Notes: a model not told the origin generated them from the letters alone. Counted from the stretch's first letter, positions 1 to 64,000 are shown. The stretch is 64,000 nt of DNA from Phaeosaccion multiseriatum (GCA_965112735.1 OZ218955.1:3224001-3288000), one strand, 5' to 3'. Program-made: numbers and translations.

Positions 1-2
1 AG

Positions 3-1135
3 GTACGAGCTGGAGTTTACCTGCGACAAGATTGGGCTACAGTTCTCCATGTCCGAAGGTGAGGGAGGGAGGGAAAGAGAGAGTGGGAGAGAGTGAGTGT
101 GTGTGTGTGAGAGAGAGAACGAGAAAGTGTGGCGCAGGCGAGGGAAAGTGCGGTATCGCTGGTGCCATACGGGTGGAGGCTGTTGGGGTTCGTGAACCTT
201 CTTTGAAGCATGGCCTCTTGGTTTGCTTCTCCCTAGGCCGCTATCCATCCACCCACCCATCCATCCATCCATCCACTGCCATCCACCCATTGGCATCCAT
301 CCATTGGCATTGCCAGCCATCCTCTGCCATCTACCCATCCACGCATCCCCTGCCATCCACCAATCGATCGCTGGATGTACGTATCCTTCGCTATGCTCGA
401 GAGGCGTCTACACCACACCCCCCATGGTTTAGTGCCAAGCGCGGTGCCATGAAGCCTTCGGCCTTCAAGGTGGAATTCCTTCGCTCACTGGAAGTGCTCC
501 CCCCCTCCACCCTCCACCCACCCAACCCGTCCCCCCCCCTTCCCTCCCCTCCCCTCCCCTCCCCTCCCCTCCCCTCCCCTCCCCTCCCCTCCCCTCCCCT
601 CCCCTCCCCTTCCCTCCCCTCCCCTCCCCTCCCCTCCCCTCCCCTCCCCTCCCCTCCCCTCCCCTCCCCTCCTCTCCCCTCCCCTCCCCTCCCCTCCCTG
701 ACACGAGCAGAGTCTCGTCTGTACGTCAAGGGCCGTCAGGGCTTCAGCGTGCCCTCTTCACCTCTACCGGCAATAGGCCACATCCTCCACTCGTACAATG
801 GAATCCTAGTAGAAGGTGAGTCATCCCCTCCCTCCCTCCCTCTCTCCCTCCCTCCTCACCCACCCCCTCCCTCCCACTCTGCTCCTTCACATCTTGCCGC
901 ACATCTTGCAGCCTGTGACCATTACCATCGTCAGTTTAACCCATCCCTGTCTGTCTGCCTCGTCCCCACCCCCTCCCTCTTTTGGTTTCTATTGGACTCA
1001 TTCTCTCTCTTGCGAGCAGGCAAGACATATGCGGAGGTAGCTGGGGCTCTAAAACGCCTCGGCCGGCCGATGAGACTGTGCTTCGAAGGCACGCGCAGAG
1101 GAGAAACACCCCCCCCTAATTCTTCTCTCTGGTAA
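3..1135 (+). CDS. 3' part of a multi-exon gene for a PDZ-like domain protein (5' end outside window)
   Basis: GT-AG-bounded exons read YELEFTCDKIGLQFSMSE (3-58), GEGKCGIAGAIRVEAVG, PAIGHILHSYNGILVE (~770-814) and GKTYAEVAGALKRLGRPMRLCFEG...stop (1020-1135). This resembles the PDZ pattern (LGL.F...G..I..NG..V.G..Y.EV...L....RP..L.F). Confidence 0.55.
   Translation, partial: TSWSLPATRLGYSSPCPKVREGGKERVGESECVCVRERTRKCGAGEGKCGIAGAIRVEAVGVREPSLKHGLLVCFSLGRYPSTHPSIHPSTAIHPLASIHWHCQPSSAIYPSTHPLPSTNRSLDVRILRYAREASTPHPPWFSAKRGAMKPSAFKVEFLRSLEVLPPSTLHPPNPSPPLPSPPLPSPPLPSPPLPSPPLPSPSLPSPPLPSPPLPSPPLPSPPLPSPPLPSLTRAESRLYVKGRQGFSVPSSPLPAIGHILHSYNGILVEGESSPPSLPLSLPPHPPPPSHSAPSHLAAHLAACDHYHRQFNPSLSVCLVPTPSLFWFLLDSFSLLRAGKTYAEVAGALKRLGRPMRLCFEGTRRGETPPPNSSLW
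526..698. repeat. (CCCCT)n pentanucleotide microsatellite, intronic
   Basis: About 30 tandem CCCCT units; source of the spurious PPLPS/GEGRG ORFs. Confidence 0.95.
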
Positions 1136-1223
1136 TAAATTCTAAATATACGAATACAACCCTACGTCTACGTCACTATAACTACACCCCACCCCCCCGG
1201 CTCCCCACACCCACCCACCCCCT

Positions 1224-3416
1224 CTACTCCTTCTTCAATCGAAGCGTTGGCTTAATCTTTCGCAGCAGTCGCCAACCCTTGCCCCCTCCCATCACGTCCA
1301 ACGCCTCCACTCTCTCCTTGGCCGTCCACACCCCTTCCACCACCCCCGGCACCACCACAGTAAAGAGCTTCTCCACCACCAACACCGCTACATCAAGGGC
1401 CTTGAGAGCGGCCGTCTGCGCCACCTTGCCTCCGCTCTCCACGTCCTCTACATCGTCGTCCGTGAGGTCGAACACACCTTGCTCCTGCCCGCCTATCCTC
1501 GCGGCTGAACCTGCCGCCGATGCTGCTGCTGCTCCTGCGGCTCCTCCTGCTCCCCCTCCCCCTGCTGCTCGTGATGAGCCGCTACTGTTACCGCCCATGC
1601 CACGTGTAACCGAATCATTGCTGTCGCCTACAATCACCTCCACCGAAAGGGCCTCACCGTCTCCTCCGTCGCTCTCGGTACCGCCACCGCCACCGACAGC
1701 AACAGTAGTACCCTCGTAGACGCGCCGTTGTGGGCCTTGCTCGTCGCCTTGCCCCTCGCCAGGGAACTGGGGGGGAGCCTCCGTTTCTGTCGCTTTGACC
1801 TCCGCCTCCGTGTACGTGTTGCTACGTCGTCGCCCGCCTGTGAAGGAGCCCTGCTCTGAGGCCGCCGCCGCGCTGCTGCCAGCTCCTCGTACCGCTGCTG
1901 ATCCCTGGAATACCTCCACCTCCTCCACCCTAGCTGCGGCTGTATCACCACCTGCTGCTGCCCTTCCCATGAGCTCCTCCTCCTCCTCCTCCTCCTCCTC
2001 CTCCTCCTCCTCCCCCATGCCCATGATACTTTGGTAGGAAGGTATCCGTTCCCCTCTCGGTTCAGGTTCACCCCTTCCCATCGTCGCTGTCTTGCCCTCT
2101 TGTGCAGTCTGTCCCGCTAAGAAAACCTCCCCCTCCTCCTCCTCCTCCTGCTGCTGCTGCTGCTGTTGTTTTTGCTGCTGCTGCTGCAGGCCTGAGTCCA
2201 CTTCATTGTCAACGAGGACCCAACCTCCCCCCTCTTCCTCTCCCGGGGTTCCCGTTGCCACAAAAGCAGAAAAAGAAGAAGACGACGACTCGCTCGCCAT
2301 CGTGGACACTTGCTGCTCGGAAAACAGCCCAGGGAATGGTTGTGGCGGTGCGACTCCCTCTTCCCTGCCCTCTGCATCGCCCATTTCCTCCCACATGTAC
2401 TCCCCCTCCTGCCCCTCCTGCCCCTCCTGCCCCTGCAGCCCGCTGCCGCCCAACTCTGCCTGGAGTTTGCGTTCCTCCTCCTCCCTCAGTCGTGGCAGCA
2501 CGCTGTCTCTCCTCGGCAACACTCGAACCTCACCATCCCCGGTGTGGAAGTCACTCCACCTCCGCAAGGCCCTGCGAAGTCCCTTCAAGGTGGCACCTGC
2601 GCTTGTTTGGGTCAGAGAAGTTGGGCCTCCGACAAACTCATCGCCTGTCACCTCTCTCTCCTCCAGCTGCTCCTGAAGCGAAGCGGTGAGGATGCGCGCG
2701 TTGTCCACCACAGCTGCCAGCTTTCGCAGCAACACGTCGTCTTGGCCTCGTTCTCCTGCTTCTTCCTCCGCCTGGACTGGGAAACCTCTCCACTCTGCTC
2801 CTCCTCGTCCTCCTCCTCCCCCCCCACCGACGTCCACCACCACCATGTCACCCCGTTCTGCAGCCTCATCAATGGGCGCAAAGAGCTCCTCCCACTCCAC
2901 AGCTGTGCCGTACTCAAAGCACAGATCCTTGCCGCTTGTCGAGTGACCCTCCACCTCGATGGTATACTTGACCACCGCCGCCCAGTCCCGTAGCTTGTCC
3001 ACTGCCTCCTCCAGCTCTCTCCGCTGCTCCCTCTGCCTCTCACACAGCCGATCCAACCCCACCACCACTTGGGTCTCCAACGTCGCCAACAGATCTACAT
3101 GCGCATTGAACACCGCCCTCCGCGAGACAATCGCCGCCTCGAGTTCCGCCTTAGCCATGGACCCTCCTCCCACGTTCGCAGCGATGCCCTCCAATTGTTT
3201 GATAATGGGCTCCTCCTTCTCCAATCGCACCCACATGTCCCCCAAAGCCGCTTCGATGGCACTGCTTAGCTCAGCAGATGCCTCGAGCCTCTCTCCCAAG
3301 ACACTCCCCTGCAAGACGCCGGTTACAGAAGCCAGCCCCAGCTCGCGCACGAAGGCCTTGGGGTATTTGGACAAGAGCTGCGCGTCGGTGAGGTGGGCGG
3401 CGGGGGTGCCCGATGC

Positions 3417-3453
<37 letters not shown>

Positions 3454-5297
3454 GATTCCTGTTGAGCTGCCCAAGGGTCCTCATCAGCAGCGGCAGCATA
3501 ATCAGTTGGTGATACAGATTGCCTCGGCGGTGCTGGAGATCCTAGAGAATCCAGCCACGACAAGTCTTCTGCTGCGTTGGTAGAAGTTGTTGTAGTAGTG
3601 GTAGTAGAAGTAGTAGTAGTAGCAGAGGTAGTAGGAGGAGAAGTAGCAGTAGGAGTAGTGGTAGTGGTGGTAGTCTCAGCAGTAGCAACCCCCCCCCAAG
3701 CACCACTACCACTGGAGTCATCAGCCGGAGTATCGCTGCTGCTGCTGCTGCTGCTGCTGCTGTCATCGCTGTCTTTGCCTGTTCCTGAGCTCGGCCACGG
3801 GAATTTCCACCGTCCTTGTTCCTCCTCCTCTTCCACCTCCTCCATGAGCAACTCCAAGGGCATTTCCTCCCTCTTCAGCACTCTCCGACGCCCCAAACCA
3901 TCACCATCATTAACATCGCCGTCGACGTCGCCGCCATCTGCCGTTATCGTATCACCATACTCCGCAAAACTGGCACCATCCGCATCCGCATACGCCCCAG
4001 CAGCACCACCACCAGCCTCAGCACCAGCCTCAGCACCAGCCTCAGCACCAGCGTCAGAGTCCCCTCCCAGGAGTCGCTGTTGTAAGTCGTCCTTGGCCCC
4101 TGTGAGCAGCTTCCCCCAGTCCTCATCCGCGTCGGGTAGAGACAGTCCTAGGGGTCGGAGCGCACGGTTCGTGCGTCCTCCCGGCTTCTCGTAACGAATC
4201 TGATGTGTGTTGTTGGCATGCAGAGGAGCGAAGGAGAGGCGGAAGAGCGAGGTGAGGAGGAGGAGGAGAAGGACGAGAACATGTAGAGAAGTAATAAAGA
4301 AGCAGTAAAGAAGAAGAGAAAGAAGGAAACATTTCGCCTCCCCCCCATCCCTTCCCCTCTCACCCCTTCTTCTCCTCCCCCTGACCTGCTCCCGCCTCCC
4401 CTCCTCCCCTGCCCCCCCTCCCTCCATCCCTTCTCCCTCCCGCCCTCCCTCCCCCTCCCCCTCCTTCCTTCCTTCCCTCACCTCGCTCTCCACTTCGAAT
4501 ACCAAGTCGTCTGTGGTTGTGAGGGCCTTCAGAGGTGCCCCCAACAGCTTCTCCGGAAGGGACTTGTCCTTGCTGCGGCGCTGGCGACGACGAGAAGAGG
4601 CCAATCTGAATACGTAACACGCGAAGCAAAAGGAATGTGCGGGTCGTGCGGAGGGAGGGGGGAACGGATGGATGTAGTGAGTGAGTGAGTGAGTGAGTGA
4701 GTGAGTGAGTGAGTGAGTGTGTGAGGAAGTCAGAGCAAGAAGAAGCAAGAAGTAAGTAGAGAAAAACCGACAGAGTAAGTAGAGAAGAATAGGACCGAAA
4801 GACTCTACCAACACAGCACCAGGTAGGTCGCAAGTGCACTACGTAATCTTTCGTACCCCGTACCTTTGATCCTCATCATCGAACCCTTGCAGCGAGCCGA
4901 TGAGCTTGGCCTTGCCTCCCTTGTTTCCCATCCCCATATCCATCGTAGTCAGGTCCACAGGGTTAAGAACGCCCGTTTGCAAGAGGGAGAGCGTCATGTT
5001 GAGGCTGTTCATTGTGGTGTTGGCCTGCTTCTCCCTCTCCTCCTGTGTCTTGGGGGTGGCACTGGGCAGCAGGAGAGCGGCGGGGGCGGCGGCCTTGGTG
5101 GCGGCGTAGAGAATTCGCCCCGACTCGTAAGCCGCGCTGTGGGTGGGTGGGTGGGTGGGTGGGTAGGTGCGACACGAATCGATGGCGTTGAATATTAATC
5201 TCCTGGGTGACAGAGGCGCCTTTCTCTTACATGACATTCAAATTGTGTTTTGGGGTACAGTATACCGACATTCATCCATCACACACACGCACACACA

Positions 5298-5334
<37 letters not shown>

Positions 5335-6070
5335 CGCCAACCAAAGCAGAGCAGATAACAGCGCCGCAAAGCCCTCCCTCCCTGAGACTCACGATGTAAC
5401 GATGGCGGAGGCTATCCCCACGAGGAGCGTTGTGTCTGCAATGACCTTGTTGGTCACCAGCAGCCCCACGGTCTCGAGACGGGCGCTGACACGCCCCACG
5501 AAGCTCCCCCAGGACTGCTGCCAACCCTCGAACGTCTGCAATGTGGAGCTCTGGAACTTCTCACTGTCGCTGCCGCCCCTGCCACCTGCTCTGGCCGCGC
5601 CGCTGCTAGACTTCTCTCCCCCAGAGTCTGTGTTGGATCCTCCCACTTCTCCTCCTCCTCCTCCTCCTCCTCCTCCTCCTCCTCCTCCTCGTCCTCCTCC
5701 TCCTGCTGCGGCTGCTGCCACGACCTCCTCCTTGAGCACGGCGTCCTGCGCTTTGAGGCCCTCCAGGAAGGCAGGGTCGGCAAGGAGCTCCCTCAGCACG
5801 CTGGAGTCGTCATCTGTTAGCGTCGTCGGCGCCTTGGTTTTGTTGCTGCTCCTATCACCTTCGCCCCCATCGCCAGCTTGTGTCTGTGCGTGGAGACGTG
5901 CCAGAGGAGACGATCTGCCCCAACCCGCCTCCCCTTGCTGCTGCTGTTGCTGCTGTTGTTGCTGGTGATGTTGTTGTCGTTGAGGAGACTGACTGAACCT
6001 CAGCTTCGTACTGCTACTGCTAAAGCTCCTCTTACCGTGACTTCCACTCGTGGCTCTGATGCTCCTGCTG

Positions 6071-6101
<31 letters not shown>

Positions 6102-6252
6102 GTGAGGCGATGCCGTTGAAAGAGGAGAACGCATCCACAACGCCCACTTGAGGCCTGTGCCTTGAGGGGAAAAGTGTCCCTGGACCAACCAGGAGCGACG
6201 CTGTGACTGTCACCACCAAGCGCGCCCGCCACGAAGCAGGCTGGTGCGGCAT
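1224..6252 (-). CDS. Large, probably plastid-targeted protein of unknown function (4 exons: 6252-5393, 5136-4864, 4605-4482, 4199-1224)
   Basis: Phase-consistent GT-AG junctions. The N-terminus has a hydrophobic segment then VDA-F. The middle is coiled-coil-like, and the C-terminus is non-repetitive (ALKALDVAVLVVEKLFTVVVPG...GWRLL). Confidence 0.75.
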
Positions 6253-6505
6253 CGTATAAACCCCGCCCCCGCCCTTTTCATTCGTTTACCATGTGCGCAT
6301 CTTCCGGACTATTAGACGTCCTCCTCAATCCCTCTGCTGCTCTACTGTCGACGCTGCGATATCTCTACTGCTCCTTTTCTTCGACGCTTCTTTTGAATGA
6401 TTTGCGATTTGCACGAAAAAGTGGGGATGTTGGTTCACCACCCAGCTCTGGCGACGACCCAATGGTTGACCCTCCCGTGCTCATTCACATGAATCAATCC
6501 ATTCG
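6253..6505. promoter_or_regulatory. Putative bidirectional promoter between the unknown plastid gene and trpD
   Basis: Divergent start codons 253 bp apart. Confidence 0.5.
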
Positions 6506-9127
6506 ATGATCCGCAACACCGCCTTTGCTACTACCGCCCCTCGGAACCGTGTCACGACGCTTTTGGCCGCTGCTGTGCTTCCTTTTGCCGTCCTTGACAG
6601 TACAGAAGCGTTTCTCACGCCGCTGCCCATTCGACCCACTCCAGCAGGGCGATCGCAGCTATCACCTCCACCAACAGCAGCAGCAGCAGCAGGAGCAGCA
6701 GCAGCACAAGGACGTAGGGGAGGACACGCCATATCACTACTAGCAGCAGCTGGAGGGCGCGGAGGACGGATAGGAGGAGGACACCGGGGGAGGAAGGAAG
6801 AAGGGCGAGCACTCCAGCGTTGTCGAGAAGGATTCACGCGTCTGCGCTACGCTTTCGAGTTCGACCCGGATCTCGACATGGATGACCTCAAGCCCTACAT
6901 CGAGAAGCTCATCGGTGGCCAAGACTTGGAGAGGGAGGAGGCCGAAGATGCCATGAGCCAGATCATGGCCGAGGAGGGTGCCAAGCCTGAGCAGGTACAT
7001 TGATTATGTAGGGACACTCACGCGCGCGCGCGCGTGTGTGTGCATGCTGCACTGCTACCACGGTATTTCCCTTCTTCTTCTGCTTCTTGTTCTGTAGCTG
7101 CTGCGCTGCCTCTCCCTTGTTTCTTCCCCGCCTCCTCGAAGCGTACGGAGCCTCTCACGAGTTGAGGCCTTTCCTTCCCCCCTCACATCTAAGCGTGTGC
7201 CTGCTGCAAGGCAAATGCACCATGCTTCGAGTCAGGAATGACGCTTTGAAGTATGTCCGTCCAGCACGGCCATCCCCTTCTCCAAAGAACGAAAGCTCTC
7301 ACACCATCCCCCACCCCCATCGTTTTCCACACCGTTGCCTGAGCTAGTATCTCGTTGGGTATGTGCTGATCGGCATCATCACCATCGCCATCCTTTTGTA
7401 TGGCGTGGTGTCGTGATGTGGCCCTCCTCCCCCTCTGTCCCTCTGTCCCTCCCTCCCTCCCTCCCTCCCACCCCGTATCCCTTATGCGGTGTGCAGGTGG
7501 CGGCTCTGCTCTGCTTGCTGCGGGCCAAGGACGAGACTTCTGAAGAGCTCGCCGGCTTTGTGGATGGAATGAAGAAGGCCGTGGTGCCGGTCAGTCTCAA
7601 AGAAAAGGCGCTGGACATTGTCGGGACAGGTGAGTGAGGAGGAGGAGGGGTGGGGGGGATGGAGGGGAGGGGGGCGTGGAGGGGGTGATGCACGAGTGAG
7701 CACGGTCGCCACACACAGACGCGCAGGGAGGATTGGGAGGAAAGGAGAGAAGGGAAGGTGACTAGCGAGGGAACGCACCACACACGTGAGATGTTAGGCC
7801 TTACACTCGCTGGGGGGGTGGAGTGAAGGGGGAGGGGGTTGAGGCTCATCATGCTCACGGTATTGGTCTTACTGTTTCACTTATTCCAACTCCAAGACAA
7901 GTCGAGTCCACAGAGGAAGGAAGGAGTAGGCCTGCTGCTGCTGCTGCTGCTGCTGCTCCTGCTGGCGCCCTGATATCTCCTCTGCTGTGCTCTTTTCTGT
8001 TCCAATCAAACCCCATCCATCCATCCATCCTTCCATCCTTCCACCCATCCATCCATCCATCCATCCATCCATCCATCCATCCGCCCATCTGTGTGCCTCC
8101 ACCTCCTTCCTCGTTGCAACTGTGACTGTACCCAGGGGGGGACGGAGCCCACACCATCAACGTTTCAACCGCCGCCGTCATCCTCGCGGCTGCTGCGGGC
8201 GCCTCGGTGAGTGGTGGAAGCAGTCCCTCCCCCAGGGCTGGGAGGGGTGGGGTGGGGTGGTGGGGTGGACAACTTGTAGTGGCGGTAGTAGATCAATTCT
8301 CCCTCTCTCTCTCCCCTCCTCCTGTGTGGGTTTTGTGGAGGCAGTGACAACCACTCACTCATTCTCTTCCTCCCCCTCCCCTCCTGCCCGCCTGTATGCC
8401 CCCGTATGCCTCCATCCACTGCCATCCATGCCCAGGTGTGCAAGTTCGGCAACAGATCTGTGAGCTCTATGTGCGGCTCTGCTGACGTCCTCGAGGCCCT
8501 CGGTACGTACCTACATACGCCAGCCGCCCCAGGAGGGGGGGGGGTGGGGTGGGCAAGTTGGGCAAGTTGGGCGGTGGAGGGAAGGCCCAAACTTGTCCAT
8601 CTCAGGGAAGGGAAGGCTCCCTCTCTCCCTATCACCTCTCTCTCACACACCCAATACTCTCCCTTCCTCCCCATACGTCTCTACCCACTCTCCCTCCAGG
8701 CATCAGTGTGGACCTGACTCCCGAGCAGGTGGCGTGGTGCTGTGAGCAGAGCAACATCGCCTTCATGTTCGCTCCCAACCACTACCCGGCCATGAAGAAT
8801 GTTGCACCCATCAGAAGGGGTGAGAGAAGAGGAGTGGGGGGGGGGAGGGAGAGAGGGACGGGAGGGAGAGAGGGACGGGAGGGGAGGGGAGGGGAGGGAA
8901 AGGGAGAAGGAAAGCAAAAGGACATGGGGTAAAGAGATAAGACAGAAAGGCTGCTGATGTTACTCCCGTCCCCCCCCCCCCCCCCCCAGCCCTCGGTGTG
9001 CGTACTCTGTTCAACATCCTGGGCCCTATGACCAACCCCGCGGGTGCCCAGCACGTGGTGATTGGGGTGTTTCAGGAGGACCTCATGACCAAGATGGCAG
9101 GGGCGCTCAAGGAGGTGCGGAGAGCGT

Positions 9128-9169
<42 letters not shown>

Positions 9170-11483
9170 GTGTGTGCGTGTGTGTGTGTGTGCGTGTGAG
9201 TGTGTGTGTTCTGTCTCGTGTGTGTGTGTGTGTGTGTGCGTGCGTGTGTGTGCGTGTGTGTGTGCGTGTGAGTGTGAGTGTGTGTTCTGTCTCGTGTGTG
9301 TGTGTGTGTGCGTGTGCGTGTGTGTGTGTGCGTGTGTGTGTATGTGCGTATGTGTGTGTGTGCGTGTGTGTGCCACGCTGACCCGTGTCACGAGAGGGCT
9401 TGTAGGTGTAGTGGAGTGGAGCAAAGTGATGCAACAAGTGCAAACATCACCATCACCATCATCACCATCATCACACCCCCATACCCCCCTGCCCTCCCTG
9501 CCCCTGGCCCCTGCCTCCTGCAATGCCCCTCCCGTATCACCAACAGGTGGGCTACATCGAGCACGGCGTCATCGTACACGGCTGTGGAGGGCTCGACGAG
9601 ATCTCTCCACTGGGGCCCTCCAAGGTGGGTGATGGTCACGGTGATGGTCACGGTGATGGTTGAACTGCCAAATCCTTGGCCCGTTGGCTGGCTATCTCAA
9701 TTGAAGTTTCAGTTTACTGGACCTACCCCAAGTCGATCAGAACGAAGTTATCAATCTGAAGGCCCATGTCCATGCGGAAACAGCATCATGGCTGGTCCTT
9801 CATGTATTATATTATATTGTCTGGAAACAACATGGAACTGAAATTGAAACTGCATCTGCAACACTGAAACTGCAACTGCTCAGGTGATCGAGATCAAGAA
9901 CACTGCCGAGCCTGGAGCCCCCAAGGAGTACGAAACCACGGTAAGTGAGGAGTGAGGAGTGAGGAGTAAGGAGTCTATCGATATCGAGATGGCCCGATAA
10001 ATGCATCTATTTCTATGCCACCCTCATCTCCATGGCCCGTATGCCTCTATTTCTGTGCCACCCTCATCTCCCCGCCTCCTTCCCAAACCTCTGCTCCCCT
10101 ACCCTGTCCGCCTCTCCACTGCCATCCCCTGCCAATGTACTCTACCCTGCCCGATATACCTCTACCCTTGTGATCAAATGGCGACTGTCTGCCTCTCGAT
10201 GTACACCAGGAGTACGAGGTGGATCCTGAGCAGTACGGCATTCCCCTGTGCACTATTGAGGACCTCAAGGGAGGGGACAGAGACACTAACGCACGTCTGC
10301 TCAGAGAGGTGAGCAAGGACTTGAGTAGAAGCATATAGGGGAGCGGGAGGGGGGGGGTATTAGAGGCGTATGGGAGGGAGGGGAGCGAGGGGAGGGAGCG
10401 TATGAGTGGCAGACCTCTCTGCCTCTCTGTAACTGTAGCGTAGCATGTTGGTTCTTCGTGGTGTCGTCGTGTGCGAAGAAAAGTTCCCTCTCCTGCTGTG
10501 CTCCCACCTCATCAGTCTGCTGAATGAAATGGGTACACTCCTCGCTGACAGTCCCACCCATCTCCTCCTCCTCCTCCTCCTCCTCCTCCTCCTCCTCCTC
10601 CTCCTCCTCCTCCTCCTCCTCCTCCTCCTCCTCCTCCTCCCCCCTCCCCCCCTTAACCCAACCCCAGACTCTAATGGGAGGTGACGAATCCAACGGCAAG
10701 CGCGACGCCGTTGTGCTCAACGCAGGGATGGGTCTCTACGTGTACGGCCTCTGTGACACCATCGAGGCAGGCTTTAAACTGGCCAGAGAGACGCTGAACA
10801 AGGGGCTCGCCATCAACCAATTGGACCTTTGGATCGCTGCCTCAAAGGAGATCGACGCGGTGAATGTGGATTACAAAGAGGCCACTGCGACGAAGCTCAA
10901 GGTGGAGGCACAGAACGATCGAGCGGAGAAGATTCGACAAATTCTCGCGTCCATGCCCCCTCCCCCTCACCCTACGGACCAACAGATGGCATTCTCGCTT
11001 GGTGGGGAGACCCGACCAGGGATGGACGTGGACGATGAAGATGACGATGACGACGACGGACCGAACTTTAGTGAGATGAGGGCCAACGTCCCTGCGCCTC
11101 CATACTACATTAACGATCGGATGCAGTACGTGCGTGTATACGAGGATGGCACCGAGGAGGTGGAGGAGGACGATGAGGCCCAGGCGATTGCGGCGGCAGG
11201 AGGCGAGGGGGAGGGGTACGACGAGGAGGAGGATGATGAGGAAGGCGGTGGGAGGGTGAAGGCTGCCATGCGTGTCACCAATTCAAACCGCAAATTCTTC
11301 ATCAATGAGGAGCTTGAGTATCAGGCGTTTGCAGACCCGGAGGACAGGGCAAACGCTCAGCAGCTGCCTGGAGATGCTGCAGCAGCGGCAGGAGGAGGAG
11401 GAGGAGGAGGAGCGGCGGTGGCGGTAGCAGAAGCAACAGAGGAGTACCTCGACGATGACCTCTTCAAGCCCACAGACAGCTGA
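6506..11483 (+). CDS. trpD: Anthranilate phosphoribosyltransferase, plastid-targeted, with acidic C-terminal extension (10 exons: 6506-6994, 7497-7629, 8136-8206, 8436-8502, 8700-8819, 8990-9114, 9547-9624, 9884-9940, 10210-10308, 10668-11483)
   Basis: Spliced motifs [85 protein letters not shown]; signal peptide plus TEA-FLTP. Confidence 0.96.
9125..9372. repeat. (TG)n-rich compound microsatellite in a trpD intron
   Basis: Long TG/CG dinucleotide tract. Similar tracts lie at 5282-5332, 13581-13730, 23645-23742 and 31740-31800. Confidence 0.95.
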
Positions 11484-11816
11484 ACGGTTTGTGAATGCTG
11501 CAGATTTGAGCCTGTGAAGATTGAATTGTGAATTCTGCAGATTGAGCCTATGAGTATTGCAGATTGAGGAGGAAGGGAAAGAGGAGAGCGAAGAAGTAGA
11601 AAGGAAGAAAGATTGAATGTGGAAAGGAACAGCTTCTGTAGGTCTGAGGGGGCACTCTTGGAGGCGTATGGGGAGGGAGGGAGGAGGGGGGGGAGAACAG
11701 GAAGGAGAGTAGGGAGGGAGGGTGAACAAGAGACATGGCGCGGCTCAAAGTTCCATTATTATGTCCATTAATTTTGTTTTAAATTATTAATTTAATTAAA
11801 AAAATACTAGAAATGA

Positions 11817-13578
11817 TTAGGGGGGGGGGGGGAGTGGCAGCACCTGATATTTTCTGCCGCTGCGTGCGCTGCGCTGCGTGCGGAAACCGTTGGCCCTCGG
11901 GGATTTTGCTTGGTCGAGACCATCGATGAAGGTGAGCACATCCTGCCAGAGCAACACGTCTTCCTTGTCGCCCCTCTCGCTGTGGCAGTGAATGAGGTTC
12001 CTCAGCATGCGCCTCCACAGATCTTCATTGGAACAAGTCAGGTCCATCGCCCACCCCTGCTCCTCCTCCTCCTCCTCCTCCTCCTCCTCCTCCTCCTCCT
12101 CCTCCTCCTCCTCCTCCTCCTCCTCCTCCTCCTTCTGTTGCTGCTGCTGCTGCTGCTGCAGCTGTGCGTCAGCGGCAGCAACTACTCCTGCTGCCTTACC
12201 TCTGCTGCCCCGTCCTCCTCCTCCTCTTCCTCCTCCTGCCCCTCCTGCTGCTGCGGCGGCGGCGGCTGCTGCTGATGTATCACCAACTACTGCCCTGTAA
12301 GCGCCCTTATAGATGTACTGAAGGTAGCGTTGCAGGCCTTTCTCTGCAGGGGGGGGGGCAAAGGAACGAAAGCGGTCATTAGGAAGGGGCACAGTTGCCT
12401 TCTCCGCTCCGAGATTTTTTTGTGTGTGGGTACGTGTGTGTGTGGGTGTACGTGTGTGTGTGGGTGTGCGCGTGTGTGTGTACGTGTGCGGATTGTGTGT
12501 ACGCATGTCTGCGCTTGTCTGCGTGTGTCTGCATGTGTGTATAGATGCATGTGTGTGTGTGCGTGTGCTCGCCAAGCTGCCGCATCTCACTCCACACAGA
12601 CCTGGAGACAAGACGCGCCCCTTGTTGAATACGTCAATGAAGCAGTTAGGCAGCGCCTCCACCCGTACCAGCCGGAGCAACTCCACTGTGGGAGGGCGAT
12701 CGTAGTGAGAGTAGTCGTCTCCTTCTCCCCCCCCTCCTCCTCCTCCGCCTCCTCCTCCTTCTCCTCCTTCTCCTGCTGCTGCACGCCGCCGAGTCTGTCG
12801 GGGCCGCTCCTCAATGACCATCTCATTTCCTCCCGAAACGAAACGCACCGTACAGGGCACACCTCGACTCTCCTCCCCCATCTCCTCATCGTCCTCCCCC
12901 TCCTCGTCCTCCCCCCCTCCCTCCTCCTCTCCCTTCCCCCCCGGCGGAACCACCACAACCGCCCCTCCTGCTGCCAAGATGTCGCTCGCCAGCTTCACCA
13001 TCCGGTCTTCCTCCATCTTCTTCCTCTTCTCTTCCTCCTCCTCCTCCTCCTGCTGCTGCTGCTGTCGGGGCATCACGGCTGGCCACAGCGTGCCCGTAAG
13101 GTACTCGTCTCTTCCCGAAGTGACAAGTCCCTCTCCCTCCACCCTGACGCGGAGCAGAAGGCGACGATCGGTCTTGTGCCCACTACTACTACTACTACTA
13201 CTACTACTGCTGCTGCTACTACTACTACCGCTGGTGCTGCTGGTGCTGCCCCCTTCACGCTGGATCTCCAGGCACATCCAAGTGCTCCCTCCTCTTCCTG
13301 CTGCTGATGCATCACCACCACCACCCTCCGGTGCTGCTGCCTTGTCCTCCTTCTCCTCTTCCTCCTCCTCAAAGGTCAGTAGTATCGGGGTGGGGTCGGG
13401 TGCCTGACGGTCCACAACAAACCACCCCCCCCCCCCCTGCAGCTGCCCCTGGGTCACGATCTTGAGCTCCGAGCTTCGGTGTCTGTCGTGGTGATGGTGG
13501 GCATGCATCATTGCCCTCCCCCACCGCCTCATCTGGGCACGAGATTGGGGAAGTTGCACCATAAAATGGGCGGGAAAG

Positions 13579-13676
<98 letters not shown>

Positions 13677-13681
13677 CGTGC

Positions 13682-13718
<37 letters not shown>

Positions 13719-15847
13719 CGTGTGTGTGTGCACAGGGCCACAGGGAGGGTGTCAAGCTTAGGTTACTGGCCCTACCCAACCAACACCACTTAATTCTTAA
13801 AGACGATCGGTAGCGGTGAGGTTGGATGCGATGACCAGGCGAGGGAAGCACACCATAACTTCTGATAACTTCATTGACTTACCGACCCCTAGAATGTCGA
13901 GCCCGGCGTGATGTGCCACTGCCATGTAGATCACAGCAAGGCTGATGGGAATGCCCTTCTTGGTCTCGAGCACCTGTCGTCGTACGTACGTAAGTAGTAC
14001 GCCATATAACAAGATCAGCAGTGAGAAGCCAGTGCAAGTGAGAGTGAGTGAAAAAAAGAAAAGAAAGCCACCTACCTACATACGCACGACCATACGCACG
14101 TACGTACGCACGTACATACGTACCTTGTCTATGAAGGAGTTGTTGGGGTTCTTATAGTCCCAAGCGTTGCCCTCTAACATACCGGGGAAGCCGAAAAGTA
14201 CCTTGCTGAGAAGCATCACACGCTCGAAGGTCGGCAAGGGGCCCTCGATGCCTGCCAGAGAAGCGTAGGTCGGGGGTGAACGGAGGAAGAGGGGTATGGG
14301 TAGGGAAGGGGTAACGTACCGGTGAGCGGGGACACAGAGAAGGGGCAAGTGGAAGAGAAAAAGGTGGTGGTGGTGGTGGTGGAGAAGGAGGGGTGGTGGT
14401 GGGGGGGAGGGGGAGGAGGAGGAGGGGAGGACGGGGGGCGGGATGGGGGAGGAGGACGGTGGTTGTGGTGGTAGAGGAGGGAGGAGGAGGAGAAGAAGAA
14501 GAAGAAGGAGAAGAAGAACAAGAAGGAGGAGGAGAAGAAGAAGAAGAAGATGAGGAAGAAGAAGAAGAATAACAGGGAGAAGAAGGAGGAGGAGGACAAA
14601 GACTACCCAAGCATACTCTGTATCTCTGTCATTCTCAAGACAGATCCCCCTCCCATATCCTCTGAGAAGGCGCAGACTCTCTCGCCCCCCCCCATCTTTC
14701 CCTCTCTGTCTTGCTCTCTCCCCTCTCCACCTCGATTCCCCCTACGCCTTATCCGTGTCTCCTTTCCACTCACCTCGCTCGGCGCTGTACGCGTCCCACT
14801 CCTCTGTCACGGCGAGACCCAAATCCTCAACCTGGCGCCGGATCTTCGCCTCTACGCACTCCTCCACCGACGATGTCTGAGATACCTGGCCACCCCTCCT
14901 TCTCCGCCTGCTGCTTCTGCTGCTGCTATCGCTGCTACTATCGCTGCTGCTCACGCTGCCCTCCTTCTTCTCCTTACTCAAACCAACGGCGCTGCTCGTG
15001 CCCCTCCTGCGGCGAATGGAGGCGGGATTGGCAATCTGAGCGATGAGCACCGCGCCGTCTAGTGCTTGGGCAGACTTTTCCCGCTGCTCGCGGTCTTCAT
15101 GCCAGTCTGGAAACGAATATTTCAAGTATTCAGATGGCCGCGTGGGAAGGGGTGAAAAAAGTACGTCAAGAAAGGGTTGTGTCTGTTACAGGATAAAGAG
15201 AGAGAGGGTGGGGTATACACAAGGTCTCACATTCTTTCATCCCTCTCTCCCCTCCCCCCCCCCCTCCCTCTCTTTCCTTTACCACAGCGGTAAGCACCAC
15301 GATCACCAGGCATTGGCGTACCTTTGACAAGCGTCGCCGCATGCGCGATCCTGTTTACCGTGGGCATCATGGCAAAAGCCAAGTCCAGCTGGTCGTCCAC
15401 GCTCCAATCGCCCCCTGCCCCCCTTGCCCTCCCCCCCTGCGTGCCCTCATCTTCTCCTGCGTTGGTGCCGTTGAGCTCGCTGATCTGCCCTCGAAACACG
15501 CGGCGACACAGCTCCACAGGCTGATGAGTTAGCCAGATCAAAGCCTGCAGCGAGCAACAGAAGCGGGGAAATATGTGGCATACAAAGGACAGAGGAGGGT
15601 AAGGTAAGCCTTAGGGTGCGAGTGAAGTAATGCCCATCGCGCGGGCGCAGGGCTGTACTGTGTATTTGAGAGAAAAGTTGAGTCATACCTTAAAACGGAC
15701 GTGGGTCTGGGTGGGCAATGCTTGGGCCACTCTTTGCGCAATGTGCGTGGTGAGTCTCCTACCGAAGGGCGAGCCTGTGGAAGCCTCTTCCGCACTCTGG
15801 GCAGCGCGGTAGTACACGCGGTAAAGGGCCCTCACTAAGGAAGGCAT
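11817..15847 (-). CDS. SirB1 / transglutaminase-like (Transglut_core2) family protein with long low-complexity insertions
   Basis: Exons 15847-15689, 15544-15322, 15106-14774, 14251-14124, 13973-13883 and 13579 onward give [14 protein letters not shown]...[36 protein letters not shown]...[10 protein letters not shown]...[12 protein letters not shown]...[10 protein letters not shown], the SirB1 signature. Start codon and last intron are uncertain. Confidence 0.85.
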
Positions 15848-16029
15848 GGCACATTGAAAACACTGGGTGAGTCCAGAAGACAAGAAAGGAGGATAATCAA
15901 AGGGGAGGGGAGGAGGGGGGTGAAAGGCACTTACCAAGTCTCTTGGTCGAGCTCATCCCGCTTTTGTGCTACTGTAGCATGGCCCCGCGGGAAGAGCATA
16001 TATGGCCCCGCGGGATGGAAGATCGTCAA

Positions 16030-16068
16030 ACTTAAGGGTGTAAAGCATATTGCTTTACACCCTTAAGT
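16030..16068. other. Perfect 18-bp-stem hairpin with a 3-nt loop
   Basis: ACTTAAGGGTGTAAAGCA-TAT-TGCTTTACACCCTTAAGT. Confidence 0.9.
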
Positions 16069-16843
16069 GCCATCTATGGTTGTCTAAAAGTAATGTCTCA
16101 CGGATGAGTTTGCATGTTGGTGCTCCAAAAATGGAGGAATATCTTCACATAGCAAATAGAAAGAGATACAGCTATCCCCAATGCGCCACTCCTGTGGATC
16201 CCCCGTGCGTCTGGCTCCTTACTTCTCGGTTGCTGCTGCTCCCGCGTCTCTGACTTCTACCTCTTCTCATATCGTACTCTTCCTGCGACGGGAGTGACCA
16301 TGGCAGCTGGATTAGCATACGGCCTGCTGTGAGGAGGAGGGCACATCGGAGGGGTGGGTCATCTAGCCTGTCGACCCTGCTGAGAACGACATTAACACCA
16401 GCGGGGACGAGGATGACGAGGAGGATGACGTGGGGGGACGAAGGGGACTGGTTGATAGCAGATCGTGTGGGAACAGCATTTCCTCACCCTCTCTTCCACT
16501 TGCAGTAGCACCAGCAGTTGGTACAGTCGCAGCGCCAGCACCGGCCCTAGCACCAGAAGACGTCCACGCTGCAGCAGCCTCAGTCGAGGATGACAAGGGT
16601 GAAGAGCTGCTGGCGCAGGTGAGGGCAGCCTCAGGGGGGCGAAAAGGGGGATGAAGAGCTGCTGGCAAAGGCGAGGGCAGATGTTGACAGCGCGGAATGG
16701 GTCACGCGGCAGTGGAACAGACGTGTCCATTTCCGTGCGCTCCGTCTGCAGCAGTGGAATGGGGACGACGACGGGCGCGTCGCGTTACAGCAAAGCCTCA
16801 CCCAGGCTCAGTGCAGCTCACAATAAGCTGAAAGGGCCCATCA

Positions 16844-17247
16844 GTGTATCTGGCCCTATCTATCTCTCCAGTCGTCGCCGAGTGGAATGGTAGTGCTAGT
16901 GGCCAATCGGCCAGCAGGACTCGGAAGGAGTTTCCCCTGAGACTCAGTTGGGCGTGGGCGGTGTGGAAGGCGCAGGGTCAGACCATGAAGGGAAAGGTGG
17001 TGCTCGTTCCGGGCACACAGGAGAAGACGACTGGCCTCACCTACGTGGCGCCATCTCCAGAGCCACCAACATCGACTGTATTGGCATCTACGGGGGTCTC
17101 ACAGAGGAGCGGCTCCGAGTTGTTATTGGTGGGAAGGCGTTAGACAAGAGGAAGACAGAGGAGCAGCGGCTTCGGGGGCTTCAGGAGCGGACGCTTGGGA
17201 GGGTCAGAGGGAGGAGGGTAGTGCAACCAGTTGTGCGACCAGGGTAG
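16844..17247 (+). pseudogene. Frameshifted C-terminal fragment of a PIF1-family helicase (Helitron-like relic)
   Basis: TRKEFPLRLSWAWAVWKAQGQTMKGKVVL...GLTYVA matches PIF1 helicase motifs V/VI (QFPLRLAWAxTxHKSQGxT...GxxYVALSR). It continues as AISRATNID in another frame after an apparent 2-nt insertion near 17049. Confidence 0.8.
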
Positions 17248-17400
17248 CAGGGTAGTGAGTGTGAGAGGGAGGTGTGTGTGTGTGGGTGTCTGTGCGTATG
17301 TGTGTGTGTGTCAGGCTCTGTATGTATGTGTGTGTGAGGAAGGAGGGTAGTGCAACCAGTGGTGCAACCAGGGTAGGAGGGTAGCAAGTGTGAGAGAGGA
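17208..17400. repeat. Diverged two-copy tandem repeat (unit about 128 bp)
   Basis: GGAGGGTAGTGCAACCAGT(T/G)GTGC(G/A)ACCAGGGTAG occurs at ~17213 and ~17342. Confidence 0.75.
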
Positions 17401-17653
17401 TGCGTGTGAGTGTCTGTGCGTCTGTGTGTGTCTCGGTATGTGTGTCTCGGTACATATGCGTGCGCGTAAATAAATAACTGTCAATGCAAAGCGGAAATTC
17501 CAACTCAACGATTGATTGGGGGACAGCCGCCAACCCAGCACCTCAACCATAGCAGCCAACCCAACACCCTCCATCCGTCTGAGTTCGAAAGTTTTGCCCG
17601 GCAGGGTAGTCGTGGGAGAGAGAAAGAACTGAGGTATTTCTCTCACTCGGGTG

Positions 17654-18065
17654 ATCCCTAACCACTTTAAAACTCCCCTCTAAAACCCTCTCCAGAGGGT
17701 TTTATTTTTCCCGACGGCGGTATGAGCGCATTTCCTGTCACCACCACGGGAGATTCATATGAGAGATAGAGCTAAGACTCCTCTATCTCTCACTGTAAGC
17801 CCCGCCCTTGGTTGCCGCGGAGGCGTCAGAAACGAGGCGACAAAAAAATGGGTTTTGGCAGATTTTCGACACTGCGTATCATACGCTAGTGATAGCGTTA
17901 CCAATGGGGCTGACAGTCAGAGATAGAGGAGACTCTTATCTACCTCCCTCTGCCATCTTACGTGCCATCGACGTAAAATGCGCTCCTACTCCCGTCGGGT
18001 AAAACCCTCTGGTCGACTCTGGAGAGGGTTTTTTAGAGGGGGTTTTTTAAAAAGTGGTTCGGGAT
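17654..18065. mobile_element. Foldback / MITE-like element with long imperfect terminal inverted repeats
   Basis: ATCCCTAACCACTTTAAAACTCCCCTCTAAAACCCTCTCCAGAG...CCCGACGGCGGTATGAGCGCATTT pairs with 17976-18065. The inner arm 17773-17803 pairs with 17906-17938. No ORF; no clear target-site duplication. Confidence 0.75.
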
Positions 18066-18114
18066 ATTTTTTTTTTCATTATTTTTTTAGAACACTGGTG
18101 CAAGCAACACAAAA

Positions 18115-21100
18115 ATGGAGCCTCTGCGTCGCGCATCACTGACGCTGCTGTCAGTGTTGGCGTTGAGACAGATCGTTACAGTTCAAGCCCAACAAGAAGT
18201 TCAAGGTAAGCAGGCAGGCAGGCAGCCAGGCGCGCCTTGCAGCTGTTGAGCTTTTGAAGAACGCAACAACTCAGTCCCACAGAACAATGCAGCTGGCTGT
18301 AGCCGGAGGGATAGCATACTCCTCCATTTGCTGCCAGTACTGTTTATAGATATATAGATATTATATATATATAAAAATAGGTGTTGATACTCGAGCTGGT
18401 TAAGATTTTCTACTCTTGTTCGCTTGCGACCACGAACGGCTTTAACCTCGCACATGCTGAGTCAACCCTAACCCCTTTTTTCTGCTCTCGTGCTCTGCCG
18501 TGGCTCTCTCTCTTTCTTGGTGTTATCCTTCCATCCTCCTCTCCTTTCTACGGTTCTGGCTGCCACTGGTGGGCGTAATATCTCCAACAATGCATGGCTT
18601 GTTGTCACGGGCCGCCAGACTTTGCTGGACTCTGTGGTCTGGCAGGAGGAAGAACCGGAACAGACGACACGTGCTCCGACTGCACCTCCGCCGTCGCTTG
18701 CTTCGGCGTAGATTATCCTAACGTTGCACCGTGTAAGGTGCGTCCGAGCACATCCTTCTTCTTGGAGGGACTGCTGTCTTCCCCTTTTCCCCTTCCTTCT
18801 CATCGTTAGCTACTAGCTGCTGGTCTTGATGTTCCTGGTCGGTGCTTCTTCAGGGCAGTGAAGAGCGGCGGCTTGCTTGGCTGTGCGTGAGAAGAGGGAG
18901 GTACAAGGGGCAGTGCGTGGCATGACTACCTGCGTGGTTCCTCTGTGTGCTCTCCTCGCTCTGCCCCATTTGTTGCTGCTGCTCTCATTGCCCTTGCACG
19001 GGCTCCTCCGGCCGGCTCCACTCTGTACCACTCTCCCCCCCTTCCTACCGCTGCTGTTCCTTAACTTCCATGCATGGCGCATTTATCTCTCTCTTGTTGT
19101 CTGGTGGGGCCCTCGCTCGTCCCCCTTCTCCCCCACACTCGTACTGTTGGGACTGGCTGGGCAACCTCCGTGTCCCCCTTCCTTCGTCGGTGGCTGGCGC
19201 TGCGAACTTGAACAACGCCTCGCGTCCTCGTGACTCTCCCAGTCGAAGACATTTAACGTAAGCATCAGCCAAACCCCTCACGATACCTTGCCTGTCACTC
19301 TCGCTCTGGTACTGGCTGCGCTTGTGAAATATCGCTTGGCCTGCCTGTGGTCTACCTGTCGCTAGCCTGTCAGTAGGCTGTAAGTAGCACTGCTCAGTGC
19401 CTTGCTTTGGCAAACACAGAACTCCTCTAACGTGTTCACTCCATCATGACCATCCCTGTGGTGCTGCTGCTTTTCGCTCGTCTTGAAGAACTGCCAAGTG
19501 GTGTGCACTCGCTTCGGCGCGTGCGAGGTGAGTCGGTGACGTGAGGCGCTTTCCCGCTCTCGTCCCGCCCATCCAAAGAGCACTACTACTACTACTGGCC
19601 TGTTCTTGGATCTGGGGGGCGGCGGGTGGGGTGACGAGTAATGGATCAGCCCTTAACTCCCCCGAGATGTTGGTGCTGCTCGACTCGTGTGTGGGCCGTC
19701 CCGTTCCCTCGTTCGTCTTCATTGTTGTCTGCTCCAGGCTTCCTTGCTAGTTCTCTTTGTGCCTTGTACTCATCCCCCTCCCCTCCGTATGCGTCGCACC
19801 ACGCCATTGTGCTCTTCGCCTGCACATCGCAGGAGGCATCCTTCAGCGGCGCCTCAAGTGTGACGTGCGCTGGAAGGGCTTCGTGCTTTGTAAGTGTCGA
19901 TCTCTCTGGCTTGAGCGAAGTACCGAAAAATTACCAGCTGCTACTATGCGCAATGGCTATTAGTAGCTCGGTTTTCTATCATCCTGAGCTTAGCACATAT
20001 CTCCCCGGCTACAGGTTCATTACCGCCTGCTCTTGGATCTCAGTGGGATGGGAGACGAAGTCTGGAAAAGCGCTAACTCCCACTGAGATCCTCTCGTTGC
20101 TCGACCCTTGCGTGGGTCGTCCCGTTCCCTCGTTCTCCACGGTTTGCGCTTGCGTTCTTCACGCAAGGCTTCCTCAGCTCCCTCTGTGTGCTTTACCTCC
20201 CAATGTGAGCTGATTGGCCTTAGCTACTTGACCTCATCGCCCCTCCTCGCCCTCTGTATGCGTCGCAATACCCCGTTGTACTCTTTCCCTGCACATCACA
20301 GAAAGCGAACTTCTTCGACACCTCAAGTGCGGCATGTGATGGGCCCTATTCGTGTAATGTAAGTGTCGCTCTCTTAAGCAAAGTAGTGCCTACGCTTGCA
20401 TGTTCCCAGCACCGCCCCACCCTCTCGCTGGCTTCCTATTCCATCTTTCGCCGTGGCCCTCCCTCGTCGTGCCTTGACACCCTCGCCACACCCACCTGTG
20501 ACCTCTACAGGACGTTAAACTTGCAGGCACCTCCACAGCAACGTGCGAATACAATTCGGATTTGGACGAGCATTGCCCTGGCCTCCAGGTTCGTGCGGCA
20601 AGCAGGGGATGAGGGTTTGACGAGTCTTCTTTGGGACGCCCAAGTGGGGCAACGGGGTGCCGCCGTGACGTGTGACTGTCCTAATGGTTGCGGTGTTATG
20701 ATACCTGCGCTTAGCTCCAGCAACTTCTACCCTCCCTCTCTGCATTGGCTGGTGAATCCAATTTTCAGGCTTTGAGTGACACGGCGTGCTGCTCTGGAAA
20801 CGAGTGGTAAGTCGTCATGGGTCTCAAGCGGCGCTGCAGTATGTGGTCATTTGTTCCTAGGCACGCTCACTTCCATCATTCTCACGCTGCACGGTACTCA
20901 GCGCTTGTTTGTCTGCCTTCCCGCCCACTGAGCCTGCTGCACTTTAATACCCTTTTTTTCTCCCCCCCCCCTCCCCTCCCTCTTCGACTCGACCTACTCG
21001 ACACGAGCGAAGCCCATGGGGAACTGAATGCGGTGAGGACGATCCAGCGTGGTCCCGAGTCGTTGGTTCGAAGGTTGGATACACCAGACTGCTTTCTATT

Positions 21101-23642
21101 TGCCAGGCCCATTTCTGTTCTGGAAAGTTCACAGAAGCGCGTCTTACTCTCCGCCCCCCGCTTTTTGACCTTCTTACTGTGGTGCTGCCCCCCCCTCTGT
21201 CGCTTTTGGTCGTCGTTGTCATGCTCCACAGAAGCTGACGGGAGTGTCGATGCTCCGGGATGCACGGGTGGCTTTGACCGCACCTCGAGGACGTGCACGT
21301 GCGCTTCGAATACAGACCCCGCCGTAGTAGCTTGTAGTACCCGCAATCGTTGCTTGGTACGTTAGGAGCATCGTTGCATTACCGTCCATTTGGCTCTTCT
21401 TGCTCGTGGGCTGTCGGGCCATGGCTGTGTCCAGCTGCGCCGCCCCCCGTTTGCCTTCTCCAGCGCGAGCGTGGCTATTGACTATGCCGGCTTCTTCGAA
21501 GAAACAGTAGTCGAGATGCTCCCCGTGACTCACTCTGTCCTCACCCCCCCCCCCACCCCCCCCCACGTTACTGCCTGTGCCCGTTGCATCTTTTGCAACC
21601 TCGATGCCGTGCCCGTTGTCTCTCGTGTGGACTGATTCCTCGCTCTACGCTCATGTGGCTGTTTCAGGAAACCACCTTTAAGGTAGTAGAGCTTTGTCCT
21701 GAAAGGGGAAGGGGTTTTACGAAAGAGCCCTTCGCTTTCGTGCTTGATGAACAGTGTAATTTGTTGCCTTTCGCTCGGGTGTGCTCTTGTGCGGAGTGAG
21801 GTGGTTGGATTAGTCGGTGCCATCGCTCTGCTTTGTCTACTAGGCTCAGTACGTGTCCTTTGCTTCAAGACTCATCGACCTCACGCCAGAGCTATTGCTT
21901 GCTGCTTCTTGCTTGGTCGTCTTGCAGGACTGCGAGGTGGATTGCAGCGGCAGTACTGCGTGTTTGGTGAGTCATTGACGTGGAGCCTGTTTCATGGCAT
22001 ATAGCTATGCTCTGCCTGTCCTTTTAAAGTCTCCGAATATTTAGCCGAGAGTCTCCCGTGTGGTGGTCCTCCCGTTCTTCCTCCCTTCTCACTAGTACTT
22101 ACAGCCTGGATGGATAAAGCTTCCTCCGTTCTCGTCCCTTTATGCTCCATCTTCCGGTGTGTAAAAAAGTAGCCTAGCCGAACTCTCATCCCGCCCGCCC
22201 CTCCATTTCCTCCCCCCAACCTGTGCTCTTCCCCTGTCCATCGCAGCGCGCATCTTTCCTCGGCACCTCAAGTGTCTCTTGTGAGGGCAGGAAGGCGTGT
22301 TTGGTAAGTGTCCCGTACTTTTCTTGGTATCTGTACATTGTGTGCCTGCACCAAGCGCGGCACCTCCTCCGTGCCATCCTTTTTTGGCCGCCCGAGACTT
22401 GTCACTGGAGGTGCCCTGCCTCCCCTTCTCCCGGCCGGAGGTATTAGTTTTGTGGCTTAGCTACTTGCTTCCCTCAGCCATGCGAAGACCACGATCAGCC
22501 GAGCTGCACCGCGTCCCAGCACGCGTGTGGTTCCTTGCTCCCATGCACAGACTCGTTTTGGCTGGCTGTTGTCTACGCAAGGAGCAAGCAAACGCGCATC
22601 TGGTGCGCTGTCTTGGACATGCTGCACTCCTGCTGGTCGGGCCTCCGAGCGACAGGGTCTTCCTCATGAATCCTCCCCGCCCCCCCCTCATTGCCTGCTT
22701 GGCTGCCTGCCTGCATGCTTTGCTTACCTCCCTCTCCTCATCTGTCTCCGTACAATGCACGGCGACTTTGTCTCGACTTTTTTGTTGTTGTTGCCGCCAC
22801 CAGTACGCCACAGCTTGCCTCTTGCAGAGAGAGGGGGTGGTGGAGGAGGAGGACTGTACGGCGGAGCTGACGTCGTGCCGCGGAGGATTCTTTGAAGGTG
22901 CTTGCCGGGTAAGTCGTTGCTCCAGAACAAGGGTGGGGGGGTGGGGCGTAGGCAAGTCAACAGATGAAGCTCAATCGCCGCCGCTCAGCCAGCGCAACTT
23001 GTCGCAACCTTTGTGCACATTTTGATCCTCACGCGCAAAGCAGCATCGGCTGCGGATGCTGGCTGAGATGAGCTGTCTTTGCGTGCCAAGATGTGGCTGC
23101 TGGCTGACATGGAAAGAAAGAGGGGATGCGGGGGGCGATCGAAGGCACGACGGGAGGGACACTAGAATGAGGAGTCTAACTGGTGTATTTCCCACCCCCG
23201 CGACCCTCCCTCCTCTTGCCTTTTCTGGCCTCGCTGCACCCATCCGTGACCTCTGCAGGGCGTTGAGCTGTACGGGAACTCCCGGGCCACGTGTAGTACG
23301 GAATACTCCTGCACCTACGGGTTACCCGACCACCTTATGGTTCGTGCGCGAGGAGGGGGTGAAAGAGTAAAAAGTCCAGTAACGGGTGTCATTTGACTTA
23401 GACTGAGTGCTTTTTGTTGCGGGAAGGTGATGCCTGCATCGAGCTCCTCTCCTCACTGTTGTACGTTGTCGAATTGCGTATTCTCAGGTCAAGACAACGA
23501 TAGGAACAGCGTGTTGCACTGGAGTCGGGTGGTAAGTCATCAAGCCCGAAGCAAAGCTCGATGCAGTGTGCGCGTGTAGCCCCTCCCCAATGCCCGGCAT
23601 GGTCGTCCCTTGCTGGTCTTTCCCTCCCCTGCTGCGCTCGCC

Positions 23643-23728
<86 letters not shown>

Positions 23729-26310
23729 TGTGTGTGTGTGTGTTTCTTGCCAGTGCACGCTGCACCGTACTCTCTCTCTCGCCCCTTCAAGCAAGGAAGC
23801 TCACTTTCATTCTCTCTGTCTGGTTTGTTTCGCTCCACAACCCCCCTCCCCCCCCCCCGTGGAGGGCGTTACCTTATGCGGTGAGGACGATCCATTCATG
23901 GTCCTGTAGAGAATGTGCTGAGTAGAGCAAGGGGGCCTTGGAGCAACCCATGGAAGAGTCTCGCTTCCATGGGCCCGTCTTTTTGCTAGTCCCCTCCTTG
24001 TCTGCTGTTCCCGCTTTATTATCTGCTGCTTTTCATCGCACTGTGTGCACCTCGCTCGGATTCTTTTACTGGAAGTGCTCTGTGTAGCTAGTCTTGACCC
24101 ACTTTTCTCTCGTCTTTTGCTGCTGGGTGGCTCCCCGTCTCCTCCTGCCACGGCGTCTCGCACTGGCTGGCAGACGTCGACGAGGACGAGATTGCAGACC
24201 ATCTCGACAAGTGAGTGTTCTAAACTATGGACCGACTGGAGTGGTGTGGTGTGCGTTCTGATTGCGTGCGTGTAGCTAGCTACCCCCCCCGCGTCTCGCT
24301 CCCTTTGAAATCTCTCTCCTTGCTTGTTGCTCCTTGGTCCTCGCAGCTGCCCTGGCGTAGGCAACCCCAAGCAAGAGGATGCCGATGGAGACGGAGTTGG
24401 AGACGCTTGTGATAAGTAAGGAGCGAGTTTGAGTGAATGTGCCCCCCCCCAAGCGTCTCTCTGTCATGCCATCGTCATCCCCTGCTTGTCTACCCCCCCC
24501 GCGTCTCGCTCCCTTTGAAATCTCTCTCCTTGCTTGTTGCTCCTTGGTCCTCGCAGCTGCCGTGGCGTAGGCAACCCCAAGCAAGAGGATGCCGATGGAG
24601 ACGGAGTTGGAGACGCTTGTGACAAGTAAGGAGCGAGTTTGCGTGAATGTGCCCCCCCCCAAGCGTCTCTTTGTCATGCCATCGTCATCCCCTGCTTGTC
24701 AAGTTTTCCCGTGCGTGCGGGTTGCTTTGTGACTTGGCCGGCTCCCTCCTGTGTGTGGCCAAGTGCCCTGCCTGGTGTCTTCCTTCCGTGAAGGATCTCA
24801 CGCTGACTAGCTACACCTCCCTTCTCTCCTCTTTGCTTCCTCTGCTCCTTCCAGCTGCCCTTCTGTGGCCAACGCGAACCAGGCTGCTGTCACTACCTGT
24901 GGTGAGGACGATGTCCTTTGAAACATCACAGGACTGACTGTATTGCCCTGGCTGGTGATGTGTAATACTCTACTGGCTTAGATTGATATCTCTCTCAATC
25001 AATCATCTCCGCCTCTTTGGATGACGTGTGGTGGTGCTTTCTTTTCAGACGATGGCCAGGCCCAAGGAGACCCGATGGTTTTCGGCTTCAAGCAGCAAAT
25101 CTTCCTCTTCAAGGGAGCCCACAACACTTGGTACGCTGCCTTAGCGGAGAGGCACTTGCAGTGGAACTGGAGGCTGTCCGTCTTCGCCTCCTGCGAGAAC
25201 GGCGCCCAACCGGTGGGTGAAGAGATGCGGCATCATTGGGGGGACTCGTCGTCGAATCTGAGCACCTGGGCTCCCGAGACAGTCACTGATAGTACTGGCC
25301 GATCACCACAGTTCCTCACCCGCCCCTCTTTTCCCTCGGCGGCGGTCTCGCGCTTGACTTCTCGGTTTCTTCTCTCTCTTCCATTAGCCAGACTTGGCTT
25401 GCCCCCCTTTGACTCATGAACCCCTCGTCACCTTCCCTTTGCAAACACACAACCGCACGCACGCACACACGCACGCACACAGACATACATTACCGCCTTG
25501 GCCTTTACCTTCCCTCCCCCTCTGGACGGGGATGACAAGACCGCTCTCCTTGGAGGGGCGGGCACGGCTGCGTCTTCGAGAGTGCTGGTGGAGGTCATAG
25601 ACGTGGAAAAGTACAACCCGGACTACATCCGGGGGGAGGAGCGCACACCCCGTGCCGAGCAAATCCTGGGCTACGGCTCTCTGGGAGTCACCATCGAGGA
25701 CAAGAAAATCACCAAGCCGGGGCTCTACCACATGGCCAACGGTGGCACGGTGATGGCATTTAACGCGTTCGGCCCCTGTCAGGTCAAGCGCGACATCCAC
25801 ATGATGGAAGAGCTCAACGAGGCGGAGAGGCTCAAAGCCTCGCCTCTCAGACGACGCCGCCTCTCGGAGATGGCAGTGGATGACGACCTTGCGGCGCTGC
25901 TGGCTGTGGAGTCTCGCCTGCACAAGGCCGAGGATAGGCCCCTCTGTGAGGCGTGGATCGCGGAAAAGCGTGTCGAGAGAGACCTCTTCACCTCACCCGG
26001 GTCGTGGGCGAGCGTTTACATCTTCACCGACACGTACTCCTTCCAGGTGGACTACCGCCAGGAGACTGAGCGCTGCTACGCCCATGTGCTCGACGTTGGC
26101 TTCATCCACAAGCCCAATGACATCGGCGTGGAACGCTGGAGCGGGGTCATGGGAGAGACTCAGAGCCTGAAACGCGACAGCTCTGGGCATCCCCTCGACA
26201 GGGACAGGGACCTCATCCTGTCCTCCTCCAAGGACGAGGACTACGTCGTGGACGGGCCCTGGGGGACGGACTTTGTGGCCCGACTGGACGGCGCCTGGAC
26301 GGAGGAGTAG
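18115..26310 (+). CDS. Secreted micro-exon protein (~731 aa): signal peptide, two Cys-rich modules, thrombospondin type-3 repeats, GDP(M) VWD/root-cap-like C-terminal domain
   Basis: 23 exons: 18115-18205, 18619-18737, 19243-19257, 19489-19527, 19833-19889, 20302-20358, 20511-20588, 20769-20806, 21013-21032, 21232-21356, 21668-21682, 21928-21966, 22247-22303, 22828-22908, 23259-23339, 23488-23531, ~23855-23880, 24174-24210, 24347-24415, 24557-24625, 24855-24901, 25049-25212, 25483-26310. Total 2196 nt, all phases compatible, no internal stop. Exon 17 lacks a visible AG (poly-C tract) and the exon 14 acceptor is ambiguous. Confidence 0.8.
24281..24700 (+). repeat. Near-perfect 210-bp tandem duplication (intron plus a 69-nt TSP3 exon)
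   Basis: 24281-24490 and 24491-24700 differ at 4 positions by eye. Confidence 0.95.
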
Positions 26311-26968
26311 CTAGCTAGCTGGGAAGGGAGGGTAGAGTGGATGGTAGCGGACGGGCTTGGGTGCTGCTGCTGGGCCCGGAGCACGAGAGAGATCGACGCG
26401 CCTTGTGAAGGGCCTTGTGGAGGGGAGGTGGCGTGCGCATAGGAGCTGAGAGGGAAGCAAGGCTCGTGGGTTTTTTTTCGATTCGAAGAGGGTATTAGCT
26501 AGGCGTGGTGGCACTCTGTCTGCTGATGGAGCTGTGAAGAAGAGGGGCTCCGGGCCTTGCTTGGTGCCCCTTCTTGGGGGATGTTTCTTTAGTTTGGGGA
26601 GCTTACAATAGCGATGGGAAGAAGGGGGGGGGGTGTACTATTAGTTGAGTTTAGTTTAGGCAGGGCGGGGACCTTTGGTCTGGCTGGGCGGGGAGTGGTT
26701 TGACGAGCCGCTCTTCTCGGGCTCTCTGTAGTTGGAAGTTTAGCTTCGTTAGGTGGGGGGGGGGGCGGCGGGTGGGCAGAAGTTTTAGTTTAAGGGGGGC
26801 TGCTGGAGGCAGAGAGGGGGGGGAGAAACCCCCCCCCTTAAAGGCGTTGTTACTTTGGGAGCTTAGCGATAGGAAGGGGGGGCGTTTTGGTTTTCGTTCT
26901 TCATTCCCTTCTCTCCGATTCCAGTTATTAAGTCAATAAATAATTTCCTCCCACCCGATCTCTCTCGA

Positions 26969-27812
26969 TTCGACACAGGGTCCTGGCTGGTATCACTTTG
27001 TTCTGATGGGGAGGACTGACGAGTCGGAGGGATCCGACCTCGGGGGCTAAGTTCCCCGGCCGATCCCTGGTGACGTTACTTTTAGACAACCATACATTGT
27101 AGATGGCACTTAAAGGTTATTATGCAGCTTCATGAGGGCAAGAACGGTCACCCCGCGACGAGGGAGAGGGGGGAGCAACGCCGTGAGGAGTGACGCCCAC
27201 GTGGCCAAGCAGATGGAGATGGACATCGTGACTCCCCCCAGGATGTTTGAGCTTCCGTCCGATCATGAATATGGCGACGGCCACAAGTCCCTCATGATCG
27301 ACGTCACGCTCACAGATGCCACCAACACCACTAACCGGGCCAAGGCATCGAAGGAGGCACTCGCGGCAGCCAAGAAGGCTGAAGCAACCAAGCGGACCAG
27401 GTATGGGGTGCCACAGGTAGCTAGGCATGGAAGGCCAGGGTGGGGACATCCACTATGACCCCACGCGGTACCACCTCGTCCCTTTCGCAATAGAACAGCA
27501 AGGCGCATTTGGTCCTTCTGCTCAGATGTTTATGAAAACACTCGCCACCCACATGGCTGGGGGGCACGAACATCTGGCTGGACACGAGCGAGGGCTTATG
27601 CGAGAGCTGTTTTCGTCATTCGGCGACGATTAGCCGTAGCGCTCCAGCGGGCCCGACACGAACGATCGGTTCGACACAGGATCCTGGCTGGTATCAACTT
27701 TGTTCCAATGGGGAGAACTGATGAGTCAGAGGGGCACGACCTCGTGGAGGGCTAAGTTCCCCGGTGCGGTGAGACATTACTTTTAGACAACCATAGATGG
27801 CACTTAAGGGTA
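26969..27812 (+). mobile_element. Degenerate 3' fragment of a non-LTR retrotransposon with a restriction-like endonuclease (CRE/SLACS-like), plus a second copy of its 3' end
   Basis: EMDIVT...LMIDVTLTD...AEATKRTRYG, frameshift, then YDPTRYHLVPFAIEQQGAFGPSAQMFMKTLA. A diverged ~150-bp direct repeat lies at 26969-27118 and 27670-27812. Confidence 0.7.
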
Positions 27813-27859
27813 ATAAAGCCTCCCCCCCCCCCCCTTTTTGAAGAAAAGAAATGGACTTG

Positions 27860-28180
27860 AAACGCACGCAGCTGCAGCAGTCAGCGAGACCTACGACCCC
27901 GAGGTGCACCTCACCACCTTCGCCATCGATACCCATGGACGACTCGGCGCACAGGCACAATACATCCTACACGACGCCCTAGCCGAGCACGTCGTCTCCC
28001 GCACCGGGCGCACCGGCTGTTTCACCACCAAGGGCCAAGTCCTCTCCAAACTTCGACGCCTCATTAGCTGCAGCCACCAGAAGTGGCTCTCGCAGGGACG
28101 GCTCAACCGCGGCCCCGGACCAGCGCTCCCCCTCCTCGGCCAGGAGCGAGAGGATCTCGCGAGAGCGTGTGGAGGACTCA
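27860..28180 (+). mobile_element. Second, different RLE non-LTR retrotransposon C-terminal fragment, directly upstream of the dioxygenase
   Basis: TYDPEVHLTTFAIDTHGRLGAQAQYILHDALAEHV...KGQVLSKLRRLISCSHQK parallels the YDP..YHLVPFAIEQQGAFG motif at 27450-27560. Confidence 0.6.
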
Positions 28181-28194
28181 TTCGTACGAGTTCT

Positions 28195-28675
28195 ATGGCT
28201 TGTGCTAGAGCGGCGACTAGGTGCTTGCGACACAAAAGCCGCCCATGGCTGATCAGCAGCAGGAGCAGGCACACGAGCACAGTCGCCTCAAGTGTTCTTC
28301 CAGGTAGCACCAGTCGCAGAAGGAGCAGGATGAGGAGCAGTGGTTGTACCCTCGACCCTTTTCGCCATGGAGTTGGACGGCGGTATATCTTCAGCGGTAC
28401 CAAAGCTGCTGGAAGGAGTACTACTGACAGGCTCAGTGGGCGGCAATCATTGGGGGGGGGCTGGTCTGCCTTTGTGGCCGACTGCGGGGTTGCTCATGTC
28501 TCCGTGGCCGAGGGTGGTACACGGGTAAAGATAGAGTGGGAGGACGGCCACTCGAGTGAGTTTCTCGCGCTCTGGCTTCGAGATCACAGCCCCTCGGCCT
28601 ATGATGGTGCAACAAAGCAGCGCAAGGTGGACACCCACCTCATTCCGCTCGAGACGTCCGTCTCGTCGGCTTACT

Positions 28676-28715
<40 letters not shown>

Positions 28716-30536
28716 TAGGGGCGTGTCAGAAAGGAAAAGAGAGGATGGGAGCTGTAGGCTCACAACAGAAAGTGGTGGCAGCACACTCAATCTGACAGTG
28801 GAGTGGACGGACCTCCAAGGGTCTCCCTCTCCCTCTCCCTCCTCGTCGTCGTCGTTCCCCCTCTCGTGGCTCAAGTCACAGTGCTCCTCTGCGCGAGCCC
28901 GAAGCATGCGCGAGAGATTCCGCAGCTCTGTTCCGCCAGGGATACCTTCGGAGGCATTGGAAGCAGCAGCAGCAGCAGCAGCAGGAGGAGGAGGAGGAGG
29001 AGGAGAAGGAGGAGGAGGAGGAGCCGCTGAGGCGAGGGAGCTGCCACTGAGACAAGTACTGTGGGGCAGCGACCTTTTCTCGTCGTCATCGTCGTCGTCC
29101 CCGTGCTGCTTCGACTATCAGGAGGTCATGTCGGAGCATGCCGAGCAAGGCGAAGACGAAAGTGGCCCCGAAAATAGCAGTAGCGCTAGCAGCAGCAGTA
29201 GTAGCAATAGCAGCAGCAGCAGCAGCAGGAGCAATAACAGCGGGACAGAAGGAGGAGTGGATAGTGGTGGCCGTGATGGAGGAAGCAGCCTGGACGGGGT
29301 GCTCACAAGCCTCTTAACACACGGCATTGTCCTCGTGCGAGGTACGCCTCTCACCATGGATGCAACAGAAGCTTTCGCTCGTCGTGTAGGCGGGCATATT
29401 CAGCACACTCTCTACGGCGGTATGTGGAGCACAGCACCCCCGCAGGAGGAGTGGGAGGAGGAGCATCAGGACCTGGCGTATGGACAGGGAAGATTGGAGG
29501 CGCACACGGATTGCGCGTACTTTGCACAGCCGCCGGGGCTGCAGGTGAGGGAGGGAGGGATATTTTAGAGGAGTATGGGAAGAGAGAAGAGCGAGGGAGA
29601 CGTGCACCCCAGCCGCTGTCCAATAACAGGCAATCAATCGCCCGTGCGGCGGATTTCCTTTACTTTTTTTACCCAGCATGGTACACCCGGCTTTTTTGTT
29701 TGGCTCTTCTCTTGCTGCTGCTGGGCCCGCAGATCTTCAACTGCGTGACACAGGCCCACATGGGGGGAGAGAGCACCTACGTCGACGGCTTCCATGTGGC
29801 AGAGCGACTGAGACGGGAGCACCCCGAAGCTTTCCGGTTCTTCACCGACACGCCGCTGCGTTACTACTGCTACGACGGAGGCTACCACTACGAGGCTATG
29901 GGTCCTGTATTCACACTCGGGAAGGCCAGTCGTGAGAGAGATGGGGCAGCAGCAGCAGCAGGAGGAGGAGGAGGAGGAGGAGGAGGCGGGGAGGAGGAAG
30001 AGGAGGGTGAGGGGAAGGAGGAGGTCGAGGAGGTAGTGCAGGTGCGGCACAACGACAATGACCGCGCCCCTCTCAGCCACCTGACGAGCGGCCAGATCGA
30101 CGCTTTCTACGGGCATCATCAGACACTCTCTGCGGTCATTCGAGACCCTAACATGGTCGTGGTCAGGAACCTCCAGCCGGGGGAGATGGTGGTGGTGCTG
30201 AATCACAGGGTCATGCACGGGAGGCTGGCCTTCTCGGAGGAGGAGGAGGAGGAGGTTTATACCCGTGCCCCAGCAGCACCACCACCAGCAGCAGCAGCAG
30301 CAGCAGCAGGAGGAGGAGGAGGAGGAGGAGAGGGGCTACTGACAAGGGGCAGCAAGGGCACGAGTGAGTGTGAGAGCAAGAGGAAGGGCAGGAGGACGTT
30401 GCTGGGGTGCTACATAGGGATGGACGAGGTCATGTCTCGGGCAAGAGCGAGGGGCCTTATTGGGCCTGCAGCAGCGGCGGCGGCATTGCCTACGACAAGG
30501 GCGGCCAGGATGGGCTCGGGGGGACTGCCTTCGTGA
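28195..30536 (+). CDS. Trimethyllysine dioxygenase-like Fe(II)/2-oxoglutarate dioxygenase (exons 28195-29544, 29733-30536)
   Basis: GBBH-like N-domain (W.DGH.S.F..LWLRDH), then AHTDCAYFAQPPGLQ|IFNC, GGESTYVDGF, NHRVMHGR, RRTLLGCY. The Arg/Ser-rich N-terminus looks like a mitochondrial presequence. Confidence 0.85.
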
Positions 30537-30800
30537 CCGGTGCGCCGCTTTGAAGGGCTGCATGCTCCCTTTGGAAGGGAGTGCGCCTCTGGAGTACCGT
30601 AACGGAGGGAGGGGGGGAGAGAGGGAAGGAGGGAGCGAGCGAGCGAGGGAGGGAGGGAGGTGGAGAATGGCCCCTTCAAACGAATTCATTTTGGTCAATT
30701 GCTGTGCAGCAGCAGGACCTTTGTTGTTTATAATGCTGCATATTTTTGAAGTGAAAGAAGTTGTGTACAAATGCGATCAAGTATTTTTGATTTTTTTTAA

Positions 30801-31009
30801 CACTCGATTCGCTCTATTTTTTGCGGAAGTGGACGTACGGGGCAAAATGACGTTGGGAGAAGCGCTTTCCTCTTCATTTAGCTCTGTGAGATGCCTACCG
30901 GGATTTTTTCCCTTCCCTACTTGTCAGCATTTCTGCAAGCGCACTCCCCCTTGCCGCCCGACTCCTAAAAAACGGGCGCTTTCGGCCATTCTTTTACGCA
31001 AATCGAGAA
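30801..31009. mobile_element. ~210-bp MITE-like dispersed repeat flanked by TTAA (copy 1)
   Basis: TTAA|CACTCGATT...AATCGAGAA|TTAA; its reverse complement matches 46674-46902. Confidence 0.65.
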
Positions 31010-31041
31010 TTAAATATAAGGTATGTGACGTATACACGAGA

Positions 31042-33681
31042 TCAATTGCGCGAGCCAGCTCTGGGCAAGAGGGCCTGAAGGAGCAGAGCCATAGCCGCTG
31101 CTGCCAGAGGGAGGAGCAGCGAAGGTCGGAGCGCGTTGCCTGCTCCCTTGATGCTCGGTGTGCAAGTCTGTGGGTAGGCGGGGAGGTAGGCGGGGCGGTA
31201 GACGGGGCGGTAGACGGGTAAGATTGTAGACGGACCAAGGACCAACCACGCATCGCAAGCACAATTACGCTCATCCACCCACCCGCGGACACACACGCAC
31301 ATACACAAACACACACGCACGCACACAAACACACACATAAGAAGGAGGGCTGCTCATAAGAGCCATGGATTGAAGCAAGGTCACGTATGCCAGCAAGCAC
31401 CCCATTGGCACTAGAGCCTCTATTTGCGTACATGCATGTATGCGTTCGTGCATGTGCGTGCGTGCGTGCCTCCTTCACGCTAGAGAGAGAGAGGGAAGGG
31501 CCACAACCTTCCACCTACCTTTTTATCGTCATCATAGTCAACGAAGGGCTGCCCCGGGTAGTAGTCGCGGTAATACACGGGGTTTCCGTCGTTGTCAAGG
31601 GGGTTGTTCTCTTCCGCGTGGCCGTTGAAGTACACGGACTCTCCACAGCGCCACAAGTCGTACGGGTATTCGCCTGTGCTTGTGCGTGGTTGTGAGAGAG
31701 GTTTGTGTGTGTTTGTGACACAGAGAGAGAGAGTGGGAGTGCGTGCATGTGTGTGTGTGCGTGTGTGCGTGTGTGTGCGTGTGTGCGTGTGTGTGCGTGT
31801 GTCACGTAGGTAACAGACAGAAGGGGTGTGAGCGGCGAGCGAGAGAGCGAGCAAACGAGCAATTTCTTTCCCTCTCAGCCCCCCGATCACGTCACGAAGG
31901 GCACCCAACACTCTCGCCTCGTGCATTTGCTCCAAGCTCCGTCCCCTGGATCACGCAATGCCCACACACGCACGCATGCACGGAGGCACGCACGCACGCA
32001 CTCACGCACTCACGCACGCACCCACTCACTCACCCACCCACTCCCTCACTCACTCACTCACTCACGCACGCACGCACTTACGCACGCACCCACCCGCTCA
32101 CTCACTCACTCACATGCGATCATCATGTTCTCACAAGCACTGCGGCAGGTCATAAGGGTGTTGCCGTCGTCGTCGCAGCGAGGGAAGTTGATCCAACACA
32201 TGTAGTTACGGAAGGCGTCACGGCAGTCGTCGTTGTAGACGAAGCGAGGCACAGGGGCACCCGTGTTGCCGTACTCGTCAACACCTGTTGAGCGATGAGG
32301 GGGGTGGGGGGGAGGAGGGAGGACGTGCCTGTGCGTGAGAGAGAGAGAGAGAGACAGAGGAGGGACACGCATCACCAACCCCACCACCACCACCACCACC
32401 ACCCGACCTACGTACGTATACAAACGCTCCACCCCATACCACCTGCCCAGCGACCCGGCTCCCAAGTCCGACTGAAACTGAAACTGAGGCTCCACAAGAC
32501 TCAGCTACCTCACTCACCCTTCTTCTGCAGCTTCTTGTTCTTTTCAATCTCCATCCTGCTCGACACGATGTCCACGTACTGCGCCTCAATCCAGCTGTCC
32601 TTGGCAGAGATAGTGTTGTTGAGCCAGCGCCCGTCAGGCCACTCGCGGGAGGGGTTCAAAGGCTGGCAGTCGTAGCAGCAGTAGAAGCAGTATTAGCAGC
32701 AGCAGAAGCAACAGTAGCAGGAGGAGGAGGAGGAGGAGGAGGAGGAGGAGGAGGAGGAGGAGGAGGAGGAGGGTAGGTAAGCTGCACGTCGGCGGAGAGT
32801 GGGTGAGAGGGGGTGAGTGAGTGAGTACATGAGTGAGTGAGCGAGGGAGTGAGTGAGTGAGAGAGGGGAAAAAGATGGGTCAGTGATCGAGTGAGGGAGG
32901 AAGGCAGTCCGTGCGTATATGGGGGAGGTTGACAGATATTTGTGCAAAGGCAGAAGACGAGGGTGGTGCCCATGGGGTGTGTGTGTCTGTGAAGACTGCG
33001 CTCCCCTCACTCTCACGTACTCACATTGTACTTTGGAACACAGGCAGTGTATTTGATCACACCGGCACACCAGGGCATGTTGGCAATGCGGTAGTCAATG
33101 TCTGTGGCGAGATCAGAGTCGCAGACACCGATATCCACGCCCTGAATCACACAGCCCTCCACCCCCACGACCCCCCTCTGCCACGTCCTCACATCATTCA
33201 GTAGCCCCAACCAAAGTGGTACCAAAAATAGACTTGTGCAAAGGCCCAGAAAGGAGGTAGGGAGAAGCTGGAGCCCACCGGCGCGCCGTCTTGCCGGCCC
33301 TCCTGGGCTCCTTCTCCCTCTTCTGCAGCCCCGGAGGCAGAGAGTGTTGCTGCCCTTCCAGGGAAGAACGACGAATTGTCCCCGAGCTACCGCGCTATCT
33401 TCACCGGTGCCTGAATCTGTGCTTCCTGCATCGCAGCGAGATACGGTGCCTGCTCCCACACGAGCCCTACGTTTTCTTCTCTTTGGCCCACCGTCTACTC
33501 TTGGCAGCGCCATGGAAGGCCTATTCACGGCACGTAAGGCTGCTTCCCTTGGCCCTCCCGCTCCTGATGGCCATGGATATGCTCCTGGTGTTCTTTCTCC
33601 TCCCGCGGCGGCTGCTGATGGTGTTGGCGGTTCAACAATGCACCCACAGTGGAGCTGGCGCTTGCGGCTGGAGCGTTCCAT
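31042..33681 (-). CDS. Membrane/GPI-anchored Cys-rich protein with a frizzled-CRD-like domain (exons 33681?-33025, 32662-32518, 32284-32114, 31673-31519, 31167-31042)
   Basis: Spliced MPWCAGVIKYTACVP...DCRDAFRNYMCWINFPRCDDDGNTLMTCRSACENMMIACEYPYDLWRCG; hydrophobic C-terminal tail after CTPSIKGAG. Start codon uncertain. Confidence 0.75.
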
Positions 33682-34169
33682 GTAGCGGACCCACCCTCAC
33701 AATCAAGCCTCTAGTCTCTACTCAGGCTTCTGACCCTACCTCCACCACTACTCTTACTACTCCCTGCCGCTAGCCCTTCTCCCTCTCCTCTCCTCCGTGC
33801 CCCTGCTCGTTCTCGTTCGGTGAAGATGGAGGGTTTGCAGCAGCAGCCGCAGCAGCCGCAGCAGCAGTAGAGCAGCGACGGCCGCAGCAATAGGTACAGA
33901 TCAAAGAGAGGTCAAGACAAAGACGCGAAAGAAGAGCCAAGGAGGTGAGGCGGTGTAACAGATACCAAAACAAAGATTGTTAAAGGTGACTACCTGGTGT
34001 CAGGCCTCCCCTCCTCCTCCCATTTTTTCACAGATCCATCCTCAGTGTGGTCACGGGGAGAGGAAGGAGAGTCCAGGAGCAGAGGATAGACCTGAGGAAA
34101 GAGGAGAATCCCGGGAGGGACTTTGGTCTCAATCTCACGGCGCTGAGTTCCTTATTGGATCCGCCGCCG

Positions 34170-35177
34170 ATGGAGCGGGGGGGGGCGGGATTCAACAACA
34201 TGGGGGCGATGGAGCAAGTCCCACCGGGCAGCACGTGCGGCGCGGTCGGGTGTAGCCACTTGTCTACACCCTCGGGCTGTTGCTTTCAGCACGCTGATGA
34301 GTGGCGGATGCGGGCTGGCGGTGCCGTTGCGAGTGGTGACGCTGCCGGTCCGTCTGCCCCATCTGGGGGGGTCGGTGCTGCTGCTGCGGCTCCTCCCGCC
34401 CCTCCTGCTGCTGCGGTTGCACCTGGTGAAGCTGTTGTGCATGATCTCGCTCTCGCACCTGCCGTGGTTCCCGCCATCGCCACTTCTGAGGGAGTGATGG
34501 TTGCGGCTGGACCTCTCGTAGCTCCCGCGCCTGCTCCCGCCATGGCCCCTCCTACCTCTGCAGAGCTGTCGGCTGCTGCTGCGACGGCTACTGCTGCGGC
34601 TACGGTTGGTAGTGCCACTGCTACGGCGGCCACCGCTAACGCCCTCGTACCACCTGGGGGCATTGTGGCTCCGATGGTAGTAGGAATGGCGGCCACACAG
34701 AGCTCAACGACCAAGGGGCATCGAACGAAGCGGTGCAGTGTGCAGGACTGCCAGAACTTCCCCAAGAAGGGCGGGGTTTGTATCAAGCACGGTGCCAAGC
34801 GGAAGCGGTGCAGTGTCGAGGGCTGTGAGAACGGCATCATCCGAGGGGGCAAGTGCTGTAGGCACGGGGCGGCGAGGAAGCGGTGCAGTGTGGAAGGCTG
34901 CCAGAACAGCAAGGTTGCCAATGGGGTGTGCAAGAGGCACGGGGCAAAGTTCAGCAAGAAGAAGTGCCAGATAGAAGGGTGTGAGAAGGGAGCCATCAAG
35001 GATCAGGTCTGTATAAAGCACGGCGCCGTTCCTCCCAAGTGCACCGCGGACAACGGCACATGCACCAAGAACGCAGTGCAGGGGGGGAAGTGTATTAAGC
35101 ACGGGGCAGTTAGGAGGAAGAATGCTGCCGCTCGAGCTGCTGTGGGGTCAACAGTGGCGGCAGCGGCGGCGGCGGCC

Positions 35178-35223
<46 letters not shown>

Positions 35224-36333
35224 GAGGAGGAGGGGGAGGGGGAGGAGTACCCGTCGCAGGAGGAGGAGGGGGGGGAGGAGGAGCGGGAGGAGGAACGGGA
35301 GGGGGAGGAGGTGGGGGAGGAGGTGGTGCAGTAACAGCAGCGATGGGAGGAGCACCGATGGAAGCAGGAACGATGGCGAGAGGGGAGGAGAACGAGGAGG
35401 GGAAGAGGGAAACTAGGGCGGAGAGGGCGGAGGGGGAATGGGGAGGAGGAGGCGACGACAATAGCAACAGCAACAACAACAGTAACGACAACAATAACGG
35501 TGGAGACGGTGCAGAGGAGGGCAGCGAGGGCGGGGGAGAGCGAGGGACGAAGAGAGGAGGAGGCAGCGGCTCCGAAGGCGGTGGGCCTTTGAAGCGGCAA
35601 AAGAAGTTTGGGGGTGGTGGTGGTGGGGCCGGGGTTGCTCCTCGTTCACCCTTGAAGGAGTCCCCGAGGTGCAACATCAAAGGATGCCGCAGAGTGGCCA
35701 AGGAGGGCGGCGCCTGCTCTGCGCACGGCAGCAGCAGCTCTGCTCCGGGAGAGTGCCCGGAGCTGCAGGCAGCACCAGCCACGGCCGTCGCAGCCGCCGA
35801 AGCCGCTTCGGGCACGTCTCACGAGCTTGCCGCACGTGACGCAGTGCTCATTCTGGCGTCCGCCGCTCAGCGCCCCAATGGAGGTGCTTCGGCGGGCCTG
35901 CCGGGCATCAGCAGGCCGTCCTCGGGGCCCTTGTCAGTGCCCCCCTCCACTGCGGTTTCCGCTGCGGCAGCAGCTGCGTGCGCGGCAGTAGCGGCGGTAG
36001 CAGGCTCAGGAGGAGGAGGACCAGCACCGGCAACGCCAGAAGGAGCAGAGGCAGTGACAGGAGTGGTAGCCGCGGAAGGAGGAGGACGAGTAGAAGGAGC
36101 AGCAGTAGGAGGAGCAATAGCGGCAGGTGGAGAAGCAGCAGAAGCAGCGCCTGTGCCGGCAACGGTGGTAGCGCCCGCTGAAGCAGCGCCAGCTGCAGCG
36201 CCAGCTGCAGCAGCACCAGGAGCAACCCCAGTGGGTGATACAACAACAGGGACACCAGCACCGGTACCAGCCTTGCCCGCATATGAAGTGGCCTCACTGG
36301 CAGGAGCAGGAGTAGCACCAGAAGGTGATGCGG

Positions 36334-36365
<32 letters not shown>

Positions 36366-36584
36366 ACACCAGTTGGTGATACAGCAGCACTGGCACCGGC
36401 CCTACTGGAAGAGACTCAGACACCACTGCACAGTCAAGAGCTTCAGGCTCAGGCGTCACTGGGGAGTCAGGGGCTTCACACTGTTCCGTACCCTTCTCTG
36501 CCTGAGCCTGTGGCGACAGTTCCGGACCTTGCCCCGGTTGCCACGCCGCCCGCCGCAGCAGCCACAGCTAGCACGGCAGTTTGA
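34170..36584 (+). CDS. WRKY19-like (CxxxxC...CxxHG) zinc-finger repeat protein, single exon
   Basis: Five tandem KRCSVEGC..A..GG.C..HGA-type repeats (34725-35110) plus one isolated copy (PRCNIKGCRRVAKEGGACSAHG), in Ala/Gly-rich sequence. Confidence 0.8.
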
Positions 36585-38270
36585 GCACTCACTTCCTCTA
36601 GCAGCTTAAGCACCAGCACCAGCACCACCGTCATCAGCATCACCAACACGAGCACCAGCACCAGCAGGAGTAGCAGTGGAACCATATGTGGTCCTGAGAG
36701 AGCTTCCGTCTGAGGGGCGTAGCTGCCGAAGCGGCAGCCCCGGCAGGCAATGGTAGTAGTAGCCGTAGCAGCGGTTATGGTGAGAAGTGTGAAGAGCTCA
36801 CGAAGCTGTTCGAATGGCCGGGCAAAGGCCGCGCTTCGGCTCAGGCAGCTGTGAAGAATAACATCACGAACACGTACACTATTGACAGGTTTGGCTCACA
36901 TTACAGTTTCACCGTTCTAAGAGGTAAAGGTCCTCTGTAGGAGGGGACTCTTTAGTACCACACCTGGCAGGAGACGCTCCTCTCTTTGCCTCAACCTTCG
37001 CCAGTCCGGAATGATGGGCCCTGAGAAGACGACCCGGTTTGTGGACTTGTGTGTTATGAGGGAGCCAAGGAGTGGGCGGCTTCGGGCGGGGGCCAGCGGC
37101 GCGGAGCACCTCTTCCTCCTGCTGCTCAAGGCCATCTTGTGCAGTGTGCACCTCAAAGCACTTCGCAAAGGAAGAGACTATAGTCCCCTCCATGCCCTCG
37201 TCGAAGTGAGGGGACGAGTGAATAGAGGGGTTCGAGCCGGGCATCGAGCATGCCGTAGGGGTGATGGTCGTGTCAGGCCGACACATACGATACTAGGTAT
37301 CACCAACTGCTGCTGTATCACCAACTGCTGCTGCTCCTGCTGCTGCTTGCTGCTATTGGCGCTGTCCGTCACGCTGCACCTGCGACAAAGGGGGCAGGTC
37401 CGGGATTTCCTTCGCCTTTCGACCTGCCTCTTGAGCTTGGTGCGATGCTGTTCCCTGGGCGTTTTCAGCTGCCTCGGTGGTTGCCCCGTCATTCTGTTGC
37501 TCCTTTGTCGTCGGGGCACAGGGACGTATCATCCGAGGAACAAAAGGTGCCGTCCCCTCGCGACAAGTCTCTCTCCCGCCATGGCCTCTCCCCCCACCTT
37601 CCAGTCTCCCAGAAAGACAGAGAGAGGGCGAGAAAAGCGCGAGGAGGGGAGGTCACAACCCTAAAGGTAAGAGTCTCATGGAGGGGCAGGAGGGGCAGCA
37701 GTCGGTGGTTACATCGTCGTCCAGCCCTGCGGAAGAGAGCAATCACTCGGCCATACTGCCCCGGCTTGGTGGCGTACATAAAGCTCCATTCAGCTTGAGA
37801 ACGCCCCCCCCACCACCACCACCTCCTCCTCCTCCTCCTCCTCCTCCTCCTCCTCCTCGTCCTCCTCCTCCTCCTCCTCCGCCTCCGCCTCCTCCCCCGT
37901 CTGAGGCAATCAGAAGCGATGGCACCTCAATGGCGGCGTCCGTTATGTCCTCCTTTCTTGGCTTCTACCCCGTTAGACCTCCGCCTTTCCCTTCCTTCCT
38001 TCCTTCCTTCCTTCCTTCCTTCCTTCCTTCCTTCCTTCCTTCCTTCAGGTGGTAGGTACGCTGCGGCGGGCCGTCAAAAGATCCGTCAGTCCCGCGAAAA
38101 GTCAAGCGAAGCGAAGCGTCTGCCGCCTGCCCTGACGCCTTGCTTCCATCCTCTCTCCAGGAGAGGGCAGCACCATCATACCCGTCTCCGGACATGGGGT
38201 ATATAACCATCTCCGGGTATGGGGTATATAACCGCGAGGAGGAGAGGCCACTACCGAAAGCCATAGTAAG

Positions 38271-41200
38271 TCACAGCTTAGATACTCCTGTGGCGTCTTC
38301 CCCTCCACCTGCTTCTGTTGCTGCTTCTGTTGCTGCTGCTGCTGGCGCAACCTTCTCCCTAATGGGGCGCTGATGTATCACCAACTGCTCAAGCTTCTCC
38401 ACAAGCTCCTCCTCTGCCGCCGCCACGAGATCCTGCCTCCTCGACTCGAGCGTCACCAGCACCTGCGCGTCAAGGACCATCGTATACAAGGTGGTCATGC
38501 GTCTCTCCCTCTTTTGTCTTTTTCTCTTTCTACCCCTCCACGTCCCTCCCTCCCTCCCTCTCTCTCGCTCTCTCTTCCCCTCTTATCTCCCTCCAAGGCC
38601 CTCTTTACGTATCTCCATCTTCCTCCTTCTATCCCTCTATCCCTGTCCATCTCTTCTCACTCTCTCCCTATCTCTCTCTAACCCCTCCCTTTTATCTCCA
38701 CTCCCTGCCTCCCCTCCGCCCCTCCCCCCCCCGCCCCATCTCCTCCTCCTTTCCACCCTCTTCCCCTCTACCTTACCGGCTACCCTCACGCGCCCACAGC
38801 CTTGTCTACCGGTCTCCCTCTCCTCCCTTTCTCTCTCCCCTCCCCTCCCCTCCCCTTCCCTCCGCTCCACATGCTCACTCACCTTGCATCCGTCCTCATT
38901 GTCATCTGAGCCTGAAGCACCACCACCCCCACCTCCACCCCCACCTCCACCCCCACCCGCCGTCGGAGAGGACCCAGGGGGGCTCTGCGGATACGACCCC
39001 ACCGAAACGTCTGGGAAGCGAGTGGCGAGCTCTGTGAGCAAGGGCTCGATGTCAACCTGCAGGCGGGGGGGCGGGGTGGGGGGTGGCAGTGGATGGCGGT
39101 GGATGGGCAGACGGAGAGACGAGATCGGCAGAGGTTAGAGGTGGGCAGATGGGCATAAAGAGGGCTATATACAGGGGCAGAGAGGTAGGCAGAAGGGAAG
39201 AGCAGGGCAGGAGGTCGACGAGCTGGGCGGGGTAGACAGACAGAGAGGCGGACAGATGGAGGGGTGGAGGAGGGCGTAACTGTAACTGAGAGGGAGAAGG
39301 AGGGGTAGATAGATGGGCAGAGAGACGGCCGGAAAGACGGGTGCACGACCGGGCTATACGTCGCAATGTTATGCTCCACTCCACTCCGCATGTCTCCTAT
39401 CCTGTTCTGTCTGCTCTCCCTCTCCATCTCCCCTCCTCTTCTTCTCCTCTCCTCTCCTCTCCTTCTCCTCCCCCTCTCCCCTCCTCTCCTCTCTTCTCCC
39501 CTCCCCCCCTCCTCTCCCCTCCCCCCCTCCTCTCCCCTCCCCCCCTCCTCTCCCCTCCCTCTTCTCTCCTCCTCTCCCCTCACCTCCTCCTGGGCAACCC
39601 GAAGACTTGTCCGGAACCACTGCGTTGACTCATTTGCAAACAGGTGCTGGATCTAAGATGCGAGCAGGGCGGGGGTGGGCGGGGTCAAAGCAGGGCCCGC
39701 CCAGGGCGGAGAGGCGAGAAGAGGAGCGGAGGGGAGGGGAAGGCAGAGGAAAGGGGGGAGAAGAGAGGAGGGGAGAAGAGGGTGGGAGAGGAGAGGGAAG
39801 GAGAGGGGGGTAGAGGACGAGGGAGGAGAGAAGAGAGTCAGATTGATGGCCAGACGCGTGCCCTTTCCCTCCGCGATAAGAAGCGGGTACAAGCCCCCCT
39901 CCTCATTCTTCCTTCCGTCAACACGCCCAAAGAGAGAATCGACTACACCCCGCACCCACACACAACACCCCACCCTCTCACCACTCTCCCCGCACTCCAC
40001 ACTGCTTTCAGACGTAGAGAAACGTCAGCGCTGTATGTGTGCGCTTCGAAGCGCCCTGCATGCCGTGAGCTTTACCATCCACTGCCATCCCCTCCTCCCC
40101 ACGTACGCACACACATACCTGCTTGAACTGTGCCCTGTTGAACTCCGGTACTCCGGGTAGGATAAATACAGAGCCCATCCGAACCACAGGATAGGAGCTG
40201 CGCGTAGCCCCCGGGGCTCTTAGGAGCTGTGCCCCCCGGGGAAGGGTGATGAGCTTGCGATAGGCGCGGCTCTTGCTCACCACCTCCTCGCCCCCGTCTA
40301 CGAGACCGGCCAGGACCTGCCACAGCCATTGATTCAAAACGATTCAATTCAAAAAGCGATGACCCCCCCCCCCCCAACCGAACATATGTGTGAGTGCTTC
40401 GCCGCACACACATCCACACACATGCACGTACGCACACAGACACGCACCCATTCACTCACGCACCCACATATACGCACATGCGCCCACTCACGCACCCACA
40501 TACACGCACACGCACCCACCCACACATTCACAAGCCCTTCCACCCACCCGTCCACCCATACGCGCACCAGCCCCTCTGTCCTGACACCACCCACCTCGAG
40601 CATCTCCGGGTTTCTCTCGAGGGGTACGTTGAAGGCGTGAGCCACAGCGGCCATGGTCACGTCGTCGTGAGTTGGGCCGATGCCTCCCGCAGTCACGACC
40701 TGGGGAGGGAGGGAGGGAGGGAGGGAGGGGGTGGGACAAAAGGGCAGAGATGGGCCAAGAACGGATGAGAAGACAAAAGTCGAGATGCCCGAGACTGTAC
40801 CAAGAAGGGAAAGTCCAAGTGTCCCACATCGGACCAAGGAAGGGACAGATAAGCACTTACGAATTGGTGAGTGTTGACGAGGTCTCGGACTGTGTCGCTG
40901 ATGATGTTGAGATCGTCTGCGATGGTGCACACCTGAGGGAAACAGTGGGGGAGGGAGGGAGGGAGGGAAGGGATGATGTAGGGAGGAGAGAGGCGGAGAG
41001 GGCGGGAGCGAGAGAGAATGAGAGAAGGCGAGGGAGAGGGGGAGACGTGTGAGTGAACGAGGTCGGGGCTACTTTGACATAACCTCTCAGCCTCCCTCTC
41101 CATCCGGATACAAGTCAAAGAGGTATGTCGCTTCCAGTAGTCAACGATATACGTAGTTAAAGGAAGTAGGAGCTCAAAATGCCCTCCCTCCTTTGCTTAC

Positions 41201-43078
41201 CTTCCCCACGCACGCCCCCACGGCCCACAGGCTGCGACACAGGAAGCCCGAGTTCTCGTCTCGCACCCGTCCACTGAGGATCTCATCACCCACCACCAAG
41301 ATGGCAACCGATGGCGACAAAGCATGTGGCCGTACTACCAACTGCTTCTGTTGCTGCTGCTGCTGCTGCTGCGGTGACGGGGGTGGAGGAGGTATGAGCG
41401 GTGGGGCCGTAGCACCAACACCTCCAGATCCTCCCGTTCCTCCCGTTCCTCCCGTGCCTCCTGCTCTCCGGCTGCTGCTGCTCTTGCCTGCTGCTGCTGG
41501 TGACACTCCTCCCAGCGAAGAGCCGCTGCTTCCCAGTCCTCGTCCCGGGGCAGAGGCATTCATCTCCCTGCTGCTGCTGCTGCTGCTGCTGCTGCTACCA
41601 CCGCTCATACCGCCAGCACCGCTACTCCCCATTGCACTAACTGCCCTCAATGGGCTGGAGATGCTGCGCTGGTCTCTACTCTGACTCTGACTCCTCTCTC
41701 GGAGGAGATCCCTGCTCTCTCCTCCTCCTCCTCCTCCTCCCTCCCCCCCTTGAGCCAAGGAGGCACTGCGGTTGTCCCTACTGATGCTCCTCTCCCGAAT
41801 ATGCTCCTTATGCTCAAAATCACTGATTTGGTCTCTCCGACGGCCTAGTAGGCCCTTGGACTCCCTCTGATACCATAGCGGGTTGGAGTGTGGGTTTCAG
41901 TTCGGTGGGAGATTATGTTTCAGTTTCAGTTTGGGGGGAGTTTGTGTGTTAGTTAAGCATGGCACCCCTTCTCCTGACACCAACCCCTCTGCCCGGAAAC
42001 CCAACCCCTCTGTCCTGACACTCTCTGTCCCGACACACACCAACCCCTCTGTCTGTCTGTCCCCAACCCCCTCGGTCCTGACACCCCTCACCCCTCTGTC
42101 CTGACACCCACCTGCATGCCCTGTCCATAAATGAGTCCCGAAGACAAGAAGAATCGGTCAATAGTGTCAAGGGGAAGGAGGTGCATGCGCTCGAGCGACT
42201 CCTCTGAGAGCTCGTGGGCAGGGGCGAAGGACCCATCCGCACGCTTGAGAGCGGGGTTGCGGATAGCACCGGGCCCTAGACAAGTGAAACCCAAACCGTA
42301 GAGAGGACAGAAGATGTCGGGCAGTCTTGTATTTGGTCGTTTGTTCGGTGTGGTGTGGTGTGGTGTGGTGTGGTGTTCGTGTTGGCGTGTTGGTGTAGTG
42401 TAGGTGTAGGAAAGAGAGAGGAGAGAGGAAGGGAGATGAGGCGAGGCCGCAGGGAGGGGGGGGGGGGAGGGGGGAGAGACAAGAGGTATCAGAGTGAGGT
42501 GAGATGGGATGGGAAGCTTCCTTTTGGGTCATGAGCCAAAAGAAAGAGGTTCGGGAAGCAAAGTGAATGAAACAGAACAACAGCTACAACAACAACAACA
42601 AGAAGCACAGGAACAACTCTCACACCCACACACGCACCCACAGTTTAGCAGCAGCGTCCACACGTCCCTGTGGCTCCACGTGAGGATGGGATTCACTCGC
42701 ATGGCGCTCGACCGCCAGGAGGGGGGGGTGGGCACAAAGTGTTCCAAGAACGGAGCACCTCCCAGGGTTTGGGTGGCTGCTGCTGCTGCTGCTGCCCCTC
42801 CTTCATACGCCGCCCTTGGGCTTTCTGCATAGCCACCACCACTCCCACCTCCTCCTCCTCCTCCTCCTCGTCCGTAAGGTACGCCATAGGAGCCTGGCAA
42901 TACGCCCCCCGCCGTGGCAGGAGTGCCGCTCCCGTCCCCCCCCAGTAGCTGGAGCTGCCTCACACCAACGATGATGGCCTTGCAGCCCCTCGTTCGCCGC
43001 AGCTCGTCCAGGCCCTCCTTCTCCGTCCCTGCACCGGGTACGTAGGTAGGCAGACGGGCACGCGGGTAGACATATGGG

Positions 43079-43109
<31 letters not shown>

Positions 43110-43512
43110 ACAGGCAATACCGCGGCGGAGTGTGTGGTCTTGAGGTTGGGAGGTGAGAGCGGCGCGCGTAGGTCAAGTGAACAACTACCCTCCTACCCTG
43201 CAGGTTGGGTACGCGGAGTATACATTGCGTAGTAAACCTACTTACTTACCTTCCAGAAGCGTGAGGCGAAGGCCGTACGTGGCCGTGACTCTGTCTATGA
43301 AGCGCTGCACCTCTGGCAAGGGCTCGTGACTCTTAAAGTAGGCAATGGTCATGTGTCGGAGGGCCTCGCGCCCGCCTCTGCCGCGCTGCTGAAGAGCACA
43401 TAGCAGCAAGCAAAGGCATACGGAGGAGTCCTTGCAGCCATTGAAGGACAGAGCGGTGCAGGCGGGCGTGAAGAGGTCGAGGGTCCCGTCGACGACGCTG
43501 TAGATGAGAATG

Positions 43513-43543
<31 letters not shown>

Positions 43544-43780
43544 GGATACGGAAGAGGCGGAAAGGATGAGGCTACTACTCGAACAACGCCAGCAGCAGAC
43601 AGAGGAGTAGCAGGAGGCATTTTTCCTTTTCCTTTTTTCCTCAACTACTTACTTGAGCGCCACCTCCAGGGCTTGTGCAAAGTTGGGATCCTCGGCACAA
43701 GCTCTCCGCAAGCTTTCCAGCACCAGAGGCTCATCTTCTCCCCTATACTGGTCTCCACCTGCGCTCCCAGCGGCGTCCAT
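38271..43780 (-). CDS. Bifunctional FAD synthase-like protein: N-terminal PAPS-reductase-family domain plus C-terminal molybdopterin-binding (CinA/MoCF) domain
   Basis: Spliced ALSFNGCKDSSV, MRVNPILTWSHRDVW, FCPLYGLGFTCLG...RNPAL; then VAILVVGDEILSGRVRDENS, VVTAGGIGPTHDDVT, VFILPGVP, VSVGSYP. Confidence 0.88.
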
Positions 43781-43928
43781 CTCTTTGGGAGCACAAATGA
43801 GGAAGAGAAAAAAAAGGGGGCCGCGGGCAGCGCGATTGTTGACATACTGTACGAGGCCTAAGAGTAAAAATTGATTCAGAGGCACGCCACGGCACAAAAA
43901 CATAAAAGACAAAGCCCAGCATCCCGGG

Positions 43929-46619
43929 ATGGCATTGAAGGCATGCAGTAGCAGAGGAGTGAAGGTAGCCGCTGCCGTCGTGCTGCTGTCGGTGGGCAAA
44001 GTCGGAGCCTTCAACAGCACGCCCTTCGCTGGGGCAGGCCTGCAGGCGGCGAGGTGAGGGGCAAAGGCAAACCCAGCCGTCTCTCTTTTCTCCCTCTCTC
44101 AAGTCCGCAATGTACCCCCCATACGTACAACCCTCTCTCTTCCTCAGGTCTGTGTCATTCGACGGACGTAGCAGCAGAAGCAACGGGGTTGGTACAAGCA
44201 GATCCAGCAGCATCAGCAGCAGCGGGGGCAGAGACAACGGCGCTCGAGGCCCAAGTATGCTTTTCGGTCTATTTGGCGGAGGGCCCAAGGCCGAGGAGGT
44301 GCTCGCGAACCCCAAGTGGCCGGCCGAGTGGCCCTACTCCCCCAACGACTTTCAGAGGGCAGATGAAAGCCCCGACGCTTTTTTCTACAATAGTCCTCGG
44401 TTGGTGTTCCACATTGGTAAGGAAGAGTGTACGAGAGAAACGGGGGGAGTATGTCTTTTGGTGTTCCACATTGGTAGGGGAGAGTGTAGGAGAGGAACGG
44501 GGGGGTATGTCTTTCGTCGCGGCTGACAATGAATGCTGTCCACTCCTGCTGCTCTGAGCTGGCTGCTCTCCCCCCCATCTGTCCACCTCCTCTTACTGCG
44601 ACTACTAATACTGCTGCCGCTTCCTGTGCTGTGAACAGATGACCCTGCGGTGGGAGCGGTGACCAAGTTCTATAAGGAGAACTTCCCCGCGGGTGCCGCC
44701 GTTCTCGACATTTGCTCGTCCTGGGTCAGTCATTTTCCAAAGGACGGACCCTGGGCAGAGAATTACGGCAGAAGGTGATTGGGTCCGTTATCTGTTTGGC
44801 CCCAGTGTGTCCCTCAATCCAATCCCCTCTTCTCTCTTGGTGCCGCCCCCTCCCCCCCTTCTTCCCCGTCCACGATCTTTCGGGGTACGCTGCTCTCTGC
44901 ACCCCTTCTGCCTCTTCTGTCTACCCACCCACCGACCAACTAAAGGCTTGCCCACTGAAGGCTTGGCAGATACTCACAGTGGTTTTGTCCCCTGCCTTTG
45001 TGTTACGTGTGTGTGTGTGCGTGCGTGCGTGTGTGTGTGTGTGCGTGCTTTGTGTCAGGTCGGGGCTGGGCATGAACCGCCAGGAGCTGTCCAAGAATCC
45101 CCAGGTGGGAGACTATACACGGAGGGGGGGAGGGAGGGAGGGAGGTAAAGGAGGGCAGTCCAACAACCCACAACACACACACGCACACACACACGTACAC
45201 AACGCACGCACACACATACAAAAACACACTCTCACACACAAACGCACACACACACACACACACCGTGGGACCTCCACGCGCTCACTATTCCTCTATTGAC
45301 CCCGCCCCCCGATATGACCCTATTTGACCCCCAAATATGTAGCTCGACGATTATGTGGTCCGGGACTTGAATGCGGACCCCACCTTCCCCTACGAGGACA
45401 ACTCCTTCGATATCATCACCTGCGTCGTGTCGGTGAGAGGGAGGGGGAGATGGAGAGAGGGAGGGAGAGAGAGTGGTACACACACACTCACACATACACA
45501 TACTCACACACACGCACACAAATATTAACCCATCACCACCCACACTCTCTTTCTCTCCATCATGTCTCTGCCTCTCTCTCTCGATTTTGTCTGTCTCTCT
45601 CTCTCTCTCCATGTGTGTGCGTGTGGCCTCAGATCGATTACCTCAACAAGCCCAAGGAGCTTATGTTGGAGATGGCGCGTGTCCTCAAGCCCGGAGGGAA
45701 GGTCATAATCTCTATGTCCAACAGGTCAGGTGTGAGGGATGGCAGTAGACGGGTGGATGGAGGGGTGAGAAGTGAGGCATGAGGGTGAGGAGTAACGGGT
45801 GGTGTGAGGCGTGATGCAGTGGTGCAACGCTATTCATAGCGCGCTACGCTACCTGCTTGCTTTGCCTGCGGTGCTGTGCCGCACCACCCATCTTCTGTGC
45901 GGTGCTGTATCACCAACTGCTGTACTTTGCTGTGCTATGCTGTGCTATGCTGTGCTGTGCCTGTTCGCCAGGTGCTTCCCCACAAAGGTGTGGCAGCTGT
46001 GGAGTAAGACGTCCGACATGGACCACATCTTCATTGTGGGGAGCTTCTTTCACTACAGCGGCAAGTTCAAGCCCGCCAAGGCACACGATGTCAGGTGAGT
46101 AACGGTGGCGGGGAAGGTAGGGGCAAGCAGTGAGGGGAAGCGGAAGGCAGTGGAAGGCAGGGAGGGGCAGTGGAAGGCAGTGGAAGGCGGTGGAAGGCAG
46201 TGGAAGGCAGGGAGGGGCAGTGGAAGGCAGTGGAAGGCAGTGGAAGGCAGGGAGGGGCAGTGGGGCAGTGAGGTAGGGACGTAGGGAGGTAGTGCGAGGC
46301 AGTGTCAGGCCATGGGAGGAACTGTCTGAGGCTTCCGTCAACCCTACCTTGACCCCATCGCCCTGCCACTGCTGCTGTATCACCAACTGCTCTACTACTG
46401 CTGCTGCTGTTGCTGCTGCTGTTGCTGCTGCTCATGCCTGGACCTCCCTCTTGCCTCGGTCATCCTTTTCCTTCGACATCCATCACACCGGCGCACCGGA
46501 CACCCACGCTATATCACTTTTTCACTAACTCTACTGACTTGCGTCGCCGTCGTCGGAGCAGCCCCAACCCGGGCAGGAGCGATCCCATGTACATTGTAGA
46601 AGCCACCGTTGACAAGTAG
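43929..46619 (+). CDS. Plastid-targeted SAM-dependent methyltransferase, type 11 (exons 43929-44053, 44148-44416, 44639-44774, 45059-45104, 45343-45432, 45633-45724, 45972-46094, 46562-46619)
   Basis: Signal peptide plus VGA-F; then FQRADESPDAFFYNSPRLVFHIDD, VLDICSSWVSHFP, GLGMNRQELSKNPQL, SFDIITCVVSIDYL, RVLKPGG, SNRCFPTK, SDPMYIV, a family conserved in plants and cyanobacteria. Confidence 0.9.
46135..46270. repeat. (GGAAGGCAGT)n decamer minisatellite in a methyltransferase intron
   Basis: About 13 tandem, slightly variable 10-bp units. Confidence 0.85.
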
Positions 46620-46673
46620 AAGTAGCTGATGGGGTGGTTTGGTGTCTGCGACCTTGATTAACTTTTAATTTAA

Positions 46674-46902
46674 TCCTCGATTTGCGTAAGAATCGCCCAA
46701 TTCGACCGTTTTGTACAGATCGGGCGGCAAGGGGGAGTCCTCTTGCAGAAATGCTGACAAGTAGGGAAGGGGAAAGCGATGACAGCCGAAAGACTATGGA
46801 TCGATAGGCATCTCAAAGAGCACCACGAAGAGCTATAGCGCTTCTCCCGCGGACATTTTGCTGAGCCCTCCCAAAACTCGAAAAAAACTGAAAAATCGAG
46901 CG
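46674..46902. mobile_element. MITE-like dispersed repeat (copy 2, inverted relative to copy 1)
   Basis: CTCGATTTGCGTAA...TCGGGCGGCAAGGGGGAGT...CTTGCAGAAATGCTGACAAGTAGGGAAGGG...TAGGCATCTCA...AGCGCTTCTCCC is the reverse complement of 30845-31009. Confidence 0.65.
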
Positions 46903-47069
46903 ATTCTTTTTAAATTGCCATTTCCTACCTACCTAAGAGAGGGGGAGAAACGAAGGAATGAATGCACGGAACCACCCACCACTACAAACAAACTCACAAA
47001 TAACACCCATAAAGGTAGGAACGCGGGTAAACGGCGAATCAGAACAAACCGAAGGAATCAGAACAGCAG

Positions 47070-47804
47070 CTAGAAGGGCGGCATGCTCTCATTGCCCACC
47101 CTCCGAATGTGATCCTTGCCACCCGCCTTGCGAAACTGGCGATGTAAGGTTGCGAATCTGCTCAACGACTCGTCAATGTTGAGGTAGCATCCTTGCAGTC
47201 GGCGATGCCCGCCTCCTCCCTCCCCTGCCCCCACGATGGCGCTCCTCCCGTGACACATCCTCCTGCGAGATAGATACACAAAACAAGGGCGCGCGGGGGG
47301 GGGGAGGGATCAGTTTGTCTACCAGCTTGGGACTACCAGTTTGAGCTGGAGTTACAGTCACGAAGGAGGACAGTTGGGAGATTTCAGCCTTTAGACCCCC
47401 TTCTCCACCTCCTCCACATCCTCCACATCCTCCACCTCCTCCTCCACCTCCTCCTCTCCCCCCCCCCCCTCCACCTCCTCTTCCTACGTACCTGTTGTTC
47501 ATGACAATGGTCTGCCCCGGCTGGAGGCGATGCTTTAATGTGTACTCTCTGGAGAAGTCGCTGTCGCTAATGTGCTCGGCAAAGGCCGCTCGGGCGTCGT
47601 AGTACTTCTGCACTGACGCGGGGCGGACCATGAGGGTACCTGTTGCGTTGGGAGATGGCAGTGGATGGATGGGAGGGGCGGGAGTGGATGGCAGTGGATG
47701 GGCAGGGGATGACAGGGCAGGGGGGTGAGGGGTACGCGTAGGTCATCCTGATCATCACCATCACCACCACCACCACCACCATCATCATCATCACCATCAC
47801 CGTT

Positions 47805-47841
<37 letters not shown>

Positions 47842-49768
47842 CTATCGTTACCACCATCGTCATCATCATCATCATCATCATCACCATCGTCACCAGCATC
47901 GTATCTTCTTCTTCGTAATCATAGCCATTCTCCTCCTCCTCCTCCTCCTCCTCCTCCTCTTCCTCCTCCTCCTCATCATCATCATCATCATCATCATCGC
48001 TGCTATCACCGCCATCACCACCATCGTCATCATCATCATCATTGTCGTCATCATCATAGTCATCCTCCTCCTCCTGCGAACATCATATCTTCTTCTTCAT
48101 AATCATAACCATCCTCCTTCTCCTCACCATCATCATCATCACTATCATCACTATCATCACCATCATCACAACCCCTCCCCTTCTTCTCCTCTTCCCACGC
48201 TTCCTCGAGACGGAGGGATGACTTCCTTGAAACGTCCACAAACGCGAAATACACCAAACCCAAATCGAGAAATACACAAAACAAACAACTTACCTCACCT
48301 CCCACCCCCCGCCCCCACACACACCAACCCAGCCCTCCTCCTCCTTGCATGCACACACACACACTATGTAACGCATGTAACGCATGTAACGCACCTTCGA
48401 ACTGAGGTGCCCAATACACGCTCACAATCTCATTATCCTCGGGTGTGGTGATGATGTGTGGTCGATGATAGACCATCCACGCCGCCGCATCAGTCGCGTT
48501 CGCCTCCCTCAAACCTTCTCCTCCCTCCCCAGCCTCCCCTACCGCTGTATCACCAACTTGTGGATCAGCTGCTCCCTCCCGAATCTTGCGAAAGGTAGCG
48601 GGTACACTCTGCAGCGTGGAAAAGTGCTCCGGGTGTGTCTTTCTAAACGCCGACGCAGCTTCAAACATGTCCATAAACAGGCTTGCCCCACCCTTGATGT
48701 TCTCATCAAAGGCCAGACAGTGCATGAGCTGCAGACCCGGGGGTGACTCGTAATAGATAAGATCCATGTGAAGGTCAAGCTGTTCGGCAGGATTGGCACC
48801 TATGGTCTTGGAGTCTTCGTCCTCCACGCCCACCACATCGAACACTCCCTCGACCCCATGTAGATAGGAGTGCGAGAGAGGGGAGATGTGAGTGGCCAGG
48901 TCCGCCACTGAGTTCTCTTCCAGCCCGCAGTTTTCCACAATGGCCAAGCCGTGGACGTTAACCTCTTGTAGCAGGTTATACAGGCCCTGATCCTCGCCCA
49001 AGCTGTCTCGTTGTACACGTGGGATGCCGTCCCACGACCGAAGGGCGGTGCCCCAGTTGCCAAAGTTGCGTTGAATCGAAGTGCTGAGGGTGGAGTCATG
49101 TTCTCTGAGCCACTCGCTCTTGAACGTGGACACGTGCCCGTCTGGCCAGGAGATTTGAATGGTGTCCTCCCCCCCCTCCCCTGTTCCTCCCTGCACGGTT
49201 TTGGGCTCTCCCGGGTCCTCCGGGAATTTCATCAATTGCCCGGTGCTGTGTCTATTTGAGTCGCAGTTTGCTCGGAGCCATGTGAAATTGAAGACGGAAG
49301 CATGGCCTTTTGCACGAGAGAGAGAGGGGGGGGAGAGAGAGACCGAAAGAGGCAAGAAACATCGAGAGGAGGAAAGGAGAGAGATGGGTATGAGAACAGA
49401 GAGATTAGAGTGAGAAAAGAAGACCATGGAGAGGGAAAAGGGGGCAAGCGAGTACACATCAACCCGCCGCTTACCCACCACCCAAACACCCACCCACCCA
49501 CCCAACCACTGACAAACTGAGCCACCCACCCGAAACCCACCCAACTACCCCCAACCCCACATGGCCGATCTTTGGCGGCCCCAACGTCGGTGGGTGGTAA
49601 CGTACCATCGCTCCAGGTACAGGTGACATGTTTGGCGGCTGAGCTCACACGTGCCCTTTCCAGCTTATAGCTCGCCGCCGTGGAAGCCGAAGTGTACAAC
49701 CGCCGTGCCCTCTTTATACCTCCTAATGTTTCTCCTTTTGCCACTACTCTTGGAAGCCGAGCAAACAT
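47070..49768 (-). CDS. Gamma-butyrobetaine dioxygenase-like (TauD/BBOX family) (exons 49768-49606, 49306-48395, 47639-47492, 47262-47070)
   Basis: TWSDGHASVFNFTWLRANC, ISWPDGHVSTF..EWL, LDLHMDLIYYESPPGLQLMHC, GGASLFMD, NNRRMCHGR, RRLQGCYLNIDE; mitochondrial-type N-terminus. Confidence 0.88.
47750..48170. repeat. (CAT)n/(TCC)n compound microsatellite in an intron
   Basis: Directly visible. Similar tracts lie at 50960-51175, 53470-53620, 54697-54805 and 63650-63845. Confidence 0.9.
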
Positions 49769-50003
49769 ATCAAGTCAATCTACTGTTCGAGGGTGACGTG
49801 AAAGAAAAAGAAAAAAAGAATGGGGACACGACCGCTTTCCGCTACCTTTTCTTACAAATACGCTGGTTAGCCCAGGGAACAAGCACGCCACAATGTTGCC
49901 GAAAGGGTGTTGCTCTGGTGGATGAGCGGATGCATGCAATGGTGTCAATGGATTTTCGTGAGATGACCAACCAGCGCATCACAAACAAAATGGCGACGAC
50001 CGG

Positions 50004-51102
50004 ATGCAAACCTCCCAACTTGGATATGTACAACTTGGCACGTTGCTCCCTTTTGCCGCTATTGTTGCTACAGCTTCTGCGCATTTGAGGTGCGTCTTGA
50101 CTCCGCCCTGCGCGTAGCTCTCTCTAATCCCCTTTCTGACACGTTCCTCGCCCTTGCTCTTCCTTCAGCAGTCGCAGACAGGAAGGAACAGCAATGAAGG
50201 GGAGAGCCACTCTTTCTCTCGCATCGCTGCTCTTAACAAGATCATTGGGAGGAAGCAGTGCCTGGAGAGGAGGAGCGGGCGGGGCGGGAGTTGCAGTGCG
50301 CAGGAGGGCGTCACTGGCAGGAGCCGGGACAGGGACACCGACGAGAGCAGCAATTGGCGGGGGTAGCCACAGCTACGGGAGAGGGCAGCGAAGCCTGGCG
50401 ACGCTCGCCATGGTTGGAAACGGTCAGTGTGGCATGGAAGGACTCAAACTCCCCGTTCCCATTCGTCCCCTCGGCCCTCCCCCTTCATTCATGGAAGGAC
50501 TCCAATGTATGCACCGCGTACTCTCTCTCTCCCCCTCTCTACCTCGCCGTCTACCTCTACCTCTCCCTCTCTCTCCTCTTTCCCGCCTCCACTTGCCAAC
50601 TGTGAGGAGCAGGTGCTGTGAAGCACGAGATTGAGGGCAGCGCTCCCACCAACTTCCCCGGGGGTATCCAGGCCACAAACCACATATTCACTGTGCCTCT
50701 CAAATGGGGCAAGGAGGTGAGAGAGGGAGGGAGAGAGAGGCAGAGAGGGAGAGAGGGTGAGAGAGACATACTGAGAGAGAATGAATGACTGTGTTTGAGA
50801 AGGGGAAAACGACAGGAACGACGAACAGAAGGTGGTGGATAGGCGAGTGGTGGTAGAGCATGCATTTCCCACTGCCTTCTGCTCTCCTCCTTCTGTGGAG
50901 CACAGACGCGAGAACCTCTCATTTTGGCACACTCCTCCTGCTCAAACATATCCCCCCCACCTCCTCCTCCCTCCTCCTCCTCCTCCTCCTCCTCCTCCTC
51001 CTCCTCCTCCTCCTCCTCCTCCTCCTCCTCCTCCTCCTCCTCCTCCTCCTCCTCCTCCTCCTCCCCCTCCTCCTCCTCTACACCCTCCTCCTCCTCCTTC
51101 TA

Positions 51103-51170
<68 letters not shown>

Positions 51171-53536
51171 ACATCCTCACCACCACCAGGAGGGAGCGGA
51201 CTCCGCTGGTGCTGGACCCTCGATCCGCGTGTTTGCGAGAGAGGTGGTGCTTAAGTCCAAGGCCAGCGATGAAAACATGCCCTATCTCCTGTACCTGCAG
51301 GTACATGCATTGTACACACCCGTATTTGCTTCTTCTTTTTGTTCGGAGACAGACAGAGGAAGAAAAGGAGAGAGGAAGTGAAAGACTGGTGAACTGAGGG
51401 AGGTTGGGAGAGAGAGAGAGGGGGAGAAAGCGACAGCGGGAAGAGAGGCATCGTCCGAATCGTTTGGAGGTTTCCGAACCCGCGTCTTTTGTCTTCGGTC
51501 GCGCTGAGAGACCCTCCCCTCACCCTCCCCCTCCCCTCTCCTCCCCACCCTCCCCCTCCCCTCTCCTCCCCACCCTTCCCCTCCCCTCACCCAAGGGAGG
51601 GCCAGGCTTTGCCGCTCCTCGCGTAGATGGCAAGAACGGGTGGGTGGGGAAGGCCCTTGACGAAGGTTTCCGAGTCGTATTGCTTGATCAGCGCGGGGTT
51701 GGCCGGAGTACCCCCGTCTCTGTCGCCAGGTGAGGGTGGGACCGAACAACCAACTTCTCAAACCCTCACCAGCATCAGTTTCAGCTTCAGTGTAGAAAGG
51801 AGGATAGGCAGATAGACGCCTTCCCTCCCACCTACCTCCTACGCCAACTGACGCTGACACCCCCTTCCCTCTTTCTTGCACCCACGCACGCACTCGCCCA
51901 CGCACGCACTCACCCGCGTATCCATGTGTACATCACATATCCATAACATATCGGCTTTCAGTCTGACGCACATGGGCTCCGACCAAGACCAAATGGAGTA
52001 CCTCAAGAATTTTCGGTAAGGCCTGTAAACGGAGGAAGAGGGAGGGAAAGAGAGAAGAGAGGAAGAGGGAGAGAAGAAGGGCAGGGAAAGAGAGATAACA
52101 GAGATAGAGGAAGGGAGGGAGATTCAGACAGAGAGAAAGGGAGGGAGACGAGAGAGGGTGACAGAGCGGAAGAGCGGGAAGGAGAGGGAGGGAGAGAAAG
52201 ACAGAGACCGGCGTCATTGGGACCATGCCAGCGCCGAGCGGAGAACACGCTTCACTTCCAGCGGTGGATCCTCGTCGATGCGAGGCTTTATCCCTCCCCT
52301 ATCGACCGATGCCCACCCCCCCCTCCCTGCTCCTCCTAACCACACATCTCGCTTGCGTGTGCGGGTGCGTGTGTGCGTGCGTGCGTGCGTGCGTGTGTGT
52401 GTGTGTGCGTGTGTGTGTGCGTGCGTTGCTCAGGGCGGACTCTATCGTGGACGACTGCGAAGCCGTTCGCAAGGCCCTTGTGGGGGAGGGAAAGAAGTGG
52501 ACGGTGCTGGGGCAGTCGTTCGGTGAGTGAGTGAGTGAGTGAGTGAGTGAGTGAGTATGAGTTAAGTTTGTTGATGAAACGATGGATGTCCAGTGCGATA
52601 CCAGAGGGAGAGGGAGAGGGAGAGTAGAGGCGTATCGGTAGAGGGGGAGAGAGTAGAGGCATACGGGCGGAGTGCGAGAGGGAGAGAGGCATATAGGGAG
52701 AGCTCTACTCATGATGCGCAGGAGAGAGAAAGGGAGTAGAGACAGTAAGGTTTCTTTCTGCGTCTGACGTAACTTGCGCTCGTTCCTCCGTGCTGCCCTC
52801 CACCCTTCCAATCTAAGGGGGATTCTGCCTTCTGACGTACTTGTCCAAGTACCCGGAAGCCATCGAGGCGGGGCTGTTTACAGGTGCACAGTACAGGGAG
52901 GGCTAAAGTATATGTGTGCCGATACCCTCCCTTACCCTCCTCTCTGTCCCCTACCCCGTGATCAGGCCGATTGTCTCCCTCACTAACTGACTCCGTCCGT
53001 CCCGCCCCCCCCCCATCAGGCGGGCTACCTCCCCACCCTCTCATACCTTCTCTGGCTCTCCCCCTCTCCCTGCACTACTTGCCCCTTTCTCACCCTCCCT
53101 TCCCCCCCTACCTCCCTCTGCCCCTGCCTCTCTCCCTCTCCCTCTCTCCCTCCCTCCCTCCCTTCCTTCCTTCCTTCCTTCCTTCCTTCCTTCCTTCGTC
53201 CCTCCCTCCTTCCCTCCCTCCTTCCCTCCCTCCCCCCCTCCCTCCCTGCCTCCTCCCTCCCTCCCTGCCTACTCTTTACTCAGGCGGCCTCCCCCCCCTG
53301 CACCGCAGCGCCGAAGAGGTGTACCGCGCCACTTACGCGCGTGTGGTGGAGCGCAACAAGCGGTTCTATAAAGCCTTCCCAGAGAGTAGAAGCAAGGTCA
53401 AAGAGATTGTATCCTTCCTACATGCGAATGAGGTGAGTGTGTAAATGTCAGTCAGCCCAAGGCAGCACAGGCTACTACTACTACTGCTACTAGCAGTAGT
53501 AGAAGCAATAATAGCAGTACTAGTAGCAGTAGTAGC

Positions 53537-53568
<32 letters not shown>

Positions 53569-55124
53569 CAGCAGGAGGAGTAGTAGTTGTTGTTGTAGAA
53601 GTAGTAGTTATTGTAGTAGTTAGGAGGAGGATTTACGTAGCCTTTCCAGAGAACAGAAGCAAGGTCAAGGAGATTGGCCCCTACATGCAAACGAGGAGGA
53701 GGAGGAGGATGAGGAGGGGGGGGAGAGAAGGAGAAGGAGGGGGAGGAGCAGCAATAGCAGCAGCAGCAGCAGTACGACAGTGGCAGAGTATGCCCCATAC
53801 ATCCTTCGGTCCCCTCCGCCCCTTCTCTTCCCATGCACCCACCCACCCTCCCTGTTACCCTCTCTCTCTCCCTCTAAGGTGAAGCTGCCTGGAGGCGGGC
53901 TGCTCACACCCGAGCGTTTCCTCGCCGTCGGCATTGGCCTGGGCGGGGCAGGCTTCTTCCCAACCCTCCACAACCTTTGCGAAGACGCCTTTGAAGAGCT
54001 CCCTTCTCTGCCTCTGTCCACAGGACAGGAAGCAGGGGCAGGAGAGGAAGGAAGGCAGCAGAAGGTGCTGAAGTACAGCTTTCTGCGACAGGTGGAGGGC
54101 ACTTCCGCCTTCGATACGAACCCCCTCTACGCTCTTATGCACGAGGTCGGTGTGTGTGTGTGTGTGCGTGTGTTTGCGTGTTTGCGTGTTTGCGTGTGTG
54201 CGTGTGCGTGTGTGTGTGCACCCACTCGCCCGCGTGTTTACTACCCTCTTTGCCTTCCTCCTTTTAGTCTTACTCCCACTCACTCTCCGCCCCATTCTCT
54301 CCCTTTCATGTGCGTGTGTGTGCACTCACTCGCCCGCGCGTTTGCTACCCTCTCTGCCTTCCTCCTTTCATTCTTACTCCCGCTCACTCTCCGCCCCATT
54401 CTCTCCCTCTTTCTCTCTGCCTCTCTCTTGCTCTCCCTCTCTCTCTGTGTGTGTCCCTCTCTCTCTGTCTCTCTCTCTGTTGGTGTCTGTGCGTGTTCGC
54501 TTTCAGTCAATTTACATGGATGGCCCTGGGCAGAGCAGCAATTGGGCGGCGCAGAGCGTGCATGACACGCTTCCAGACTTCGACTCCAAGGCCGCTCTGG
54601 AGGAAGGTGAGAGGCCGGAAGGAAGAGGGAGGGAGCGAACAGAGGGAGATGCAGGGAGAGAGGGATAGAGTGAGTATGGGGGAGGAGAGAGAGGGGAAGA
54701 AGAAGAAGAAGAAGAAGAAGAAGAAGAAGAAGAAGAAGAAGAAGGAGGAGGAGGAGGAGGAGGAGGAGGAGGAGGAGGAGGAGGAGGAGGAGGAAGAGGA
54801 GGAGGATATCTGTCTGTTGAAGGCTGAAGTCAAGGAGCTGATATACTCTCGCCTCCCTGCCTAGACCTGCAGGCGCATCTCATGTCTTCCCCGCTTCCCT
54901 CCTCCTCCTCCTCCTCCTCCTCCTCCTCCTCCTCCTCAGACCGAGACGTACTCTTCACCGGCGAGATGACGTACCCCTGGATGTACGAGGGGGCTCACCC
55001 CGAGCTCTCTAAGGTCAAGGAAGTGGCGCAGCGATTGGCGGAGTGCGACACGTGGCCTCTCCTCTATGATGCCGCGGTGCTTGCCGATTGCCAAGTGCCC
55101 TGCGCTGGGGTGAGTGTTTTTACT

Positions 55125-55176
<52 letters not shown>

Positions 55177-55525
55177 CACACGCACGCACACCTGCATACA
55201 TGCACGCATACGCAGAGGCACGCACGCACGCACGCATACGCGTACGCCTCATTGTGTCCTGCCCCCACCCCCCCCGCCCCTTCCTACGCGCTACATCACA
55301 CTCACAGGCTGTCTACTACGACGACATGTATGTGGAGAGGGACTACTCCGAGTACGTCGCCAACCTGATGCCGAACTGCAAGATCTGGATTACCAACGAG
55401 TTGAGTTGCACATGCACGCACTCTCCGCGCTGAAGAGGAGCTAGTACGGCCTGTCTGAAGTCACTCGCCGCAGGGCTTGCTCTCTCTCTATCATCTGGGC
55501 TACCTCTCTCTATCCTATCTATCTG

Positions 55526-55562
<37 letters not shown>

Positions 55563-55595
55563 TTATCTGTATATCTTTCTATAGATCTGTCTACC

Positions 55596-55630
<35 letters not shown>

Positions 55631-55879
55631 GCACTGTGTGTGTGTCTCTCTGCACAGTGCCCCTGTCAGTGGTGGGGGAGGCGAGGCCTGCAACGGCTCG
55701 CTCCTCCTCTCTCTCTCTTGTCCAATGTGTAACCTTGCCTCCTGCCCACTGTGGATGCTGCCCTGCCCTTGGTCCATGCAATGCACAGATATCAGCACTC
55801 TGGGCTGCGCAACCACGGCCCCAACATCCTCAAGAACCTTCTCGGAATGGTGCGAGGCGAGGTGGAGCTGCCCAGTTAG
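50004..55879 (+). CDS. Proline iminopeptidase (alpha/beta hydrolase, S33), multi-exon, with an N-terminal targeting peptide
   Basis: Spliced LYLQ|[20 protein letters not shown]|[15 protein letters not shown]|GFC (nucleophile), FTG|[14 protein letters not shown]|[24 protein letters not shown]|YQHSGLR; stop at 55877-55879. Start is 50004 or 50194. Confidence 0.92.
55505..55630. repeat. (TATC)n/(TGTC)n tetranucleotide microsatellite
   Basis: Directly visible in the last intron of the peptidase gene. Confidence 0.9.
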
Positions 55880-56696
55880 CTAAATGGGTTATAAATTTAT
55901 ATTTCAATTTATAATTGAGTAAACTTGCGCAGTGTTGGAAGAGTCCTGGTGTCAGGACGAGTAGCTCCCTCATCCATCTTCTCCCCCCCCGTCCCGACCT
56001 CCTCCTCCGCGCACCTCCATGCGGATGAAAGGACCACCCACTTGCTCCGATTGAAGCGCGTGTTCCCAGCAGGCTCGATGGGGCTTGTAGGAGAAGGTTG
56101 GCAACCAAGGCGGTGCGGAAACCGGACGGCTGACTGCATGCTGCTCCCCTTCCTTCTCCTCTGTTGTTGCTGCTTGTCCTCCCTCCTCCTCCTGCTGTCC
56201 TGTTGCTGCTGCTGCTACCGGTAGAAGGCTGATTTGAGTAGGGGCCAGGTGCGGGTGTGGATTGCGGGTAGGACAGAAGTCAGTAGACAGGAAGAAAAGC
56301 ACTCTAGCACTACTGGCTCTGAGAGGGAACACGCTTGTGCGGCTGTCCGTGCTCTCCAGCCCGCAGGCATGGGTACGTGAGTGGGGGTCAGAAGAGCTGT
56401 GCGCTGCTTCTTGCAAGGAAAGGCGCCCATACATCGGGGAAAGGCGGGAAAAAGGCTCCAATCCTCACTGTCAGTGACATAGGATTCCCCGGGGGGGGGG
56501 GGGGATCTTTTCTCTCTCTAACAACGTGCTGTTTGCCTGCTGAAAGGAGCAGTTGAGACCCGTAGATGGCCCCCTGCCGCACATCAGTAACTCACGCACG
56601 TGTGAGTTAGTTCCACAAAGCAATCAAAGCGAAAAGAGGTCCGGTCTAGCAGAGAGAGACAAAGCAACGGCAGAGGCGTCGAGCGAGGGGGGGAAG

Positions 56697-59600
56697 ATGG
56701 TGCTCCCGCTACTGTCGCCGCAGATGATCAACGAGATGGTAAAGAAGAGCCACAACAGAGCGGGCCAGCGGAGAGGAGGGAGCCAAAGAGGAGGTACGTT
56801 GAAAAGTTGCGTGGCTCCTTTCATCGGGGCGGACTGCGTGAATGGGGCAAGGCAGCACCCGCCGCTTCCGCCCACCTTCTACTCTTCGCTCGTCTCACGA
56901 GGCCGTATGAAGTCTCAGACTACCTCTACCGCGTGTATGGTAATTGGTTTTCTTTGCTCCCCATACTTTCCCCCATTCCATTCCCGCCCACCACAGCCGG
57001 ACATGGCCAGCAGCAGCACGCGTTAGGTTGGCCACAACAACAACAGCAGCAGCATTCTCAGCCACATCAGCCGCAGCACACCCAACAGTCAACAGCAATC
57101 TCTAGCCAGAGTCAGAGTCAGAGTCAGAGCCAGAGCCAGAGCCAGCCGAGCGAAATCTTCCTCTTCAGCGCCGACCAGGGGCAGCCACTCTCCCACCTGC
57201 CAGCCGTCGCCCACCAGCACGGAGGAGGTCATGGTAGGGGCAGCTCTGCGGGAAGTGCCGCAGGTGCGGGTATGCGCCAGCACTCCGCGAGGGACGACAG
57301 TCAGCAAGACACCATGCCGGGGGTGGACGGCAGCAGGCCCTGGATACCGGAGTGGCAGCGGAAGGCCCCTCCACACTACGCAGGCGGGGGTGTGGACGGG
57401 GTCTGTCCTCCTCCTCCTGCTGGTGGTGGTGCCAGTAGTGGTGCGGCGGCAAGTGTCAGTGGAAGCAATGTCTCTCATCAGAAGCTCGATGGCAAGCAGC
57501 CGAGCCACGGAGGGGCGCACCCCCGGGCAAGTGGGCATGGGCAGCAGCACACCCATAACGCAGGAGGAGGAAGACGCGCTACAAAGGGGGCTCCTTTCGG
57601 CCCCCAGGCTTCCGAGCTGTCACACTCACAGTCCTCCTGCTTCGAGGCCATGACGCAGGCCGAGTACCACACGCGACAGATGAACATGCTCAAAGGCCTG
57701 GACTCGAGGCTGGAGGAAGTGGGGGACAGCGTCCAGGCTATTGAGGAGCAGGCCGACCGCTTGAGGAGCCTGTTGGAGGAGGTCAAGGACAAGGAGAGCG
57801 ACCACATGCACATGCAGCAGCATGGGGCCGGTGGAGACACTGCTGCTGCCACCGCTACCGAAGCTGCGGCCACCGCTGCCGAAGCTGCTACCGCGGCTGC
57901 TGCCTCTGCGGCTTCGGCGGCTGCGGCGGCTTCGGAGGCTTCGGCTATCGCAGCTGCTACACAGGCTGCACAGACGGGTAGTGCCCCTGCTGCAGAAGAA
58001 GCGTTGGCCACTCACCGCAGTGACCAGACCGCCTCCTCCTCAGCCGTTCAAGATGCGATGCGTGACTCTGCACGATTGATGGAGCGGCAAGTGGAACAAG
58101 TCGTTGGAGCCATGTCCAGCATGGAGGGCAGGCTCCTGCAGCAGATGGAAACGATTATGCGAGACCACCTCACCGCCTTGACGAAGCGCGTGGTCTTCGA
58201 GGAGTCGGTCTCCGAGTCGAGGCGGCACGCCAGCAGCAGCGGACCTGCTGGGGAAGAGGGAGGCCGCGCCCTTCCTTCTCCCCTTTCCCCTCCGCCTCCT
58301 CCTTCTTCGACTCCTTCTTCTTCCGGGGGTGGCACCGTTGCGCAAGTCTTGTCGCGGGCCAGCAGCACCAGTGGCGTCACTACAACGAGCACCAGACCGA
58401 GTGCTATCATGGCCCTCGGAGACTGCTCAGCGCGTTGCGGTGAGAGTGTGGGTGGAACGGTTGCAGCGGCCGATCGTCGAGGCTCAGCATCTGACGACAG
58501 AGGAAAAGCGGCAGGAGCAGCAGAGGTGGCTATTGGTGCAGGCCCTGAGACCCTCCCCGCCCCCCGGGGTGGCTTGGGAGTCGAAAGCTCTCCTTCCCGG
58601 GCCCGTCGACTCTCTTCGCATGGTGGCCACCAGCTGGGGGAAGCATCTTCCTCGGTGGAGGAGGAGCCCTTCCCATCCGCTGCATCGGACGACGTCTCAT
58701 CCGCTTCTACTGCTGCTGCTGCTGCCGTCACGCCCGGTCACAGCAACAGGGACAGGATGAGGGGTGGTTCAGAGTCGACGTGCAGAGGGGCTCCACCTCC
58801 ATACCTACGCCCTGCTTCAGGCGGAACGGGAAGAGCACTTTCGGCTTCGGCGGGCTCTGGAGCTTCTACGGCCGTGACACCGGTGGGAGCTCCTGCCTCT
58901 CAGCCCCCCCTCGATACCCGGGGGGGCGGCCGCGAGTCTGGAGGGCAACCGCAGCAAGGCGAGCAGGATGGCCCCGAACTACAGATGCAGCCTCCACCGG
59001 AGAGGCGCGTGCGGTGGCAACAGCACCATGAACGGCAGTTGGACGACGCTGAGGCGGGCGATGCGGTGGCACCACAAGGGGAGCGAGAGAACAGCGGCAT
59101 GGCTGGCATTCCTCCTCTTGAGGATAGCGCTTCGAATGGTGATGGCTTTGGCACAAGCTATGACGGCGGCTCGAGCCTCGAGGACAGCATGGCGTACTCG
59201 AGCCTCGAGGACAGCATGGCGTACACTCACGGGTCATCCCCCAGCGGCGCCCTTGGGGCAGGAGCAGGGGCAGGGGCAAGAGCGGGGACAGGGGGGCGAT
59301 TGTTTGAAGGTGGTCAGCGCTTCTCTTGGACAAACAAGGACACTTCTGGTGGCCCCACTAGACCCGATGATGAGTCTGAATCGTCCATTGGGACATCGTT
59401 GGGAGCCTCTCCCACGTCGCAATCCTTCTCCTTGGGGTCATCCTTGGCCTTGGGAGCTACAGCGGCGTCGATGCAGGGCGCAGAGAGCGCGTTGCTCGAA
59501 GAGGAGAGCTTTGATGAGAGCGTGAGCATGACTTTGGAGCAGTGGATACGGAGAAAGGGCCTTGACGGTGGCGAGGATACGACGCCTCCCACTTCTACTA

Positions 59601-61309
59601 CGCCGGGGGCGGGGGCATGCAGGGGGGGTGTTGGGACGGCGGGGAGGGCCCCCGCTGAGAGTAGTCGCACAGCAGGGCAGCAGCCTCAGGGCACAACGAG
59701 TCAGCCGTACTCTCTCGCCGCCACCGGGAATGTGACTCCGACAAAGAGAGGTGGTGGTGGTGGAGGTGACCCCGATGGAGCGAGAGCCAGTTTCAGAAGG
59801 GGTACCAACCCCAGCAACAGCGGCACCAGCACCACCGACAGAAGACAAGACAAGAAGAATTTCACGCCGGTCGATGCTGAGGTTGAAGTCGCTCCTCGGC
59901 AGGCGTATGCCGATGGAAAAGCCAGCGGCAGCAGCAGCAGAAGCGCTGGCCCGGCCACTGGCGGTATCAAGACGTACCAGACATCGAAGAGTCAGAGGGC
60001 CGCGAGGTATCGAGGGGGGGTAGAGGCAGGGCCGGGAGAAGAAAAAGACCATGACCAAGGCCGAGACCACGGCCGAGACCACGGCCGAGACCAAGGCCAA
60101 GGCCAAGGCGGAGGAGCAGAGATGAGCCAGGGCCAAGGCCAAGGCGGAGGAGAAGACATGAGCCAGCAGGGCATGGTCGAGTCGGTGCAGGGCAGTGGCG
60201 CCGTCCCCGTCCTCGAGCTTCTCATCACACCACCTCGCGAAATGGAACCGTTGGCGAGCGGTCGAAAGCGTTGGTATTGCCACGTTGGCGCTTGTCAGAA
60301 GGTGGCGAAGGTGGAGGGTAAGTGCAAGAGGCATGCCAACGAGGCCAAGCAGCTGCGGCACCAGCAGAAGCACCAGCTGCTCCTGCAGACATGGAAGCAG
60401 GAGCAGGATCTGCAGCAGCAGCGGCAAGCGCAGCTGCAGCAGCAGCAGCAGGAGGAGGAGGAGGAGGGTCGACCGAAGAATGCGGCTCTTCCGAGCGAGA
60501 AGGAGGAGGGGGACGCTCACATCAGAGACGAGTCTTCTTTGCGAGAGTCATTCATTAGAGGCGCGGCGGCGGAGGGTCAGCCTCTGCAAATGGCAAACGG
60601 GGGGGGCAAGGAGGACAAGAGGGGGCCTGGGCCGGCTGCGGCGCGTCTCCCGCGCCGAAAAGAGCTCCTTCAGCCACAGCAGTTGGAGATACAGCAACAA
60701 CCGTTGGTGCCGAGGAGCCAGCGGTACTCTGAGGCATCACTGGCGGGCCCCTGCCTGGGGGACGAAAGCATGCCGGAGGCGGAAAGCGTGGGAGACAGCT
60801 TGTTCTGCGAGCTCGACAATGGCTTTCGGAGCTTTCAGGCCGGGACAGAGGCTGACGAGCGCCGTGTGGGGCGGGAGTCATCGCCGGCCCAACAGCCGTC
60901 TCAGCTGGGAGCCCGAGCAATGCATCCGCGGGGTGGTGACGAGGCGCAGCAGCAGCAGCAGCAGCAGCGGCGGCAGGAGGGAGAGGGTCGGAGGGCAGCC
61001 GGCGGTGGGCTAGAGATGGCAGCAGACGGGCCCAAGTCTTTGACCACTCCGCCCACCAAGAACAAGAGGCGGCGACTGCAGCAGCAGCAGCAACAGTTGG
61101 TGGTACAGCAGCAGCAGAAGCAGCAAAAGCAGCAGCCCCATTCAAGCGGTGGATGGGGTGTTGCTTCGCCGCCAGTCAAGAAGCGGAAGAAGCAAGGCCA
61201 GGGCTGCCACGCTCGGAGTCAGGGTGAGGGCCAAGGTCAGGGTCCGAGTCAGGGTCCGAGTCAGGGTCAGCTGAAGAGCGACAAGCAGCAAGGCTGGGGT
61301 AGGTCATAG
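56697..61309 (+). CDS. Large low-complexity protein with a coiled coil and one WRKY19-like Zn finger (exons 56697-56793, 56997-61309)
   Basis: Open frame over 4 kb; coiled coil LKGLDSRLEEV...LEEVKDK; WYCHVGACQKVAKVEGKCKRHA; basic NLS-like stretches KNKRRR and KKRKK. Exon 1 joins in phase. Confidence 0.7.
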
Positions 61310-62583
61310 CTCGGCGACGACTGGCCGCACGCGCGCACCCACACTGGCTGCCCCACAGCCAATCGTCCAATCGCCGACCCGACCCATTGTACCCGTCTAC
61401 GTACAGTACACCCACCGACATGGCACTGTATTTGTCTTTGGGTTGTGCTCTGGACCTTTGTTTGCGCCATTGTGCCTTCAACACCTCGACAAGTATGTGT
61501 GCCTTCGGCTCTTGCGCCCTGCGGGGGTGGGGCTTGCCTTGGTGAGATACGATTGGGGTATGGCGGGCTTGTTGCAAGTGCCCATACGCCTGTGGCCTCC
61601 TGCTGGCAGCGTACCCTCTACGCCTTAGGGCTTCCTCCTCCCCGACTCGTTTCCTCGTGGGTCACACTACCTCACGTGTTTAGTCAGTGGCAGCCACGCC
61701 AGCAAGGGAGTGAACCTTCCAGAAACAGCCGAACAGAGTAGAGATAGATACTTAAAAAATAGTGACATACAAATAGGAAATAACGCATGATGTTCTTCCC
61801 CACCTAAGCTCTCTGCCCGAAGTGATGGGGGCCGGCAAATCAGTCGCAATTTCTTCCCATATAACTCCATCACATGGCGGCGGGTGGCCGACGACTCAAA
61901 GTATCCGCCGATACGAACCAAAGCAGCGATACAACTAACTATACAACCATCCACATCGGATCTGAATTCACAGGTGTGTAACGGCAGGCATGTAACGGCA
62001 GGCGTTTCGCGGTAGGCGTGCCTCATTGGCCCTGCACCAGCTTCTGCTGCTCCTGCGTATCACCAACTGCTGCTGCTGTTGCTGCTCATGCTGCTGCTTG
62101 CCGCTGGTGACGTGTCTCTCTCTTCTTCCTCCCCCCCGCTCTCTCTCTCTCGCCTGTTTATACATCTCTCTCTCTCTCTCCTCTCTCTCTCTCAGCCCGT
62201 GTACGGAGGAGGAAGCGCCCCTCCGCCTTGTGCCTGGTCATAAGAAGGGGGGGGCGGGACACTGTCGAGCCACAGAGGCACGCACGCACGCACATGCATG
62301 AAGGGGACGGGGCGAGGGGAGAAGGGAATGGAAAAACGAAGGGCAGTGAGTGGGTGAAGAGGTGGTGTAACGAAAGACAGGAACGCACACACACACACAA
62401 ACACACACCTGCCTCTATTATCACAACCGCACGAAGTGTAGTGTCATCGAAAGCCCCGTTCCTTCCCTTTCTCCTTCCCTCCCTCCGTCCCCTCCCCCCC
62501 TCCCTCCCTCCGTCCGTCTGTCCCTCCCTTCCTCCGTCCGTCCGTCCCCTCCCTCCTCCCTCCCTTCTCTCCTCCAACCCCCC

Positions 62584-63586
<1,003 letters not shown>

Positions 63587-64000
63587 CTGAAGTGATGAGG
63601 GGGGCATCATTGTGGGAGAACGGATGATGGTGATAGGATGGCAGTGTATGGTGGTGGTGGTTATGGTGGTAGTAATGGTGGTGGTGGTGGTGGTGGTGGT
63701 GGTGGTGGTGGTAGCGGTAGTGGTAATGGTGGTGGTAGCAGTAGTAGTGATGGTGGTGGTGGTGGTGGTGGTGGTATTGGTAGTAATGGTGGTGGTGGTG
63801 GTGGTGGTGGTGGTGGTATTGGTAGTAATGGTGGTGGTGGTGGTGGGGGAAGAGGCGTGAGGCAGGAGGAGGTGAGGAGTGAAGACCTACCGCCGAGTAC
63901 TAAAAATGCATCGAATTGATGAGCTCAACCACCTCGAGAACGAAGTCGAAATGAAGCTGAAGCAAGCGCATGTCCACACTCCACATCAATCTACCCTCTT

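What the first reader, a model, noticed from the sequence alone, without database searches (positions are those of the whole stretch)
18115..26310. Hidden 23-exon micro-exon gene for a secreted, modular Cys-rich / thrombospondin-3 / VWD-like protein
Seen in sequence: a stretch that looks intergenic in the ORF track splices, with consistent phases, into MEPLRRASLTLLSVLALRQIVTVQA-QQEVQ|DFAGLCG...APCK|SKTFN|NCQVVCTRFGACE|EASFSGASSVTCAGRASCF|KANFFDTSSAACDGPYSCN|DVKLAGTSTATCEY...|ALSDTACCSGNE|CPWGTEC, a second such module, TSP3 repeats, and a GDPM domain. Exons are as short as 15 nt. Most repeat exons are phase 0-0 and a multiple of 3 (15, 39, 57, 57, 78, 81 nt), so any can be skipped or duplicated without a frameshift. 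Inference: a cell-surface or extracellular-matrix protein (adhesion or recognition) whose C-x-G-x-x-[SA]-C repeats each form one exon-encoded solenoid rung, possibly diversified by alternative splicing or exon shuffling. I do not recognise this architecture as described.
Basis: partly seen in the sequence, partly recalled or inferred. Interest (0 to 1): 0.88.

Follow-up and report, generated by a model that had tools for sequence, protein, structure and literature searches.

The report
Algal micro-exon gene, secreted Cys-repeat/TSP3/VWD protein
This stretch holds a probably real but transcript-unverified gene of a stramenopile alga, built from 23 mostly tiny exons, for a secreted acidic protein with two cysteine-repeat modules, calcium-binding thrombospondin-type repeats and a von Willebrand D-type end domain; it is one more member of a gene family this scan has already met several times in this genome.

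Summary
On the + strand, 23 GT-AG exons (18115-26310) join with consistent phases into one open frame of 725 aa (reader: 731). Eighteen exons are 81 nt or shorter, two only 15 nt. Thirteen exons are symmetric.

Tested parts of the interpretation:
- The TSP3 exon matches thrombospondin-2 (E 6e-23) and COMP.
- The last two exons form a domain with relatives in 79 protein clusters; those with a named source are diatoms. Its model matches only VWD domains (Z 9-12, next 4.4).
- The exon 22/23 joint is confirmed by homologues.
- There is an N-terminal signal-like segment and no other hydrophobic one.

Weak points:
- No RNA run exists; the four runs found are DNA.
- One joint is ambiguous. Exon 16 needs a weak GTCGGG donor, or else GTAAGT plus an 89-nt exon 17 (752 aa).
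- The solenoid fold and splicing-based diversification are untested.
- dN/dS of the repeat exons is 0.4-0.7, so there is no sign of positive selection here.

DNA depth shows that 23.0-25.2 kb is shared at 95% identity or more with other genomic copies, while 19.2-23.0 kb is single copy. The scan found this family before on other DNA of this genome. The gene is new in architecture but ordinary in its parts.

The parts
18115..18205 (+). Exon 1 (91 nt, phase 0->1): start codon, signal-like peptide of about 25 residues, first residues of the mature protein
   Evidence: First ATG after an in-frame stop; the only hydrophobic segment of the protein; donor GTAAGC
18619..18737 (+). Exon 2 (119 nt): head of Cys module 1
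   Evidence: AG/GT borders, phase 1->0; no Pfam hit
19243..19257 (+). Exon 3 (15 nt, phase 0-0): linker SKTFN, counterpart of exon 11
19489..19527 (+). Exon 4 (39 nt, 0-0): 13-residue three-Cys cap, counterpart of exon 12
19833..19889 (+). Exon 5 (57 nt, 0-0): one 19-residue C-x5-C repeat
   Evidence: the flanking intron is alignable with that of exon 6
20302..20358 (+). Exon 6 (57 nt, 0-0): one 19-residue C-x5-C repeat
20511..20588 (+). Exon 7 (78 nt, 0-0): extended repeat, counterpart of exon 15
20769..20806 (+). Exon 8 (38 nt, 0->2): CC-containing closing unit of module 1
21013..21032 (+). Exon 9 (20 nt, 2->1): end of module 1
   Evidence: AAG acceptor
21232..21356 (+). Exon 10 (125 nt, 1->0): head of Cys module 2
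   Evidence: no Pfam or Atlas hit
21668..21682 (+). Exon 11 (15 nt, 0-0): linker ETTFK
21928..21966 (+). Exon 12 (39 nt, 0-0): three-Cys cap of module 2
22247..22303 (+). Exon 13 (57 nt, 0-0): 19-residue C-x5-C repeat
22828..22908 (+). Exon 14 (81 nt, 0-0): acidic three-Cys unit
23259..23339 (+). Exon 15 (81 nt, 0-0): extended repeat; first exon inside the part shared with other genomic copies
23488..23523 (+). Exon 16 (36 nt with weak donor GTCGGG; alternative end 23531 with donor GTAAGT, phase 2)
   Evidence: the DNA is confirmed by contigs covering 23419-23544 with no difference
23865..23880 (+). Exon 17 (16 nt, GAG acceptor; alternative start 23792, 89 nt, AAG acceptor)
   Evidence: contigs covering 23824-23944 show no difference
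24174..24210 (+). Exon 18 (37 nt, 1->2): acidic short TSP3-like unit ending D-N
24347..24415 (+). Exon 19 (69 nt, 2-2): one TSP type-3 repeat
   Evidence: thrombospondin-2 E 6.4e-23, COMP 1.5e-19; Pfam TSP_3 18.4 bits, below the cut-off of 25
24557..24625 (+). Exon 20 (69 nt, 2-2): second TSP type-3 repeat, recent copy of exon 19
   Evidence: 67 of 69 nt identical to exon 19; unit 24280-24490 against 24490-24700 is 98.1% identical
24855..24901 (+). Exon 21 (47 nt, 2->1): degenerate TSP3-like unit without the acidic loop
25049..25212 (+). Exon 22 (164 nt, 1->0): first strands of the VWD-fold domain, with G-D-P-M in place of GDPH
   Evidence: aligns with homologues; fold shown
25483..26310 (+). 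Exon 23 (828 nt with stop): the rest of the VWD-fold domain
   Evidence: 79 clusters with E down to 1e-28; AF2 model pLDDT 80, 16 of the top 17 fold hits are VWD domains at low Z
24280..24700 (+). Tandem duplication of a 210-nt unit of intron plus TSP3 exon
   Evidence: 98.1% over 211 nt; some DNA contigs skip 212 nt between 24476 and 24689 (weak, side length under 30)

Best explanation
This is one nuclear gene of an ochrophyte (stramenopile) alga, transcribed left to right from about 18.1 to 26.3 kb. It encodes a secreted, soluble, acidic protein of about 75 kDa (pI 4.5) rich in disulfides. The protein has a signal peptide and two paralogous 18-Cys modules. Each module is assembled from eight small exons: a head, a 5-residue linker, a 13-residue cap, 19-27-residue C-x5-C repeats, and a CC closing unit. 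Then come three to four thrombospondin type-3 calcium-binding repeats, one per exon, and a C-terminal VWD-fold domain of a subfamily whose named members are diatoms, with G-D-P-[LIVM] at the place of GDPH. The micro-exon layout is the trace of how the gene grew. Units of one symmetric exon plus its intron were duplicated in tandem. Only symmetric units survive duplication, so each repeat sits in its own exon. By inference, the protein is an extracellular matrix or cell-surface component. The TSP3 repeats bind calcium. The VWD domain mediates assembly, or perhaps Asp-Pro self-cleavage and attachment. The Cys-repeat modules form the exposed binding surface. Shown here: the exon chain, the TSP3 identity, the VWD fold, the tandem unit duplication, and the multi-copy 3' part. 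Inferred: secretion, calcium binding, the fold of the Cys repeats, and the function.
For: The exon chain is GT-AG throughout with consistent phases and one open frame. Modules 1 and 2 have matching exon plans and 18 Cys each; the protein has 46 Cys in total. The donors match those of a homology-supported neighbouring gene (GTGCGT, GTACGT). Pyrimidine-rich introns start and stop with the gene. TSP3: thrombospondin-2 E 6e-23, COMP 1.5e-19. VWD: 79 homologous clusters, and the domain alignment runs straight across the exon 22/23 joint. The AF2 model has pLDDT 88, and the top 19 PDB hits are all VWD domains at Z 9-12 with the next hit at 4.4. The Atlas search gave TM 0.60-0.67 to Root_cap and 'Imm upregulated 3' clusters. 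One homologue is named a VWFD domain protein. Asp-Pro is conserved in 40 of 41 family members. Only the N-terminus is hydrophobic. Tandem unit duplication at 98.1%. The best taxon hit for a neighbouring gene is Tribonema minus at 44%.
Against: There is no RNA evidence at all. The exon 16/17 joint needs either a weak GTCGGG donor with a GAG acceptor, or a pyrimidine-rich 89-nt exon that gives an odd Cys count. The N-terminal modules have no relative in Pfam, PDB, the Atlas or the 100 proteins fetched, so their fold and role are inferred. Pfam does not recognise the VWD domain, and the TSP_3 hits are below its cut-off. The VWD model is of a diatom homologue 32-37% identical to this protein; the window's own exon 23 alone gave only Z 3.2-5.4.
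Confidence: 0.7

Rival explanations
1. A decaying or non-functional family member. The strong GTAAGT donor of exon 16 is the one used, the frame breaks, and translation stops in exon 19. Only a truncated Cys-module protein, or nothing after nonsense-mediated decay, is made.
For: GTAAGT lies 8 nt after the weak GTCGGG donor. Joined to the 16-nt exon 17 it gives a stop in exon 19 (my reading of the sequence). The GAG acceptor of exon 17 is unique among the 22 acceptors. The DNA is not misassembled there. Other, nearly identical copies exist that could carry the function.
Against: Two in-frame paths exist. All the other 20 junctions and the 828-nt last exon are intact. The VWD domain keeps 43 of 65 near-invariant family residues and an even Cys count.
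Confidence: 0.13
2. A combinatorial system like the schistosome micro-exon genes. The symmetric exons are skipped or chosen in different combinations, so one gene gives many surface variants used for recognition.
For: Thirteen symmetric exons can be dropped without a frameshift. The protein is secreted. It belongs to a multi-copy family with a shared 3' part and a unique 5' part. Earlier notes of this scan report faster-changing repeat exons in other members.
Against: There is no RNA. Symmetry is also the simple by-product of tandem exon duplication. The repeat exons here have dN/dS of 0.4-0.7, and exon divergence (40%) is not significantly above intron divergence (35%). Dropping one repeat removes a Cys pair of a probably folded module. 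Only 39% of the CDS is in exons of 81 nt or less.
Confidence: 0.12
3. Two separate genes: a 5' Cys-rich gene and a 3' TSP3-VWD gene.
For: DNA depth changes near 23.0 kb. The weak joint lies at exons 16-17.
Against: The multi-copy part starts inside Cys module 2 (exons 15-17), not at a gene border. The 3' part has no start codon with a signal peptide in the model. Phases chain through. The strand bias of the introns is continuous.
Confidence: 0.05

Closest known systems
Schistosoma micro-exon genes (MEGs; PMC10526429)
   Same: Both encode secreted proteins from many very short, symmetric exons (3-81 bp in MEGs) separated by ordinary introns.
   Different: MEG proteins are small and largely disordered, almost all of their coding sequence is micro-exonic, and alternative splicing has been shown. 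Here only 39% of the CDS is in exons of 81 nt or less. The exons encode Cys-paired repeats and known folded domains. No splicing data exist. The host is an alga.
Thrombospondin/COMP type-3 calcium-binding repeats
   Same: The motif C-P-x3-N-x2-Q-x-D-x-D-x-D-G-x-G-D-x-C-D-N is matched repeat by repeat.
   Different: There are only two full and two degenerate repeats. There are no EGF repeats, no coiled coil and no TSP C-terminal lectin-like domain. Each repeat is its own phase 2-2 exon.
VWD domains (mucins, VWF, FCGBP, RGM) and their plant and algal look-alikes (Root_cap PF06830; brown-alga 'Imm upregulated 3')
   Same: The fold is the same (Z 9-12; TM 0.60-0.67). A conserved Asp-Pro sits on the first strand, where GDPH is self-cleaved in FCGBP, MUC2 and RGM (PMC8267560).
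   Different: Pfam VWD and Root_cap give no hit. His is replaced by L, I, V, M or T in all 41 family members. There are no C8 or TIL modules. The domain carries a helical insert. This copy has four Cys, against six in its family. Cleavage was not tested.
Disulfide-braced beta-solenoid repeat proteins such as beetle antifreeze protein (from my own knowledge; analogy only)
   Same: Short regular repeats, each with a fixed Cys pair.
   Different: There is no sequence or profile match. The period is 19 residues, not 12. The fold was not predicted here.

Membership tests
TSP type-3 repeat (PF02412) | Sequence match to the repeat profile or to known repeats | tested here: met
   A single exon matches thrombospondin-2 at E 6.4e-23 over 7-8 repeats, COMP at 1.5e-19 and TSP-1 at 2e-8. 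Pfam gives 17.7-18.4 bits per exon, below the whole-protein cut-off of 25. The joined repeats could not be submitted.
TSP type-3 repeat (PF02412) | Acidic calcium-binding loop D-x-D-x-D-G-x-x-D-x-x-D flanked by Cys | tested here: met
   Present in exons 19 and 20. It is partial in exon 18 and absent in exon 21. Calcium binding itself was not tested.
VWD domain (PF00094 / PROSITE VWFD) | Sequence match to the Pfam model | tested here: not met
   There was no Pfam family for exon 22, exon 23 or ten homologues. One homologue carries the UniRef name 'VWFD domain-containing protein'.
VWD domain (PF00094 / PROSITE VWFD) | VWD beta-sandwich fold | tested here: met
   The model of homologue P0002:286-595 has pLDDT 88. 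The top 19 of 48,161 chains are all VWD domains, Z 9.0-12.0 with 124-153 residues aligned, and the next hit is Z 4.4. The window's own exon 23 alone gives the same ranking but only Z 3.2-5.4.
VWD domain (PF00094 / PROSITE VWFD) | GDPH self-cleavage motif (present in a subset of VWD domains) | tested here: not met
   This protein has G-D-P-M. The family has GDP followed by L, I, V, M or T, with no His in 41 sequences, and Asp-Pro is kept in 40 of 41. Cleavage is not testable with these tools.
Schistosome-type micro-exon gene | Most of the coding sequence lies in symmetric micro-exons between ordinary end exons | tested here: not met
   Eighteen of 23 exons are 81 nt or less, but they hold only 851 of 2178 nt, or 39%. 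Thirteen exons are symmetric.
Schistosome-type micro-exon gene | Protein variation by alternative splicing of micro-exons | not testable with these tools
   No RNA run holds the locus, and the four runs found are DNA contigs without splice joints.
Brown-alga 'Imm upregulated 3' / plant Root_cap (PF06830) | Sequence or fold relation | tested here: inconclusive
   Only a fold resemblance was found: TM 0.60-0.67 to Atlas clusters with these automatic names. There was no Pfam Root_cap hit. None of the 20 clusters looked up carries a brown-alga name.

The most novel reading that the evidence does not exclude
The gene is one member of an algal family built as a variable 5' array of one-repeat micro-exons joined to a near-constant 3' part. 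That part covers the end of a Cys module, the TSP3 repeats and the VWD domain, and is kept 95% or more identical between copies. The repeat surface would be diversified by unit duplication, exchange between copies or exon choice. That would make a cell-surface recognition system, for example for gametes, self/non-self or symbionts, built by a route not known in algae.
Probability: 0.12. Interest if true: 0.8.

Novelty: new variant of a known kind. Interest (0 to 1): 0.5.

Why it matters
Gene finders miss genes whose exons are 15-80 nt long, so whole families of secreted proteins can be absent from algal annotations. This locus is a clean example: two of its four parts are validated by homology (TSP3 repeats and the VWD domain). 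It shows animal-style matrix modules (TSP3 and VWD) combined with an unclassified two-cysteine repeat in a stramenopile. It also shows repeat proteins growing one exon-plus-intron unit at a time. The family-wide Asp-Pro without His offers a natural test of what the GDPH motif needs for self-cleavage. If the family proves to be variable at the RNA or DNA level, it would be a candidate recognition system in algae.

Tried and rejected
- **RNA evidence.** The one run search found four runs of one sample. Laid on 19201-25200 they are DNA contigs that cover the introns and show no splice joints.
- **Pfam.** Searches on exons 2, 7, 10, 14, 15, 22 and 23 gave nothing except sub-threshold TSP_3.
- **ESM Atlas by features.** Exon 10 and exon 23 gave no usable hit.
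- **Profile of the 19-residue repeat against PDB.** Only chance hits, E above 2.
- **Domain profile against PDB by sequence.** Nothing.
- **Foldseek against PDB.** No E at or below 0.001, although VWD entries had the highest probabilities.
- **Hidden extra repeat exons, or a second family member in the window.** None found on either strand.
- **Positive selection on repeat exons.** dN/dS is 0.4-0.7. Exon against intron identity is 59.6% against 64.7%, not significant.
- **Assembly error at exons 16-17.** Rejected, because the contigs agree with the window.
- **A loose end at 22720 that reads like inverted exon 1.** I take it for a low-complexity overlap (GCAGGCAGGCAG), not a rearrangement.
- **Left out.** The spliced protein has no reference, so the whole protein and the N-terminal modules were not sent to Pfam, structure prediction or protein searches.


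Full report
**1. The observation**

I read 17900-26500 and translated the three + frames. I then fixed exon borders at AG and GT sites.

- Twenty-three exons from 18115 to 26310 join into a 2178-nt frame of 725 aa with no stop. Every intron is GT...AG, and introns are 136-524 nt long.
- Eleven exons are phase 0-0 and two TSP3 exons are phase 2-2. All are multiples of three.
- Eighteen exons are 81 nt or shorter. Together they hold 39% of the CDS.

**2. Is it more than a chain that can always be found?**

Several independent lines say yes.

- The two Cys modules have the same exon plan and 18 Cys each. The protein has 46 Cys in total.
- Forty homologous proteins align without a break across the exon 22/23 joint.
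- The phase-2 joins AA|C give C-D-N-C-P, the canonical join between thrombospondin type-3 repeats. The unspliced frame gives K and a stop.
- Donors such as GTGCGT and GTACGT recur in a neighbouring dioxygenase gene whose introns are placed by homology to a Tribonema protein.
- Twenty of 22 introns are pyrimidine-rich on the + strand (0.52-0.67), and T exceeds A in 21. Both flanks are at 0.45-0.46. The strand bias therefore begins and ends with the gene.
- A scan of both strands for AG-to-GT open segments with the C-x5-C motif found the model's exons, overlapping variants of them, and motif matches without the repeat consensus. No further repeat exon turned up.

**3. The weak joint**

- Exon 16 is followed by a perfect GTAAGT at 23532. 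That donor leaves phase 2, and with the 16-nt exon 17 it runs into a stop in exon 19.
- The frame is kept in only two ways. One uses the weak donor GTCGGG at 23524. The other uses GTAAGT with a longer exon 17 starting at 23792: 89 nt, an AAG acceptor, a good pyrimidine tract, 752 aa and an odd Cys count.
- Short-read contigs agree with the window at 23419-23544 and 23824-23944, so this is not an assembly error.
- I keep the 725-aa model as the first choice, because the 89-nt version translates intron-like, C-rich sequence. Only cDNA can decide.

**4. RNA**

The single run search returned four runs of one sample. Laid on 19201-25200 they are DNA: contigs run through introns and there are no splice joints.

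They still give two useful facts.

- 19201-23182 is single copy (depth about 55-100) and identical to the window.
- From about 23.0 kb to at least 25.2 kb the summed depth is three to eight times higher. Variant contigs of 95-99% identity lie there, and two different sequences lead into exon 22 at 25063-25064.

So other genomic copies share the end of module 2, the TSP3 repeats and the start of the VWD domain, while the 5' part is unique.

**5. What the parts are**

*TSP3 repeats.* The 23 residues of exon 19 match thrombospondin-2 (E 6.4e-23, seven to eight repeats), COMP (1.5e-19) and TSP-1. Pfam TSP_3 gives 18 bits per exon, below its cut-off.

*C-terminal domain.*
- Exon 23 finds 79 clusters in 1.84 billion representatives, none above 39% identity. 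Of the 20 looked up, those carrying a source name are diatom transcriptomes.
- One homologue is named a VWFD domain protein. Pfam sees nothing in the domain.
- An AF2 model of a diatom homologue, built with 42 aligned sequences including both window exons, has pLDDT 88.
- Aligned against 48,161 solved chains, its top 19 matches are all VWD domains: MUC5B, VWF, FCGBP, MUC2, Cypridina luciferase, RGMB and vitellogenin. Z is 9.0-12.0 and the next hit is 4.4.
- The ESM Atlas search adds Root_cap, ITI heavy-chain C-terminus, RGM_C and a cluster named 'Imm upregulated 3' at TM 0.40-0.67.
- The window's exon 23 alone (pLDDT 80) ranks the same VWD entries first, but only at Z 3.2-5.4. This is expected for a domain lacking its first strands.
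- The window protein keeps 43 of 65 near-invariant family residues. It has lost one local Cys pair.
- At the place of GDPH the family has G-D-P followed by L, I, V, M or T. None of 41 has His, and Asp-Pro is kept in 40 of 41. In FCGBP the cleavage depends on the Asp of this motif (PMC8267560). Whether this family cleaves is open.

*N-terminal modules.*
- They have no relative in Pfam, PDB, the Atlas or the 100 proteins fetched.
- The repeat consensus is x-A-x-F-x-G-T-S-S-A-T-C-x-G-x-x-S-C-x.
- Their fold could not be predicted, because the spliced sequence has no reference.

*Protein as a whole.* The only hydrophobic stretch is at the N-terminus. The mature protein is acidic (pI 4.5, 75 kDa) and has no N-glycosylation sequon.

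**6. How the gene grew**

- The unit 24280-24490 is repeated at 24490-24700 with 98.1% identity. This is one intron plus one TSP3 exon. Some contigs skip 212 nt there, a weak hint of copy-number variation.
- The units of exons 5 and 6 are still alignable through their introns. Blocks reach about 78% identity, with overall intron identity 64.7% against exon identity 59.6%.
- Modules 1 and 2 are no longer alignable as DNA.
- dN/dS between repeat exons is 0.4-0.7. This gene alone therefore shows relaxed or moderate constraint, not positive selection.

**7. Context**

- A neighbouring dioxygenase gene is closest to Tribonema minus (44%) and then to an oomycete. This places the genome among stramenopiles, with no close relative in the databases.
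- Earlier notes of this scan describe several genes of the same kind on other pieces of this genome, and a note on the TSP3 units of this window.
- I confirm the VWD reading and the unit-wise TSP3 growth. I do not see the reported excess of exon over intron change in this member.

**8. Literature**

- Micro-exon genes for secreted proteins are known from schistosomes (PMC10526429).
- A search for microexon together with stramenopile found nothing relevant.
- No paper combined TSP type-3 repeats with algal matrix proteins.
- 'Imm upregulated 3' is an expanded brown-alga family linked to development, with weak similarity to a moss gene, BIP2 (PMC4421812, PMC6909449).

**9. Verdict**

This is a probably real, unannotated gene for a secreted modular protein. 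The solenoid idea and the splicing-diversification idea remain untested. The architecture is new and the parts are known. It is another member of a family this scan has already noted in this genome.

Noticed in passing
window 23645-23743, also 9126-9372, 13581-13731, 5280-5333, 45163-45269: Long (GT)n/(AC)n microsatellites. One lies inside intron 16 of the gene, and read contigs break there.
   Followed up: no
window 49307-47079 (-) and about 28474-30236 (+): Two paralogous gamma-butyrobetaine/TauD-type dioxygenase genes with introns. The minus-strand copy is 44% identical to a Tribonema minus protein.
   Followed up: partly
window 34047-36584 (+): An 845-aa open frame with three WRKY19-type zinc fingers (PF24906, E 1e-19).
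   Followed up: no
window 1224-4814 (-) and 56807-61309 (+): Two very long open frames (1196 and 1500 aa) with no Pfam family.
   Followed up: no
window 24476-24689: DNA contigs of two runs join 24476 to 24689, removing about one 210-nt TSP3 unit. Depth is about 0.4 of single copy. This may be a copy-number variant or another genomic copy; the support is weak (side length 22-25 letters).
   Followed up: partly
window 23000-25200: Summed contig depth is three to eight times the single-copy level, with variants at 95-99% identity. Other genomic copies share this 3' part of the gene, and two different sequences lead into position 25064.
   Followed up: partly
proteins P0001-P0079 (alignment A1): The whole VWD subfamily, whose named members are diatoms, has G-D-P followed by L, I, V, M or T and never GDPH. 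The domain is attached to varied N-termini, such as subtilase S8 and CBM_4_9.
   Followed up: partly
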